A program made the translations under genes and the position numbers. The notes below the pieces were generated by a model. It was not told the DNA's origin. It ran no database searches and saw nothing but the letters and a program-made list of their open reading frames with translations. From Acidobacteriota bacterium (GTDB lineage Bacteria; Acidobacteriota; CAIWXX01), in the NCBI GenBank assembly GCA_040755995.1, contig JBFMAF010000052.1, positions 51,202-115,201 of the forward strand: 64,000 bases of DNA. The letters run 5' to 3'. Shown one piece after another: positions 1 to 64,000 of the stretch. The number at the start of each line of letters is the position of its first letter. Within the stretch, counting starts at the first letter, position 1.

Positions 1-204
1 AAGGGCGCTTCGGGTTCGGGAAACCTCATCACGCTGGTGTTCGAAGCGACGAGCGAGGGGAGCTGCAGCGTCGACATCGAGAGAGCGACCCTCACAAACG
101 CCCAGTTCCAGCCGATCGCAGCCGATATCTCGTCCGTGTCGGACGTCGATATCTACTCGGAAGAGGGCATGCCGGAGGAGGAGCCGCTCGATGAACAGCA
201 GTGA
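1..204 (+). CDS. 3' end of a gene entering the window; cohesin-like/Ig C-terminal domain
   Basis: Frame 1 is open from base 1 to TGA 202-204: KGASGSGNLITLVFEATSEGSCSVDI... resembles the GxGxLxxLxF cohesin-type strand. Confidence 0.5.
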   Translation, partial: KGASGSGNLITLVFEATSEGSCSVDIERATLTNAQFQPIAADISSVSDVDIYSEEGMPEEEPLDEQQ

Positions 205-310
205 TCATTCGGGAATGATGCGACGCGGAGACGCGGAGAAGCTGAGACGCGGAGAAGAGGCGACTGCCGATCTGGAGGATGGCCGCAACATCGGCGGCGG
301 AGGAGTGACG

Positions 311-994
311 ATGAAGAAGTTCTTGAGACCGACTCTCATACTGTTCGTGATCGCGATGATAAACGCCTGCAACGACAAGGAGTGCCACTACCAGGAAGGT
401 GTCGCGACCCTCACGGTGTCGGCGAACCCGTCGTCTATCTCCGCCATCGCTGGCGAATCGTGGGTGACTGCGATCGGTACGGGCCAGGACTACCTGCCGA
501 TGCCGGATGGCACGGTGGTGAATTTCGTGTCGGATATGGGGGCTTTTGAGCAGGGCGCCGTTGCGACGACATCGGGCGGAATAGCGCGAATCAGATTCCT
601 GAGCGACGGAAAGAACGGGACGGCCAATATCTACGCCAGGACCGGCACCACGACATCCCCGACGATTCAGGTCAAGATAGGTATACCGGCTGTGGCGTCG
701 ATGATACTGATTGCCAACCCTGGCACGGTCGACGGGGAGGGTGGAAATGTCCACTTGACGGCGACAGTGTACAGCAACGACCAGATACCGCTTCAGGGGA
801 TTCCGGTTGTCTTCAGCACGGACAACGGCCGGCTGGCCAGCAACGGATCCCCCAGACCGAGCGATTTCAAAGGGCAGTCCAAGGATACCCTCACCCTCTA
901 CCGCAACGCGACGGGCGATGTACTGGAGATCACCGTCACGGCCACCGTGGGCAGCACCTCGGCTACGGCGAGCATCCAGCAGCTGAAACCGTAG
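311..994 (+). CDS. Putative lipoprotein with two bacterial Ig-like (Big-1/invasin-type) domains
   Basis: AGGAG RBS before ATG 311; signal MKKFLRPTLILFVIAMINAC; repeated ANP...(V)TA(T)V...V.F.T/SD.G Ig motifs. Confidence 0.75.
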   Translation: MKKFLRPTLILFVIAMINACNDKECHYQEGVATLTVSANPSSISAIAGESWVTAIGTGQDYLPMPDGTVVNFVSDMGAFEQGAVATTSGGIARIRFLSDGKNGTANIYARTGTTTSPTIQVKIGIPAVASMILIANPGTVDGEGGNVHLTATVYSNDQIPLQGIPVVFSTDNGRLASNGSPRPSDFKGQSKDTLTLYRNATGDVLEITVTATVGSTSATASIQQLKP

Positions 995-1062
995 AGGAAG
1001 GCCCCCGTGCTGGAGCCCGGTCGCGGTTCATCCCGACTCGACTCAGGTTGGTGTGACGAGTC

Positions 1063-1338
1063 ATGAAGGCAGTTGAGATGGTCGAAGCCTCGGCACCGCT
1101 CCGCGACTACGCTCGCAGGGTGCGAAGGGATCCGCTCATCGTGACTGAGCATGGCAAGCCTGTAGCCGCGCTCGTCGGAATCACGAACGCGGATATCGAA
1201 ACAGCCAGCCTGTGCACCAATCCTGCGTGCGTGGCCTTGATCGAGAGATCGCGAGCGCGTCAGGAGCGAGAAGGCGGCGTCTCTCCGGAGGAGATGCGCC
1301 GCCGGCTCCGTCTCGCGGACAAGCGACGCCGTAGATAG
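1063..1338 (+). CDS. Phd/YefM-family antitoxin (no toxin adjacent)
   Basis: PLIVTEHGKPVAALV motif; 91 aa. Confidence 0.75.
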   Translation: MKAVEMVEASAPLRDYARRVRRDPLIVTEHGKPVAALVGITNADIETASLCTNPACVALIERSRARQEREGGVSPEEMRRRLRLADKRRRR

Positions 1339-1438
1339 GGCCAGGGACCCTTACCGGTCCCGGCAGCAGGGGCTCACGGCGACCGAAGCCCAACTGGCGC
1401 TCCGGCAACATGTTGAGTCGAACCGGGCCCCCACGCGT

Positions 1439-1636
1439 CTAGTGAGCCACCTGCTCCCCGCCTGTTGACCCGGTCTGATCCATCCTGCCGAGCATCTCAG
1501 CCACGTACGCAGCACGCGCAGCTGCGTCTACGATGCGATCGCGGTCGTGGCACCATGCCGCCAAGTCCTCCACATCCACATCGACCCTCGACGCCTGCAC
1601 ACCCCTCTCGGCAGCCCCCGCATTCCGTGGATGCAC
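1439..1636 (-). pseudogene. C-terminal remnant of a small hypothetical protein
   Basis: RVDVDVEDLAAWC...VDAAARAAYVAE reads as a protein-like tail with no credible N-terminus. Confidence 0.35.
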
Positions 1637-1689
1637 CCTGACTCGTCACGGGATTGAGAAGGCGAGTTTGTCGGTTTGTCGCATGATTC

Positions 1690-1718
1690 TTGAACCGCCA
1701 CCTCCGACGTGCTAGAGT
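1690..1718 (+). promoter_or_regulatory. Sigma70-type promoter of the AbrB/PIN operon
   Basis: TTGAAC-17 bp-TAGAGT with extended TG. Confidence 0.5.
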
Positions 1719-1748
1719 AAAGTGATTGATGCTCTTGGGGGCACAGAT

Positions 1749-1967
1749 ATGACAATTGTAAAGCTCTCCTCGAAGTACCAAATGGTGCTCCCGAAGGAAG
1801 CACGCGAGGCTATGAAGGTGGACCGGGGGGCGCAGTTGCTCGTCTTCGTGAGGGGCGGGGTCACGGTTATCATGCCGAAGCCCGACAGATATGCTCGCGC
1901 CCTCGCCGGAATTGCCAGGGGCCTGTATCCGCGTGACTACCTGGCTTCGGAGCGGCGGTCATGGTGA
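1749..1967 (+). CDS. vapB: AbrB/MazE/SpoVT-family antitoxin
   Basis: VKLSSKYQMVLPKEAREAM swapped-hairpin motif; overlaps the PIN gene. Confidence 0.85.
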   Translation: MTIVKLSSKYQMVLPKEAREAMKVDRGAQLLVFVRGGVTVIMPKPDRYARALAGIARGLYPRDYLASERRSW

Positions 1968-2410
1968 CCCCGGCGGAGCTGGATGCGTTCCTTCAGAAAC
2001 ACAAGCGGATCGGCATTGATTCAAACGTCCTCATCTACTTCGTCGAGGGACACAGCAGGTTCGGATCCCTGGCGACTCGCGTGTTCGACAGGGTCGAGGC
2101 CGGGCGCAACAGTGCTGTGTGCGCGACGGTCTCTCTGCTCGAGATCCTCGTGCAACCCTACAGGCGTGACGACACGCCGCTGGTGAACAAGTTCTACGGG
2201 CTGCTCACCACGTATCCTCATCTCTCGTTTATGGATCTGACTGCGACGACGGCCGATCTGGCCGCACGCCTGCGCGCGAGGTACGGCCTGAAGACTCCGG
2301 ACGCCATCGTCATCGCCTCCGCCATCCAGGCCGGAGCGACCGGCCTCGTGGCGAACGATCTGCGCATCAAGGCGATGCCGGAAATCGATCTGCTGCTGCT
2401 GTCTGCCTGA
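1961..2410 (+). CDS. vapC: PIN-domain (VapC) toxin
   Basis: IGIDSNVLIYF, E in SLLEIL, LKTPDAI, LVAND acidic PIN residues. Confidence 0.9.
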   Translation: MVTPAELDAFLQKHKRIGIDSNVLIYFVEGHSRFGSLATRVFDRVEAGRNSAVCATVSLLEILVQPYRRDDTPLVNKFYGLLTTYPHLSFMDLTATTADLAARLRARYGLKTPDAIVIASAIQAGATGLVANDLRIKAMPEIDLLLLSA

Positions 2411-2461
2411 CAATACCAGCGAGGCTGCACCTAGGACCTGCGAGACGTGCTACAGTCGGGG

Positions 2462-2494
2462 AAGTGGCTGCACGAGCATGGAGTATCCGAATGA
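2462..2494 (+). pseudogene. Last 10 codons of a deleted RelE-like toxin
   Basis: KWLHEHGVSE* whose TGA overlaps the antitoxin ATG (ATGA); a TG-n-TACAGT -10 lies just upstream. Confidence 0.4.
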
Positions 2495-2736
2495 AGAGAC
2501 ATTCAATGACCGAGGCGAAGAACGACATCTGCAGCATCATCCGAGAAGCAGAGAAAGAGGAGGTCCTTATTACTCGTCACGGCAGGCCGGCTGCGGTAGT
2601 TATCGGATTCCGTGACGAAGAGGATTGGTTCGACTACAGGCTCGAACGAGATGAGGGATTCCTTCGGAGGATCGCGAAGGCCAGGGAAGAGACTCGAAAA
2701 GGGCAGTTCGTCGCACTCGACGAGTTGCCCGATTGA
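2491..2736 (+). CDS. Phd/YefM-family antitoxin
   Basis: SMTEAKNDICSIIREAEKEEVLITRHGRPAAVVI. Confidence 0.85.
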   Translation: MKRHSMTEAKNDICSIIREAEKEEVLITRHGRPAAVVIGFRDEEDWFDYRLERDEGFLRRIAKAREETRKGQFVALDELPD

Positions 2737-2862
2737 ACCGAAACGGCGCGGCACACAAGGACCCGTTCGCGATCACGTGGACCTCCACATTCACGGGCGC
2801 GAGGATAGTGCCGCCCGGCTACATGGCGGCGGGGCAGCACGGGGGCACGGCGGCCAAGACTC

Positions 2863-2893
2863 TTGCAATGTGTGTTGTCAAGAGGAGTATAAT
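2863..2893 (+). promoter_or_regulatory. sdhCAB promoter
   Basis: TATAAT at 2888-2893; TTGCAA at 2863-2868 (19 bp spacer, weak). Confidence 0.45.
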
Positions 2894-2916
2894 GCGCGGG
2901 TTTGGGGGTTGATTGA

Positions 2917-3576
2917 ATGAGATGGATTATTAGCTACTACGGAACCACAATCGGCAAAAAGGTCTTCATGGCCGTAACCGGCCTGTGCCTGTTCGGGTTC
3001 GTTCTGGTGCACATGATCGGCAACCTGCAGGTCTACGCCGGCCAGGCGCGGCTCGACGCCTACGCCGCGTTCCTCGCCCACAACGAGAAGCTCCTCTGGG
3101 TGGCACGACTGGCACTGCTGCTCCTCGTGGCCCTCCACATCATCGCAGCCGTGCAGGTCTGGTGGCGGAACCGCGGCGCCCGCCCGGTCGAGTACCGCGG
3201 AAAGGCGGACCTGGGGATCGATTACGCCGCACGCACGATGGTCTGGAGCGGCCCGATCATCGCGGCCTTCGTCCTCTATCACCTGTTCCACTTCACTTGG
3301 GGCACGGTCCATCCGAGCTACATCGTGGGAGCCGTCTACCACAACGTCGTCACGGGGTTCCAGGTCCCCTGGGTCGCCGCCTTCTACATCATCGCCAACT
3401 TCCTCCTTGCAGTGCACCTCTACCACGGGCTCTGGAGCTGGTTCCAGACGCTCGGCCTGGAACACCCGCGGTACAACGCGCTGCGCCGCGTCTTCGCGGT
3501 AGGACTCTCGGTGCTCATCGGAATTGGCAACATTTCGATCCCGTTGTCCGTGTTGACGGGATTGGTGAGGGAGTAA
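2917..3576 (+). CDS. sdhC: Succinate dehydrogenase/fumarate reductase cytochrome b558 subunit
   Basis: [31 protein letters not shown]; five TM helices; upstream of sdhA. Confidence 0.93.
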
Positions 3577-3580
3577 TCGC

Positions 3581-5494
3581 ATGAGGTTGGAGGCTAGAAT
3601 CCCTTCGGGCCCGATGGATCAGAAATGGAGCCGGCGGCGTGACGAGATCAAGCTCGTAAACCCGGCGAACAAGCGAAAATACACCGTGATCGTGGTCGGC
3701 ACGGGTCTGGCCGGCGCATCGGCGGCGGCGAGCCTCGGCGAGCTCGGCTTCAACGTAAAGGTCTTCTGTTACCAGGACAGCGCCCGCCGCGCCCACAGCA
3801 TCGCCGCTCAGGGCGGCATCAACGCCGCCAAGAACTACCAGAACGACGGCGACTCCGTCTACCGCCTCTTCTACGACACCGTCAAGGGCGGCGACTACCG
3901 GGCGCGAGAGGCGAACGTGTACCGGCTGGCCGAGGTAAGCTGCAACATCATCGACCAGTGCGTCGCCCAGGGCGTGCCTTTCGCGCGCGAGTATGCCGGC
4001 GTCCTCGACAACCGCTCGTTCGGCGGCGCGCTCGTCTCGCGCACCTTCTACGCTCGCGGACAGACCGGCCAGCAGCTGCTGCTCGGCGCCTACTCGGCCC
4101 TCTGCCGCCAGATCGGGGCGGGCACCTGCGAGATGCACCCGCGCTCCGAGATGCTCGACCTCGTGATCGCCGGCGGCCGCGCGCGCGGCATCGTCACTCG
4201 CGACATGGTGACCGGCAAGATCGAATCGTGGGTCGGCGACGCCGTGCTGCTCTGTACCGGCGGCTACAGCAACGTCTTCTACCTCTCGACCAACGCCAAG
4301 GGCTGCAACGCCACCGCCATCTGGCGCGCGTACAAGCGCGGCGCGGGATTCGCCAATCCCTGCTACACGCAGATCCACCCGACCTGCATCCCGCAGGCCG
4401 GCGAATACCAGTCGAAGCTCACGCTCATGAGCGAGTCGTTGCGCAACGACGGCCGCATCTGGGTTCCGCTCAAGGCGGGCGACAATCGCCGGGCCGCCGA
4501 CATCCCCGAAGCCGAGCGGGACTACTACCTCGAGCGCATCTACCCGTCTTACGGCAACCTGGCGCCGCGCGACGTGTCGTCGCGCGCCGCGAAGCGCATG
4601 TGCGACGAGGGACGCGGTGTCGGGCCCGGCGGCCGCGGTGTCTACCTCGACTTCGCAGACTCAATCAAGCGACTCGGCGAAAACGTCATCCGCGTGCGCT
4701 ACGGGAACCTGTGCGAGATGTACGAGCGGATCACGGGTGAGGATCCGTACAAGGTGCCGATGCGCATCTACCCGGCGCCCCACTACACCATGGGCGGGCT
4801 CTGGGTGGACTACGACCTGATGAGCAACATCGACGGGCTGTTCGTGCTTGGCGAGGCCAACTTCTCGGATCACGGCGCGAACAGGCTCGGCGCCAGCGCC
4901 CTCATGCAGGGTCTGGCCGACGGCTACTTCGTCATCCCGTACACATTGGCCCACTACCTGGCGAGCACCAAGTTCGAGAAGCTCGACAGCTCGAACGCGG
5001 CGTTTCGCGACGCCGAAGGGTACGTGCAGGATCGCATGAAGAAGCTGCTGTCGATCAACGGCAAACGATCGGTGGACTCGTTCCATCGCGAGCTGGGCTT
5101 GATCATGTGGGAGTACTGCGGGATGGGACGGACGCGCGAGGGGCTCACGGGGGCAATCGACAAGATCCGCGGGCTGCGCGCCGAGTTCTGGCGCGATCTG
5201 CGGGTGCTTGGCGAAGCCGCCGATCTCAACCAGGAGCTCGAGAAGGCCGGCCGGGTGGCCGACTACTTCGAGCTCGGCGAGCTGCTGTGCCTGGACGCGC
5301 TGGAGCGCGAGGAGTCGTGCGGCGGGCACTTCCGCGAGGAGTACCAGACGGCCGAGGGCGAGGCGAAGCGCGACGACGCTAAGTTCTGCCACGTGGGCGT
5401 CTGGGAGTACCAGGGCGACGACCGGAAGCCGGCGCGCAACGTCGAACCGCTGGAATTCGAGACGCTGCAACTCAGCACCAGGAGCTACAAGTAA
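3581..5494 (+). CDS. sdhA: Succinate dehydrogenase/fumarate reductase flavoprotein
   Basis: [22 protein letters not shown] (FAD His), [25 protein letters not shown]. Confidence 0.97.
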
Positions 5495-6264
5495 TGAACC
5501 TCACACTTCATATCTGGCGGCAGAAGAACCGAAACGACAAAGGACGCTTCGTCACGTATCCGTTGAAGGACGTGAGCGAGCACATGTCCTTCCTGGAGAT
5601 GCTTGACATACTGAACGAGCAGCTGATCGGGCGGGGCGAGGAGCCCGTGGCGTTCGAGCATGATTGCCGCGAGGGCATCTGCGGATGCTGCGGCATGGTG
5701 ATCGGCGGCGCGCCGCACGGCGGGCACGCCGGCACCACCGTCTGCCAGCTCCACATGCGCCACTTCAAGGACGGCGACGAGGTGATCATCGAGCCCTGGC
5801 GCGCCAAGGCTTTCCCGGTGCTGAAGGACCTGATCGTGGATCGCAGCTCCTTTGACCGGATCATGTACGCAGGCGGCTACATCTCGGTGCGCACCGGGAG
5901 CGCTCCCGAGGCCAATTCGATCCTGATCCCGAAGGACGTGGCCGAGAAGGCGATGGACTACGCCGAGTGCATCGGGTGCGGGGCGTGTGTCGCGGCCTGC
6001 CCGAACGGCGCGGCGATGCTGTTCGTCAGCGCGAAGATCTCGCAATTCGGGCTGTTGCCGCAGGGGCAGCCCGAGCGGATGCGTCGCGCGCAGAACATGG
6101 TCCTGGCGATGGAGAAGGAAGGGTTCGGGTCCTGCACCAACTACACCGCGTGCGAGATCGCCTGCCCGAAGCGGATCGGCATCAGCGGCATAGCGCGCAT
6201 GAACCGCGACTTCAACAAGGCGATGCTCTGCACGGTGGAGGCCGCCTCAGGCAAGCGCGCGTAG
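5494..6264 (+). CDS. sdhB: Succinate dehydrogenase/fumarate reductase iron-sulfur subunit
   Basis: [33 protein letters not shown]. Confidence 0.96.
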
Positions 6265-6283
6265 AAGAGACTCGGGGTCCACT

Positions 6284-6370
6284 GCCAAACAGCCGCCGAG
6301 GGAGCTCAAGCAGCCGCGCCGAACTGAGGGCGATCACCGGTCCGGCGTTGCAGACGACGCGGCGCGTCAT
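6284..6370 (-). pseudogene. 5' stub (about 29 codons) of a DUF3368/PIN toxin
   Basis: MTRRVVCNAGPVIALSSARLLELPRRLFG begins at an ATGA overlap with the UPF0175 stop, then similarity ends next to the sdhB stop. Confidence 0.65.
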
Positions 6371-6618
6371 TCCTGACCGAACTCGCGATGGAGCTCGTCC
6401 GCATCCCAGCTCACACTGGAAGCCCCGAATCTACTACAGCTGAGCAGGAACTCGACTCGGCTGACGCCGGCCAGAGTTGCGGCCTGCCCGGATGTCAGTC
6501 TTCCCATTTCGAAGAGTTTCACGGCCATGGCCAACTTCGCCTCAGCCTCGAAATCAGCAGTGCTCTGATTTGCCACGGCCGTGAGTGACTCAGGGTACTC
6601 TATGCTCATTGTCTTCAT
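6367..6618 (-). CDS. UPF0175-family antitoxin-like protein
   Basis: AMAVKLFEMGRLTSGQAATLAGVSRVEFL; upstream TTGAGG-17-TAGGCT promoter on the minus strand. Confidence 0.85.
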   Translation of the reverse strand: MKTMSIEYPESLTAVANQSTADFEAEAKLAMAVKLFEMGRLTSGQAATLAGVSRVEFLLSCSRFGASSVSWDADELHREFGQE

Positions 6619-6852
6619 GGGCACCCCCGTCTATTCATTTTCAGCCTAGCACTCCCGCGCCGCAACCTCAAGTCACCACGGGATGATGGGATGATGGATG
6701 GCGGGACGCCAGTGCCGGCTTGGCGGATTGGTCTCTGGGGATCAGCGAACGTGTTGCCGCAGATTCGCCAGATGCCGTCTGTCGAATTGCCGGCGGCTGG
6801 GAAATGCCAGACAACCTCTGGCAAATCGCAGCTTGATCCATTCTGTGGTGGT

Positions 6853-7086
6853 TCAGGAACGGTCTACCACTCTCACAGGCTTGCAGCGCTTTCCAAAGAC
6901 CTCGTCAAGAAACGCTTCTCGATCCAAGGTCGCCTGCCACTTGCGATGGCGTCGCACGGATTCAAGACGTCGGTGGCGCGGCATGGTTATGAAACGCAAA
7001 GCCTCGACGGGGCCGAGGGCGGCAAGGAGCGCGTCGACCCCGCGCTGGACGTTTATCTCTTCCGAGAGCAGCGTCTGTGTTTTCAT
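6853..7086 (-). CDS. Small antitoxin-like hypothetical protein (77 aa)
   Basis: AAGGAG RBS, ATG 7086; RGVDALLAALGPVEALRFI motif typical of PIN partner proteins. Confidence 0.7.
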   Translation of the reverse strand: MKTQTLLSEEINVQRGVDALLAALGPVEALRFITMPRHRRLESVRRHRKWQATLDREAFLDEVFGKRCKPVRVVDRS

Positions 7087-7169
7087 CTCAGGTTCTCCTT
7101 TTCGCAATAGGCGATCGGCGTCCCAAACCAACAGCCCGGAACGATGCGCCTGCAGAGGGCGATCAGCCG
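7083..7169 (-). pseudogene. 3' remnant of a PIN-like toxin
   Basis: RLIALCRRIVPGCWFGTPIAYCEKENLR* with TGA overlapping the ATG at 7086; no 5' part. Confidence 0.45.
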
Positions 7170-7229
7170 AGGGACGCGCGATGTCGCACCGCTGTAATCT
7201 GCCCGGGGGCACGGCGGCGGCCGTACGCG

Positions 7230-8798
7230 CTAGTTGGACATGGAGCGGTGTCCTCGCACGAAATCCCGCAGACACGAGAAGGTCGACGGGGCCGGGCGAT
7301 CGGCTGCCGAGGGCGCTCGGTGGCGAAGCATCTGCTCCAGTTGTCCATCGGCCGCCGCGTCCTCTCCCGCGCTGGGAGCGGCGGCGAGGAGACCACCGCA
7401 CCAGGACGTCTGGGGCGCAGACAGGTTGGAAATGACGAACTTGCCCGGAGTCGCGGCGGCGGTGCCCTTGCCGATGACAAAGGTGGCGGTCTTCTCGTAG
7501 AGCGCGAACGCCTGTTGGAGCGGCTTGTACTTGTTTGGCTTCACCTTTGGGCAGGTGGCGCCGCTCGGATTGGTCGTCATCGAACACAATTCCCGGCTGG
7601 TGTAGTCGTTGTATGAACGCCCGATGAGCGCGAATCCGCCCGCGGCAAGCTCGCTGATTCCGAGGAAGTGATTGTAGTAGTGGCCGCCCAGGACATACGT
7701 GCGATTAACTTTGGCGGCACCCGTGGAAGTCATCTTGGCGAACCACGCCAGCCTGCTTCCCGACTCCGGATAGACGACTCCGGCGAACATGCATCCGCCG
7801 TCTTTGGCGAGAGAGGCGTCCCGCAGCTCGAGATCGTCGTCGTAGCTCTTCGGCGCGAACTTCCTGGCCCATTGTACCTTCCCCGTTGCATCCAGCTTCG
7901 CGGCCCATGGGACTTCATCCACCCAATCACAACCCACCAGCATGTAGCCGCCATCGCTGGTGGGGATGATCCGCCAGGCCTCGATCAGGAACTTGCCAAA
8001 CGGCGCTTCCGCGCGCCCGTAGTCACCTGCGTCATAGATCTTCTGCCAGAGGATATCGCCTGCGGCATTCATCTTCAGGATCAGAATACCCACGTCCGTC
8101 GTGGTCCACGTGCCTCCGAAGTAATACCAACCGACGCTGATATAGCCCCCGTCCGCTGTCTGCCGCACGTCGGTCATGTCGAGATACTTGTACGGGTCGG
8201 ACGTTTTCACGGCAATGGCTTTCTGGAAAAGGACGGCGCCGGCAGCGTCGAGCCTCACAATCCATCCCTTGCTCTCGTCGTTGTACCAGTCGGTCGACTT
8301 GTTCAGGTGCTCTATCTCGCCACAGGCGATGTAACCACCGGCGGCAAGCTCGTCGACATGATTGAAGGTGTATTCATAGTTCCACTTGCCGACCCCGTAG
8401 GTCTTCTGCAAGGCGATCGCCCCGGCGGGTGACAGTTCCAGGAGCACGGCATCGGTACTGTTCGCGTGGCTGTTGTCGAACTTCGGCGTTCGACTTCCCC
8501 ATAGCAGGAAGTTACCCGACTTCAACTGCCGGCACCCATTGGCACTTGAAGAGAGCGGTTCGTCATACCCTTTGGCCCATTGCACCGAGCCGGTGGAGCT
8601 GGCCTTCAGGGCACAGATCTGGAGACCGCCGGCGCTTTTCCCGACGGACGTCGCAATGATCAGGGACCCGTCCGAGTTCACGCTGATCCTGGTGGGCTCC
8701 TCGGTCTGTATGTCGTACGTCTGCACCCATTGTTGCGCATGGGCGGGAATAAGGATGAACAAGGGGAGAATCAGCCAAAGGACACATCGCGTCTTCAT
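7230..8798 (-). CDS. Secreted beta-propeller-like repeat protein
   Basis: Signal peptide (PAHA/QQW); repeated T.DGGY...G and LK.DA.G.V.W.K units; GGAGG RBS. Confidence 0.8.
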   Translation of the reverse strand: MKTRCVLWLILPLFILIPAHAQQWVQTYDIQTEEPTRISVNSDGSLIIATSVGKSAGGLQICALKASSTGSVQWAKGYDEPLSSSANGCRQLKSGNFLLWGSRTPKFDNSHANSTDAVLLELSPAGAIALQKTYGVGKWNYEYTFNHVDELAAGGYIACGEIEHLNKSTDWYNDESKGWIVRLDAAGAVLFQKAIAVKTSDPYKYLDMTDVRQTADGGYISVGWYYFGGTWTTTDVGILILKMNAAGDILWQKIYDAGDYGRAEAPFGKFLIEAWRIIPTSDGGYMLVGCDWVDEVPWAAKLDATGKVQWARKFAPKSYDDDLELRDASLAKDGGCMFAGVVYPESGSRLAWFAKMTSTGAAKVNRTYVLGGHYYNHFLGISELAAGGFALIGRSYNDYTSRELCSMTTNPSGATCPKVKPNKYKPLQQAFALYEKTATFVIGKGTAAATPGKFVISNLSAPQTSWCGGLLAAAPSAGEDAAADGQLEQMLRHRAPSAADRPAPSTFSCLRDFVRGHRSMSN

Positions 8799-9028
8799 CT
8801 TGGACCTCCTGTTTCAAATGGGTTCGGCTGCTTCATGCCGCAATAAGTGTCACCGTACCGGCCCTGATGTCAAGACCCAGCCTTCAGTGTTTCAGTGCAG
8901 CGCCGGCTCCGTGCGAGGTGGAGCCGCTGCATCAGGCACCGCGCGAAGAACCTCGTCGCGGCGCCGCATCCAGAGATGTCGCAGGCTCGTTGACAGACTG
9001 ATCCACGCGCCGGTATCCTGCATTCGAA

Positions 9029-10009
9029 ATGGGCTTGCTCGCGACACCGCTCACACGCCACGCGGGAATCGAATTCCCGATCATCTGCGGCGCGATGTAC
9101 CCGTGCGGGAATCCGGAGCTCGTGGCGGCAGTGTCGGAGGCCGGCGGCATCGGCATTCTGCAGCCGGTCTCCCTCACGTATGTCCACGGCCACGAGTTTC
9201 GCGCGGGGATTCGTTTCGTGCGCAGCCTCACGTCGAAGCCGATCGGGATGAATGCGCTGATCGAAAGCTCGTCGAAGGCCTACCACAAGCGGATGGTCAA
9301 GTGGGTCGAGGTAGCTCTCGAAGAGGGCGTCCGCTTCTTCGTCACATCGTTGGGCAATCCGAACTGGGTGGTCGACGCGGCCCGGCCGTTGGGCGCCGTG
9401 GTGTACCATGACGTCACCGAGCGGAAGTGGGCGCTCAAGGCCCTGGACAGCGGCGTCCACGGTCTCGTCGCAGTGAACCGGCGAGCTGGTGGGCACGCGG
9501 GAGCTCTGTCACCCGAGCGGCTGATTGATGAGATCAGCGATCTCGGCGTGCCGGTCATATGCGCCGGAGGTGTTGGGAACGCGAGCGACTTCGTATCAGC
9601 CTTGCGAATGGGCTACGCCGGCGTCCAGATGGGGACGCGATTCATCGCAACGCCGGAGTGCCGCGTGAGCCAGCTCTACAAAGACGCGATTGTGCGAGCC
9701 CAGGAGGAAGATATAGTTCTGTCAGAGCGTATCACGGGTGTGCCCGTGGCGGTCATCAACACGCCGTACGTCCGGCGGGCCGGCACGAAGGCCGGCGTCT
9801 TTGCGCGCTGGATGCTTCGAGGACGCCGCACCAAGAAGTGGATGCGGACCATCTACGCCTTGCATTCAGGCTGGCAGTTGAAGCGGGCATCCCTCGACGA
9901 GTCCGGGGAGAGAGAATACTGGCAGGCCGGCAAGAGCGTCGCCGGCATCGATCGGATTGAAGCCGCCGGCGATATCGTCAGGCGATTCGCAGAAGCTGCA
10001 ATGGCGTGA
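9029..10009 (+). CDS. Nitronate monooxygenase/FabK-like FMN oxidoreductase
   Basis: FPIICGAM, AVSEAGGIG, AGGHAG, PVICAGGVG, GVQMGTRFIATPEC. Confidence 0.88.
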   Translation: MGLLATPLTRHAGIEFPIICGAMYPCGNPELVAAVSEAGGIGILQPVSLTYVHGHEFRAGIRFVRSLTSKPIGMNALIESSSKAYHKRMVKWVEVALEEGVRFFVTSLGNPNWVVDAARPLGAVVYHDVTERKWALKALDSGVHGLVAVNRRAGGHAGALSPERLIDEISDLGVPVICAGGVGNASDFVSALRMGYAGVQMGTRFIATPECRVSQLYKDAIVRAQEEDIVLSERITGVPVAVINTPYVRRAGTKAGVFARWMLRGRRTKKWMRTIYALHSGWQLKRASLDESGEREYWQAGKSVAGIDRIEAAGDIVRRFAEAAMA

Positions 10010-10177
10010 CCGCGACGCGCGTGTGGCCCACCTTCTTGAAGGCTCCACCGCGTCTGCCCCGGCCGGTTCCGGCGGGCCCGGCCATCGTTTCGAAGCCGAT
10101 TTCTGATACGATGAACCATGCGAATGGGCTTCTCGAGCGCCAGACACCGGTTTTGTTTCGATGAGGAGGGCACGACA

Positions 10178-11182
10178 ATGATCAACAGAGTTCTCGTGGC
10201 ATTTGTTCTGCTTGGCTTGCTCGTCCCGGGGTCGTACGCCGCCGACCTGGCGGGCTCGCGCGACCACCCGTTGCTCAAGCGATTCGGCGGGTCCGAGATC
10301 GTCGCCTACGATCAGAAGCGGTTCGACGTATACGAATTGCAGACCTCGACCTTCAAGAGCTACAGCCTCTCGACCAATACTCGCGAGTTCGCCAGCCCGC
10401 CGCTGAAGCTCGAAGGAACGGTCACGCGCATCTGGTACGAGGCGGCCGGCGACGCCAGCGCGGTTGAGGTGATACGTAACTATCAGAACGAAATGAAATC
10501 CGCTGGATTTGAAGTCCTCTACGATTCCAGCGCCGACCGGTCAGCGACGCGCTGGGTCAACTTCCTCGCGCCATTCTCGCAAACGAAGATCAACAGCAGC
10601 CGCGGGTACTACATCTTCTACGCAGCTGACAAGGATGGAATCCGCACTCTCAGTGCCGTGTTGAAGCGGGCCGAAGGAGATGTGTACGTCTACCTCACGG
10701 CCGTGGACTGGGCCAAGGATGACGCCGTGTACAAGGCGAAGCGCGGGGCCTACGTGGCCGTTGACATCATCGAGGTCAAGCCCATGGTGCAGAACATGAT
10801 ACTGGTCAGCGCCGACGGAATGTCGAGCGCGATCAAGGGCAGCGGCCGCGTCGCGCTGTACGGAATCCTCTTCGACTTCAACCGGGCCGAGATCAAGCCA
10901 GAATCCAAACCGACCCTGGAGCAGATCGCGAAATTGATGCAGCAGGATGCCAAGTTGAAATTGTGGGTGGTCGGTCACACTGACAACGTCGGCGATTTGA
11001 GCTCGAACATGGATCTCTCGCGGCGCCGCGCCGAGGCGGTGGTGGCCGCTTTGACCCGCGACTACGGCGTGGCAGCATCCCGCCTGAGCGCGCAGGGGGT
11101 GGCTTTTCTGGCTCCGGTGGCGGTAAACACCACCGACGAGGGCCGGGCGAAGAATCGGCGCGTCGAGCTCGTGCCCTGGTGA
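10178..11182 (+). CDS. OmpA-family protein with an N-terminal DUF4892-like domain
   Basis: Signal peptide; GSRDHPLLKRF; ILFDFNRAEI, VVGHTD, LSRRRAEAV, GRAKNRRVEL. Confidence 0.9.
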   Translation: MINRVLVAFVLLGLLVPGSYAADLAGSRDHPLLKRFGGSEIVAYDQKRFDVYELQTSTFKSYSLSTNTREFASPPLKLEGTVTRIWYEAAGDASAVEVIRNYQNEMKSAGFEVLYDSSADRSATRWVNFLAPFSQTKINSSRGYYIFYAADKDGIRTLSAVLKRAEGDVYVYLTAVDWAKDDAVYKAKRGAYVAVDIIEVKPMVQNMILVSADGMSSAIKGSGRVALYGILFDFNRAEIKPESKPTLEQIAKLMQQDAKLKLWVVGHTDNVGDLSSNMDLSRRRAEAVVAALTRDYGVAASRLSAQGVAFLAPVAVNTTDEGRAKNRRVELVPW

Positions 11183-11378
11183 GCCGGGGATCAATAGAAG
11201 CCTCATCCGCAGTCCCACTGGCCTGCCGCGTTAGGGAGGCCCGCGTCTCGGACGCCGTTTTGAAATCTGCGCGCCGATGTGTATGATCGGCTGGTGCGCG
11301 ATCGGACCCGGGCGTCGGGTAGGCTCCGGCATCAACGTAGTGGGGAGACGGCTGGGCTACAGAGTAACTGAACAAAGA

Positions 11379-11407
11379 TGAAGGAACCGCTTTACGGTTG
11401 TGTCTAA
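11379..11407 (+). promoter_or_regulatory. Possible ECF autoregulatory promoter
   Basis: TGAAGG(AACC)...GTCTAA directly before the sigma start; spacing is ambiguous. Confidence 0.3.
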
Positions 11408-11973
11408 TGGTGCGTGAACAGGACGATGCCGCTGTGGTACAAGGATGCCTCTCGGGTGACCGATCGTGCCAGGAGAAGCTGGTGCGGGAGAATCTCGTGA
11501 CGGTTATGAGCGTTGCCCTTGGATTCACTCGCGACCGGACCTCGGCCGAGGACCTGGCTCAGGAGGTCTTCGCGAGGGTTTTTGGGAATCTGAAGGGATT
11601 CCGCGGCGGATCATCGCTGCGGACGTGGATCTATTCGATCGCCGTTACCCAGGGGCTAAACGCCGTGCGCAAGCGCAGGCCGGATACCCTGAAGATCGAT
11701 GAGGCCCGAGCCGTGCAAGGGGCGGAGACATCGCCTGAGCAGCGAGCACTCCAGGCAGAGCTCCATGCCGCCGTTCATCAGGCCGTCGAGAGTCTGCCCG
11801 AGAACCTGAGATCGGTGGTGGTGCTGTGTTCATTCGAGAACCGCCCAGCCGAGGAGGTGGCAGGGCTGCTGTCGATTCCGCCTGGAACGGTCTTTTCGAG
11901 GATGAGCAAGGCGAAGGAGATCCTGCGCCGGAAGCTGGCGCGATTCATGGAGCCGCAGGGAGCCGGGCGATGA
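11407..11973 (+). CDS. ECF sigma-70 factor
   Basis: AEDLAQEVF, FRGGSSLRTWIYSIA, LPENLR...EVAGLLSIPPGTVFSR (regions 2 and 4). Confidence 0.93.
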   Translation: MVREQDDAAVVQGCLSGDRSCQEKLVRENLVTVMSVALGFTRDRTSAEDLAQEVFARVFGNLKGFRGGSSLRTWIYSIAVTQGLNAVRKRRPDTLKIDEARAVQGAETSPEQRALQAELHAAVHQAVESLPENLRSVVVLCSFENRPAEEVAGLLSIPPGTVFSRMSKAKEILRRKLARFMEPQGAGR

Positions 11974-13418
11974 CAAAGTGTGATTCGGAGCTATTATCGA
12001 GCCTGGCCGGCCGGCTTGCGCCTGCCGACGGGGGCGATGCCAGGGCGCTTTCCGAGCGAGCCAAGGCCGATCCAGGCGCGTTCGGTTATCTGCCCGGGGC
12101 CGAACGCGTGTTCCTTGCGGAGCACGTCGGCGGTTGCGAGAGATGCCGCGGGCTCCTGGATGAGCAGCTCTCGGTCGGAGTCCTTCTGCGGAAGGCCTCC
12201 TTTCACCTGCCGGCTGATGTTGATGAAAAGGCTCTGCGGATGCTGGAGGAACGTATCGTGCAGCGGGAGGCGGAGCGATTCGCCGGGGCTGCGCGGGTCT
12301 CCCGGCCGCGGATTATTGAGATTCTCGACTTGGCAAAGGAGTTCATCATGTCGATCGATCCAACCAAGGGATTGAAGTACAAGTACGGCCTCGGCGGTAT
12401 TGCCATTGGAGCTGTCTTGGCATTCGTCGTGTACTTCGCTGCTCTTTATCCGTGGCCGGGCATGCAGGAGGCCGCCGGGACGATGGGGGGTGTTGAAAAA
12501 GCCGACCGGTATCGGTCTGAGCAGATGTCGGAGAGCACCATCGGGACCGAGGTTCCCACCAGCGCGGAGTACAGGGAGCAGATGCAGAAGATCCTGCAAC
12601 GGATCGATACTGCCAAACTCATGAAGGCGGCTGCGGTCGACCAGGTCGTGCAGGCCGTCAACGCTACAGGCTTCTTCAGGGGTCCCATGCAGAGCCTGAT
12701 ACAGAACGCGGTCGCCGATGCCTGCCAGTCGACAGGAATCGTGGTCTGCAACAACGCGGCTCTCATGCAGGGGATTGAGCAGTCCGCGCTGGCCGGGATT
12801 CAGAACGCAGTCGGCTACCAGGTGCAGGCTGCCATGCAGAATGCGTTCCTGATGTCCTGCCAGACCGCCTTGGAGAACGTCCTGAAGTCGAATGTGGCGA
12901 TGCAGGGGGCCATCTCCGACCCGAAGGCCCAGGCGTTCTTTGCTCAGTCGCTCGAGTCGGGGTTTGTGGGAGTGCTGGCGCAGCCAGCGGTGCAGAAACT
13001 GCTCATGGATCAGGCCGCGGGCGTGGTGGGCGCTACCTTCAATGACCAGGCCCTCATGACGGGAATGAGCACGCAGGTGGAAAACGCGTGCGGGTTGTTC
13101 ATGCAGCAGAACAAGGACGGGTTGGGCGTGGGTGCCACGGCCCTTTCCCCACAGCTGCAAGCCGCCGTCGCGCAAAACGTCCAGAGTGCCGTGGGGGCCG
13201 TTTGGCAGACCGGGGCCGTGGGTGCCGTCGGCGCCGTGGGCGCGGTGGGCGCCGTGGGCTCCTCGCAGGCCAGCGCTCTGGCCAACATGCAGGGCTTCCT
13301 CATGAGCAACGTGGCCGGCGCGGTCGGGGCAAGCCAGGCCTATGGGGCCATGGCGAACAGCCTCTTGGCCAGCTCTAACTCCTTCCTGCAGAGCTCGGGC
13401 ATCGTCGTCCCGCGATAG
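11970..13418 (+). CDS. Zinc-binding anti-sigma domain fused to a membrane-anchored Q/A/G-rich GAV-repeat protein; internal start at 12348
   Basis: ATGA overlap with sigma; HVGGCERC (HxxxCxxC); one TM helix; (GAV)5; internal AAGGAG-ATG. Confidence 0.8.
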   Translation: MTKCDSELLSSLAGRLAPADGGDARALSERAKADPGAFGYLPGAERVFLAEHVGGCERCRGLLDEQLSVGVLLRKASFHLPADVDEKALRMLEERIVQREAERFAGAARVSRPRIIEILDLAKEFIMSIDPTKGLKYKYGLGGIAIGAVLAFVVYFAALYPWPGMQEAAGTMGGVEKADRYRSEQMSESTIGTEVPTSAEYREQMQKILQRIDTAKLMKAAAVDQVVQAVNATGFFRGPMQSLIQNAVADACQSTGIVVCNNAALMQGIEQSALAGIQNAVGYQVQAAMQNAFLMSCQTALENVLKSNVAMQGAISDPKAQAFFAQSLESGFVGVLAQPAVQKLLMDQAAGVVGATFNDQALMTGMSTQVENACGLFMQQNKDGLGVGATALSPQLQAAVAQNVQSAVGAVWQTGAVGAVGAVGAVGAVGSSQASALANMQGFLMSNVAGAVGASQAYGAMANSLLASSNSFLQSSGIVVPR

Positions 13419-13449
13419 GGGCACGAGGGCGGAGGCAGGTGGCGTGGGC

Positions 13450-13611
13450 ATGACAGAGGGCGCTGTGAGTGCTCAGATGTACCAGCTCAACGCGAAGATC
13501 GATCTCGCGTTGGCCCCTGGGAGCTGGGGTCGGCTGGCTATGGAAGCCCCATTTCCCCTTGTCCCGGCCGCGGATTTGGTGAGAGTCTTCATTGAACAAA
13601 GGAGTTCATAA
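13450..13611 (+). CDS. Possible 53-aa linker ORF or remnant
   Basis: ATG 13450; its TAA overlaps the next ATG (TAATG); the last ~50 bp resemble 12300-12347. Confidence 0.25.
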   Translation: MTEGAVSAQMYQLNAKIDLALAPGSWGRLAMEAPFPLVPAADLVRVFIEQRSS

Positions 13612-14708
13612 TGTCGTTAGATCCAACCAGAGGGATTAAACTCAAGTACATGATCGGCGGTTTTGCCATCGGAGCCGTCGTGGCATTCGCCGTGTACTAT
13701 GCCGCTCTCTATCCCTGGCCGAGAGCCCAGGAGGCCGCCGGGACAATGGGGGGCGTTCAAAAAGCCGACCGGTACCGATCCGAGCAGATGTCCGAGAGCA
13801 CCATCGCGACCGAGGTTCCCACCAGTGCGCAGTACAGGGAACAGATGCAGAGGATCCTGCAACGGATCGATACTGCGAAACTCATGAAGGCGGCTGCGGT
13901 TGACCAGTCCGTGCAGGCCATCAACGCTTCGGGATTCTTGAACACTCCGGGCATGCAGAGCATGATACAGAACGCGGTCGCCGCGTCGTGCCAGGCGTCC
14001 GGAGTGGTGATCTGCAACAATCCGGGCTTCATCAGTGGGATGGAGCAATCCGTGCAGGCCGGGATACAGAACGCAGTCGGCTATCAGGTGCAGGCCGCGT
14101 TGCAGAATGCATTCCTGATGACGTGCCAGTCGACCCTGGACAACGTTCTGAAGTCGAACGTGGCCATGCAGGGAGCTATCTCCGATCCGAAAGCGCAGGC
14201 TTTCTTCGCTCAGTCCCTGGAATCGGGGCTGGTCGGGGTGCTGGGGCAAGCTGCGATGCAGAAATTGCTCATGGAACAGGCTGTCGGCGTCGTGGGCGCC
14301 ACCTTCAATGACAAGGCCCTCATGACGGGAATGGGCCAGCAGGTGGCGAACGCGTGCGGTGTCTTCATGCAGCAGAATAAGGACGGGTTGGGGGTGGGTG
14401 CCGCGGCACTTTCCCCGCAGCTACAGGCCGCCGTCGCACAAAATGTCCAGAGCGCCGTCGGAGTAGTGTGGCGGGGCGGAGCCGTGGGTGCCGCCGGCGC
14501 GGTGGGCGCCGTAGGGGCCGTGGGTGCAACGGGAGCCGTGGGCGCCCTTGGCGATGTGCAGGCCACCGCTCTGGCCAATATGCAGGGCATCCTCATGAGC
14601 AATGCGGTCGGAGCTCTCGCGGGAAGCCAGGCCTATGGCGCCATGGCCAACGGCGTTCTGGCCAGTGCGAACTCCTTTCTCCAGAGCTCGGGCATCGTCA
14701 TCCGATAG
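13611..14708 (+). CDS. Paralog of the GAV-repeat membrane protein without the anti-sigma domain
   Basis: AAGGAG RBS; colinear with 12348-13418 (YPWP, AAGTMGGV.KADRYRSEQMSE, four Cys, longer GAV run). Confidence 0.88.
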   Translation: MSLDPTRGIKLKYMIGGFAIGAVVAFAVYYAALYPWPRAQEAAGTMGGVQKADRYRSEQMSESTIATEVPTSAQYREQMQRILQRIDTAKLMKAAAVDQSVQAINASGFLNTPGMQSMIQNAVAASCQASGVVICNNPGFISGMEQSVQAGIQNAVGYQVQAALQNAFLMTCQSTLDNVLKSNVAMQGAISDPKAQAFFAQSLESGLVGVLGQAAMQKLLMEQAVGVVGATFNDKALMTGMGQQVANACGVFMQQNKDGLGVGAAALSPQLQAAVAQNVQSAVGVVWRGGAVGAAGAVGAVGAVGATGAVGALGDVQATALANMQGILMSNAVGALAGSQAYGAMANGVLASANSFLQSSGIVIR

Positions 14709-14841
14709 TGGCAGCATGAGGGGTGAGGCAGGCGGCGGAGGGTTGGCGGGACGGCCGGTCGGGTCAGGGATCCGGCGATTGCGACCCCGGAGTAGCCGGT
14801 TCCGATGGGGCTCGGCCCGAGGCGGCGACATCCCGCCGGCG

Positions 14842-17769
14842 ATGGGCGCGCCGGCTCTGCTCCTTGCGGGACTCCTCCTGCTTCCCGCTGCACCGCTATC
14901 AGCCCAGTTCAACAGCATCGAAACGAAGAACCAGCAGCTGATCACGTACGGACCGATGCTCTCGTACCTGGCTCCGCATCTCGCTCGCTGTTTCGAGAAC
15001 TCGCTCCGGACGCACGAGGCCATATGGGACTACGTCCCCACCGAGAAGACGCAGATGATCTTTCACGATCTGGCCGACTCGTGCAACGCTGCCGCCACGT
15101 CGGTTCCTCACAACATGCTGGTCGTCAACGCGGCTCCGTTCAGCTACGTCTACGAGACGTTGCCGGGAAACGAACGGCTGAACTGCCTCATGAATCATGA
15201 GCTCACGCACGTCCTGACCATCGACAAGGCGTCGGCCACGGACCGCTTTTTTCGAAACGTGTTCTTCGGCAAGGTGTCACCGGTGCCGGAAGCGCCCCTG
15301 TCGATCCTGTACGGCGGACTGACGAGTCCGCGTCTCTATTCGCCGCGCTGGTTCATGGAAGGGATCGCTGTGTTCATGGAGACCTGGATGGCGGGCGGGA
15401 TCGGCCGCGCGCTGGGAGCCTATGACGAAATGGCCTTCCGGACCCTGGTCCATGACGACGCCGAGATGTTCGATCGCGTCGGCCTCGAGTCTTACGCGGT
15501 AAAGATGGATTTCCAGGTCGGTGCCATGTCGTATCTTTACGGCACGCGCTTCTTCAACTACCTTGCCCTGCAGTATGGTCCCGAAAGCCTGATCCGCTGG
15601 GTCTCGCGGACCGATGACAGCAAGAGCTACTTCTCGTCGCAGTTCCAGCAGATCTTCGGCAAGCCGCTCGACCAGGCCTGGAACGAGTGGCGCGCGTTCG
15701 AGCGTGAGTTCCAGCAGAAGAATCTGCAGTCGCTGCGCGCCTACCCGACGACCCAGTCCCGCGAGATAACGAGCGAGGCCGTCGGGTCGTTGTCGCGGCC
15801 CTACTATGACCCGTCCAGAGGGAAACTTTACATGGCGGTTGCTTACCCCGGACAGGTGGCACACGTCGCCTCGGTCGACGTTGCCACCGGCGCCGTTGAG
15901 CGCCTGTGCGACGTGAAGGGACCTGCCAATTATTTCGTGAGCTCAGTGGCATATGACCCGTCGACTGGGACTCTCTTCTACACAACCGACAACAAGGACT
16001 GGCGCGATATCCGGGCCGTGGATGTCCGCACCGGCCGCTCGCGTCAGGTCATGAAGGATGCCCGCATCGGCGACATCGCGTTCAATGGCGCGGATCGGTC
16101 GCTGTGGGGTGTCCAGCGCGCCAACGGCATTTCGTCGCTTGCGCGAATCCCCGAACCCTACACGAACTGGGTCGCAATCTTCACGTGGCCCTACGGCAAG
16201 GACATCTACGATCTGGACATCTCTCCGGACGGCAAGAGAATCTCGGCCGCACTGACCGAGCCGACCGGACGGCAAAGCCTCATCCTGATGGACGTGGACA
16301 AGTTGCTGAAAGGAGAGCAAAGTTACGAGACGCTGTACGATTTCGAGTACAGCTCGCCGGAGAATTTTGTCTTCACGCCGGACGGCAAGTACCTCGTGGG
16401 GACCTCGTTCTACAGCGGAGTATCCAATGTCTACAGGTACGATCTGGAGCTTCGCGACATACAGATCATGAGCAACTGCGAGACCGGATTCTTCCGCCCG
16501 ATGCCATACAACGATCGCGAGATTCTCGTCTACGAATACACGGCCCGAGGCTTCGTGCCCGCCGTCATTCCGTTCCAACCGGTCGCCAACGTAAATGCCA
16601 TACGGTTTCTCGGGCAGGAGGTCGTCGAGAAGCACCCGATTGTCAAGAGCTGGAAGGCCGGCTCCCCGGCCTCGATCGATCTTGACACGCCGGACGTCCG
16701 GCGGGGCCGCTACCACGACCTCACGTCCATGCGCTTGACATCCATCTACCCGGTCGTCGAAGGATACAAAGACTTCCCTGTATACGGGTTGAAGGCGTCC
16801 CTGAGCAGTCCGTTCAGCACGGTGGATTTCACCGCCGGATACTCACCTAACACGAACCTTCCCGGGGCCGAACGGACCCATCTCAAACTCTCCATCCGCC
16901 GGACGTTCTGGAAGCTATCGGGAACATACAACACGTCGGATTTCTACGATCTTTTCGGCCCGACCAAGGCCAGCCGCAAGGGGTATTCGTATTCGCTTGA
17001 ACACTTCCGAACTCTTGTATTCGACGAACCGAACCGCTACGTGGACTACAGCATCCGGGCCGCGGCCTACGGCGACATGGATAGGCTTCCAGACTACCAA
17101 AACATCTCGACTGACATCCGCCAGATGTTCACGCTGCGAGGCAAGTTCAACTATCAATACTTGACGAAGTCGCAGGGCGCCATCGATGACGAAAAAGGCC
17201 ACCAATGGCAGATCATCGCCGACGCTTCATACGTCAAGCCGAAGGTCTACCCGCGGGTTTATGCTAATCTCGACTACGGATTTCCATTGCGCCTGCACCG
17301 GTCGTCGGTGTGGCTGCGGAGCTCCGCCGGCGTCGCGGCCGGCAACCGCGAGTCCCCATTCGCGAACTTCTACTTCGGCGGGTTCGGCAACAACTGGGTC
17401 GACCATCTCACAGAAACGCGCTATCGCGAATCATACTCGTTCCCGGGGGTGGACCTGAACGAAATCGGCGGCACGAACTACGGCAAGCTGCTTGTGGAGT
17501 GGAATGTCCCGCCGGTGATCTTCCACCGCCTGGGGTGGCCGTCGTGCTACCTCAACTACATCCGTCCGGCGGTATTCGGGACGGTGCTGGGCACGAATCT
17601 CGATGACTCCGCGGTTCGCCGGACTCTGTTCGACGCCGGAGTACAGCTGGACTTCCGGTTCATCGTGCTCTCACGCTTGAACATGACGCTCTCCGTCGGC
17701 GCCGCCGCGGCCGTGGAGAAAGATCATGCTCCGTCCAGCGAGTTCATGGCCTCGCTGAAGATTCTCTGA
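14842..17769 (+). CDS. Large exported protein: gluzincin-like HExxH domain, TolB/WD40-like propeller and probable outer-membrane beta-barrel (start may be 14716)
   Basis: Signal PLSA/QF; LMNHELTH...PRWFMEGIAV; ISPDGK and FTPDGK propeller repeats; aromatic-rich alternating C-terminal strands. Confidence 0.8.
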   Translation: MGAPALLLAGLLLLPAAPLSAQFNSIETKNQQLITYGPMLSYLAPHLARCFENSLRTHEAIWDYVPTEKTQMIFHDLADSCNAAATSVPHNMLVVNAAPFSYVYETLPGNERLNCLMNHELTHVLTIDKASATDRFFRNVFFGKVSPVPEAPLSILYGGLTSPRLYSPRWFMEGIAVFMETWMAGGIGRALGAYDEMAFRTLVHDDAEMFDRVGLESYAVKMDFQVGAMSYLYGTRFFNYLALQYGPESLIRWVSRTDDSKSYFSSQFQQIFGKPLDQAWNEWRAFEREFQQKNLQSLRAYPTTQSREITSEAVGSLSRPYYDPSRGKLYMAVAYPGQVAHVASVDVATGAVERLCDVKGPANYFVSSVAYDPSTGTLFYTTDNKDWRDIRAVDVRTGRSRQVMKDARIGDIAFNGADRSLWGVQRANGISSLARIPEPYTNWVAIFTWPYGKDIYDLDISPDGKRISAALTEPTGRQSLILMDVDKLLKGEQSYETLYDFEYSSPENFVFTPDGKYLVGTSFYSGVSNVYRYDLELRDIQIMSNCETGFFRPMPYNDREILVYEYTARGFVPAVIPFQPVANVNAIRFLGQEVVEKHPIVKSWKAGSPASIDLDTPDVRRGRYHDLTSMRLTSIYPVVEGYKDFPVYGLKASLSSPFSTVDFTAGYSPNTNLPGAERTHLKLSIRRTFWKLSGTYNTSDFYDLFGPTKASRKGYSYSLEHFRTLVFDEPNRYVDYSIRAAAYGDMDRLPDYQNISTDIRQMFTLRGKFNYQYLTKSQGAIDDEKGHQWQIIADASYVKPKVYPRVYANLDYGFPLRLHRSSVWLRSSAGVAAGNRESPFANFYFGGFGNNWVDHLTETRYRESYSFPGVDLNEIGGTNYGKLLVEWNVPPVIFHRLGWPSCYLNYIRPAVFGTVLGTNLDDSAVRRTLFDAGVQLDFRFIVLSRLNMTLSVGAAAAVEKDHAPSSEFMASLKIL

Positions 17770-17818
17770 TGGACGGTCTCGCGGCCTGTCCAGATTGTCC
17801 TCTTGCCTTCCGGCGGTG

Positions 17819-18826
17819 ATGCTCGCGCTCGAGATCGTCATCGCGCTCGCTCCGGTCTTCGTCTTTCTCGCAGCGCTCATCCTGTGCGACAGCTTCAAGC
17901 TGGCCGGGTGGCGGATGGTCTTGACGGCCATCCTGGCTGGCTTCGCCGCGGCGGCGGTGAGCTACGAAGTGACGGCATGGGTGATCGACGGACACATCGT
18001 CAAGACCGCCCATCACACAAGGTTCAGCGCCCCCGTAGTCGAAGAGCTGCTCAAGGCGCTGTTTCTCCTCTATCTCATCCGAGCGAGCCGGATCGGGTTT
18101 CTTGTCGACTCCGCCATCTACGGTTTCGCGATCGGCGCCGGATTCGCATCCGTCGAAAATCTCTATTACCTGTACGCAGTCGAGCGCGGCAGCCTGGTGA
18201 TCTGGGTGATAAGAGGATTCGGGACGGCCATCATGCACGGGGGAACTACGGCGATTTTCGGCATCCTCTCGAAGGGACTGGTGGATCGGCACGATTCACA
18301 CAAGCTGGTTCTGTTCGTACCGGGTCTCCTCGTCGCTGCGGGCATCCACTCTGTATACAATCATTTCATACTGCCTCCGGCTCTCGGGACCGTCGTGCTC
18401 GTGATCACCCTGCCGCTGCTGCTGGTGTTCATCTTCGAGCGGAGCGAAGCGGCGCTCAGGAGCTGGCTGGAGCTCGACCTGGATGCCGACATGGCCATTC
18501 TCGACTATATCCGCAGCGGGCGTGTGCTCCAGAGCCGCATGGGCCGCTACCTCCGGTCGCTCAAGGGGCGTTTCCCGGGGGAGGTGCTGGCCGACATGCT
18601 TTGCTACGTTCGGCTGCACGTGGAGCTGGCCATCAGAGCGAAGGGGATCCTCATGATGCGCGAGGCCGGCTTCAAGCCAGACTTGGCGTCCGACATCCTG
18701 GAAAAATTCGAGGAGCTGGCGTACCTTGCCAGGACGATCGGCAAGACCGGCAGGCTCGCCGTCTCACCGCTCCTGCGCACCCGCAGCCGCGATCTCTGGC
18801 AGCTCAAGATGCTCCTCGACCTCTGA
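17819..18826 (+). CDS. prsW: PrsW-family glutamic intramembrane protease with C-terminal extension
   Basis: APVVEELLK, GFASVENLYY, IMHG and IHSVYN motifs; multiple TM helices. Confidence 0.88.
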   Translation: MLALEIVIALAPVFVFLAALILCDSFKLAGWRMVLTAILAGFAAAAVSYEVTAWVIDGHIVKTAHHTRFSAPVVEELLKALFLLYLIRASRIGFLVDSAIYGFAIGAGFASVENLYYLYAVERGSLVIWVIRGFGTAIMHGGTTAIFGILSKGLVDRHDSHKLVLFVPGLLVAAGIHSVYNHFILPPALGTVVLVITLPLLLVFIFERSEAALRSWLELDLDADMAILDYIRSGRVLQSRMGRYLRSLKGRFPGEVLADMLCYVRLHVELAIRAKGILMMREAGFKPDLASDILEKFEELAYLARTIGKTGRLAVSPLLRTRSRDLWQLKMLLDL

Positions 18827-18841
18827 TTCCTTGCCTCGATC

Positions 18842-20656
18842 ATGCTAGTGAGTCCACTGAGCAGCGACACGGACGACGAACGGCTATCCCTGATCTGGCC
18901 GGCGTTGATCGCGGCTCTGGCGCTGGGAATGAGGCTGGCATACCTCGCGGAGATCCGCACTCTGCCGCTTGTCGAGAACCTGCTGGGCGACAGCCGGACG
19001 TACCTCGCGTGGGCTCACGAAATCACCTGCGGGCAGGGAGGCGGAATCGCCCCGTTCTATCAGGCTCCGGGCTACCCATACTTCCTCGCGATTCTCCAGG
19101 GAGTCTTCGGCGGCGGTGCCGCGACGATTCGCGTCATCCAGTGCGTATTGGGATCGATGTCGTGCGTGCTGACAGTCGTCGCGGGCCGGTATTTCTTCTC
19201 GGCGCGAGCCGGAATCATTGCCGGCGCTCTGCTCGCCGTCTACCCTCCTGCTTGGTTCTACGATGGTCTCGTGCAGAAGGCATCGCTCAGCCATTTCCTC
19301 CTGAGCAGCGTCCTCGCCCTGCTGGCCTGGGATGCCGGCCGGCCTCGGAGCTGGAAGCCGCTCATCGCCGGATTCCTGATCGGGATCGAGTGTCTCGTCG
19401 TGGAGCTCACGATGGCGCTCGTGCCCGTCGTGTTTCTGTGGATCTGGTTGCGCCGGAGCGCCGAAGACGCGGTTTCCGCTGGCGGGAGACTTCGCCGAAG
19501 AGCTATCAGGATTGGCGGACTCCTCGCCGGCATCCTGCTGGCAGTTGGACCGGTCGCCATCAGGAATCTCGTCGTGACGGGGTTGGCAAGTCCGACGACG
19601 TACAACTTCGGAGTCACCTTCTACATCGGGAACAATCCGCTTGCGGATGGGACTTCAATACCGCTGGTTCCGGGTCGCGAGCTGGTTGATTCCGAGCGAA
19701 ACGACGCGCAACGCCTCGCGGAGGCTGCGTCCGGACGCGAGCTCTCGCCGCTCGATATCTCGGCCTACTGGTTCGGTCGATCTCTGGAGTTCATTCGGGC
19801 TCACCCGCTGCGCTGGTCCAAGCTGCTGGGTTACAAGTTGCTGCTTGTCTGCAACGCCTACGAGATCCCAGATGTGGATGGGATGGCTGTGTGCGCGAGG
19901 TGGTCGCGGCTGTTCAGATATGGACATCCAGTGTACCACTTCGGCGTGCTCCTGCCGCTCGCCGCAATCGGCGCCGTACTGACCTGGCCTCAGCGGCGCA
20001 GGTTCTGGATTCTTTACGGGTACCTGCTTGAGATGGCCGCGGCGATCGTGCTCTTCTACGTGCTCGGCCGCTATAGATACACGCTGGTGCCCGCGCTAGT
20101 GTTACTCGCAGGGGCTGGAGCCTCCCGGCTGTCCGAGGGTCGCGATCTGGTGGAGGCCGTGGGGTGGAAGCGATTTCTCGCAGCAGCAGCCGCGACCATC
20201 ATCCTGGCGGCCGTTGTCAACGTGCCTCCCTCGCTTGCGACGTCCTGTGATGCCGTCGCGCTCGGGAACCTGGGCGTTGCGTACCTTGGCCAAGGCGATC
20301 TCGCATCAGCTGCGCGGGTCACACATGAGGCCGTAGAAGGGGCGCCCGAGTGCGCATCCCTGCACTACAATCTCGGCACGATCTACTCATGGCAGCGGCG
20401 TTACGCGGAAGCGGCTCAGCAGTACCGGCTGACAATCGCCCTCCAGCCGGATTTCCCAGGAGTCCAGTACCGACTGGCTTTCGCCCTGGAGAAAGAAGGC
20501 CGGCCTCAGGAGGCTCAGGTGCATTACTGGAGAGCGCTCGAACGGGATCCGCGAGACATCTTTGCGCGAGACGCCCTGGAACGCCTCGGTTCAGAACTCG
20601 CCGGTGTAGGGGGGAGCGATTCGAGAGGAGGCCGGATTGGAGCGACCTCGCCATAA
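18842..20656 (+). CDS. ArnT/PMT-like (GT-C) membrane glycosyltransferase with C-terminal TPRs
   Basis: GDSRTY, FYQAPGYPYFLA, RYRYTLVP; many TM helices; TPR units LHYNLG...ALQPD. Confidence 0.85.
   Translation: MLVSPLSSDTDDERLSLIWPALIAALALGMRLAYLAEIRTLPLVENLLGDSRTYLAWAHEITCGQGGGIAPFYQAPGYPYFLAILQGVFGGGAATIRVIQCVLGSMSCVLTVVAGRYFFSARAGIIAGALLAVYPPAWFYDGLVQKASLSHFLLSSVLALLAWDAGRPRSWKPLIAGFLIGIECLVVELTMALVPVVFLWIWLRRSAEDAVSAGGRLRRRAIRIGGLLAGILLAVGPVAIRNLVVTGLASPTTYNFGVTFYIGNNPLADGTSIPLVPGRELVDSERNDAQRLAEAASGRELSPLDISAYWFGRSLEFIRAHPLRWSKLLGYKLLLVCNAYEIPDVDGMAVCARWSRLFRYGHPVYHFGVLLPLAAIGAVLTWPQRRRFWILYGYLLEMAAAIVLFYVLGRYRYTLVPALVLLAGAGASRLSEGRDLVEAVGWKRFLAAAAATIILAAVVNVPPSLATSCDAVALGNLGVAYLGQGDLASAARVTHEAVEGAPECASLHYNLGTIYSWQRRYAEAAQQYRLTIALQPDFPGVQYRLAFALEKEGRPQEAQVHYWRALERDPRDIFARDALERLGSELAGVGGSDSRGGRIGATSP
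20056..20160 (+). repeat. 105 bp direct repeat, copy 1 (inside the GT-C gene); copy 2 at 57706-57810
   Basis: Hand alignment gives 12 mismatches in 105 bp. Confidence 0.9.
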
Positions 20657-20726
20657 TCCACGAGCACCCCTGCGAGCGATGGCTGCATCGGAGCTGCGGA
20701 TAGCCTCAGGCGGGACGGGTCTCCTC
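20581..20726 (+). repeat. 146 bp direct repeat, copy 1; copy 2 at 31289-31434
   Basis: Hand alignment gives 4 mismatches; covers the GT-C 3' end and the wzt 3' end. Confidence 0.95.
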
Positions 20727-20727
20727 A

Positions 20728-20925
20728 GGCCAGAAGGAAACGTCCTTCGAACTCGTCAGTCTTGACGGTCGTGAGGCTGTCTTCGAGAATCCACGCCACG
20801 ATTTCCCACAGCGGATCGCATACACGCGAATCTCCGATTCGAGGTTGGACATCCGGATCGAGAAACTGGAGGGCGCGGTTTCAGAGGCTGTGGAGTTCCC
20901 GATGACGAAGGAGGCGTGCGAGTAG
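20728..20925 (+). pseudogene. 5'-truncated DUF6265-like gene
   Basis: GQKETSFELV...AVFENPRHDFPQRIAY...CE*; begins exactly at the repeat junction. Confidence 0.65.
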
Positions 20926-20984
20926 CACCAGGTGACCGAATGGCAAGGCACACTTCGCAGAGACAGCCACCGTCCCGCCAGGCG

Positions 20985-22466
20985 TCAAGGACTGCTTGAC
21001 AGCAGCTTCAGGCTGATGGTCTTCGTGCTGGCGGTGATGTTGTTTTCGAGAATGGGGTCGTCATTCTTGTTGTCAGGGTCGATGACTGCGATGAGATGAT
21101 AGACCCCGGGCTGGACGGTCGAGGGTACGGGGATGCTCGCGATCAGCTTGCCCTTCTTGTTCGCGGATATTGGCTCGATCGCCACGGCACCCAGTGTCAG
21201 ATCACTGACTGAGAAGGTCGTGTCCTTGGAGAGATAGAACATGACATCGGTCGGCTCCGTACTGTCATCGCCGTCGTTCAGAACATGGACCGTTGCCCGG
21301 ATGGTACCACCGGGGACGGCCTGAATCGTGCCGACGTTCAGGGCAACTGCCCGCAGGTCGTTTATCTCCTTGAACTTCGCGCCCATGATCATGTTCAGGA
21401 GCTTCCCTGATTCTTCAAGAGTGACTTCGTATCCGCTCAGTGTATCGGGTACAACGACGTGAACAAGATCAAGGTCCGGGATGACCAGAATGGCGTGTCC
21501 CCTGTACCCGGATGCCGCATAACCAGCATGGCCCCGAAGGTGTTCGAACTGAGCGAGCGGCCGGAATTTGCGCGAGAATGTCTTCCACATGTACCCGAAT
21601 CCGTACCCGGCAAGTTCTGGAACGCCCATGGAGGCGTTTGACCAGGTCTTGGTGCTCTCCTTTACCCACTTCTCTGAGACGATCTGCTCGCCGCGCCAGT
21701 TGCCCTTGTTGAGGAACAACAAGCCGAATCGAGCCCGGTCCCGTGCTGACATCCAGAACGTGTACGCTGGGTGTATGGACTTGTCGAGTTCGTATTCGTA
21801 GCTGCAGAGCTTGACATCGAAGTCCTGCATCCCGATTCGGTCGGCGATCCGTGCCTTGAACTCCTGGTAGATGTCCTTTCCTGTCTCCTGCCGGAAGATC
21901 GTGCCCAGCGCGTTGAAATCCCAGTTGTTGTAGTAGAAGAACTCGTCGGGGCCGTGAGAGCCGCGAGGGGGCCGGAGCGCTTCCATCTCGGGCGTTTCGG
22001 CGGCAGCTTCGTGGTAGACCCCCGACCGGGACTTGATCAAGTGAACGACCTTGGCCTGTTTCTCGGCCTCCGTCAGAGACGGCGGTATGTCATCGATCCC
22101 CAGTTCCTCGATCGTCTTGTCCATATCGATACTCCCCTCATCCACATGAATGCCGATGAGGGCGCTGAGGAAGCTCTTGCGAACCGAGTGACAGTAGTAG
22201 TTGCGTTTGCTCTTCCCCCACTCGAGCAGCAGCCTCCCCTTGTAGATGGTCACCGATGACGCATAGGCCGGCTGAAGCTGATCGAAGTATGCCTTCGCTT
22301 CGGCGATCTCTCCCGAATCGAACCCCGCCTCCTCGGGGCTGCCAAACCGGGGCCATCCTGCCTTGCCTCTGGCGGCGGAGGTCTCATCGGCCCAGATAGC
22401 GCACTGGCATGAGACAGCCAGGACGATGACAGGGATCGGTATTCCGTGAACAGGAGAATTCCTCAT
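20985..22466 (-). CDS. Secreted serine hydrolase (class C beta-lactamase family) with C-terminal CARDB/Ig-like domain
   Basis: SVRK (SxxK), FYYNNWDFNALG (YxN), MSARDRARFG; C-terminal V.N.G...FYLS.D...PG.Y.L.AVIDPDN. Confidence 0.88.
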   Translation of the reverse strand: MRNSPVHGIPIPVIVLAVSCQCAIWADETSAARGKAGWPRFGSPEEAGFDSGEIAEAKAYFDQLQPAYASSVTIYKGRLLLEWGKSKRNYYCHSVRKSFLSALIGIHVDEGSIDMDKTIEELGIDDIPPSLTEAEKQAKVVHLIKSRSGVYHEAAAETPEMEALRPPRGSHGPDEFFYYNNWDFNALGTIFRQETGKDIYQEFKARIADRIGMQDFDVKLCSYEYELDKSIHPAYTFWMSARDRARFGLLFLNKGNWRGEQIVSEKWVKESTKTWSNASMGVPELAGYGFGYMWKTFSRKFRPLAQFEHLRGHAGYAASGYRGHAILVIPDLDLVHVVVPDTLSGYEVTLEESGKLLNMIMGAKFKEINDLRAVALNVGTIQAVPGGTIRATVHVLNDGDDSTEPTDVMFYLSKDTTFSVSDLTLGAVAIEPISANKKGKLIASIPVPSTVQPGVYHLIAVIDPDNKNDDPILENNITASTKTISLKLLSSSP

Positions 22467-22588
22467 GATTCATTCCTTTCGGGCGACAGAACGCGTCCGT
22501 ACGAATCGAATACGCTCATTCTGCTAAGATGTTCCGGACATCCCCGGAGTGCCCTGCACGATAGCGCTAGTCCATCGGGCTCGAGCCG

Positions 22589-22726
22589 TCAGTGGCCGGT
22601 TCTCGGGTAGAATCTGGATGTCCCGTTGTGGTGCAGCACCTTGATCCCCTCCGCCTCCTCCCCCTCCCGCACCATCTCGACTCTGTAGTCATTGTCATCC
22701 GCCATCAGGAAGCAAGTCGTGGACAT
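22589..22726 (-). pseudogene. Possible internally deleted response-regulator receiver remnant
   Basis: FLMADDN joined directly to DYRVEMVREGEEA. Confidence 0.25.
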
Positions 22727-22785
22727 GGTCGAAGCCCGGAGCCTCGGCCTCGGGTAGCGGCCCACACCACGGGGATGACCGCCTC

Positions 22786-25470
22786 TCACTCATGCCTCAG
22801 CGCATCGACCGGGTTGGCCCGGGCCGCCTTGATCGAATGGAGTCCCACGCTCCCTACGGCCAGGATCGCGCCGGCCAGGCCGGCCGCGACAAACACCCAG
22901 AGCTGGGGCGAGATCCGGTACGGGAACTCCTCGAGCCACGCGCTCACGTAGATGTGAGCCACCGGCCACGCCAGGAAATTGGCGATGGCGATCAACACGA
23001 GATACTCTCCCGTCAGAAGCCAGGTGATCCGGAGCGCTGTGGCCCCCAGCGCCCTTCGCACGCCAATCTCCCTGGTCCGTTGCTGCATGGTGAAGCTGGC
23101 CAGCCCGAAGAGGCCAAGACACGCCATGAGGACAGCCAGGATTCCTAGCGAGGAGAGGCCCCTTGCCGTGTCGCGCTCCGTGCGGTACATCCGCTGGAAG
23201 TCCTCGTTGACGAAGTGGTAGCTGTACGCCTCATCGGGGAAGCTCTTGCGGAAGGCCTTCTGGATGAACGCGACTGTCGATGGGATCTGCTCGGGCGAGA
23301 TCTTGATGGAGATGTTACTCCCGGTCGTATTTTCGGGGAGCAGGAACATCACCAGGGGTGTGATGGCGAAGTGGAGGGATCGAAGGTGGAAGTCTTTGAC
23401 AACACCAACCACCCGGATTTCGCGGTTGCTTTCCGACCGGTAGTCCCCTCCATAGTACAGCCTCTTGCCTATGGGCTCGTCCCAGCCCATTGCCTTGGCG
23501 GCCGTCTCGTTGACAATCGCGGCCGACACCGCTTCGGCACGAGATACCTCTTGGAAGCCCCGACCTCTGACCAGCTTCATCTGGTAGGTCGACATGAAGT
23601 CCTCGTCGACGTAGTTGTTGTTGATTGAAATCTCGGTGCCGGGCGCCGCCCCTTCCCAGCTCGTGCCGGTCCAGTTGATCGAATCGTAGGGGAGGTAGTC
23701 GGAGCTGCACACGTTGAGGATATGAGGGTTCTTCATGAGCTCCGCACGGAAGACCTCAGTCTGTACCGCATTGATTTGGTTCAACGGAATGGTGATGACT
23801 TGGTCGCTGCGAAACCCCAAGTCCTTCGAGGTGAGGTAGCTGACCTGCTGTAGAACGACGACCGTGGCGATGATCATCGAGATGGAGATGAAGAACTGGA
23901 TGACGACCAGGGATTTCCGGAGGATCGGATTCCTGTAGCCGGAGGACATCGTTCCTTTGAGCACACGAATGGGGTGAAACGAAGACAGGACAAGAGCAGG
24001 ATAGAGACCCGAGAGCACGGCGACCACCATGGCCAGCAGGGCAATACCGGCGAGCCAGATCGGCTCGTCGAGGAAAGGAATGCGCAGATTCTGCCCCAGC
24101 AGAGCCGGAAATAGCGGTCGCATGACCAACATCAGGACCAGAGCCAGCCCGGAGGCGACAAACGTCGTCAGGATCGATTCGCAGAGGAACTGCGTTACCA
24201 GGGCTGTTCTCTGAGCACCCGACACCTTCCTCAGCCCGACTTCCTTGGCGCGGTGCGCCGAGCGCGCCGTAGACAGGTTGACGGAGTTGATGACGGCGAT
24301 CAGGAGCACGAACAGAGCGACGATCGAGAAGAGTCGGACTCTCTTGATGCTCCCGATCACCCCGATCTCCTCCGTCACGTCGGCGCAGAGATGAATCTGG
24401 GTCAGAGGGCGGAGGTACAGCTCGTTTCTGCTCTGTCCCCCCTGCAGTCTCTTCAGTCCCGATCTGAGCTTGGCATCCAAAGCCGAGACGGACTCTCCCG
24501 GCCTCAGGAGAATGTAGAACTGCGTGAAGTTGCTCGTCGTATCGGTGAAGACCTCTGGGCCGAAGAAGTCTTCCAGTGTGGACTCAGAGAGGATCATCTC
24601 GAAACTCAGATGAGAATCAGCGGGGACCTCTTCGAGGATCCCCGTGACCTGGACGTCCAGTGTCTGGTCCCCTTCACGGAGTTGGGGATTGGAGGCGCGC
24701 AGGACCTTCCCGAGGGGCTCGGTGTCCCCGAAGAACCGCTTCGCCAGGCCCTCTGTCAGCACAACCGAATTGGGGGCCCGTAGAGCCGTCCTCGGGTCTC
24801 CTTTCTTCAGGCGGAAGGAAAAGACGCGAAACAACCCTTCGTCTGAGATCAAGGTCCTTTCCACTTGGAGCTTGCGACCGTCAGCCGTCCTCAACAGGAA
24901 CGGGAAAACCCCGCAGAACCGCGTGACATCTTCGATCTCGGGAAAGTCGAGGATCGAGATGACCGTGGCAGGCAGACTGGCCGTCGCCTTACGGCTGTTT
25001 CCATCGTCCACTATCTGTTCGATCCTGACAATGCGATCAGACTTCTCATGAAACCGGTCGAAGCTCAGTTCCAATCTCACATAGAGCCCGATCACGAGAA
25101 ACACGGTCAGGCCCGCGGCCAGCCCGAATACGTTGATGAGAGTGTACCCCAGGTGGCGCCGCATGTTTCGCAGGCCGACCTTGGCGTAGTTCCAGCCCAG
25201 GGCGGGCACGAAGCGCGGCGGCTGCCATGGCGGCCGCCCCGAACGCCGGGTGGTGCACGCCTTGTAGAACTCCGTGCCGATGTCGGCGGTTCCGCCGAGA
25301 CGCGCGGCCACCTGGTTGAATGCCTCCTCCTCGGTCATGCCCTGTCCCACCAGCTCCTCGATGCCGTCGCGCAGGTGCCCCTCGAGCTCGGCAATGTACC
25401 CTTCCTCTATGGACTGGCTTCTGGCCAGTCCGCCCTTCCAGGCCCTGATGGCTCTCTCCAGGTCGAACAT
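22786..25470 (-). CDS. MacB/FtsX-type ABC permease (duplicated) with N-terminal permease-prefix domain
   Basis: ELEGHLRD...EEAF..A.RLG prefix; RAKEVGLRKVSGA, RTREIGVRRALGA, ANPVDALRHE. Confidence 0.92.
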   Translation of the reverse strand: MFDLERAIRAWKGGLARSQSIEEGYIAELEGHLRDGIEELVGQGMTEEEAFNQVAARLGGTADIGTEFYKACTTRRSGRPPWQPPRFVPALGWNYAKVGLRNMRRHLGYTLINVFGLAAGLTVFLVIGLYVRLELSFDRFHEKSDRIVRIEQIVDDGNSRKATASLPATVISILDFPEIEDVTRFCGVFPFLLRTADGRKLQVERTLISDEGLFRVFSFRLKKGDPRTALRAPNSVVLTEGLAKRFFGDTEPLGKVLRASNPQLREGDQTLDVQVTGILEEVPADSHLSFEMILSESTLEDFFGPEVFTDTTSNFTQFYILLRPGESVSALDAKLRSGLKRLQGGQSRNELYLRPLTQIHLCADVTEEIGVIGSIKRVRLFSIVALFVLLIAVINSVNLSTARSAHRAKEVGLRKVSGAQRTALVTQFLCESILTTFVASGLALVLMLVMRPLFPALLGQNLRIPFLDEPIWLAGIALLAMVVAVLSGLYPALVLSSFHPIRVLKGTMSSGYRNPILRKSLVVIQFFISISMIIATVVVLQQVSYLTSKDLGFRSDQVITIPLNQINAVQTEVFRAELMKNPHILNVCSSDYLPYDSINWTGTSWEGAAPGTEISINNNYVDEDFMSTYQMKLVRGRGFQEVSRAEAVSAAIVNETAAKAMGWDEPIGKRLYYGGDYRSESNREIRVVGVVKDFHLRSLHFAITPLVMFLLPENTTGSNISIKISPEQIPSTVAFIQKAFRKSFPDEAYSYHFVNEDFQRMYRTERDTARGLSSLGILAVLMACLGLFGLASFTMQQRTREIGVRRALGATALRITWLLTGEYLVLIAIANFLAWPVAHIYVSAWLEEFPYRISPQLWVFVAAGLAGAILAVGSVGLHSIKAARANPVDALRHE

Positions 25471-25485
25471 GCCCGATCGCCCCAC

Positions 25486-25824
25486 TCACTCTCGCTCGGC
25501 AGCCGGCCGCCAGAGCCGCATCAGGGCCTTGTGCACACAGAGCCACTGGCTCTTCTCGGTTTCCAGATCCTGACGGCCGAGTTCCGTCAGCAGGTAGTAC
25601 TTCCGCATGCGGTTCTTCTCAGTGAGCCTCCACTCCGACTTGATGAGCCCATCCCTCTCCAAACGATGGAGGACGGGATAGAGCATCGCTTCGGACCAGT
25701 CGATCGCGTTTCCAGAGACCTTCTGAACTCTCTTCAAGATCTGGTAGCCGTAGTTCTCGCCCGAGAGCAGGAGCGAGAGGATGATTGGTTTGGCCGAAGC
25801 CGCCACGAGAGCCCTGGTGATCAT
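25486..25824 (-). CDS. PadR-family transcriptional regulator
   Basis: ENYGYQI, LYPVLHRLE, RKYYLLTELG. Confidence 0.92.
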   Translation of the reverse strand: MITRALVAASAKPIILSLLLSGENYGYQILKRVQKVSGNAIDWSEAMLYPVLHRLERDGLIKSEWRLTEKNRMRKYYLLTELGRQDLETEKSQWLCVHKALMRLWRPAAERE

Positions 25825-25844
25825 CTATGCCTTCGAATCATCAG

Positions 25845-25863
25845 TACCTAACATCCTTAGGTA
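25845..25863. promoter_or_regulatory. Probable PadR operator
   Basis: Perfect inverted repeat TACCTAA-CATCC-TTAGGTA 21 bp upstream of padR. Confidence 0.65.
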
Positions 25864-25943
25864 TGCAATCTGGATGCCAGGACCTACTCAGCCTCTTCAC
25901 GGGCTCATGCAGCCCGTTTCATGGAGGCGCTGTTCGCAAGCGG

Positions 25944-26153
25944 TCAAGACCTGTCCGCAATTGTACAGAGACGGAATCGACGAGGCCGGGAGCGCCTGGA
26001 TTCCGGCAGGCAACGACCGTCCGCGAGCTCGGCTGTTTCCAGACGGCCGTGTGGTTCGACGCATCCTGCCACCACATCGACCTGCTGTGCCACGAGGCGC
26101 CGGGCAGAGTCCAGCATCGCATGTGTCTTGCCCACCGACGGCGCGTAGCCGAA
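25944..26153 (-). pseudogene. kdpD: Fragment of the KdpD N-terminal domain
   Basis: FGYAPSVGKTHAMLDSARRL...DVVAGCVEPHGRLET; no rest of gene. Confidence 0.7.
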
Positions 26154-26238
26154 GTCGCCTCAGGCCGCGCCTCGATCAGGTGCGACAGCCGAGGGTCTGT
26201 CGTTCGAGATGAGAGCCCGGTAGATCTAGCGGGCGTCC

Positions 26239-26331
26239 GTTGTCGATCCCGACAACAAGAACGAGGATCCCATTCTCGAGAGCAACATCGCCGCCAGCGT
26301 GGAGACCCTCACGGTATTGCCCCTCGACTGA
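26239..26331 (+). pseudogene. 3' fragment paralogous to the CARDB tail of 20985-22466
   Basis: VVDPDNKNEDPILESNIAASVETLTV versus VIDPDNKNDDPILENNITASTKTISL. Confidence 0.75.
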
Positions 26332-26447
26332 CGGAGCTGCCCCTGTTCCCGGACCTTCGACGGGCACGGACACTCTCGGTCAGCTGTGTGCCAAGGAGAG
26401 GACCGTCATCGACTCGCTCCAATCCGCGAATCTGTTGTGTTCTGCCC

Positions 26448-26500
26448 TTGACAACATCACCTCCCCGTCTTATCTTAGTAGAGTTGCTACGGTGTAGTAG
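26448..26500 (+). promoter_or_regulatory. blaI promoter and operator-like palindrome
   Basis: TTGACA-17 bp-TATCTT, followed by CTAC-GGTGTA-GTAG. Confidence 0.6.
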
Positions 26501-26515
26501 ACAGGGAAAGGGAAG

Positions 26516-26929
26516 ATGAGCGAAGGGAAGACCAAGAGTCGACTGCCCGAGTTGTCGCGGGCCGAGTTCGACATCCTGCGGGCGATGTGGAAGCGCGGCC
26601 AACAGACGGTCCGGGAGGTCCACGAGCAGTTGCGCACGTCGCATGGCTGGGCCTACACGACCACCAAGACGATGATGGACCGCATGGTCGCCAAGAAGCT
26701 GCTGGAGCGGGTCGAGTCCCACGGCATCTTCCTCTACCGGCCGCTGATCTCCCGCCCAGCTGGCATGGCGCGATGGATCCAGTTCCTTGCCGACCGTGTG
26801 TTGGAGACCGACACGGATGCGGTCGTGTCGCTCTTCGCAGCCAGCAAGGCCGTGACCGCCGACGAGGTTGACGAACTGGAACGCCACCTCGCCGGGCTCA
26901 AGGAAGACGAGCATGACCGCCGTCGTTGA
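26516..26929 (+). CDS. blaI: BlaI/MecI/CopY-family repressor
   Basis: LSRAEFDILRAMW, TVREVHE, WAYTTTKTMMDRMVAK. Confidence 0.9.
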   Translation: MSEGKTKSRLPELSRAEFDILRAMWKRGQQTVREVHEQLRTSHGWAYTTTKTMMDRMVAKKLLERVESHGIFLYRPLISRPAGMARWIQFLADRVLETDTDAVVSLFAASKAVTADEVDELERHLAGLKEDEHDRRR

Positions 26930-28421
26930 CCTGATCCCCGCAGCCTGGAGAGAGGTCATGCTCGGTCACCTGATCGCCAGCACGGTCTACTCGGCCGTCG
27001 TCGCCGCCGTTGTCTGGTCGTCTCTGATGTTGTTCCGACGCGCCTCACCCCGCGCCCATCTGTTCCTGTGGGCGTTGGTCATGATCCGTCTGCTGCTCCC
27101 GGCCGGCCTCGCGCACCCCTTCTCCGTTCGCGCGGCGTGCGACAGCATGTTGGCGTTCGTCGCCACTTCGACCTCGATGAATACCGCCGTGCTCGAGCCC
27201 GATCTCGCATTGGTTGCCGGTGCCGCGAACCGGTCCGACATCCGCACGCCGATGGCGTCCCGAGCGCTGGAGAGTCTGCTGATAGCGGGATGGTTTCTGG
27301 GCAGTCTGTTCTTTTCCGGCCTGTATCTGATCCGCCTCCGAAGCTGTCAGCGGCTCGCCCGCCGTGCGCAGGCTGTCACGGACCCGGACGTCCTGGATCT
27401 CGTGCGGCGTTGGTGCGATCGATTCGGCATACGCCGGACGGTGAGGCTGGTGGCCGCCAAGGGCGCCTCGCCCTTCACGATCGGCGTCCGGCATCCGCTG
27501 ATCGTCGTGCCGCAGTGGCTGCTCGAGCCTGGGCGCGAGAGGACGCTCGAGCCGGTCATCGCCCACGAGATGGCTCACATTCGGCGCGGCGACGCCGTCT
27601 GGCTCGTCCTGCAGAACCTGTTGCAGGCTGCCTACTTCTTTCACCCGGCGGTCTGGATCGCCTCCCGCCATATCGGTGCGGCCCGCGAGAGCGTCTGTGA
27701 CGACATGGTGCTGTCCTGGCGCACCATCTCGTCCGCGCAATACGGCCGCGGGCTGCTGACGGTGCTGCGCGACCGGACAGGCGAGATGAATGGGGTTGTC
27801 ACTGGTATGAGTCTCTCGACGCGGCAGTGGAAAGCACGTCTCGACAACCTGAAAGGAGAACACGCCATGAAGAAGAATGCTGTCCTGGCTCCCCTCATCA
27901 GCGCTGCGGTGTTGGCGTTCCTGCTGTTGCCCATGGGCGCGCACACGGAGACTGCCGGTACCCCCGCCCCAGCCAGCCCGTCGCCTCCGGCAGCAACTGC
28001 CATCGATCCGGCCGCCACCCCGACGACACCTTCCTTCGTCGATCCTCTTCCCGGCGCCCGGCTGACATCCGGCTTCGGCTGGCGCATCGACCCCACGACG
28101 CGGAAGAAGGATTTCCATGCCGGCATCGACCTGGGCGCCCCTGCGGGGAGTGAGGTGCTGGCTGCAAGGGCCGGGACCGTCCTGAGGGTCAAGCTCAACA
28201 AGTCGGCCCCACGGGGGATGGTCGTGGTCATCGACCATGGGGGTGGATATGAGACCTTCTATGCGTATCTGCAGGAAGTGTCGGTAACCGAGAATCAGGC
28301 GGTGAAGCCTGGAGATGCGATCGCCAAAATAGGTGCCGTTGGTCGTTCGACAGGACCCCACCTGCACTTCCAGGTGATGCGGGACGGGCAGCCGATCGAC
28401 CCCCTGCCGCTGGTGCGCTAG
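26913..28421 (+). CDS. BlaR1-type M56 peptidase fused to a C-terminal M23 peptidase; internal RBS-ATG at 27867
   Basis: IAHEMAHIRRGD, FFHPAVW, RESVCDD; HAGIDL and STGPHLHF. Confidence 0.9.
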   Translation: MTAVVDLIPAAWREVMLGHLIASTVYSAVVAAVVWSSLMLFRRASPRAHLFLWALVMIRLLLPAGLAHPFSVRAACDSMLAFVATSTSMNTAVLEPDLALVAGAANRSDIRTPMASRALESLLIAGWFLGSLFFSGLYLIRLRSCQRLARRAQAVTDPDVLDLVRRWCDRFGIRRTVRLVAAKGASPFTIGVRHPLIVVPQWLLEPGRERTLEPVIAHEMAHIRRGDAVWLVLQNLLQAAYFFHPAVWIASRHIGAARESVCDDMVLSWRTISSAQYGRGLLTVLRDRTGEMNGVVTGMSLSTRQWKARLDNLKGEHAMKKNAVLAPLISAAVLAFLLLPMGAHTETAGTPAPASPSPPAATAIDPAATPTTPSFVDPLPGARLTSGFGWRIDPTTRKKDFHAGIDLGAPAGSEVLAARAGTVLRVKLNKSAPRGMVVVIDHGGGYETFYAYLQEVSVTENQAVKPGDAIAKIGAVGRSTGPHLHFQVMRDGQPIDPLPLVR

Positions 28422-28627
28422 CGGCACGGATCGTCGCTGCTGCTCGGCGTCAGCACGAGGTGCGAGCAATGAGAGAGCCTCATCAACGGCTGGCCGCGTG
28501 AACGGCGACAAATGGGCGGCAACCGCAGCAGGCCTCTTTGAAAGAGCGCGGCGGCGAGGACCCGGCGTGTGCAGCGGGCTGCGGTGTGCGAGCGGGATTG
28601 ACGCTTGGGAGAGGGGGAGGTGTAGAC

Positions 28628-31021
28628 GTGAGATGCATTGCAGACCACCTGATGATTGCGCTCGGAGCGGTCTCTCTCTTGTATTCGGCGTCGCCGGCCG
28701 TTCACGCCGAAGAGGCCGGAAGGGCTCTGCCCCCTGCAAGCCAGTGTACTTCGGCCTGCATTGTCAACAACGGCTTCTCGGTTCTGGGCAGCAACTACGA
28801 CAGCGGCTGGACCGGCGGACTAATCTTCGTCAACAAGCGCGGCGTGAAGAAGTCGAACGCCCATATGGAGCTACGCAATCCTGATGGCACGGTCATCAGG
28901 TGGACGTCGAAATACGCCAGCGTAACATTCTGCGTGGGCGCGTACCAGTTCCCCTGGGCCGGCTTGAATGAGAAGGGGTTGGCGTTCGGAACGATGGCCC
29001 TGGAGTCTGTCCTGGATGACCCCGCAGACCCGAGGGCTCACATGGCATCTGCGTACTGGTGGCAGTATGTGCTGGACACCTGCGAGACGGTGGAAGATGT
29101 CATTGCCACCGACGCCCTGATCAAGATCGAGACGGTCGACCATTTCCTCTTCACGGACAGGTACGGACACGCGGCCGTTGTCGAGTTTCAGAATGGTCAC
29201 ATGGTCTTCTACAAGGGGGCCAATCTGCACATCTCGGTGCTGACCAACAGCCCCTATGACCAGGACCGGGACCTGTGGGACCGGATCAAGCATACGAGCA
29301 CAACGTATGACACTCTGAATAACTCCCAACGGCGCTTCTGCATTGCCGGCGACATGGTCGACGAGTTCAGGCCGACGAGCGACCAGCGCGCGGTGGACTA
29401 CATGTTCTCGATCCTGGAAGCGACCGGCTGGGACCCTCCGGTGTCGGCCTGGAGCATTGTCTTCGACACGAAGAACCTCCGCGTCTACTTCAACACGCTC
29501 GGACGCCGGGCCATCAGGGTCATCGATCTGCTGAGCTTTGATCTCTCATGCCTGAGCCCTCCTCAGATGCTCAGTCCGTACTCCAGCGCTTCCGGTGATG
29601 TGTCTGCCTCGTTTGCCAACATCGACTGGAATGCAGCGATCGAGAACGCACTGGCATACATGCGATGGGAAGGATCGTCGATCCCAGAGGATCTCCTCAG
29701 GACACTGATCAGGATGATCCGAGGCTTCCCCTGTAGCGACAAGAAGCACGCCGAAGGGGTGCTGCTGGCCGCAGAGCCCGACAACGACGTCGCGAATCCC
29801 AGGTGTGCCGTCAATCTCAAGACAGGCAACGTCCTCGTCGTATGGAATAAGCTTGACCGCAACGATGCCTCCTACGGACAGGTCGGGAGCGCGATGCTGG
29901 TTCGCAGCCTTTCGGGCACCTACTCGGCAGTGGAGAATCAGACCCTCTCGGACACCGGGGGGTTCAATGGATCACCCTATCCGATCTACTTGCCCGACCA
30001 GGACAAATTCCTGGTGGTCTGGGATCAGACAGATCCCACCAGGCCCCTCGCGCGAAGCGCGATCCTCGGGCGGCTGCTCACCGGCAGAGGCGTGCCCGAG
30101 TCCGGCGTCCTGACCGTTGCCGCAGGCGACCTCAGGAATGCTTCGCCTCAGGTCTATCGGCGTGGAGCCGCCCGCAGTGATGCTCCGAGGACGCCGGATG
30201 CCACCGGATCGGATCTCGACCTGATCTGCTATTCTGCCAAGGTGATTGGCACGAGCGTCAGCCGCGCAGGCCTCTATATCGCCGGGCTCGACAAGAACTA
30301 CCGGGCTGGCAAGGCCGATCTATTGATGAAGGCTGCGAGCAAGAAGATCGGAAGCGTCACCAAGACGGAAACGATCGTTCCCGTAGCGTCCGGATTCGAG
30401 GACGGTGACGCCATCATATTGCCAATCGAGCACGGCCTGATACAGCATGATGGAAGCCTCCTCTACCAGTCCAAGCTCCTGATGATCGATTCGCATAACC
30501 GTGTTGCCGACAGCGAACAGGTCGGCCAGCCGGGCGCCATTCTGACCGATCTCAATGGGTTCGAGGACGGCGGCGGCGAGACGGTTGTCCTGGCCAGCAC
30601 TCTTGCGGGTGCTGCGATCACCGATCACGTGCTCAGCTGCGGTCCGGGCGGTCTGAGCCTCGTCCGGTCGTCCCCCCAGGAGGTCAGCGCAGTCGACGCC
30701 GGATATGCGATCGTCGCGGGCAGCCCCACTGGAGCGAACGATGCTCAGTCCACCGCCGGGAACGTCGGGTATCAGCTCTTCGCATCAACAGGCGGGAAGG
30801 TCTTCAGCAGGCAGATCTCGGATTCCGGGCAGACGACGGGCCCGCTGGCGACCGTGGTCAAGAAGGCGCTCGATGTGGCCACGCTGGCGGGCGCCGGCAT
30901 CGTGATCACGCAGCAGGCCGGTGGGCCGGTCGGCAGCGCCGGCCATGCGATCGTTGTTGTCTGGGACGCGAGGGGACCGAGCGGACGGGAGCTCAGGGCG
31001 AAGGTGGTTCAGGCGAAGTAG
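28628..31021 (+). CDS. Secreted Ntn/linear amide C-N hydrolase (choloylglycine hydrolase-like) with large beta-rich C-terminus
   Basis: GGAGG RBS and GTG; signal peptide; Q/CTS nucleophile, SNYD, GLNEKGL, VLTNSPY, WSIVFD. Confidence 0.8.
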   Translation: MRCIADHLMIALGAVSLLYSASPAVHAEEAGRALPPASQCTSACIVNNGFSVLGSNYDSGWTGGLIFVNKRGVKKSNAHMELRNPDGTVIRWTSKYASVTFCVGAYQFPWAGLNEKGLAFGTMALESVLDDPADPRAHMASAYWWQYVLDTCETVEDVIATDALIKIETVDHFLFTDRYGHAAVVEFQNGHMVFYKGANLHISVLTNSPYDQDRDLWDRIKHTSTTYDTLNNSQRRFCIAGDMVDEFRPTSDQRAVDYMFSILEATGWDPPVSAWSIVFDTKNLRVYFNTLGRRAIRVIDLLSFDLSCLSPPQMLSPYSSASGDVSASFANIDWNAAIENALAYMRWEGSSIPEDLLRTLIRMIRGFPCSDKKHAEGVLLAAEPDNDVANPRCAVNLKTGNVLVVWNKLDRNDASYGQVGSAMLVRSLSGTYSAVENQTLSDTGGFNGSPYPIYLPDQDKFLVVWDQTDPTRPLARSAILGRLLTGRGVPESGVLTVAAGDLRNASPQVYRRGAARSDAPRTPDATGSDLDLICYSAKVIGTSVSRAGLYIAGLDKNYRAGKADLLMKAASKKIGSVTKTETIVPVASGFEDGDAIILPIEHGLIQHDGSLLYQSKLLMIDSHNRVADSEQVGQPGAILTDLNGFEDGGGETVVLASTLAGAAITDHVLSCGPGGLSLVRSSPQEVSAVDAGYAIVAGSPTGANDAQSTAGNVGYQLFASTGGKVFSRQISDSGQTTGPLATVVKKALDVATLAGAGIVITQQAGGPVGSAGHAIVVVWDARGPSGRELRAKVVQAK

Positions 31022-31288
31022 CCAGGCGGTCGAGGGCCTTCGAGACCGCGCTCGAGATGATGGAGGGAACGGCCAACTACACAGCGAGGCGATCCCTGGG
31101 CCAGAATGCCGGCCAGACTTCGCGTCGGGGCGCACGTCGAGCTGCCGGGCGTCGTCATCGAAGTCACGGACACCACCGGCGGCGGACGTCCGGCCGAGGG
31201 GCCTCGTTGGAATGCTCTTCTCGGAGTTGGCCTCCATAATAGGTTGTGCGGCAGGGCCGAACACTATTCTGAAGGGGCCTATGGCGTC

Positions 31289-31434
31289 ACGCCTCGGTTC
31301 AGGATTCGCCGGTGTAGGAGGGAGCGATTCGAGAGGAGGCCGGATTGGAGCGACCTCGCCATAGTCCACGAGCACCCCTGCGAGCGATGGCTGCATCGGA
31401 GCTGCGGATAGCCTCAGGCGGGACGGGTCTCCTC
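31289..31434 (+). repeat. 146 bp direct repeat, copy 2
   Basis: Matches 20581-20726. Confidence 0.95.
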
Positions 31435-32130
31435 GATGTGCGTGATCTCGCCGTGGCTCAGATGGACGACCTTGTTGCAGATGCTCCTGACGAGGTTCTC
31501 CGAATGCGAGGCGACCACGAGAATCCTCGCCTGATCGATCAACCGGCGCAGGCGCCCTTCGGCCTTCGCGGAGAAGCTGCTGTCCCCGACACTCATCCAT
31601 TCGTCCATCAAGAGGACATCCGCAGGAACGCTGGTGGAGATGGCAAAGGCCAGACGGAGCCCCATGCCGCTCGAGTAGGTGCGCAGCGGCATGCTCAGGT
31701 AGTCACCCAGTTCGCAGAACTCGACGATCTCAGGAACATGCGGCTCGATCTCCCGCCGGCTTAGCCCCATCAATGTTGAGCGCATGTAGATGTTTTCGTA
31801 CCCGGTGGCATCCATGTCCATTCCCAGCCAGATTCCGAGCATGCAGGTCAGGCTGCCCTCGACCACGGCCGTGCCTGAGACGGGTTCGAAGGCCCCTGCC
31901 AGGACTCGCAACAACGTGGTCTTGCCGCTGCCGTTTGGACCCATCAACCCGACTCGATCTCCCTCGACGAACTCGAAGCTGACCTTGTTCAGCGCCTTGA
32001 CCACGACGCGATCGCGTGCGCCCTTCAGCAGCCGGCCCCCAGTTGCCGTGTTGATGAAGGCGCTCTTGAACAACCGTGAGCCGTAAACAGGGAACTCGAC
32101 CGTCACATCCTTCGCCGTGATTCGGACCAC
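31414..32130 (-). CDS. wzt: Polysaccharide ABC exporter ATPase without a C-terminal carbohydrate-binding domain
   Basis: GPNGSGKTT, YSSGMGLRLAF, LLMDE, VASH. Confidence 0.9.
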   Translation of the reverse strand: MVRITAKDVTVEFPVYGSRLFKSAFINTATGGRLLKGARDRVVVKALNKVSFEFVEGDRVGLMGPNGSGKTTLLRVLAGAFEPVSGTAVVEGSLTCMLGIWLGMDMDATGYENIYMRSTLMGLSRREIEPHVPEIVEFCELGDYLSMPLRTYSSGMGLRLAFAISTSVPADVLLMDEWMSVGDSSFSAKAEGRLRRLIDQARILVVASHSENLVRSICNKVVHLSHGEITHIEETRPA

Positions 32131-32159
32131 TTGAGTCCCTGCCCCCTGTTCGCAGTTTT

Positions 32160-32960
32160 TCAAAGCCAGTAAGCAACTCGGGCGCGAAAACGCGCGAACA
32201 CCACGAAGGTCACGACACTCCCGGCGAGGGCCAGTCCTGCGGCCACGGCCCAATTCCGGAGGGTGGGGGCGTTTCCGAAGAGAGGTGCCCGCACGATCTC
32301 GAGCAGATGGGTGACCGGGTTGATTTCCACGAGCCATCGCCGATTCCCCGTCATCTCAGCTCTCCAGATCACCGGGCTGATGAAGAGCATGACCTGGACG
32401 AGGCTGTTCACAATCTGCCCTAGATCACGAAAACGTGCGCAGAGCAGCCCCAGAAGGAGCCCGATCCAGAGCGAGTTGGCCAGGATCACGAGCAGACCCA
32501 GCGGGAAGAGCAACGAGTACATGCTCCATTGTCGGGAGAAGATCGCCAGTACAGCGACGATGATCAGGGCATTGTGGGCAAAGATGATGCAGTTGCGTGC
32601 GATCATGCGCATCACGTGTAGGGTCAGCGGCAACTTGATATCCTTGATGAGGCTCTCCATCGAGACGAAGGTATCACAGGACTCGACGATGAGGCCCGAC
32701 ATCAGAGCCCAGAGGACGAAGCTAACGGCGACATAGGAGAGGTAGGACGAGAAGTCCTGATGGAACAGCATCCCATAGAACGGCCCCATCGCTGTGACCA
32801 GGATGGCCGTGTTGATGGTGAGCCAGAAGGGCCCCAGCACCGAGCGCCTGTAGCGCAGCCTGGTGTCCTGCCATGCCAGCATGGCCCACAGGTGCACGCC
32901 CAGAATGCCGTCGACAATGTCTCTCAGGGCGAGACGTGCGTTCGATCGAGGTTGACTCAT
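32160..32960 (-). CDS. wzm: Polysaccharide ABC exporter permease
   Basis: RYRRSVLGPFW, ARFRDL, NPVTHLLEIVRAP. Confidence 0.9.
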   Translation of the reverse strand: MSQPRSNARLALRDIVDGILGVHLWAMLAWQDTRLRYRRSVLGPFWLTINTAILVTAMGPFYGMLFHQDFSSYLSYVAVSFVLWALMSGLIVESCDTFVSMESLIKDIKLPLTLHVMRMIARNCIIFAHNALIIVAVLAIFSRQWSMYSLLFPLGLLVILANSLWIGLLLGLLCARFRDLGQIVNSLVQVMLFISPVIWRAEMTGNRRWLVEINPVTHLLEIVRAPLFGNAPTLRNWAVAAGLALAGSVVTFVVFARFRARVAYWL

Positions 32961-33058
32961 CTGGGCTCAGTTGCTCCGTCGCTTGTTCACACCTGGACGC
33001 TGCTTGCGCGGAGACGGATCGGGCGGCATCCCGGAGCCGAAAGGCGACCGGGTCCCGC

Positions 33059-33146
33059 TCACCTCCTGTTCTCCTCCCTCAGCCCCTCCAACACCCGGTT
33101 GCACAGGGGCTATGAGCGGCCCGGAATTGCAGACGACGATCGCCAC
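33059..33146 (-). pseudogene. DUF3368/PIN toxin reduced to start plus end by internal deletion
   Basis: GTG right after the UPF0175 stop gives VAIVVCNSGPLIA, fused out of frame to LCNRVLEGLREENRR*. Confidence 0.6.
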
Positions 33147-33413
33147 TCAGCCCAGTTCCTCGTCGACCATCTGGGGATCGCTAGGCGGTTGGAGGCCACG
33201 GGCATAAGCCTGACAGGCCATCTCATCTTCTCGCAGGCCCGCCATCTCGGCTGCTGCGCCCAGCGACATCCGTCCACGGGCGTACTCAGCCAGCGCCTGC
33301 TCGATCTTCTTTTGTCGAAGACCGAGCCTGATCAGCTCGACGAGCGCCTCGGACTCGGCCTCTTCAACCTCGCGCGACAAGGATTCAGGTAGCCGCAGGA
33401 TCCGTTCAACCAT
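33147..33413 (-). CDS. UPF0175-family antitoxin-like protein
   Basis: ALAEYARGRMSLGAAAEMAGL; TG-C-TATAAT upstream (33446-33454). Confidence 0.8.
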   Translation of the reverse strand: MVERILRLPESLSREVEEAESEALVELIRLGLRQKKIEQALAEYARGRMSLGAAAEMAGLREDEMACQAYARGLQPPSDPQMVDEELG

Positions 33414-33600
33414 GTCATTCTACCTCGTCTCGATGGACCTCCGACATTATAGCAGGACTCGGCCCGCGAATGGCGTCATCCGGTGGCGCGGTGGCGCGGT
33501 GTGGCACTTCGACTCCGGGTTCTGGCATCGTGCGCAAACCAGCGAGCAGCCTTTGGAGAATATGACCGTCCTGGATGCCTGCACGTTGGTCGCGCCGCCG

Positions 33601-34908
33601 CTATTCAAGCAGAGATCGGTACTTCTTCAGAAAGGCTCCGCCCACGCTGGAGGCGGCTCCGAAGGAGTAGTGGCCGGGGTGGAACAGGGATGCGTAGGTC
33701 CGCCTCATGGCGCGCTCCTCCTCGGATTCCTCGTAGACCCCGGCCAGGCGCGCCAGCATCTCTCTGACAAGGTCGAGGATCTCGTCCGGGCTGTTGTCCT
33801 GCATCCTGATGCCGCGCGCCTCGAAGAGCGGGCCGTAGCGGTAGTCCGCCAGCGGGTCCTGAAAGGCCTCGCGAAGCGGCAGCAGCCGGCCATCGATTGC
33901 GCTGAGCAGCTTTGGAATGCTGAGGTCTCCCGGGAGGGGAGCCAGGGTGGAGATGGGTGTCATGTTGACGAGCGCCGAAGGGACTCCGAACGCGGTGCTG
34001 AGAAAGGCCAGCCCCGACGTATCGCCCAGGAAGAACCGGGCTCGCGCGCACAGCAGGACATCGAGTCTGGGAGAGCGTAGAGGGTGATGAGCGTAGTCGA
34101 TCACCCTGATCTCCATGGATGTCGGGGAGACCAGTCGGGCCAATGGGCGCATCGCGGGATTCCCCAGACGAACACAGTATCCGCCCCGATCCACGATCTC
34201 CTGCATCGCCGGAAGCACGCTGTCGATCAGGCTGTTACGGTGAGTGAATCCGGGGTCATCAATCGGAGAGAAGCCGGCTTCACGGATGTGAACACAGACA
34301 TACCAGCATCCTCTGGGCAGGCCGAGTCTTTCCATGATCTGTTCGCCCCACGTCTCGTCCTCCGTGCTCAGCCTGAGAATCGGAGCGCGCGTCCCCCACT
34401 CAGCTTGAATGGCGTAGACCGCCTGAGTCTCGTACAGTCTCATGAGATACCTGCTGATGTCCTCTCTCATCAGCCAGAATCGGCTCATGGCCGCGAGCAA
34501 CCGGCAGAGCACGGGGCCTGTCACCACAGGCAGGTGCTGCTGCCAGTAGGTCACGAGATGCGGATTGGCAGCCGTGCGGCGTGACGCCAGGAAGAATCTC
34601 TTGGGACAAGTGGGGAGCTCTCTGAGGACCCGATCTTTCAACAGGCAATCGGGTTCTCCCGCCAGGTGTCCGATTCGTTCGGAATACACGGTGATCTTGC
34701 GGTATCCCAGGCAGTGCAGCGGAACAGTCGCTGGCAGTAGCAGGGTCCACAGCAGCAGGTCCCATAGCAGGCGCAGACCCCGTTTCACAAGCCACCATCC
34801 CCCATCGTTGGCGATGCGCACGCGGTAGTAGAAGCTCAGCTCGTCCCGGCGCCGGAATGGGCGGGGGCAGTAGGCGGCCGAGCGGGGACGAAGCATCCGC
34901 GCTATCAC
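33601..34908 (-). CDS. TIGR04372-type putative glycosyltransferase
   Basis: RIGHLAGE, VCVHIRE, HRNS, GYCVRLG, DYAH, FFLGDTSGL. Confidence 0.8.
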   Translation of the reverse strand: MIARMLRPRSAAYCPRPFRRRDELSFYYRVRIANDGGWWLVKRGLRLLWDLLLWTLLLPATVPLHCLGYRKITVYSERIGHLAGEPDCLLKDRVLRELPTCPKRFFLASRRTAANPHLVTYWQQHLPVVTGPVLCRLLAAMSRFWLMREDISRYLMRLYETQAVYAIQAEWGTRAPILRLSTEDETWGEQIMERLGLPRGCWYVCVHIREAGFSPIDDPGFTHRNSLIDSVLPAMQEIVDRGGYCVRLGNPAMRPLARLVSPTSMEIRVIDYAHHPLRSPRLDVLLCARARFFLGDTSGLAFLSTAFGVPSALVNMTPISTLAPLPGDLSIPKLLSAIDGRLLPLREAFQDPLADYRYGPLFEARGIRMQDNSPDEILDLVREMLARLAGVYEESEEERAMRRTYASLFHPGHYSFGAASSVGGAFLKKYRSLLE

Positions 34909-35126
34909 TTGCTCACCATCACGGACTCAGCGATAGTCGGCCTCGGCCCGGCGCAGGCTTTCCAGGGTGCCGATGTCGCGGTGATAGTCGCCGTTGTGAA
35001 ACGTCCATATTCGGCCCAGGAAGCGCGGAATGACATCGATGCTCAGGTCAAGCGTCGCTCTGCCGAGTGAGGCCATGTCGTCCACGACTTCCGGCTCGAT
35101 GATGCAGACAGCCGCATTGGGGCGGT
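34601..35126 (+). repeat. 526 bp direct repeat, copy 1; copy 2 at 42061-42586
   Basis: Offset exactly 7460 bp; about 20 mismatches, no indels. Confidence 0.97.
34927..35126 (-). pseudogene. Duplicated 3' third of the nucleotidyltransferase gene
   Basis: NAAVCIIEPEVV...RRAEADYR* matches the end of 42387-43088. Confidence 0.9.
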
Positions 35127-35205
35127 CTGCGAGTAGTCCCGCTCGGCCAGCTGCTGCGGCGTCGGCGCCCACGGGTCTGATCGGTTTCGACTTGTGCCCC
35201 GAACG

Positions 35206-35985
35206 TCAGTGTATCGTCTCCGGACCGCCGTCCTCCTCCTCTCCGTCGTCGAAGAAGGGCTCGACGCGCCTTGCGTCCGCAGGAGGAGGCGCGTAGCGGA
35301 TCCACCTCGCGAACTCAGCGACGCTCTGAGTCCACTCGTCCGCGGCATTCTTGAACCGCAGAGCGAGCCGCGCCAGGTCCTCGCCAGAGTCCTTCTCGGT
35401 GGTGCGGCGATCAGGATCGTCCCATACTCGGGGGAGGCGAAGGAAACGAAATCCGCCAACGGATACCGCCTTGAGGTAGAGCCTGCCATCGACATCACAT
35501 CGGGCCTCTACCTGGACCTCTTCCCGACCACCCAGAACGGCGATCAGCCGGCCCTGGCGCTCCTTGGTTTCAGTGAGCATCTCGTCGAGTCTTCGGCCGA
35601 TCGAGTCGGCCCAGGGACCGAGGACCTGAGGTTCAGGTATTGTGGTCTTTGACCCATAGGGGAGGTTTGCCGACAGATCGAGGTCTACTCGGATAAACCG
35701 TTGTGCGGTTCTTGTGGTTGATCTCTTCCGGCCCAGAAGCTCCATGAGCAGGTCCTCCTCGCATGTGTACGAACGGGCAGCGTCGATTGGACTCCAATTG
35801 AAGGCTACCTCCGCGCATATGTGAAAGGGCTCTGCGCCGTGTGAGGGGAGCGGGTGGTACAGCTTCCAGCGCTGCTCCATGCGGACCACATCGATTGTCT
35901 CGATGGGGGTGTCCATCCCCCCGGCCAGGAGGCCTACCTCGCGAAGCGCGTCCTGAATCTCACTGCGGAACTCGTCGTAACGCAT
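35206..35985 (-). CDS. Hypothetical protein (259 aa)
   Basis: GAGGAGG RBS, ATG 35985; protein-like composition; no motif recognised. Confidence 0.7.
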   Translation of the reverse strand: MRYDEFRSEIQDALREVGLLAGGMDTPIETIDVVRMEQRWKLYHPLPSHGAEPFHICAEVAFNWSPIDAARSYTCEEDLLMELLGRKRSTTRTAQRFIRVDLDLSANLPYGSKTTIPEPQVLGPWADSIGRRLDEMLTETKERQGRLIAVLGGREEVQVEARCDVDGRLYLKAVSVGGFRFLRLPRVWDDPDRRTTEKDSGEDLARLALRFKNAADEWTQSVAEFARWIRYAPPPADARRVEPFFDDGEEEDGGPETIH

Positions 35986-36270
35986 GTCGTCCTCCTCTGA
36001 AATGCGCGAACAGGTATCGTAGCTCAAATTCGGTTTCCTCGCGCGTCTTCATGCTGCTCTCTGGCCGGGACGAAGCACACTCGAGTTGGCACCAAAGGCC
36101 CTGCTGGCCGCGAGCCGGATTCCAACCACGTTGACCCGCAGCAGCGTCATGTGAGATAGTGCCTCAGGGATCCCACGAGGTCACCGATGCTGGAACTGGC
36201 GCCAGGGTCACGTTTCATTCACCAGGCCTGCTGACCCGATCGGGTGCAATCATGACCGGAGGATTCGCCG

Positions 36271-36855
36271 ATGAATGTGTTTGAGCTTCGCGACCGCCTC
36301 ACCGCGGACTACGGCAGCTACGTGCGCGGCTTCATCAATGTCCGAAACGGACGGATCAGCGACCTGATCGAGCACGAGTTCGAGCAGGGCCTCCTCTGGC
36401 CGGATCCTCTGATCCAGATGAACCCCTCGTTCGAGCACGGTGGAACGGTCGAGGACCTCGTCGCGGAAGGCGTTCTGCATAGCGAATGCAGCAGGATCTT
36501 CCGCCTCAAACGCCTGTCTGATCCCGAGAGCCGGCCGCTACGTCTTCATCGCCACCAGGCCGATGCGATCAGGATTGCCCGAGACGGCCACAACTACGTG
36601 CTGACTACCGGCACGGGATCCGGGAAGAGCCTCACCTACATCATCCCTATCGTCGACCATGTTCTGCGGCGCGGAAGCGGCATCGGGATTACGGCCGTGG
36701 TCGTGTATCCGATGAACGCGCTGGCCAACAGCCAATTGAACGAGCTGCAGAGAGAGCGAGCAGCCAAGTTGACAGCCGATGGCCAGACACTAGATCACAC
36801 ACCTCGCAGCCCTGCCCAGATTCCGCGACGGTACCATGGGCGGCTGCCATTCTGA
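36271..36855 (+). pseudogene. Truncated DEAD/DEAH helicase (N-terminus of a large DUF1998-type defence helicase)
   Basis: LWPDPLIQMNP, LHRHQ, TGTGSGKS, YPMNALANSQ, then loss of similarity before the DExH motif. Confidence 0.8.
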
Positions 36856-36932
36856 CGGGGCCGCTCGTCCCCCCTTTGGCACATGGGCAATGACTCTTCT
36901 GGATGCTAAGATCTGTGTGGAGGGTCACGAAG

Positions 36933-37235
36933 ATGAGTGACAGGAACCACGAGCAGTACATGCGAGCGGAGGCATGCGCCCTTAGCGGCGACGTCGAGGG
37001 GCTCGGGGTGATTGCGGCCAGTGGCACAGACCTCAGTGCACTCCTCTTCGAGGCCGCCGCCAGTGGAAAGGGCCGAACTTTGAGCACGCTGATCCAGGCC
37101 GGCGTGCCGCTGAACGTGCTCGACGCGTCAGGGCGGACCCCACTCGACGTGGCTCGCGAAGCTGGTGAGAAAGAGTGCGCTGAGATGATCCGGCGGGGAG
37201 GTGGACGGCACTCGTTTGACGTGGTGCGACGATGA
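36933..37235 (+). CDS. Small ankyrin-repeat protein
   Basis: LFEAAASG...LIQAGVPLN.LDASGRTPLDVA; ATGA overlap with the SIR2 gene. Confidence 0.75.
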   Translation: MSDRNHEQYMRAEACALSGDVEGLGVIAASGTDLSALLFEAAASGKGRTLSTLIQAGVPLNVLDASGRTPLDVAREAGEKECAEMIRRGGGRHSFDVVRR

Positions 37236-38227
37236 AAGCCTTCTTCATCGGCGCCGGCGCATCACAGGGCACACTCGGAGGGAAGTCAGGTTGTCCGCCC
37301 GTGGCGGCCGAGTTCGGCAGGATGCTTGCGGAGCGCTGCGATCTGGCGAGTGACTTCCCCGCGCTCGCGATGGTGGTAGCCCATTTGGGAGTGCCCCTCT
37401 TTCAACTGGGACTCGAACAGATATGGACCTGCATCGACTACTATGCCAAGCTATCCAGGGTCATGCCCGTACCACCGGTATGGTGCGGAGTGAACGCGAG
37501 TCGCGATCTGAGGAAGGCACTCTTGCGTCTCTACGGGCGGTCGTGCGACCAAGCCGCTGAGCAGCTTCCGATCTCGCACGACTACACCCTCGGGCATGTG
37601 CTGGGGGAACAGGTCCAGTCTGGCGATATCATCATTTCATTCAATTACGACACGCTGATAGAACGGCTGGCCATTCGCTTCGGACACAAGTTGCGCATGG
37701 TTTGCAGCAGTATGCGGCCCGACATCGTACATCTGGCGAAACCGCACGGTTCCACTTCCTGGGTAATGGACTTCGCCAGTCGGACTGTGACCACCTCGGC
37801 GGCAGATGGTTCACCACTGATCGACTCATTAGCCGAAGAGGACGTGGAACGGCGGAGAGAACCGCTCGTGCTTGGCGCAGTCCCAATCAAGAGCGAGCTG
37901 ATCCGCGAGGTTCAGGTCCACTACGGGTGGCCGGAGGTGTTTGAGGTCGTGGTAACGCAATGGAGGGCCGTCGTTGCAGCAGTACGAGACGCAGCGGAGA
38001 TTATCGTCGTTGGATACGGCTTTCCAAGCGAAGACCAGTACGGCAGGTTTCTCCTCCGTGAGGCAGCGCGACTGCGGTCTTCCCCTCTGCGCGTGGAGTA
38101 CTATCAAGTAAGGGCCCGCGCCGGGTCGACCGCTGCCTCGATCATCGACGCCTTCGGCACTCCCGGAATCCAGTTGAACTGGCGCGGTGAGGTCGAGCCT
38201 CCTGTGCCCGTGTCTGAGGACGCATGA
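37232..38227 (+). CDS. SIR2-like (SIR2_2) domain protein
   Basis: IGAGAS, ISFNYDTLIE, KPHGS, VVGYGF. Confidence 0.85.
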   Translation: MKAFFIGAGASQGTLGGKSGCPPVAAEFGRMLAERCDLASDFPALAMVVAHLGVPLFQLGLEQIWTCIDYYAKLSRVMPVPPVWCGVNASRDLRKALLRLYGRSCDQAAEQLPISHDYTLGHVLGEQVQSGDIIISFNYDTLIERLAIRFGHKLRMVCSSMRPDIVHLAKPHGSTSWVMDFASRTVTTSAADGSPLIDSLAEEDVERRREPLVLGAVPIKSELIREVQVHYGWPEVFEVVVTQWRAVVAAVRDAAEIIVVGYGFPSEDQYGRFLLREAARLRSSPLRVEYYQVRARAGSTAASIIDAFGTPGIQLNWRGEVEPPVPVSEDA

Positions 38228-38396
38228 GCACCGATTTCCGCGCTGGCAGGAGGCGGACGGCGAAGAGACCCCAGTAGCGGGATGTCTCCACTGTGGACCA
38301 CACCATCCACTCGGAGGTGACATGGGGCGAGTACCAGGACACCCACATCACCACGCACTTGCGTGCTGTTAGCGCGATGCGGATCCGGGGGCGTGC

Positions 38397-39260
38397 ATGA
38401 GCCGTCCGACGCCTCTCTCCGCGACGGAGAGATCTACTCTGTACGGGGACCTCCAAAAGGGACTGAGGATCCTCCTCGATGGGCGGCCGTGGAACGGGTT
38501 CCGGTCCACTCCGCAACCCTTCATTTACTCGCTTTGCCGCTTGCTGGTTGAGTCTGGATCGGAGTGGGTGTGTGGCATCGACGCCAAGAAGGCAATCGAA
38601 GACGTCCTGACCACGGGAAATAAGTTCAATCCTGAAGGGCACTTCGCCCAGATCTGGGGCTCCTCCTTGACGAACCAAAGGGCCTGGCCCGTTGTTACCA
38701 GGTGGCGACGTGTCCTGGATCGGACCCCCTCCAAGCCGTACTACTACCGTTTCTTGGATTCGAGCGGAGCCCGCCAGGTGAGAGGGTGGCTGACAACGAT
38801 CTCAAAGAGCTTAGGACAACATGCACTGCAGAAGTTGCTCGCTGAGCAAAGCCTTGATGAGCTTCTCGCGGCCGCCCTCCGTTCGGCCTCAGACACGCTA
38901 CCCACCCTGCTTCGCACCTCCTCGTACCAATATAGGAGTGCCTTGATCAAGGCCTATGCGAAGCGGAGGGCAAACGGTTCATGTGAAGCATGCGGAGCGC
39001 ATGCGCCTTTTGTCACAATCGATGGCGAAGCCTTCCTGGAAGTGCACCATATCCGCGATCTTCGAAAGGACTCCGGACCCGACAGTCCAAAAAACGTAGC
39101 CGCCATCTGTCCGAATTGCCACCGCCGGGCGCACTTCGGCATGGACCGCCAAGAGTTCAACAGCATGATCTCAGCCAAGATCGCCATGCGTCAGGACGAT
39201 ATCGAGCGGAAGTCACGACAGGGTCTCCCCAGGCCGAGGACTGGACGCCTGGGTACATGA
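38397..39260 (+). CDS. HNH endonuclease (McrA-like C-terminus) with unknown N-terminal domain
   Basis: CEACG, LEVHHI, GPDSPKNVAAICPNCHRRAH. Confidence 0.85.
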   Translation: MSRPTPLSATERSTLYGDLQKGLRILLDGRPWNGFRSTPQPFIYSLCRLLVESGSEWVCGIDAKKAIEDVLTTGNKFNPEGHFAQIWGSSLTNQRAWPVVTRWRRVLDRTPSKPYYYRFLDSSGARQVRGWLTTISKSLGQHALQKLLAEQSLDELLAAALRSASDTLPTLLRTSSYQYRSALIKAYAKRRANGSCEACGAHAPFVTIDGEAFLEVHHIRDLRKDSGPDSPKNVAAICPNCHRRAHFGMDRQEFNSMISAKIAMRQDDIERKSRQGLPRPRTGRLGT

Positions 39261-40045
39261 ACCGAGGGGGTAACGGGATGGTCTGCAGTGTTGTTCGACG
39301 TGCAGCGCGATGGGCCGCCGGGCACTGGTGGCTTCTGGCCTTTGTCGTTTTTGTCCCCCCGCTCGCCTTCGCGGTAGTCGATCGATGGTACTTGGCGACA
39401 CTCGACGTCGAGGCGCGCTGGCAGATGCGCATCGGGCTGGGTTCGGGTCTTCTTCTCTTCGCCAACCTCGTCGTTCTCTGGTGGTACGCCGTCATCACAA
39501 GGCGGAGTTACGAGTTGGCGAGTCGTCAATTCTCTGCCGGCAATCGCCCCTGCGTGGTTCTCGACTGGCAGAGGATTCCTCCGCCTGCGGGCGTGAAACA
39601 GGAGGGGTACGGTTACGTCGCCTATAATATCGGGCCGGGGCTCGCGGTGAACGTCGTCTGCGTGCGCAATTGGAAGAGCTCCGAACCCGAGGTGCTCCAC
39701 ATCGGTGCCCTCCCCGCGGGCGGCCGTGTGGAGGTCCCCGAGGATCTGCGGAACCGCTTGGTCAGAGAAGACCCCTTCAATCGCGAGAGACACATTCTCC
39801 TGGCCGAACCTCTGTCGGGCGACGTGTGGATCATGAGCGCGAACCTGATAGATCTCGGGCAGCGCATTTCGCATCAGGTTGCCGAAATGAAGCTTCCCCC
39901 TGCCCTCAGTTCAGCCATTCACCGGCCAACATTGGGAGAGTACATCGACCAACACTGGACCGACATCCAGAAGGATATCGAGGAGATGGTGAAGCAACTC
40001 GACGGCGCACAACAGCGACGCCCCACTTCCGGCCCTGGGCTGTAG
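39257..40045 (+). CDS. Hypothetical protein with two TM helices and a beta-rich domain
   Basis: ATGA overlap with the HNH stop; two hydrophobic segments; NRP.V and NIGPGLA.NV. Confidence 0.7.
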   Translation: MNRGGNGMVCSVVRRAARWAAGHWWLLAFVVFVPPLAFAVVDRWYLATLDVEARWQMRIGLGSGLLLFANLVVLWWYAVITRRSYELASRQFSAGNRPCVVLDWQRIPPPAGVKQEGYGYVAYNIGPGLAVNVVCVRNWKSSEPEVLHIGALPAGGRVEVPEDLRNRLVREDPFNRERHILLAEPLSGDVWIMSANLIDLGQRISHQVAEMKLPPALSSAIHRPTLGEYIDQHWTDIQKDIEEMVKQLDGAQQRRPTSGPGL

Positions 40046-40153
40046 AGCATCCGGAGCTGCACCGTGAGGAAGGTCACCCGGCGTTCGCGTTCCGACGAGT
40101 CGGAGATCCGCAGTTGGTCGACGGGGCGTCGCTGGATCTGATATGATGATCGC

Positions 40154-40978
40154 ATGCTTTTCGCCAGGCCGCCTCTGATCGAACTGATCGCCGAACTGCG
40201 ATGGGGAGCGCCTTCGATGATTGTCCCCGTTCCGGCCGAGGGCCTTCCTGTCGGCACTGCCATTCCCGCCACCACGGTCTCCGCCCGGGACGAAGAGATG
40301 TTCATGCGCTTCGGTGCAAAGGCGGCCTCGGAAGGCTACTCCAGGTTCGAGCGGATCATGCCACCCGGCTTTCCACTCTTGCCTTCTCAGCCGGTCTATC
40401 GCTTTCGCAAGGCCGAACCTGCCAGCGGGACGAGTCTCTTTCAATTGGGTCCGAGCATTTTCAGCGCCAACACTGCGCCACCCTATCGATCGTGGGAAGC
40501 CTTCCATCCTGTCGTCCGGATGGGTGTGTCGATGTTGTTGGATTCCCTCGACGAATCAGACAAGGCACAGCCGTTCGGAGCGGCGTCGCTGCGGTACATA
40601 GATGCCTTCCGGTCGGAGCTTACCGAGGGTGACAGCCCACTCGATTTCCTGACCAAGAAGCTGGGCTTCGACATCGGACTGCCACACGTCATCGAATCAG
40701 AAGCTGATCCAGGATCGCCCATCAAGCCCCTACTCAAGTTCACGATTCCTCTCGCGGCTAGGTCGGTGATGGAGTTGACAGCCGGCGAAGGGGTCGTGGG
40801 GAAGGATGAGGCGCTCATCATGGAGACCACTGTCATCGCCCCCGGGCCTATCCACATGGATGTTGATGCTGTGATGAGCATACTGGACGAAGCACACAAC
40901 ATCATCCGACGAGTGTTCGTCGAGATGACCCAACCCATAGCCCATCTGATGCAGCCGACCGGCGGAGGTGCCCCATGA
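40154..40978 (+). CDS. TIGR04255-family protein
   Basis: PPLIELIAELRW, LFQLGP, YRSWEAF, SLRYIDAF. Confidence 0.75.
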   Translation: MLFARPPLIELIAELRWGAPSMIVPVPAEGLPVGTAIPATTVSARDEEMFMRFGAKAASEGYSRFERIMPPGFPLLPSQPVYRFRKAEPASGTSLFQLGPSIFSANTAPPYRSWEAFHPVVRMGVSMLLDSLDESDKAQPFGAASLRYIDAFRSELTEGDSPLDFLTKKLGFDIGLPHVIESEADPGSPIKPLLKFTIPLAARSVMELTAGEGVVGKDEALIMETTVIAPGPIHMDVDAVMSILDEAHNIIRRVFVEMTQPIAHLMQPTGGGAP

Positions 40979-41520
40979 CCGGACTGGGGGTTCGAGGCTT
41001 TCCGGGGGAGTGGCCGCAGGGACAATGGATGCCCCCTGATGTCGGACCGTCCGGGTTCATCTGTCTGAACCCTTGGAGCGCAAGCGCGCTCTCGGAGTGG
41101 GAGAAGGCCGAGCACCAGGCAAGGGAGATTGGACAGCTGGAGAACGACTGGGACGGCTACGGCGGCGCGGGGATCAGTTCGATGGTACTCAGTAATACTA
41201 TCCACGCGCTGGAGATGCTCGCGTCTTGTGGGGTGCCCATTCCCACACCCGACCTGTCGCCTACGTCCGCCGGCACCATCCTGCTCAGTTGGGAGCATAA
41301 CGGCGCGGAAGGCTGTCTGGAGATTGGCAACACGCGATACACGGGCTACCTGAAGATCGACGCGCTGCCGCCGGCGCTGTTCGAGGGGAACGCCGACAGG
41401 ATCGACACTCGCGTCTTCTGGTCTATCGCCTGGGCGATCCTATCCCCCAAGCTCGCTCCGACGGTGATCTCAGAATTCGGAATCCGTAGCAAGCCCGCAG
41501 ATGCGCGACTGGCCGCGTGA
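40975..41520 (+). CDS. Hypothetical protein (WDGY motif), putative antitoxin
   Basis: ATGA overlap; LENDWDGYGG.GIS...P.LSPT.AG.ILLSW. Confidence 0.7.
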   Translation: MTGLGVRGFPGEWPQGQWMPPDVGPSGFICLNPWSASALSEWEKAEHQAREIGQLENDWDGYGGAGISSMVLSNTIHALEMLASCGVPIPTPDLSPTSAGTILLSWEHNGAEGCLEIGNTRYTGYLKIDALPPALFEGNADRIDTRVFWSIAWAILSPKLAPTVISEFGIRSKPADARLAA

Positions 41521-41995
41521 GATCGCGGACGCTGAGACCATCGTTCGCGGCATCTGCAGCCCGTATCATGTCTCCAAATCGGGCACGCTGAAGCCCACCG
41601 CGTTTGATCCTGCCCCCAACACCGATGAGGTGTCGGTATTGCGCCATGACTGGATAGGCACTGAGGAGTGCAGAAGACGGTCCAGGGCCTTGGAGAACGC
41701 TGAACAGAAGAAGGTCTATCGCGGCATGGCCGCACTATCGGCCAGACAGATCCGCGACTCCGGGGCAGAGGTGGTCGACTCCCGCGAGGAATTCGAGGGA
41801 CACACCGACATCAAACACGGGTTCGTGGTGCGGCCCGGGGAGCCGCTGCCACCTGCCGCGCTGCTGGCAATGAGAGAGCGCAACAGGGCTCTGGCACGAA
41901 TAGCGATGTACTACCCCGATCCAGATCCCGCCGGGGCTGTCTGGACGGGCCCCCCGCTTAGGCCTCGCGACGACAAACACGGATCGCCGGGATGA
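41501..41995 (+). CDS. Hypothetical protein, ART/RES-like fold suspected
   Basis: 20 bp overlap; ETIVR...AF...EVSVLR...GHTDI (R-S-H strand pattern). Confidence 0.65.
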   Translation: MRDWPREIADAETIVRGICSPYHVSKSGTLKPTAFDPAPNTDEVSVLRHDWIGTEECRRRSRALENAEQKKVYRGMAALSARQIRDSGAEVVDSREEFEGHTDIKHGFVVRPGEPLPPAALLAMRERNRALARIAMYYPDPDPAGAVWTGPPLRPRDDKHGSPG

Positions 41996-42060
41996 TGCGC
42001 AAAGCGAGAGGCAGCTGCAGAATCCGCGTTGGTGTGTGCACGTTGGTCGTGCCGTTGTTA

Positions 42061-42368
42061 TTGGGACAAGTGGGGAGCTCTCTGAGGACCCGATCTTTCA
42101 ACAGGCAATCGGGTTCTCCCGCAAGGTGCCCGATTCGTTCGGAATACACTGTGATCCTGCGGTATCCCAGGCAGTGCAGCGTAACAGTCGCTGGCAGCAG
42201 CAGGACCCACAGGAGCAGGTCCCATAGCAGGCGCAGACCCCGTTTCACAAGCCACCATCCCCCCTCGTTGGCGATGCGCACGCGGTAGTAGAAGCTCAGC
42301 TCGTCCCGACGCCGGAATGGGCGGGGGCAGTAGGCGGCCGAGCGGGGACGAAGCATCCGCGCTATCAC
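42061..42368 (-). pseudogene. Duplicated 5' quarter of the TIGR04372 glycosyltransferase
   Basis: First ~102 aa nearly identical to 33601-34908, then unrelated. Confidence 0.9.
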
Positions 42369-42586
42369 TTGCTCACCATCACGGACTCAACGATAGTCGG
42401 CCTCTGCCCGGCGCAGGCTTTCCATCGTGCCGATGTCGCGGTGATAGTCATCGTTGTGAAACGTCCATATTCGGCCCAGGAAGCGCGGAATGACATCGAT
42501 GCTCAGGTCAAGCGTCGCTCTGCCGAGTGAGGCCATGTCGTCCACGACTTCCGGCTCGATGATGTAGACAGCTGCATTGGCGCGGT
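42061..42586 (+). repeat. 526 bp direct repeat, copy 2
   Basis: Matches 34601-35126. Confidence 0.97.
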
Positions 42587-43088
42587 TGCCGGGCGGAGCA
42601 GGGACCTTTTCGTGAAACGCCACCACAATGCCGCTCGGGGCCTCCTCGACGATCCCGCACGTCGCGGGGGCATCCGTTTCGAATGTCATCATGGTCATTA
42701 CCGCCTTGGGAGGCCGCGTCGAATGGCGCTGCAGAAAGGCCTTGGGGTCGAAGTGCGTGAGGTTGTCCGCGTGCGCCACCAGCACCGGCTCCCTGCCGTA
42801 GAAACAGCGGTTGGCGAGCACGGTTCCTCCGGTGAGAAGCAGCGTCTCCTCGTGGACCAACGTGATCCGGTCACGGAAGGGTGATGAGGCAACATAGGCG
42901 CGGACCGGTTCCGGCAGGTAGTGCGTGTTAACGATCACTCTGTCGATGATCCCCGAGGGTCTTAGCAGGAGGTCGAACCAGTGGCCAAGGAGAGGCTTAC
43001 CGCCTATGGCGACCAGGCACTTCGGTGTCGTCAGTGTCAGAGGCCGGAGTCTGGTGCCGGGGCCTGCCGCCAGTAAGATCGCTTTCAC
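42387..43088 (-). CDS. Sugar-1-phosphate nucleotidyltransferase (HddC/MPG-type)
   Basis: ILLAAGPGTRLRPLT...PK, TGG, HADN, DIGT. Confidence 0.9.
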   Translation of the reverse strand: MKAILLAAGPGTRLRPLTLTTPKCLVAIGGKPLLGHWFDLLLRPSGIIDRVIVNTHYLPEPVRAYVASSPFRDRITLVHEETLLLTGGTVLANRCFYGREPVLVAHADNLTHFDPKAFLQRHSTRPPKAVMTMMTFETDAPATCGIVEEAPSGIVVAFHEKVPAPPGNRANAAVYIIEPEVVDDMASLGRATLDLSIDVIPRFLGRIWTFHNDDYHRDIGTMESLRRAEADYR

Positions 43089-43090
43089 GG

Positions 43091-45535
43091 TCAGCTGCCC
43101 AATGCGGTGACCAGTTCGTTCGCACTCAGCGGCGTGTTGCCGATGCGGCTCACCTGGACGGCCGCACCGACTGATCCTAGATAAGCCGCCTCCCAGATCG
43201 AGGCGCCAGCGGCCAGGGCCAGCGAGGCGCAGACCAGAAGGGCGTCTCCCGCGCCGGCCGCGTCCCTGGGAGCTGAGTTCATGGCGGGCAGGCGATCGGT
43301 GGTCAGACCGCTATCGTCCTGCCGCCCGGTTTCGATCAGCGCGCCGCCTGCCCCAAGGGTCACGACTACATGATCCGCTTTGGCTTTCTGTCGCAGCGAG
43401 CCGGCAATCACGGCCAGGTCAGATCTGAAATCGCAAAGGGCAATCCGTGCCTCTCGCTCCGTGGGCGTGAGCAGCCGCATGCCTTCGAAGCGCGACACAT
43501 CCCCGGTCTGCGACGAAGATTGACTGTCTGCGACCATGACGATGCCTTCCCTGGAAGCATGTGCTGTCAGATCTTGCACCAGGGATTGCGGCAGGCACCC
43601 GTAGTTGAAATCGGCGAAGATCAGAAGATCAGCATCGCGCAAAGCCTCGATCACGTGCCCGCGAATCTCTCGGGCGGTCTCGGCGCCGATGTCATGCTGG
43701 CGTAGATGGCTGACGCGCAGGAGTGTCTTGCCCGACGCTCGGTACCTCGTCTTGAGTGTGGTCGGGCGGCTGGGGTCGTCAACGAGTGAATCCTCAACTC
43801 CCAGGCTGTCCAACGCTCCGGCCGCGAACGCCCGCGCCTCGTCCGCACCGGCGACCGACACGCAGGTTGCCCGTGCACCAAGCCGCCTCGCGTGGGCGGC
43901 GACGATGCCCGCGCCTCCCACGAATCGCCGCACCGCGACAGGAGTGACCACCAGCGTCGGATCTTCCTGGGACATCCCTAGTGGATCGCATTCAACGTAC
44001 TCATCCACGATAAGGTCGCCGACAACCACCGCCTTCAGGCCCGAGAACTTTTCCATGAGAGCCGCGAGCCGGCCGGTTGTGATCACATGCCGGCGAAGGA
44101 AATCGGGGTCGTGGGCGATGTTCGGGACGCCGTTCTCGATCGCGCCATTTGGGAGAGTGGCGTGATGCTGCCCCAGGTGATTTGGCTGAAGCGCGTGCTT
44201 TCGATCGGCATTGGGGCCGAGAGCAGCGTTGCGCGAACGGAGCTCGTTCCTCATGACGGTCCTGAGCTCGGCGAGCTCGGCGATGAGCTTCTCCAAGCGG
44301 CTCAGGTAGGCCTCGCGCCGATGAAGCCCCAGGAAGCGACCGAGCCTCTGGCGCCAGCGGATGGTCCTTCTTCTCAGGGCCGACATCCGGTACGGCATGC
44401 TCTTGAAGGTCTTGAACCCGTGGAGGCTGTTCATCCAGTACGGGTGCCCATCGACATCCAACGGCGGGTATCTTTCGAGTTCCTTGTTGATGGAGTCGAT
44501 CACCCCGCGTGCCCGCTGCTCCACCTGTCGCCAGAGCTCCGAGCTCGGCTCTCGGCGGACGAAGCGGAATGTGATGGTGGAGCTCATACGGTGCCGTTCA
44601 TTGGTCCACTCTGCGAGGTACCGTGCCGCCAGCTGCGGTGTGTAGACAGCCGGCTCGAACCAGCGGGTCTCGTGGCTCTCAGAGGCGTACTCGAGGCTGG
44701 CGAGCCGGTCGGAGCTGCCTTCGTGATGGATGACATCCTCCCGCGAGACCGCGTGCGGAACAAACGCGTAGTCGACGAAGCCGTCCCATTCCGTGATCTG
44801 TTGTTCGGGTCTCACAACCAATGGGTGGGGCAGGTAGAAATGCGCCACCATGCCCTCGTTATCCACCCGCCAGTAGAACTGGTTGGCGATCCGGCTGACG
44901 TACCGTCCGTTGTCCCAGTGATAGACCTGCGTGACAGGATGGAGATAGTCCATGGCAAGCCCGATCATCTCTCGAGATGACATGACGAGGACACCATCCC
45001 GGATCTTTGCGGCGAGCAGTGGCTTCACGCATTCCGTCGCGCGGAAGTTGCCGTGGTAGATCACCCGATAGCCCTCACGGCAGATCTCGAGAGCTCTGGA
45101 GAACGATCCGTCCGAGAAGAGCTTGTCGCCGTTGAGGATGACGAAGAAGACCTCCGAGTGGTCGTGGTTCTCCGCCTCAAACCCTCTCATGTAGGCGAGG
45201 CTCAAGGCATGCGTGAGATGGCGGCCGGACGAGTGCAGGGCATAGTCGATGATGTCGTCGATGAATACGAACCGGCACTCCGCCATACCCGCCAGCGCCT
45301 GGGCGAAGGCGTGCCTCTCCAGCTCAGAGCGGTCCTTCTCGCGCGTCAGGAACGTGAAGGCCGGCCGCCGTTGAGCCGCCACGGCTGGCAGGTTTCCCGG
45401 CGCGAGCAACGAGGCTCCAACCAGAGACAGGTGCTCGTTGATATAGGAACGTCCCCATATCGGGAAAAGGAAATTGAAGTAGAGTCCTTCCTCGGGCTCG
45501 AATCGACTCCGAGGACCCGTTCTCGCTTTCGTCAC
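43091..45535 (-). CDS. Fusion of an N-terminal glycosyltransferase-like domain and a C-terminal HldE/RfaE-type PfkB kinase
   Basis: IWGRSY...SLLAPGNLPA, NGD; GDLIVDEY, GMSQEDP, GGAG, TPTEREAR, DAAGAGD. Confidence 0.8.
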   Translation of the reverse strand: MTKARTGPRSRFEPEEGLYFNFLFPIWGRSYINEHLSLVGASLLAPGNLPAVAAQRRPAFTFLTREKDRSELERHAFAQALAGMAECRFVFIDDIIDYALHSSGRHLTHALSLAYMRGFEAENHDHSEVFFVILNGDKLFSDGSFSRALEICREGYRVIYHGNFRATECVKPLLAAKIRDGVLVMSSREMIGLAMDYLHPVTQVYHWDNGRYVSRIANQFYWRVDNEGMVAHFYLPHPLVVRPEQQITEWDGFVDYAFVPHAVSREDVIHHEGSSDRLASLEYASESHETRWFEPAVYTPQLAARYLAEWTNERHRMSSTITFRFVRREPSSELWRQVEQRARGVIDSINKELERYPPLDVDGHPYWMNSLHGFKTFKSMPYRMSALRRRTIRWRQRLGRFLGLHRREAYLSRLEKLIAELAELRTVMRNELRSRNAALGPNADRKHALQPNHLGQHHATLPNGAIENGVPNIAHDPDFLRRHVITTGRLAALMEKFSGLKAVVVGDLIVDEYVECDPLGMSQEDPTLVVTPVAVRRFVGGAGIVAAHARRLGARATCVSVAGADEARAFAAGALDSLGVEDSLVDDPSRPTTLKTRYRASGKTLLRVSHLRQHDIGAETAREIRGHVIEALRDADLLIFADFNYGCLPQSLVQDLTAHASREGIVMVADSQSSSQTGDVSRFEGMRLLTPTEREARIALCDFRSDLAVIAGSLRQKAKADHVVVTLGAGGALIETGRQDDSGLTTDRLPAMNSAPRDAAGAGDALLVCASLALAAGASIWEAAYLGSVGAAVQVSRIGNTPLSANELVTALGS

Positions 45536-46407
45536 AGCGCCCTCCGGCCGAAAACGAGATCCCTCACTACACCCGCCACTTCCTGTGGAGCGATCCCAAG
45601 AGTGGCCTGAGTGCGTTTCATTCCTAGGGCGCCATGGCGAGGCTGATAGAGGATTCTCACACCGGACGCGTGTGACGTTGTCGGATTGACGAGCTCCTCG
45701 GGCGCCCGAAGGCCCGCCATGAGGGCCCGGGCGAACTGCTCATGCGTGACGTCATTGGCACCGCTCAGATGAAACACGCCGGAACTCCCGGATGTGGCGA
45801 TGCGCTCGATCCCGAGGGCGGCGAATTGGACCGATATCGGCGCGAAGATCAGGTCCGAGAAAGGACGGATCTCGCTACCCTTCTCCAGTGCCGCGAACCA
45901 GGCCGGCAGCGGCGGAGTCTCCGGCGAGAGCACCTTCGTCAGACGTACGATCGCTCCCAGGCGATCGAATCCGGGAATCAGCCTGAGACGGCGCTCCGCC
46001 TCGGCCTTCTGCCGGCTGTATGCGCACACGGGGGATGGAACGTCTTCTTCGGCACAATAGGGTCGACTCCCGTCGAAGACACTGCTCGTCGAGATGAAGA
46101 CTACGCGTCTACCATCTCCGATGAGCTGCCGCGCGATTGTCTCCGGCGCGACGACGTTGACCTGCTCGGCCTGTGGATGCGTTTCGCAGGCTTCAAACCC
46201 GCCTATCGCTGCCGCCATGATCGCGATATCGTATGCCTGGGTCAGATCGAGGCGCAGGTGGCCGGACCCCAGGTCGAGATACACACGGCCCGGGCCCGGC
46301 GCGCGTCTCCTGCTCGTTCCGATCACGACGCTGCCCATCGTTTCGCACGCTCGCAGCATCTCTGCTCCGATCCGGCTGTCTGCGCCGATCACGAGAACTC
46401 TGCACAT
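45532..46407 (-). CDS. RmlD-like NDP-sugar reductase (extended SDR)
   Basis: VIGADSRIG, ISTSSVFDG, YSRQKAEAE. Confidence 0.85.
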   Translation of the reverse strand: MCRVLVIGADSRIGAEMLRACETMGSVVIGTSRRRAPGPGRVYLDLGSGHLRLDLTQAYDIAIMAAAIGGFEACETHPQAEQVNVVAPETIARQLIGDGRRVVFISTSSVFDGSRPYCAEEDVPSPVCAYSRQKAEAERRLRLIPGFDRLGAIVRLTKVLSPETPPLPAWFAALEKGSEIRPFSDLIFAPISVQFAALGIERIATSGSSGVFHLSGANDVTHEQFARALMAGLRAPEELVNPTTSHASGVRILYQPRHGALGMKRTQATLGIAPQEVAGVVRDLVFGRRAL

Positions 46408-46420
46408 CTCCGGCGTCTCG

Positions 46421-47173
46421 CTAGCGCGGGTTCGTCACCCGTGACTCGATCCTCGACTTGCCGCCTCTCGCTGGAGGACGTCCCCGATTGTCCACCCGTC
46501 GTTTCTTGTGTGCGCACAGCGCGAAGTAGTAGTGGGCCATCATGGGAAACCCGGTGTGTACGACCTCGTCGTTCATCGAGAAGATGAATACGCTGTGGAA
46601 GAACTTCTCCATCGTGGACCTGAGATCGTGCGCATCCTTGCAGTTGACATGCCCGATCTTGCTCAGCCGGGATGCATGGCGTTGTGACTGCAGCGACGGC
46701 GTTCCGATGATCAGCACCCCGGTGTCCCTCAGGCTGTCGACGGCGTTCTGGAGGAAGCTGCGCTCGTTCTCCGGCGCAATGTGCTCGATCACGTCGAGGC
46801 AATAGGCGGCGTCGAAGGGCGGCAGGACGGGGCCGGTCAGCATGTCGTGCACGGCGACAGTGAACGGCCACCTCGGATCCATGCGCTCCTCGGCATCCCG
46901 GATGAACACCGGGTCGATGTCCACGGCGTGGAGTGACTTGACCTCCTGCAGAACGATGCGGGCCGGCCACGCGTCCCCGCAGCCGATCTCGAGGACACGA
47001 TCCCTGCCGCTCAACATCCTGGCAACGAACTTGTAGCGCGACAGCACGAACACCAGTCGGCGCGGGTCGTCGTGCCAGCTGCCGTTCTTCTCGATGCCTA
47101 GCCTTGCGGTGCCGTGCCGTTTTCTGATGAGCAGATGATGCTGGTACTGCGCTTCGACTGTCTTCATCGACAC
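46421..47173 (-). CDS. Class I SAM-dependent methyltransferase
   Basis: VLEIGCGD, LDVIEHI, IIGTPS. Confidence 0.88.
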   Translation of the reverse strand: MSMKTVEAQYQHHLLIRKRHGTARLGIEKNGSWHDDPRRLVFVLSRYKFVARMLSGRDRVLEIGCGDAWPARIVLQEVKSLHAVDIDPVFIRDAEERMDPRWPFTVAVHDMLTGPVLPPFDAAYCLDVIEHIAPENERSFLQNAVDSLRDTGVLIIGTPSLQSQRHASRLSKIGHVNCKDAHDLRSTMEKFFHSVFIFSMNDEVVHTGFPMMAHYYFALCAHKKRRVDNRGRPPARGGKSRIESRVTNPR

Positions 47174-47240
47174 CTTCCCGTGTCACCGTCGCGGCCGGCC
47201 GCCGCGAGAGACGATGGAAGTGTGCTGTGGGGATGGTCAC

Positions 47241-48299
47241 TCAACTCGGCTCCCCTTCCATGCGCACGAGGCAGCGCCCGGCCAGCCGTCCGTCCCGCAT
47301 GCCCTCGATTGCATCGTTGACGTCGTCCAGACTGCAGTACCGCGTGATGATCTCGCGGAGCTTGATCCGGCCGAGGCGGTAGAGGTTGTGGAGGCGGGGG
47401 ATGTCCTCACTCGGCGAGGCCTCGCCCCCATGCGAGCCCGCGAGCTTCTTGCCGAAGTGGAGCGGAAGGCTGTGGATAGATACATCGACGCCTTTCATGG
47501 GCACGCCCACCAGCGTCACGCGGCCCTGCGGTTTCGTGAGCGCGTAGCCCATCTGAATGGCTGCCGGACTGCCGGTGTTGTCAACGAAGACGTCGAGTCC
47601 CTCCGGCCCCGTGATCGACTCGATCGAGATGCGTGCGTCTTCCCTGGCGGCGTTGATGACGTGCGTCGCACCCAGCTGTCCAGCCAACTCGAGCCGGTTG
47701 TCGTACCGATCGACCGCGATGATGGGGGAGGCGGATACAAGCGCCGCAGCCTGCACGATCGCGAGCCCGATCCCGCCGGCACCATAAACAACGATCGATT
47801 CTCCGATACGCACTCTTGCATTGTTCTCGACGACACCGAAGCCGGTTGTGACGGCGCAGCCGAACAGGGCGGCGACATCCATCTCACTCTCGTCGGGAAT
47901 CGGCGTCAGGCGGTTCTCGGATACGATCGCATACTCGTTGAGGGTCGTCACCCGGCCCGCGTTCAGCGTCTTGCCCTCCCATCGGTACGACGGCGTCACG
48001 GATTCGATTCCCAGGCCCCTGCGCCAGTGAAGCACGACCTTCTGTCCCGGTTTGACGTGACGGACGCCCGGGCCAATCCGGGCCACGATACCGGACCCTT
48101 CGTGGCCGAGCAGGTGGGGGAGGAACCTGTCTTCGCCTTTCACGCCGTCGATCTCGCCGAGTTGAGATCCGCAGATACCGCTGTGAGACACTTTCACCAG
48201 GACCTGGCCGACCTCCAGGTCTTCGGGCAATTCCACTTCCGCGAGAACGAGCGGCTTCCGCTGCTCGACCAGAATCGCCGCCTTCATCGTCCCGGGCAC
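47241..48299 (-). CDS. Zinc-binding medium-chain dehydrogenase
   Basis: GICGSQ, LGHEG, GCAVTTG, GAGGIG. Confidence 0.9.
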   Translation of the reverse strand: MPGTMKAAILVEQRKPLVLAEVELPEDLEVGQVLVKVSHSGICGSQLGEIDGVKGEDRFLPHLLGHEGSGIVARIGPGVRHVKPGQKVVLHWRRGLGIESVTPSYRWEGKTLNAGRVTTLNEYAIVSENRLTPIPDESEMDVAALFGCAVTTGFGVVENNARVRIGESIVVYGAGGIGLAIVQAAALVSASPIIAVDRYDNRLELAGQLGATHVINAAREDARISIESITGPEGLDVFVDNTGSPAAIQMGYALTKPQGRVTLVGVPMKGVDVSIHSLPLHFGKKLAGSHGGEASPSEDIPRLHNLYRLGRIKLREIITRYCSLDDVNDAIEGMRDGRLAGRCLVRMEGEPS

Positions 48300-48309
48300 A
48301 ATCGCCGGC

Positions 48310-48981
48310 TCACTCGAAGTAGATGAAGGAATAGTCGCCGGTGTAGCCGGTCAGTCTGAACCACCACTCCCACTCCTCCGGCATGCAAAACGCCTCGCAT
48401 GTCACCTGCCAGAACAGCAGGTTCGCCTTCTCGACCTCGTCTCGATATGACTCGACGCAGACGTACTTGTGCCGCTTCCCGACGCGCTCGATCTCGCGCA
48501 GCGCTTTCTCCAGATCGTAGTTGTGCAGGTTGTGCAGGGTGTTGATCGAATAGACGAGATCGAAGTGCCTGTCCGGATATGGAAGCGCGTTGGCGTGTCC
48601 CACCAGGAGCCTCTCCCGCACCTCTTCTTTCGCATTCACGATAGCGTACTGCGAGATGTCGAGGCCGTAGACGTCGACACCTGGCACGACCAGCGTGAAA
48701 TCGTAGAGCAGAAATCCCTTGCCGCACCCCACGTCCAGAATCCGCTCGCCGGGCCCGAGACCGTAATGACCGGCCATGGCGCGCGCCACCTTCTCCCACC
48801 GCCCTGGAATGTACCGGTAGCCGCCGTAGTTGATACGCCGATCGCCATCCCAGTAGTCGAAGTCCCACTTCTTCGCGAGCGTCGCGGCCCGCGCCTTGGG
48901 ATACTCCGGGTCGTTGACGCGCCCCAGGTAGTCGCGCTTCGTGCTCTTGTGCAGCATCGACATGAAATCAATGTATGCCAT
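48310..48981 (-). CDS. Class I SAM-dependent methyltransferase
   Basis: YWDGDRR..YGGY, ILDVGCGKGFL, FDLVYSINTLH. Confidence 0.9.
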   Translation of the reverse strand: MAYIDFMSMLHKSTKRDYLGRVNDPEYPKARAATLAKKWDFDYWDGDRRINYGGYRYIPGRWEKVARAMAGHYGLGPGERILDVGCGKGFLLYDFTLVVPGVDVYGLDISQYAIVNAKEEVRERLLVGHANALPYPDRHFDLVYSINTLHNLHNYDLEKALREIERVGKRHKYVCVESYRDEVEKANLLFWQVTCEAFCMPEEWEWWFRLTGYTGDYSFIYFE

Positions 48982-49091
48982 CGTTCAAACCTTCGGCCTC
49001 GTGCGAGCTGGGAATGCGCTTGGCGCGCAGAGCCACTCTTCGTTGGCCGGGGTGTGCGACCACGTGCCCCCCGCGTCCCGGACAGTGTCGG

Positions 49092-49544
49092 TCATGGAGC
49101 GAGAAAATCGTCGAGTGCCAGCACGCGGATCTCCGTGACACGTTTTAGCAACGGGTCGTTCGTCAGGAAGGCCTGACATCGGCCCTCGATGGCAACAGCG
49201 AACTGCAAGGCGTCGGGAAGACGCAGGTTGTGCTCCGCACGAATACGCGCGGCAATCTCGGCCGTATCCGGATCGACCGAGAGGACCTGGAAGTTCTGGC
49301 TGTTCAAGAGGAGGTCGCGATACTCGCCGGCCAGTCGCAGATCCCCTCTCCGAATCGGGTGGACCAGGACCTCTGCAAGGGACACGACGGAGGTGACACC
49401 CTTGAGCATCCCGCTGTCCATGCGGGTGAATACCTCGGTTACGAGAGCGTCGTACCGGGGGTTGGCCTCAACATAGTAGATGATCGGAGCCGTATCGATG
49501 CCCAATGACGAGACACCGTCGAGTGCATCCTGGAATCCACTCAC
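49092..49544 (-). CDS. vapC: PIN-domain (VapC) toxin
   Basis: LGIDTAPIIYY, SLAEVL, LRLPDALQ, FLTND; GTGA overlap with its partner. Confidence 0.88.
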   Translation of the reverse strand: MSGFQDALDGVSSLGIDTAPIIYYVEANPRYDALVTEVFTRMDSGMLKGVTSVVSLAEVLVHPIRRGDLRLAGEYRDLLLNSQNFQVLSVDPDTAEIAARIRAEHNLRLPDALQFAVAIEGRCQAFLTNDPLLKRVTEIRVLALDDFLAP

Positions 49545-49771
49545 AGGCGCTCGTCCCACTCGCCGCGAAGAGTGTTGACGTACTCCTGGGCGTCTATCCC
49601 GTCCCAAATCTCTTTGCCCAGGCCGTGCAGTGCGGAGATCCTGAGTCTCGGCCTGTCCTGCGCCTGGCGAGCCAGGTCTTCAACGGCCATCGCGATCAGC
49701 CGGAGCCGATCCGTCGTCGGAAGTGGCTTGACGTATTTCTCATATATGTCGTGGGGACTCAGTGTTGCCAT
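49541..49771 (-). CDS. Antitoxin partner of the PIN toxin (76 aa)
   Basis: LHGLGKEIWDGIDAQEYVNTLRGEW motif. Confidence 0.8.
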   Translation of the reverse strand: MATLSPHDIYEKYVKPLPTTDRLRLIAMAVEDLARQAQDRPRLRISALHGLGKEIWDGIDAQEYVNTLRGEWDERL

Positions 49772-49924
49772 CGAGGCTGCCCTCCATCCTCTCAGAGTAT
49801 ACCATTGTCCGGCAGCGCGACAGCCTTCTTGTGCCAGCCACAGCCACAGAGGGTAGGCCCTGGCGGGGTGCATCTGCCCATCAGCGGGACATCACTGCAG
49901 TCTGGCAGCCCTTCAATCCCCCGG

Positions 49925-50078
49925 GAGCAGACTCTCGATCCGCGCCCGCGTCCTTCCCAAACGCTCGCTCCTAACTCATCCGCGTCAATGCACGGGTAGG
50001 CATGGCGCCGTCTTTCCAGCGCCCCCTGGCTCGAGAACACTGAGAAGTATACAGCACCATTTCATGGCGAAGATAGGA
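49925..50078 (-). pseudogene. Diverged, frameshifted copy of the 3' end of the phosphotransferase gene (51482-51635)
   Basis: PIFAMKWCCILLSVLEP versus PIFAIKWCCILLNVLEP. Confidence 0.8.
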
Positions 50079-50116
50079 GAGGTACCAAGGCAATCTCCTA
50101 TACCCCACCCTGTTCC

Positions 50117-51349
50117 CTACTTGTTGATCTCCTCAAGACGCTCGGCGGCGGCCCGCCGGATTTCGGCATCAGGCGCGGCTCGTAGAATTTCCGCGAGGAC
50201 CGAAGGATCCACGATCTTATTCACAGCCTCCATTCGAATTCCTGCACGGTCCGGCCCATCGATTTCAGACTCCCGCTCCAACCGGGCGATGGCAGCCAGT
50301 ACGTGCGGATCCGACGATTTCCTGGCTAGCGCACCGATGACCTCCCAATCCTCGATCTCCTTGACTGCCCCGGCGAGAATGGAGGGATCCGAAGACAGAA
50401 ACTCTGTCAGCACGGCCAACAGGCTTGAGAGTCTCCTTTCGTATGCCTTGAGCGTTTCGCGCTCGACCGCCTCCTTGCCTATGGGTTTGCCAGGGACCTG
50501 GCTCGTTGTCGCGACAGAGATCCCTTCCGGCGGGGATTTCCATAGCTTGAAGCTCCGGCCAAGAATCACGCGTCCCTCCGCTTCGAGCGTCAGGACGCCC
50601 GCACAGGCGATACCTGAATTGACATACCCGACCATCGAGTACTCCCGTCCCAAGGGAACGCCGTAGGTGATGAGCCTAACGGAGGCGACCCCCTGTTGGC
50701 CTTCTGCGGCGATTGCGACCCCGAGCGAACCGAGGGCTCTATCGACAAGCGCTTTGACCAGGGGTCCTCGATCCTCGGGGAAACAGGCCAGGGAACACGC
50801 GGCCGTCCGGATCTGAGGAGCAGGCTCACTCCAGTAGTGCGAGGGATTTCCGGTCAACTCGACGAGATGATCGACCGCTCTCTTCCAGAAATCCTTGTCG
50901 TCTGAAGTCCTCAGCAGCTCGGTGATGATGGCGGCGTCCGTGAGCATGCCCACGGCCTCGGCACGGACCTCGGCGTTCTTCGCGTTCCTGGCGATTTCAC
51001 CAAGGAGAGCTTGGTCGTTCACTCCATGGACGGCCTCCCAGCTGGCGCTGGAGTCCACGGCGTCCATCGCGACTTCCGCCCGTTGCCGTTGGTCGGCGAT
51101 CCTCTTGACGATTTGCCCGCAGGCCGAGAGATAGTTCTCCGTTCGAGCCGCCCGGACCAGAAGAGCCTGGCCGTCCGGTCCCTCGGCCAGAGCGTCGAGC
51201 CTACGGCACGCTTTCTCGTTTCCACCCGCGCATTCCTTGGCCCATTTGGCCACGTCCTTCGTGTTCTCCGCAAAGGCGAATCCGGCCAGAACCGACGCGA
51301 GAATGAAAGAAAGAACCAGCGTCCGGTTCCTTGTTCTCGACCTCAGCAT
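50117..51349 (-). CDS. Secreted HEAT-like helical repeat protein
   Basis: AAGGAGG RBS; signal AFA/E; repeats VR.EAV..L.D...L.E. Confidence 0.7.
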   Translation of the reverse strand: MLRSRTRNRTLVLSFILASVLAGFAFAENTKDVAKWAKECAGGNEKACRRLDALAEGPDGQALLVRAARTENYLSACGQIVKRIADQRQRAEVAMDAVDSSASWEAVHGVNDQALLGEIARNAKNAEVRAEAVGMLTDAAIITELLRTSDDKDFWKRAVDHLVELTGNPSHYWSEPAPQIRTAACSLACFPEDRGPLVKALVDRALGSLGVAIAAEGQQGVASVRLITYGVPLGREYSMVGYVNSGIACAGVLTLEAEGRVILGRSFKLWKSPPEGISVATTSQVPGKPIGKEAVERETLKAYERRLSSLLAVLTEFLSSDPSILAGAVKEIEDWEVIGALARKSSDPHVLAAIARLERESEIDGPDRAGIRMEAVNKIVDPSVLAEILRAAPDAEIRRAAAERLEEINK

Positions 51350-51466
51350 ACTCCCTCCTTCATTGGTGCTGCCGCGATGGCGCATAGGGTCAACCGGGGA
51401 AGACACGCCCGGCCGCATGATTGGACTGAAGGGGCTGCGGACCCTTTGACTCGAATGCCACATGCG

Positions 51467-52489
51467 CTAACCGTCCGGCAGAAGCAGATTCTCGAGTCGC
51501 GCACACGCCTCTCTCAAACGCCCCCCTCGCAGGGCGACGATATCGATATCCGGGTTGGCATGCCGCATTCTTTCCAGTGCTCCGGGCTCGAGAACATTGA
51601 GGAGTATACAGCACCACTTGATGGCGAAGATAGGAAACATGGCGCGTGCCCTTCGCCGGCCGCGGGGAGGATCCGGGAACAGCCCGAGAAAGCGGCTCTC
51701 GAATAGCTCGCGGTGCCTCCAATCGACCGGCACCTGCGGCTGGCAGAAGAAGTCATTCACCGTCTTGGCCGGATCATCCCATCCGGCGTATTCGAAGTCG
51801 ACGAAGCCGAGCGTCCCGTCCGGAGCCTCCAGTGCATTATGCAGTCCGAAGTCCGACGGCGAGAGACACCGCTCGTCCTGCGTCAAGACCTCCGTCGGCC
51901 GGATGCCGAGATCCATGAGCTCGCGATGGATCCTCGGGACCACGCTCTGCCAGACAAACCGCATCCGATCAACCAGGTCCCGCGCCTCGCCGTCATGAGC
52001 CCGGCACCGGAGCGCCTCTTCCAGTCTCCCGATCCGGCGCTCGACCAGCGCGACATGCTCGTCCAGTGAGAAACACGCCTCGGATGCCGCAGGGAGACGC
52101 TCGCCGCGGCCGCGCACGTCGGAGCGATTCAGCGCTTCCAGGAGCCCGATCGCCTGCACAACATGCCTCTCGGTGACATCCTGAACAGGCGTTCCCGGGA
52201 GCGCAGAGTAGAGCGCGACCGAGATCCGGTCGTCCCTGGCAATCGGCTCCGGTACGCAATCGATCCCGGCCGTGCGTGCGATTTTCAGGAAATCGAACTC
52301 TACCGCAAGCCGGTTGCGCGGGTCTTCGGGACGCGAGAAGTACCATTTGGCAATGTAGTCGCATGGACCCGCGCGTACGCGGTAGATCCGGCTGTTGCCT
52401 GCGAACGGCTGGGGCTCCGCCTGCGCCGGGCCGTGCCCGCGGGCTGCAAGCAGCCGTTGAATCGAATCGATCGCCCGTTGGTCAGACAC
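51467..52489 (-). CDS. APH/kinase-like phosphotransferase
   Basis: GNSRIY, IAKWY, LSPSDFGLHN, VDFEYAGWDDP. Confidence 0.85.
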   Translation of the reverse strand: MSDQRAIDSIQRLLAARGHGPAQAEPQPFAGNSRIYRVRAGPCDYIAKWYFSRPEDPRNRLAVEFDFLKIARTAGIDCVPEPIARDDRISVALYSALPGTPVQDVTERHVVQAIGLLEALNRSDVRGRGERLPAASEACFSLDEHVALVERRIGRLEEALRCRAHDGEARDLVDRMRFVWQSVVPRIHRELMDLGIRPTEVLTQDERCLSPSDFGLHNALEAPDGTLGFVDFEYAGWDDPAKTVNDFFCQPQVPVDWRHRELFESRFLGLFPDPPRGRRRARAMFPIFAIKWCCILLNVLEPGALERMRHANPDIDIVALRGGRLREACARLENLLLPDG

Positions 52490-52499
52490 GTGGCACCAT

Positions 52500-53117
52500 T
52501 CACGGCGTTTCGAGAAACGATCTGATGCTCGGCCAGCTCGAAAACCTCGGGCAACGCGTGTCCGATTCGTGCAGGCCGTTGGGGTCGAAGAGCACTCTCC
52601 TTGTTCCGGCAGGAAACCGCTCCGACCACAGGATCTCGGGAAGGTCGTCGACGAAGTAGTCACAGCCCAGCGCAGCCACGCGTTCGAGCTTCTCCTCCCT
52701 GGCAGGCTCGAAGAAGCAGACCTCGTCGCCCAACAGGCTCCCGATCCTCTCCCTGACCCATCTCCGCGCCGCCGTGTGCAGGTCGTATGGCGGTCCAAGG
52801 AACGGTCGCTTCGACCGGTGGCCTATGATGAAGACGTCGTGCCCTCGTTGACGGGCCCACCCGAGGAAATCCGGAGCTCCGGGATACGGCTCGGCCTCCG
52901 TCATCCGTGCTCCGTAGACATATCCCTGCAGCTCGGTCCAGGTATCCTCCCGTCCCGTTCGCCTCAGAAAATCGCGGACCGCGATCTTGCTCACGGGAAG
53001 ATCTCCCGGCACGAGGTCCCGCTCCCGCGCGACCTTGTGAAAGAGCGCGTCATAGCAGACGATCGTGTTGTCGAAATCGATCCCGATTCTCACCTGCGTC
53101 GACTCTCCTGCTTTCAC
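52500..53117 (-). CDS. HAD-superfamily hydrolase
   Basis: IGIDFDNT, K, FVDDL. Confidence 0.85.
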   Translation of the reverse strand: MKAGESTQVRIGIDFDNTIVCYDALFHKVARERDLVPGDLPVSKIAVRDFLRRTGREDTWTELQGYVYGARMTEAEPYPGAPDFLGWARQRGHDVFIIGHRSKRPFLGPPYDLHTAARRWVRERIGSLLGDEVCFFEPAREEKLERVAALGCDYFVDDLPEILWSERFPAGTRRVLFDPNGLHESDTRCPRFSSWPSIRSFLETP

Positions 53118-54052
53118 ATCGCGCGTCGCGCGCCGAGTCCGGTACGAAGCTTCGCGGCCACGGCCTCGGGCGTCAATCCGAACTTGCGTCGAGCATAGTC
53201 CTGGGTGCCGATTTCCAGCATGAAGGCATCGTCGACGCCGCAGATCACCAACTTCGCCTCGACCTCACGGCCGGCGCCGGCGAGCCACTCCGATACAGCC
53301 CCGCCCAGGCCACCGATCCGGCTGTGCTCCTCCAGTGTCACCAGAAGCCGGCAGGTGCGCCCGAGCCCTTCGAGCCTTTCCTCGTCAAGCGGTTTGATGG
53401 TGTGGAAGCTCTCGACCCCAACCGACAGCCCTTCGGCCGCCAGCAGCTCGGCGGCTCCGACCGCGACCGGCAGCATCGTGCCCGTACTCAGGATGCACGC
53501 ATCGCGGCCTTCGCGGATCCTGATCGCCTTGCCGAATCGGAGTTCCGGTTCCGTGCGGTGGACATCCGGCTCGCCTTTCTTGCCGATGCGGATGTAGATC
53601 GGGCCGTCATGGCGGAGCGCCGCACGCACGGCACAGCGCAGCTCGATCGCGTCGCCGGGAGCCACCACCGTCATGTCAGGCAGGGCACGCAGAATCGCGA
53701 GATCCTCGCACGAGTGGTGCGTCGGGCCCAGCTCGGCATACGACAGGCCCGAGCCCGTGCCGACGATCGTCACGGGAGCCCGGTGGTAGCACACATCGAT
53801 GCGGATCTGTTCGAGGCACCGCGTGGTCGCAAATGGAGCGATCGTGTAGACGAACGGGCGAAGCCCTGAAAGCGCCATGCCGGCCGCCACCCCCATCATG
53901 TTGGCCTCGGCCACGCCGCAGTTGAGAAACCGCCCCCCAGCGACGCTCTTGAAGCCGCGGAACAGCCTGTTGCCGATATCACCGGAGAGTACCACCACGC
54001 GCGAGTCCTCAGCGGCGAGCCTCGCGATCTCCTCCGCAAAGGCGTTTCTCAC
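53114..54052 (-). CDS. Transketolase-like C-terminal subunit
   Basis: GVAEANM, EQIRID, GPTHH, LEEH...GGLG. Confidence 0.92.
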   Translation of the reverse strand: MRNAFAEEIARLAAEDSRVVVLSGDIGNRLFRGFKSVAGGRFLNCGVAEANMMGVAAGMALSGLRPFVYTIAPFATTRCLEQIRIDVCYHRAPVTIVGTGSGLSYAELGPTHHSCEDLAILRALPDMTVVAPGDAIELRCAVRAALRHDGPIYIRIGKKGEPDVHRTEPELRFGKAIRIREGRDACILSTGTMLPVAVGAAELLAAEGLSVGVESFHTIKPLDEERLEGLGRTCRLLVTLEEHSRIGGLGGAVSEWLAGAGREVEAKLVICGVDDAFMLEIGTQDYARRKFGLTPEAVAAKLRTGLGARRAM

Positions 54053-54867
54053 GCGAGCTCCCCAAGCTCCTTCTTCGCCATCGACACCTCTTCAGCCGAA
54101 GGGATGCGGTAGTGCCAGTTGTTGTCGTCTTCCATGAAGCTCACGCCCTTGCCCTTGACCGTGTGCGCGACGACTGCCATAGGCCTGCCTGTCCCATTCG
54201 GCACTCTGCCCAGCACGTCCGTCAACGATTGAATATCGTGGCCGTCGACCTCACAGGCATCCCAGCCGAACGACCGCCACTTGCTCGTGAGCGGCTCGAG
54301 AGCCATTACCTCCCGGCTGCGGTCTGTGGCCTGCCACCCGTTGAAGTCGACAATGACGCAGAGCCGCTCCGCCCTCTGCGCGGCCGCCAGCATCGCAGCC
54401 TCCCAGACCGCCCCCTCGTTGCACTCGCCGTCGCTGAGCAGGGCGTAGACATTGTGACACCGACGCTGAATCCTCGCGGCCAGCGCCATGCCGAGCCCCA
54501 ACGACAGCCCATGGCCGAGCGACCCGGTCGCCGCCTCCACACCAGGCAGTTGCTCAGGCGTCGGCGGGTGCGCGCCGAAGACGCTGCCGTCTTCCCCGTA
54601 TGCCTGGAGCATGGACTCAGGAAAGAAGCCCTTCAGGGCCAGAACGTGAAAGAGAGCGGGCGCGGCGTGCCCTTTGCTCAGGATGAAACGATCTCTATCG
54701 GGATCGCGCGGATTCCGTGGGTCTATCCGCAGGGATCGGTAGTAGAGGCTGACCAGGATATCGACGCAGCTCAGGCAGGATCCAAGGTGCGGTGTCTGGG
54801 ACCGGTGCGAGTTCTCGATGATGCTCACGCGCAGTCGGCGTGCAATCTCAGGGAGCTCAGCGCACAT
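54049..54867 (-). CDS. Transketolase-like N-terminal (TPP-binding) subunit
   Basis: HLGSCLS, LSKGH, GSLGHG, SDGECNEG, KGKGVSFME. Confidence 0.93.
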   Translation of the reverse strand: MCAELPEIARRLRVSIIENSHRSQTPHLGSCLSCVDILVSLYYRSLRIDPRNPRDPDRDRFILSKGHAAPALFHVLALKGFFPESMLQAYGEDGSVFGAHPPTPEQLPGVEAATGSLGHGLSLGLGMALAARIQRRCHNVYALLSDGECNEGAVWEAAMLAAAQRAERLCVIVDFNGWQATDRSREVMALEPLTSKWRSFGWDACEVDGHDIQSLTDVLGRVPNGTGRPMAVVAHTVKGKGVSFMEDDNNWHYRIPSAEEVSMAKKELGELA

Positions 54868-54879
54868 CGCGGGGAGGAC

Positions 54880-55875
54880 TCACGCCTTGTGGATGTAGTC
54901 GTGCGGAAGGTCTCTCAGGTCCTCGAAGCTCTCTCTGACCCAGCGGATGCATCGATCGAGCCCCTCGTCGAGGCCGACCTGCTCTTGCCATCCGAGGCTC
55001 TCCCGCAGCTTGCTGCTGTCCAGAAGGCACGCAGCGTCCTGGCACCGGCGTTCGGGGGTGATTTCGACGCACTCGTCGAGTGACACACCGAGGCGTGCGC
55101 ACAGACGCTCTACGAGCTCCCGGATCGTGATCGTTTCCTGTGTAGCGATGTGGTAGGTCTCGCCATTCCGGCCCTCTTCGGCGATGCGCAGGATCGCGTC
55201 CGACACGTCCTCCACATAGATGAAGGACCGGCGCGAGAGACCGCCGCCGTGCAGCTGTAGCTTCTTGCCGAGCAGGATGAAAAGGATCGTGCGGGGAATG
55301 ATCCTGTAGAGCTGCTGCCCTGGTCCGTATACGTTGGATGCGCGCGTCATCACGGCTGGGAATCTGTACGCCTCGATGTAGGTTCGCAGGCTCATGTCGG
55401 CTGCGGCCCGCGACACGGCATAGGGTGTCGTAGGCCTGAATGGCGCATCCTCCTTCACGGGCACACTCGTGCTCCCGTAGACCTCGGGTGTCGTGATGTG
55501 GACGTAACGGTCCAGGAAATCCATCTGCCGAAGCCGCTCGTGCAGCAGCACGGTCGAGACGACGTTGGTCTTGAACCAGTGGCCCGGATTCTCCCAACTC
55601 TCGGCGACCATACTCTGCGCTGCGAAGTTCACGACGCAGGTGAACCTTTCGGTGTGGATCAGGTCGCTCAGGCGATCCAGATCATGGTTCAAGTCCAGAC
55701 GGTGAAAGCGGAACAGGTCGTCGTGGCCGTGCCAGCGATAAGGCAGCATCGCGCGATGCGGCTCTTCCGAACGGCTCACGCCGACGACCCGTATGCCCTT
55801 TCGCAGCAGATAGCCGGTGAAACTCGCTCCAGAGAAGGAATTGCTGCCGATGACCAGGATCCGGTCGTGCTTCAT
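54880..55875 (-). CDS. NDP-sugar 4,6-dehydratase-like SDR
   Basis: GSNSFSG, FAAQSMV, TPEVYG, YAVSR, NVYGPGQ. Confidence 0.88.
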   Translation of the reverse strand: MKHDRILVIGSNSFSGASFTGYLLRKGIRVVGVSRSEEPHRAMLPYRWHGHDDLFRFHRLDLNHDLDRLSDLIHTERFTCVVNFAAQSMVAESWENPGHWFKTNVVSTVLLHERLRQMDFLDRYVHITTPEVYGSTSVPVKEDAPFRPTTPYAVSRAAADMSLRTYIEAYRFPAVMTRASNVYGPGQQLYRIIPRTILFILLGKKLQLHGGGLSRRSFIYVEDVSDAILRIAEEGRNGETYHIATQETITIRELVERLCARLGVSLDECVEITPERRCQDAACLLDSSKLRESLGWQEQVGLDEGLDRCIRWVRESFEDLRDLPHDYIHKA

Positions 55876-56456
55876 GGGACCCGAGGCGATCCGTTGCCGC
55901 AGAGCCACTGCGTGAGCATGTGGCCGACGACGAGCTGCAGATCTTCCGCGATTTGCATGTCGTCGGTGGCAAAGTGGATCGCGATGTCTGCAAGCTGCTT
56001 TGCCCTGCCGCCGGAGCAGCCGACGACGGCGAAGGTTCGCATCCCGATTGACTTCGCTTCCCGCAGCGACTCGATGATGTTCGGCGAGTCTCCGCTCGCC
56101 GACAGCGCGATGAGCACATCGCCCTTGCCTGCCTGGACGGCGAGCTGCAACGAGAAGATGTTGTCGTAGCCCCTGTCGTTGGCAAGGCAGGTCATGAGCG
56201 ATTGATTGCACGTGAGGGCGGTGGCCATGAGCCCGGAGCCACGCGACTTCGCGACCCCCAGGGCGAGATCCGCGGCGATGTGGGATGCGTTGCCGGCGCC
56301 ACCGCCGTTGCCGCACAAGAAGACGCGACGGCCGGTCCGCCAGCAATCAAACAGCTCGCGCGCCAGGCCGGTGACCGGTCCCCAGTCGACCGTCTCCAGG
56401 ACGGCCTTCAGACGATTGGCGTAGTCGAGGAAGCTTGCGCGTGGCTCGGAGGTCAT
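55872..56456 (-). CDS. gmhA: Phosphoheptose isomerase-like SIS protein
   Basis: CGNGG, ANDRGY, SASGDSPNI, QIAED.Q...H. Confidence 0.85.
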   Translation of the reverse strand: MTSEPRASFLDYANRLKAVLETVDWGPVTGLARELFDCWRTGRRVFLCGNGGGAGNASHIAADLALGVAKSRGSGLMATALTCNQSLMTCLANDRGYDNIFSLQLAVQAGKGDVLIALSASGDSPNIIESLREAKSIGMRTFAVVGCSGGRAKQLADIAIHFATDDMQIAEDLQLVVGHMLTQWLCGNGSPRVP

Positions 56457-57400
56457 GCGAGCACCTCCCGGTGCATCTGCTGCATCCACCGTATATTGTA
56501 ACAGCGGTCTTCGTCTTTCCACAGGCCCGAATGGTACGTCTCCACCAGCTCCTCAATGGCATCCTCCACCGTCTTCTTCGGCCTGAAACCCGTTTGCAGG
56601 AGGCGGTCCGAGCTCATTCGGTAGGAGCGGGGGTCGTTGCTTTGCTTGATCTCGATATCGGCATGACAGCGCTCCTGAACGCGCCGGGCAATCTCCAGGA
56701 TCGAGAGGTTCTCAAACCCCGCGTTGTAGATGCCGGTCGATTCCGGGTGGTGGAGCAGAAACAGGTAGATGTCCGTGATGTCGTCCAAATGAACATTCGG
56801 GCGCACCTGGCTGCCTCCGAGGACTGTGATTCTACCCCTGGTGACGGCCTGGGCCGTAAGGAGGTTCACCGACACATCCAGGCGCATTCGCGGCGAATAG
56901 CCGCAGACGGTCGCCGGTCGTATGATCTGAACAACCATGTCCTTCGCGTAGCTCAGGCAGACCCGCTCGGCGACCATCTTCGTCCTGTTGTAGTCGGAGA
57001 TCGGCTCCATCTGGAGATCCTCGGTGACCCGATCCTCCTTCTTCACGCCGTAGACGCTCCCTGACGAGGCGTAGATGAGATGTCTGACGCCGTCGCGTGC
57101 CGCTCTGTCGCACAGTCTCATCGTCGCCAGGGCGTTGACCTCCCACGCGAGCTTCGGGTCCATGTCCCCGCAGGGGTCGTTGGAGATCGAGGCGAGATGG
57201 ATGACGGCCTCAACGCCCTTCAAATCCAAACGACCGGCGTCCCGCACGTCACCCCTGGTCAACCTCAACTGCGCATGCGGTTCCAAGTAGTTGCCGAACC
57301 ACATGGTATCAAGCCCGATGACCTCATGGCCGGCCCTCAGCAGCTTCGGTACGAGAACTGTCCCCTTGTAGCCGCAGGCGCCGGTTATGAAGACCCTCAT
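56453..57400 (-). CDS. NAD-dependent epimerase/dehydratase
   Basis: TGACGYKG, SNDP, SSGSVYG, YNRTK. Confidence 0.9.
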   Translation of the reverse strand: MRVFITGACGYKGTVLVPKLLRAGHEVIGLDTMWFGNYLEPHAQLRLTRGDVRDAGRLDLKGVEAVIHLASISNDPCGDMDPKLAWEVNALATMRLCDRAARDGVRHLIYASSGSVYGVKKEDRVTEDLQMEPISDYNRTKMVAERVCLSYAKDMVVQIIRPATVCGYSPRMRLDVSVNLLTAQAVTRGRITVLGGSQVRPNVHLDDITDIYLFLLHHPESTGIYNAGFENLSILEIARRVQERCHADIEIKQSNDPRSYRMSSDRLLQTGFRPKKTVEDAIEELVETYHSGLWKDEDRCYNIRWMQQMHREVLA

Positions 57401-57570
57401 GTCCTTTGGGACATAGGAACTTGCTCTTCCGGCCGGAAGGCGGAAATACTACTGAAGTAGTAACTCCGGCATGTAGATATTGGCAAGAAGACACATCCTC
57501 CGTCCCCGGGCACGGAGGACGGGCGCGCCTGACTGCGAACTTGCGATGATTGGCGGTGGATCACGGCCGG

Positions 57571-57599
57571 AGTGTAGGGCTGACGTGCCTTGATGTCAA
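57571..57599 (-). promoter_or_regulatory. Sigma70 promoter of the polysaccharide operon
   Basis: TTGACA-17 bp-TACACT on the minus strand. Confidence 0.7.
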
Positions 57600-57705
57600 G
57601 TATCACTGGAACCCGGGCAGAGCACTCCTGTGACATTCATGAAGGAGTCGACATCGACCAGCGAGGGAGGTGAAATGAAGGCGCCGTCGAGATTCAGGAG
57701 GTAGG

Positions 57706-57810
57706 CTACGTGCTCGGTCGCTGTAGATATACGCTGGTGCCGGCGCTGGTGATGTTCGCAGGGGCTGAAGTCGCCCGGCTGTCCGAGGGTCGCGATCTGG
57801 CGGAGGCCGT
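57706..57810 (+). repeat. 105 bp direct repeat, copy 2 (GT-C gene fragment)
   Basis: Matches 20056-20160 at about 89%. Confidence 0.9.
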
Positions 57811-57912
57811 ACGTTGCGCCGGAGCGACATGGAATTGCGCCTGCTGGAAGAACGCTGAGCGATCGCGCGAGCCGATTGTCCGCTGGACGGTCGCTGGGAT
57901 AGTATTTCATCG

Positions 57913-59241
57913 ATGCGCATCAGCGAGAGGCTGGATCAGCTCCCCCTGTCACGATTCCACTGGTGGGTCGTGGTCAGCGCCGGTCTGGGCTGGATGTTCG
58001 ACGCGATGGATTCGGGGATCGTCTCATTCGTCCTGCCGGTGCTTGCGAAGGAATGGGGGCTTGCGCCGCAGCAAGTGGGAAGGATCGGCAGCATGGGCCT
58101 GGCGGGCATGTTCGCAGGCGCCGTGCTTGTCGGCGCGCTCTCGGATCGGTTCGGGAGGAGGCTCCTCTTCCAATCAACACTCGCGCTCTTCAGTGTCGCG
58201 ACCGGCCTCTGCGGCATCACGACCGGCTACCTCTCGCTCCTGGCCATGCGGTTTCTCGTCGGCATGGGCCTCGGCGGCGAGCTGCCGGTAGCGAGCACCT
58301 TGGTGAGCGAGTTCTCGCCGCGCGAGCACCGTGGAAAGCTCGTGGTGGTGCTGGAGAGCTTCTGGGCATTCGGCTGGGCACTCGCCGCCGTCCTCTCATA
58401 CCTTCTCATTCCGCACTGGGGCTGGCGCGCGGGGTTCTTCGTCGGCTGCCTGCCCGTGCTGTATGTGCTGTGGCTGCGACGCGCGGTGCCCGAGTCCCCA
58501 CGGTATCTCGAGGCCATAGGCCGCTTTGCGGAGGCGACGAGGGTCGTGCGATCGGTAGAGGCTGCGTGTGGTCAGCGGGCAGAGCCGATCGAAGCCGCCG
58601 CGAGCATCGAGCCTGCCGCATCACCAGGGCTCGGCGCGATCTGGAGGGGCGGGCTGGTCCGCCGCACCATCATGCTGTGGCTCCTGTGGTTCGCGATGGT
58701 CTATTCCTACTACGGCATCTTCATCTGGCTGCCGTCGCTGATGGTCGCTCGCGGACTCGGCCTGGTCAAGTCATTCGAATACGTGTTAGTCATCACGGCG
58801 GCGCAGATCCCAGGCTACTTCAGCGCCGCCTGGTTTGTGGACCGTGCCGGCCGCAAGCCTACGCTGACGGTGTATCTGCTCGGCTGTGCCGGTGCGGCCG
58901 TGGGCTTCGGTTTGGCGCAGTCGGCCGGTGCCGTAGTCACCCTGGGTTGCCTCATGTCCTTCTTCAACCTCGGCGCTTGGGGCGTGGTCTACACGTACAC
59001 GCCTGAGAGCTACCCCACGGCGCTGCGAGGAACGGGATCGGGCTGGGCGGCGGGTGTCGGGCGCCTTGGCGGGATCATCGCCCCGCTCGTGGTCGGCCAC
59101 ATCCTAGCACTTGCACCCGGGCGGCAGGACGTGGTCTTCATCCACTTCGCAGCGGTGATCGTGGTGGGCCTCCTGTCGGTTGTCATCCTGGGCGAAGAGA
59201 CGAAGGGCCGCAGTCTCGAGTCGCTCGAGGCGGAGCTCTAG
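57913..59241 (+). CDS. MFS transporter (NiaP/aromatic acid type)
   Basis: SDRFGRR, GLGGELPV, VPESPRYL, YTPESYPT, ETKGRSLE. Confidence 0.93.
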   Translation: MRISERLDQLPLSRFHWWVVVSAGLGWMFDAMDSGIVSFVLPVLAKEWGLAPQQVGRIGSMGLAGMFAGAVLVGALSDRFGRRLLFQSTLALFSVATGLCGITTGYLSLLAMRFLVGMGLGGELPVASTLVSEFSPREHRGKLVVVLESFWAFGWALAAVLSYLLIPHWGWRAGFFVGCLPVLYVLWLRRAVPESPRYLEAIGRFAEATRVVRSVEAACGQRAEPIEAAASIEPAASPGLGAIWRGGLVRRTIMLWLLWFAMVYSYYGIFIWLPSLMVARGLGLVKSFEYVLVITAAQIPGYFSAAWFVDRAGRKPTLTVYLLGCAGAAVGFGLAQSAGAVVTLGCLMSFFNLGAWGVVYTYTPESYPTALRGTGSGWAAGVGRLGGIIAPLVVGHILALAPGRQDVVFIHFAAVIVVGLLSVVILGEETKGRSLESLEAEL

Positions 59242-59287
59242 TAGTAGCAGGCTTTCAATACCGCAGCACGCGCGGAAGCTGCACAGG

Positions 59288-61117
59288 TCACTTCTTGATC
59301 GCAATCAGCGAATAGGTGTCGGCGACGTACAGGAAATCGCCGTCTGCGACAACGGCCACGGCCTCGCCCGGCGTGTCGAGTGTCTCCACGGCCTTGGGTG
59401 CCGACGGCCGGCTGACGTCGATCTTGCTGATTCCATTCTTCTCGTCGGCGATGTAGACGAAATCGCCTGAAACAGCGACATCGGATGCGAAGCCGGGAGT
59501 GTCGAGCGACGCGACGGAGGTTGGTTTGCCAGGATCATGAATGTCCAGGATCAGCAATCCCGAGTCACCATCGGCAACGTACGCGCAGGTTCCATTCACC
59601 GCGACACCGTAAGCCATTCCAGGAGTCTTCAACTGCCCTGCAAGGACGGGTGCCCGAGGGTCGTGAACGTCGAGAACCATCAACTTCCCGACGTCGCTCT
59701 TTGCGAGATAGGCGTAGTTCCCCTGGACGGCCAGGCCGTATGCGTAACCGCCGATCTGGCGCGAGCCCCGGAGCGCGGGATTCGCAGGATCTTTGACATC
59801 GACGACGACCAGCCCGAAGTTGTCGGAGGCCACGTAGGCGTAGTCCCCTTGCACGACGATCTTCCTCGACGAACCCGGGAGATCTATGGACATTCCAGGC
59901 TTGGGCTCGGCCGGATTCGAGAGATCGAAGACCCAGAAATCTTTGAAACGGTCTGACAAGAAGACGTAGTTCCCCTTCACTGCGAAGCTGTGAGCGCGCC
60001 GGACTTGTTGGAAAGATCCTCGGAGGCCCAACGAGCGCGGCTGACTCTTGTCGACCACGTTGAATCCGGAGTAATCGCCGCCGGTGTAAATGTTCTTCTC
60101 ATCCGCCGCCAGGCAGGTGATCGAGGCGGGGGTTGAGTAGCCTCCGGCAAACTTCGGTTCCGCGATGTTTCCGATGTCGAGGATGACGAGGCCCGTCATC
60201 TCCTCTGCCAGGTACAGGAGATCGTCCTTGAGACACGTTCCCCATGCCTCCATGCCGCTTGTGTCTGCGGGAGTGGCCAATGCTGGAGCCTTCGGATTGC
60301 GGACGTCGATGATCTGCAGGCCCCCTTCGTACTGATTCGAGAGGAAGGCCAGCGTCCCCTCGGGATTCAGGCTGACCGCACGAGCACCGGCGCTCGGGGA
60401 GAAGGAACCCGTGATCGCCGGTCTGGCCGCGGGCGCGATGCTAACGATCTGCAGCCCAGATCCTCCGTCGGCCACGTAGGCTGCGCCTCCTCTGACTGCG
60501 ACTCCAGTCGCCGTCCCCGGCGTATCGCAGGTCGCTCGGATGGTCGGCGCTTTCGGATTCTCGATGTCGACGATCAGCAGTCCGCTCTCGCCATCGGCCA
60601 CGTACGCCGTGCCGGCCGATACGGCCACGTCTGTGGCCCAATCCGGAGTGTCGACGGTTCCCAGGCGCCTCGGAGCAGCGTGGTTGCTGATGTCGACCAC
60701 GTGCAGCCCTGCATCGCCGGCTGCGACGCAGGCGATGGTCCCGGAAAGCGCGATACCCAAGCACGCTCCGGGAAGCGCCAGGCGCGCTTCAAGCTCGGCA
60801 TGTTGGGGATCGGCTGCAGACACGATGGCGAGGCCCTGGGATGCGCACGCGATGAATGCGACGCCGTCTCTGACTTCTATCGCGCCGCCGCCGCCAAGAT
60901 AGAGGCGCGACACAAGACTCACGTTCTTCACGTCGGCCACGTCCAGGATCTGCAGGCCGTCCGCCATGGTGCAATAGGCGTACTTCCCTGCGACCTGCAC
61001 ATGAGACATTCCGGTCCACAACGTGCTCCCAACGACCTCCATCGATGGGTGCGCGTGAGTAGCCCCCGCACAGAACACTGCGCCGAGGAAGATCCCGATG
61101 CTTCTGCTGGATCTCAT
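59288..61117 (-). CDS. Secreted LVIVD-repeat protein
   Basis: Signal peptide; many AYVADG.SGL.IVD...P..P repeats. Confidence 0.9.
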   Translation of the reverse strand: MRSSRSIGIFLGAVFCAGATHAHPSMEVVGSTLWTGMSHVQVAGKYAYCTMADGLQILDVADVKNVSLVSRLYLGGGGAIEVRDGVAFIACASQGLAIVSAADPQHAELEARLALPGACLGIALSGTIACVAAGDAGLHVVDISNHAAPRRLGTVDTPDWATDVAVSAGTAYVADGESGLLIVDIENPKAPTIRATCDTPGTATGVAVRGGAAYVADGGSGLQIVSIAPAARPAITGSFSPSAGARAVSLNPEGTLAFLSNQYEGGLQIIDVRNPKAPALATPADTSGMEAWGTCLKDDLLYLAEEMTGLVILDIGNIAEPKFAGGYSTPASITCLAADEKNIYTGGDYSGFNVVDKSQPRSLGLRGSFQQVRRAHSFAVKGNYVFLSDRFKDFWVFDLSNPAEPKPGMSIDLPGSSRKIVVQGDYAYVASDNFGLVVVDVKDPANPALRGSRQIGGYAYGLAVQGNYAYLAKSDVGKLMVLDVHDPRAPVLAGQLKTPGMAYGVAVNGTCAYVADGDSGLLILDIHDPGKPTSVASLDTPGFASDVAVSGDFVYIADEKNGISKIDVSRPSAPKAVETLDTPGEAVAVVADGDFLYVADTYSLIAIKK

Positions 61118-61126
61118 GGCTGCGGC

Positions 61127-62014
61127 TCAGATGAGAATCCCATCGGCCCAGCCCAGCTTGACCAGGTCGATACGGGCCGGGTCGCAGGTGCCCAGGTTGT
61201 GCTTCTTGTCAGCTGCTTCGATGCTGCGGGGGTAGGGCATCACGCGGGCTTCTCGCGGGCCGAAGACTTCCGATCGCTTGGTCGTGACCAGCTTCAATGC
61301 CAATGAGTCGATGGCTACCGGATCGGTCCCGACCATGATGCCGTTGTAATTCCACACGTAGCGGCGATCGAAGTGATGCGGTCCTTTGGCGTGGAACTGC
61401 GGCGTCAGGACGCTCAGGACGTGCAGCCGCGTCTTGCCCTTCACCTGGGGAAGGCTGAACAGGAGGGCCAGGTCTTCGCATGTGTTGGGATGGTAGTCGG
61501 GGATATTGGCGGCGAAGGGAGCGAAGTTCTTCATGCAGCCGCTGATACCGGCCAGGTAGTGCGTGCGCAGAGGGCGGGCGTTGATCAAGGCCGTAGCCTT
61601 TTGGAACACCGGCCTGTCGCGCACTTCCCGGTCGTTGATGTCGATGTTCTCTTCCTTCACGCCGGCGGCCCGCACCCGCTCCCTAAGCACGTTCTCCAAC
61701 TCCGGCGGCGTGGGCAGATAGTTCCAAACATTCGTCTTGATGCCCACTACGTCATCGGGCTTGATGATGGCCCGGAACGCTTCGATCGCGTCCTTCTTTT
61801 GAAAGAGGGCCGTCACGGCTTCGTCGAGCATCTGGCCGAGGACCCTCTGGTCGATCTTGAGGTTCTCGTCGAGCGCCGCCTGATTGCGAATCAGAATCAC
61901 TCTCGATTTCTGCTGCTGGGGGAACACGTCTCCGGCTGACAGCGCGATCGACGCGCCCAAGGCGGCCACAGCGCTCTGCCGCATGAACTCGCGACGCGTG
62001 ACGATGTCCTTCAT
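61127..62014 (-). CDS. DUF362-domain protein with Tat signal
   Basis: TRREF; VGIKTN, RTH, MKN, DPVAID. Confidence 0.82.
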   Translation of the reverse strand: MKDIVTRREFMRQSAVAALGASIALSAGDVFPQQQKSRVILIRNQAALDENLKIDQRVLGQMLDEAVTALFQKKDAIEAFRAIIKPDDVVGIKTNVWNYLPTPPELENVLRERVRAAGVKEENIDINDREVRDRPVFQKATALINARPLRTHYLAGISGCMKNFAPFAANIPDYHPNTCEDLALLFSLPQVKGKTRLHVLSVLTPQFHAKGPHHFDRRYVWNYNGIMVGTDPVAIDSLALKLVTTKRSEVFGPREARVMPYPRSIEAADKKHNLGTCDPARIDLVKLGWADGILI

Positions 62015-62028
62015 TGTTCCATCCTCCA

Positions 62029-62913
62029 CTACCTGTCCTTCATGGCCGCCATCCATGTAGCCGCCCGTTCCTCGTCGGGGGAATCGAAGACGATCTTCAC
62101 GAGCCGTCCGCTGCATCGTGCCATGGTCCATCCGCCGTTCTCCATCTTCGCCACTCCGTTGGTTGCTTCAGGCATGTAGATATTCAGGAAGTTGCTGTAC
62201 GCAGCGCCGGCAAGGCTGGGCTGCTCGTAGCGGACGACGAGCAAGGTGATGGGGTCGCTCTCAGGCAGCGGGCATTCGGCCAGCACACATTCGGTCTTCG
62301 GGCTCAACCCCAAGATGTTTTCGTCGGCCACGAAGTAGTGCTTCTCCAACTGCAGCGGCATGTGGAAGTAGCGGATCCTGTCTCGATTGCAGCCCGTGTC
62401 GGGAAGCACGTTCAGAAGCTCGGGCTCGGCGCCGTTCTCGAGAATCGCAGCCGCGACCTCTTTCCCGATTTCAAGGACAGCGGCATCCGTCCCCTCACCG
62501 CCCGTGCTTGCCATGACCGAAACGAAGAAGTCCCCCTTCCAGAATCGCAGCAGGCCGCCGCCGAATTCAGATCCCTGGCCGATCCCTGCGTCGGCCTCCT
62601 CCCGCTCGCTCGTGAAAACGCCGAAGGCGTCCGCGGCCGATCCCATCTCGTACACCTCCAGCACGATCTCACCCTGTCCGGGCCCGGTGAACGTCCTCGC
62701 CAGCACCTGTTGGAAATCGTATGCCAGGTACAACTCGGCCCCTCCGTCGATGTACTGGTAGATTGACTTCCGGTCATACGTCTGGTCAGTCCCCTCAGCC
62801 CGCCATTCCCCGATCTGCCGGGGCAGGGACAGTTCCTGTGTCTTCATGACGCCTCCGTCCACGATGGCCGAAACAACCAACCCCACACAAAACGACACGA
62901 CCAGTTGATGCAT
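62029..62913 (-). CDS. DUF6599-like exported protein
   Basis: IYQYIDGGAELYLAYDF, VYEMGSAADAFG. Confidence 0.7.
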   Translation of the reverse strand: MHQLVVSFCVGLVVSAIVDGGVMKTQELSLPRQIGEWRAEGTDQTYDRKSIYQYIDGGAELYLAYDFQQVLARTFTGPGQGEIVLEVYEMGSAADAFGVFTSEREEADAGIGQGSEFGGGLLRFWKGDFFVSVMASTGGEGTDAAVLEIGKEVAAAILENGAEPELLNVLPDTGCNRDRIRYFHMPLQLEKHYFVADENILGLSPKTECVLAECPLPESDPITLLVVRYEQPSLAGAAYSNFLNIYMPEATNGVAKMENGGWTMARCSGRLVKIVFDSPDEERAATWMAAMKDR

Positions 62914-63094
62914 TGTTTCTGATTCCCTCCTCACAGATCACATTCGCCGGCTTCCATTATAGGACAACTCCACGAATGCAAGTGCACCCCCGCCGGATCG
63001 GGAACGCAGTGCGCTTCTGCCGCGGATCGACTATGATAGGCGGGCGTTACCGGATGGAACAAGACGCAGTCCTGGCAGACCGGATGAGGCAGAC

Positions 63095-63877
63095 ATGATG
63101 GATTCAAGGAACACCCTACGTCTGTACGAAGACCTATCCTGGATCTTCCCCATCTTCACTCCGATCGAGCACTATCTTCAGGAGACTGAGGAGTTCAGCC
63201 GCCTCATCCAGCAACAGGCGCACCGGCCGGTGGAGACGCTCCTGCATCTGGGCTGCGGGGCCGGGCACAACGACTTCACGTTCAAGAGGTTCTTCCGGGT
63301 CACCGGAATCGACTCGAGTCGAGCCATGATAGAACTGGCCAGGAAGCTGAACCCCGAAGTGGACTACGGGATCGGCGACCTGCGGACAGTCAAGCTGGAC
63401 AGGAGATTCGATGCCGTGACTGCCATCGACTCCTTGGACTACTTGCTCACCCCCGACGATTGGCAAGCAGCCTGTGCGACCGCCTTCCACCATTTGAACC
63501 CCGGGGGCGTCTTCTTCTTTCTGGTTGAGGCGACGCGGGAGGACTTCGAACAGAACCGGTGCTCGGTCTGGAGATCGGTACGGGGAGAGGTCGAAATCGT
63601 CACGTTGGAAAACTGTTACGATCCCGACCCGGAGGACACCACCTACGAGACTACCTTCGTCCACCTGATCCGCCGGGCCGGAAAGCTCGATGTGCAGACT
63701 GACATCCACACGTGCGGTCTTTTCCCCGCGCGTTTCATCGAGGACAAGCTCCGCGAGGCGGGCCTCGATGCGAGACGACTTGAGTACCGGCCCCCGCCCT
63801 CCGCCGTGCAGGCTTACTCTTCAGGCCCCTGCGGCAAGGAATGCTATGTCCTGCTCCTCGGCCTGAAACCTATCTAG
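63095..63877 (+). CDS. Class I SAM-dependent methyltransferase
   Basis: LLHLGCGAGHN, GIDSS..M, DSLDY, HLNPGG. Confidence 0.88.
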   Translation: MMDSRNTLRLYEDLSWIFPIFTPIEHYLQETEEFSRLIQQQAHRPVETLLHLGCGAGHNDFTFKRFFRVTGIDSSRAMIELARKLNPEVDYGIGDLRTVKLDRRFDAVTAIDSLDYLLTPDDWQAACATAFHHLNPGGVFFFLVEATREDFEQNRCSVWRSVRGEVEIVTLENCYDPDPEDTTYETTFVHLIRRAGKLDVQTDIHTCGLFPARFIEDKLREAGLDARRLEYRPPPSAVQAYSSGPCGKECYVLLLGLKPI

Positions 63878-64000
63878 CCTGGATTTCCACGGACAACCAT
63901 TCGCCTAAGCGGGACGGGGATTTCGGGCCCAGGCAATCCGGCCTTGGCATCGGAATCGTAACTATTCAGCACCGTCTAATCTGTTCGCGGCTGACCCAAC

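Follow-up and report, generated by a model that had tools for sequence, protein, structure and literature searches.

A probable cargo-cutting PrsW module of diderm bacteria in which an anti-sigma factor fused to the cargo may sense its own processing

Five genes of an Acidobacteriota bacterium, coding for an ECF sigma factor, an anti-sigma factor, a membrane-anchored cargo, a gluzincin-propeller-barrel protein and a PrsW protease, constitute a real module that is found in many diderm phyla. They probably represent a so far unstudied system in which a membrane protease would cut a surface-bound cargo, while a copy of the cargo fused to the anti-sigma factor would sense the cutting; literature searches returned no description of the module. 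All five open reading frames lie on the plus strand of the window (the whole stretch of 64,000 nucleotides analysed), as the original prediction had described (Table 1). Their "closely spaced or overlapping" arrangement holds in part: the start of the fusion gene overlaps the sigma stop codon, but the other genes are separated by 192, 133 and 49 bp, so that only the sigma and anti-sigma genes overlap.

Table 1. Features of the module and its surroundings (positions within the window)
Feature	Position	Strand	Remarks
Putative sigma promoter TGAAG-N18-GTCTAA	11379..11407	+	bipartite motif common to relatives
ECF sigma	11407-11973	+	Sigma70_r2/r4_2 and TIGR02937 above cut-off
Zinc anti-sigma/cargo fusion, 482 aa	11970-13418	+	HxxxCxxC, one TM, cargo copy 1 ectodomain
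Internal ribosome site (AAGGAG) and ATG, putative separate start of cargo copy 1	12336..12350	+	inside fusion gene
Stand-alone cargo copy 2	13611-14708	+	80% identity to copy 1
Gluzincin-propeller-barrel gene	14842-17769	+	HExxH and downstream Glu; sub-cut-off propeller and barrel profiles
PrsW-family intramembrane protease	17819-18826	+	PF13367, E 1.7e-21
PMT_2-type (GT-C) glycosyltransferase with TPRs	18842..20656	+	Pfam PMT_2, TPR; 15 bp after prsW

The clustering of these genes at barrel loci far exceeds chance, with the cargo present at 56 of the 57 loci that have enough upstream DNA and PrsW at 66 of the 70 with enough downstream DNA. Among 401 genomes of the same phylum, all 32 that bear a cargo also have the barrel protein and PrsW, and 32 of the 34 barrel genomes have a cargo, so the co-occurrence of the three downstream genes on which the original prediction had staked itself is found elsewhere. 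Locus L026 has barrel and PrsW, and no cargo was found in its genome. The homologs behind these counts, like those behind the motif counts given below, are not independent of one another. An RsbW-like kinase is added at 45 of 80 barrel loci; a search with the module's kinase as query did not find it in the window's genome, where generic RsbW-like kinases are present on other contigs and none on the window's own.

The fusion gene carries H52-x3-C56-x2-C59 (12123-12146), one transmembrane segment (residues 141-159; 12390-12446), a G-T-M-G motif at 12477 just after it and a low-charge helical ectodomain rich in A, G, V and Q with four cysteines, which bears out the predicted joining of an HxxxCxxC anti-sigma factor to a membrane-anchored low-charge domain; its zf-HC2 match lies below the Pfam cut-off. 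The zinc domain and single transmembrane segment are kept in a family relative (genome G002) and in L041 and P0065, which have zinc-type fusions that resemble the window's. In G002 the orthologous fusion stands downstream of the orthologous sigma gene and retains HxxxCxxC at 37% cargo identity. About 50 nt upstream of the putative internal start align with the 5' region of cargo copy 2, and an internal ATG with a Shine-Dalgarno match of at least 5 is found in 8 of 9 fusions versus 50 of 1,994 other internal ATGs. The ninth fusion has GGAGG and GTG instead, and that of G002 likewise has an internal site. Since all nine fusions checked keep this site, one gene probably yields both sensor and cargo. 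In the fused forms the anti-sigma factor's transmembrane segment and ectodomain are exchanged for those of the cargo; they make up 27 of the best 150 representatives and 14 of 28 loci of the phylum, involve three different sigma/anti-sigma types, and account for 12 of 50 rows of the barrel tree, corresponding to eight changes. The fusion is thus no accident, being conserved in the family relative, recurrent across the tree and accompanied by a preserved internal ribosome site.

The sigma factor, which has regions 2 and 4 only and an adjacent anti-sigma gene, as in SigW/RsiW/PrsW-type proteolysis, is, on a quick tree, not of the clade usual for the module: it pairs with that of L041 (support 99), and the canonical clade of 46 rows (support 98) does not include it. 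It is not a SigW ortholog by the NCBIfam equivalogs (NF007223, 89.9 bits against a cut-off of 209; TIGR02948, 80.2 against 243.1). The bipartite motif of its putative promoter also precedes the L041 sigma gene and the stand-alone cargo of G002, and was later found, with one change, before the G002 sigma gene; the first pattern matched a fourth time within an unrelated reading frame of genome G041. Because the -10 element overlaps the ATG at 11407, the GTG at 11410 may be a leaderless start. The strict pattern has a single site in the 7.7-Mb genome (none in the reversed control) and a looser one occurs at chance level (23 vs 23); no site of this type precedes cargo copy 2, the barrel gene or prsW. 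At canonical loci the sigma promoter stands before the sigma gene in 38 of 45 cases and before the cargo in 34 of 58, while no motif is enriched before barrel genes. Nowhere in the window's genome does the canonical promoter, CCAACTTT-N13-TGTA, score above 17 bits. We report here that the window's lineage has swapped the usual sigma factor, anti-sigma factor and promoter for a zinc anti-sigma/ECF pair with its own promoter, TGAAG-N17/18-GTCTMA. A metagenome scan with the window-type sigma found no cargo, barrel, PrsW or promoter beside any of the at least 80 other ECF loci listed.

The second copy of the fused domain is present as predicted, with 284 of 355 residues identical to copy 1 and 84 of 126 four-fold third positions shared. 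It has a signal anchor, G-T-M-G at 13740, a KADRYRSEQMS motif and degenerate repeats that score above shuffles against a repeat profile made from relatives (none as high among the 146 listed). By its sequence, this "GAV" protein belongs, as a degenerate form, to a large family without a name, for which a profile search at E<=1e-3 finds 1,626 clusters at 50% identity; a signal anchor, G-T-I-G and helical repeats of a hypervariable kind characterise the family. The ectodomain ranges from about 130 to 760 residues with a repeat period of 7 to 20, and the repeats match helical solenoid profiles (STI1-DP, MgtE_N). The low-charge region of the original prediction is real, but the GAV tract, a 9-bp unit in just 5-7 copies, is degenerate and local and not a feature of the family. 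A RiPP-like core was considered for this tract and ruled out, as it is short, differs between the copies and is missing in relatives. Word-index protein searches with copy 2 and with fusion residues 30-200 found nothing but the protein of the window itself, a limit of sensitivity given what the profile search finds, and an Atlas search with copy 2 gave no match.

Anti-sigma and cargo ectodomains are unrelated apart from one motif. G-T-[ILM] lies just outside the membrane in 39 of 41 stand-alone anti-sigma factors (mean 7.7 and maximum 16 in 1,000 shuffles), 59 of 63 cargos bear it at a matching distance from the transmembrane segment, and G134 (97%) is the most conserved extracytoplasmic column of the anti-sigma factors. 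The motif's Thr, present in the window, gives way to Ala in 24 of the 150 representatives, in 5 of the 53 cargos and in 4 of the 41 anti-sigma factors. In one genus (three genomes, 95-98% complete) sigma, a GTIG-bearing anti-sigma and PrsW are kept while barrel and cargo were not found, which ties PrsW to the motif and the barrel to the cargo; being a single genus, this counts as one event only. The motif could also have been inherited by both families from a common transmembrane segment. PrsW has been reported to cut RsiW between two small residues, Ala168 and Ser169 (PMC8767453). According to the same source the cut lies 40 residues from the C-terminus, and so lends no support to a juxtamembrane preference.

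The 14842-17769 product is, by its motifs and profiles, an exported gluzincin-type peptidase joined to a predicted beta-propeller and a probable Omp85-type barrel. The HExxH...E site that had been claimed for it, H119-E120-x2-H123 (15196-15210) with E173 (15358), as in gluzincins (clan MA), is invariant in 73 of 73 homologs; Peptidase_MA_2 matches below cut-off in 14 of 48 members. For the propeller, PD40 matches below cut-off in 24 of 48 members, and there are weak matches to solved propellers and PD40-rich Atlas clusters. For the barrel, Omp85_2 matches below cut-off in 20 of 48 members and 15 amphipathic strand peaks follow residue 610; no PDB match to this part was found. In the window protein itself the PD40 and Omp85_2 matches are below the Pfam cut-offs, and its Atlas neighbours carry the names TolB/Omp85. 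Outer-membrane barrels usually end in an aromatic residue; the C-terminal residue here is Leu. The start of the gene is uncertain, with a second in-frame ATG at 14716.

Catalytic motifs of PrsW are EExxK, FxxxE, H and HxxxN. The corresponding residues (E75, E76, K79, F109, E113, N114, H140, H177 and N181) are intact in the window protein and invariant in 65 of 65 aligned homologs, confirming the proposed protease, which also carries a conserved C-terminal extension of about 130 aa. Eight transmembrane helices have been described for PrsW (PMC3482391); a plain hydropathy scan gives four segments above 1.6 in the window's. The glycosyltransferase behind prsW has a 44%-identical ortholog directly upstream of the G002 stand-alone cargo, none was found in G001, a genome that lacks the module, and a full-length match occurs at 1 of 80 barrel loci. 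It is possibly a sixth gene of the module in the window's family and a candidate cargo-modifying enzyme.

We lean, by a modest measure, towards a dedicated cargo-processing pathway that monitors itself. The sigma factor would transcribe the operon from its own promoter, and the cargo, supplied by copy 2 as well as by initiation inside the fusion gene, would be a type II inner-membrane protein. PrsW would cut at or beside the G-T motif, which stands 10-15 residues beyond the membrane, freeing an ectodomain with the conserved N-terminal tag KYRxxQ...DV. The peptidase-propeller-barrel protein would then take the tagged cargo, trim it and deliver it as a fibre of helical repeats to the outer membrane or beyond; the partnership of the two is shown by their co-loss, whereas the direction of transport is our inference. 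The long fusion product would be an anti-sigma factor with the same site as the cargo, so that the same cut would begin its destruction, presumably completed by a site-2 protease (three reading frames with motifs resembling those of site-2 proteases are present elsewhere in the genome, on other contigs), and free the sigma factor. As cargo and sensor would compete for one protease, transcription would follow either the capacity for processing or some signal by which the site is opened. The invariance of the catalytic residues in both proteases is counted in favour of this pathway. The original prediction of a self-contained circuit stands in its co-occurrence, and its idea of the fused copy as a reporter on processing gains real backing from the shared motif, the recurrent fusions and the PrsW/anti-sigma core that persists without barrel and cargo; the GAV label, the fusion gene and the sigma pair have been revised. 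More tentatively, the module may be a new diderm secretion system with PrsW as dedicated leader peptidase for a hypervariable helical-repeat surface fibre, the gluzincin-propeller-Omp85 protein as translocon and transcription governed by an anti-sigma factor that is a cargo molecule made from the same gene via an upstream start, the fusion being a reusable wiring by which at least three unrelated ECF sigma types captured the pathway.

A rather unlikely alternative to export is trans-envelope sensing, in which a periplasmic cargo rod or decoy contacts the outer-membrane peptidase and is clipped or degraded by it; either this or a ligand from outside would lay the G-T site open to PrsW, and the cargo would act as feedback inhibitor or signal relay with no surface role. 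Joint loss of barrel and cargo fits any partnership, the solenoid-like repeats and a peptidase on the side expected to face the periplasm agree with this scheme, and the RsbW-like kinase is a signalling part. However, the wide range of ectodomain lengths and repeat periods is unlike a fixed-length ruler, a separate promoter and ribosome site for the cargo would suit a product made in abundance, and conservation of the cargo is limited to the N-terminal tag. That the fusion is merely a tolerated read-through, a lost stop codon having joined an anti-sigma remnant to a cargo gene of which only the short internal product matters, is very improbable. Small deletions easily create such joins and the cargo half has its own ribosome site in every fusion checked, but G002 keeps the zinc motif despite its divergence, such fusions recur in many lineages, no separate module-type anti-sigma was found in the window's genome, and a zinc domain without the cargo's transmembrane segment would have no membrane anchor.

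It is also improbable, if a little less so, that signal peptidase I cuts at the G-T motif, or that the Gly-Thr bond there cleaves itself, and that PrsW does another job, such as a second cut. The cargo, with A/V at -3 and G at -1 before the Thr, does fit signal peptidase I; the anti-sigma factors, however, mostly have L, V, M or I at -3, their -1 position is hardly ever Ala, and both families conserve +1 and +2, positions that signal peptidase I is not known to read. Moreover, PrsW still adjoins the anti-sigma gene where barrel and cargo are gone. There are precedents for both chemistries: SipS/SipT and SipP are the site-1 proteases for RsiV and RsiP (PMC10202637), and FoxR cleaves itself at Gly191-Thr192 by an N-O acyl shift (PMC11637429). 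Self-cleavage of this kind takes a hydroxyl residue after the Gly; the window has Thr there, and the Ala variants at this position rule out a universal N-O shift.

The proposed self-monitoring pathway resembles the SigW/RsiW/PrsW/RasP system of Bacillus subtilis in its ECF sigma gene overlapping that of a zinc-type anti-sigma with one transmembrane segment, its PrsW with intact motifs and its putative autoregulatory promoter. It differs in the diderm host, in a PrsW whose gene is part of the operon and whose C-terminus is extended, in a second predicted substrate (the cargo) with the same site, in an anti-sigma ectodomain that is the cargo itself and in the attached outer-membrane peptidase-barrel. 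Two-partner secretion and Fap/curli export also pair a dedicated barrel with a repeat-rich cargo that bears a conserved N-terminal tag, and Fap has a peptidase as well; the window's cargo, in contrast, is membrane-anchored and appears helical, and no POTRA, TPS domain or amyloid repeat profile matched the module proteins. Cell-surface signalling (FoxA/FoxR/FoxI, FecA/FecR/FecI) shares the outer-membrane barrel (a probable one in the module), anti-sigma and ECF sigma in one locus and a conserved Gly-Thr in the anti-sigma ectodomain, but the module has Gly-Ala variants, a dedicated PrsW and a cargo gene, and no Pfam or NCBIfam match to a TonB-dependent transducer or FecR domain was found in the fusion, the barrel protein or four stand-alone anti-sigma factors. 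The WD40-Omp85 subfamily (Heinz and Lithgow 2014, PMC4104836) has a propeller N-terminal to an Omp85-like barrel with no POTRA seen, an arrangement that is also predicted for the window protein. The latter's match to the barrel stays below cut-off and it has an invariant gluzincin domain in addition, and the available text of that paper mentions no peptidase nor any link to PrsW, sigma factor or cargo. In the PrsW-dependent export proposed for polymorphic toxins (Zhang et al. 2012, PMC3482391), PrsW is also cast as a releasing peptidase and the exported C-terminal cargo is variable, but PrsW is fused to the toxin domain and the hosts are mainly Gram-positive bacteria. The window's PrsW would act in trans on a repeat protein: it stands alone in the 65 aligned homologs, no toxin profile in Pfam matched the cargo, and no toxin domain or immunity gene was seen.

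If true, these proposals would assign functions to the large unnamed cargo family and to an Omp85-like protein that bears a peptidase and is common in phyla with few cultured members, and the G-T motif would be the first candidate for a sequence that a PrsW protease recognises. The module is portable, since an unrelated sigma factor with its own promoter took it over via the same type of fusion, and the dual-start anti-sigma/cargo gene would embody an unusual control logic in which the substrate serves as the sensor.

All five genes of the original prediction were found as described: an ECF sigma, a zinc-type anti-sigma fused to a membrane-anchored cargo (482 aa), a stand-alone cargo copy 80% identical to the C-terminal part of the fusion, an exported 975-aa peptidase-propeller-barrel protein (hereafter barrel) with HExxH and a Glu, and PrsW. 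The closest homologs of barrel and sigma that bear a name are labelled Acidobacteriota, presumably the phylum of the window's genome as well. The two cargo copies have 84 of 126 four-fold sites in common, plus ~50 nt of sequence 5′ of each, yet each shares only 32-37% identity with the copies of G002, a same-family relative carrying the module, which points to a recent duplication or conversion. Upstream lies a gene for a secreted protein with an OmpA domain and a weak match to DUF4892, co-oriented and 224 bp 5′ of the sigma, with no indication of module membership. Within the window's family, a PMT_2/TPR glycosyltransferase goes with the module (it adjoins it in G002 and was not found in G001, a genome without the module) and could glycosylate the cargo.

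Features of the window
Feature	Position	Strand	Remark
Secreted propeller-like protein	7230-8798	-	Translation only; unrelated neighbour
OmpA-domain protein	10118-11182	+	
ECF sigma	11407-11973	+	
Anti-sigma/cargo fusion	11970-13418	+	
Internal ribosome site and start in fusion	12336-12350	+	Sequence
Cargo copy 2	13611-14708	+	
Barrel	14842-17769	+	
PrsW	17819-18826	+	
PrsW C-terminal extension	18430-18826		Residues ~205-335
PMT_2/TPR glycosyltransferase	18842-20656	+	
Beta-lactamase-like serine hydrolase	20985-22466	-	Translation only; unrelated neighbour
ABC permease	22786-25485	-	Translation only; unrelated neighbour

The co-occurrence of cargo, barrel and PrsW expected in other genomes was borne out. 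Scanning genome contigs with the barrel as query gave 632 candidate stretches, of which 627 were confirmed; the best 80 of the 627, which were retained, lie in Bacteroidota, Ignavibacteria, KSB1, Aminicenantes, Zixibacteria, Eisenbacteria, Calditrichota, Gammaproteobacteria and others. Among these 80, the cargo is upstream of the barrel in 56 of the 57 loci where 2.6 kb or more of DNA precedes it. Of the 70 with sufficient downstream DNA, 66 have PrsW (in the other four it sits elsewhere in the same genomes), and of the 50 with 5 kb upstream, 43 have a sigma. A single sample of 401 genomes from the same phylum gave cargo in 32, barrel in 34 and module-type PrsW in 40, the three sets being nested; genome G025 is counted only in the 401-genome denominators, plus one weak partial match. 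An RsbW-like partner-switch kinase occurs in 45 of the best 80 loci, directly 5′ of the canonical sigma (e.g., L025:4695-5246); none linked to the window's module was found. In genome G309, which holds two prsW copies, insertion sequences separate anti-sigma and prsW (L150:10002-12061).

The zinc ligands and catalytic Glu of the barrel are invariant in 73/73. Pfam matches below cut-off, Atlas neighbours and 15 amphipathic peaks across the last 365 residues point to a putative propeller and a putative Omp85-type barrel fold; the export direction of the cargo is likewise putative. Distant homologs (L100-L103, in G028, G026, G008 and G029; 21-27%), with no cargo, PrsW or sigma nearby, appear to be a wider peptidase-propeller-barrel family serving other contexts.

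Cargo relatives have only their first ~70 residues in common, in the order basic tail, signal anchor, proline-rich linker, G-T-I-G and KYRxxQ...DV. Run against 1.84 billion representatives, the profile of this segment retrieved 1,626 clusters at E<=1e-3, or 681 when the limit was set at E<=1e-10, and Pfam gave no family above its cut-off for it in the 14 relatives scanned. Beyond it, the ectodomains (~130-760 residues) carry tandem amphipathic repeats, with period 9 in 27 of 61 and period 12 in 11, whose matches to STI1-DP and MgtE_N profiles, unreliable on repeats, suggest helical solenoids. Despite having no clear period, the window copies score above shuffles against the repeat profile (0/146 and 1/153 among the shuffles listed, of 200), and so look like degenerate family members.

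In its usual form the anti-sigma is a free-standing protein of ~260 aa, and its ectodomain is unrelated to that of the cargo; common to both is a G-T-[ILM]-type motif just outside the membrane. G-[TSA]-[ILMV] lies at most 32 residues past the TM in 39 of 41 anti-sigmas (mean 7.7, maximum 16 in 1,000 shuffles), a test of conservation rather than independent origin since the sequences share kinship. The motif is mostly 11-16 residues from the TM in anti-sigmas and 9-15 in 59 of 63 cargos. In unselected alignments its Gly is present in 147 of 150 cargo representatives and 40 of 41 anti-sigmas, being the best-conserved extracytoplasmic column of the latter. PrsW occurs without a barrel match in six genomes. 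Three of these, from one genus and 95-98% complete, have sigma, GTIG-bearing anti-sigma and PrsW side by side, and no barrel or cargo turned up in them by profile search; this co-loss, a single evolutionary event, splits two pairs, PrsW with the motif and barrel with cargo. Of the remaining three, one has a barrel interrupted by a contig end, and two (G056, G341) have an RsbW-like kinase adjoining PrsW, with no sigma in the fetched region. The PrsW subfamily also has a conserved C-terminal extension, a candidate regulatory domain with no Pfam match and with invariant W216, D259, E269, E299, G308, G311 and P317.

In G002, an orthologous sigma precedes the same fusion of zinc anti-sigma and cargo; both lie on another contig than that genome's barrel, PrsW and stand-alone cargo. 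Fusions are also present among the best 80 of 627 loci (seven canonical loci, that is, with the module's usual sigma/anti-sigma; L041; two short-leader loci), in 27 of the top 150 cargo representatives and in 14 of 28 phylum loci (8 by profile, 6 by eye). On the barrel tree (FastTree), the 12 fused of 50 scored rows require 8 changes, with 7 unknown-state rows omitted and the state of L001 taken from its G002 counterpart. In 8 of 9 fusions a strong ribosome site precedes an ATG nested within the gene, as it does for 2.5% of the internal ATGs elsewhere; in the ninth, GGAGG and a GTG take this place. Such distribution and starts argue that the fusion is real and dual-start. In five loci (L004:2057-5013, L006:4895-7861, L097, L123, L126), a third sigma type precedes a cargo with a 20-30-residue N-terminal extension (KKYY motif), possibly a minimal anti-sigma joined to the cargo.

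The mechanism we somewhat favour, each biochemical step of which we infer, is that PrsW would set the cargo free by cutting at the motif, the barrel would then mature and export it, and the same cut in the fused copy would free the sigma. In RsiW, the reported PrsW cut lies between small residues (PMC8767453). Signal peptidase, for which the cargo may have a site, or self-cleavage might act at the motif in place of PrsW, which we regard as improbable; FoxR self-cleaves at Gly-Thr (PMC11637429), but Ala replaces the motif Thr in 24 of 150 cargo representatives, so that self-cleavage of this kind cannot be general. Sensing within the periplasm with no export is a less unlikely alternative, to which we give about one chance in a few. 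That the fusion is incidental read-through seems very improbable beside its 8 changes on the tree.

In canonical loci, CAAC-N17-GTA stands before the sigma in 38 of 45 and before the cargo in 34 of 58 (shuffle maxima 7-8); it is absent before the barrel and, in the six canonical fusions scored, before the cargo half. In several canonical loci, L018, L039 and L054 among them, an ATG lies ~7 nt past the -10 GTA upstream of the sigma, which suggests leaderless sigma transcripts. No site of the canonical promoter above 17 bits was found in G000, the window's genome, and a quick tree places the window sigma outside the canonical clade, beside that of L041. Another pattern, TGAAG-N17/18-GTCTMA, was defined from the three places where it stands, before the stand-alone cargo of G002 and before two sigmas, that of the window and that of L041; the G002 sigma, examined after the pattern was set, shows it with a single change. 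G000 has no strict site other than that before the window sigma, and G041 has one further match, inside an unrelated gene. As judged from tree and promoter motifs, the window's lineage has rewired the module's regulator, with another sigma and another promoter motif.

Open-literature searches on PrsW with Omp85, anti-sigma, repeat protein or ECF found no description of the module; of the ECF groups covered in the accessible part of the PMC7826278 supplement, ECF30 and ECF227 are the only two listed with PrsW. The module, real and so far undescribed, belongs to the envelope and is probably based on regulated proteolysis of the PrsW type, as known from other PrsW systems, from which it differs by a new, probable export arm; the window, on its sequence, represents an independently rewired, fused variant.
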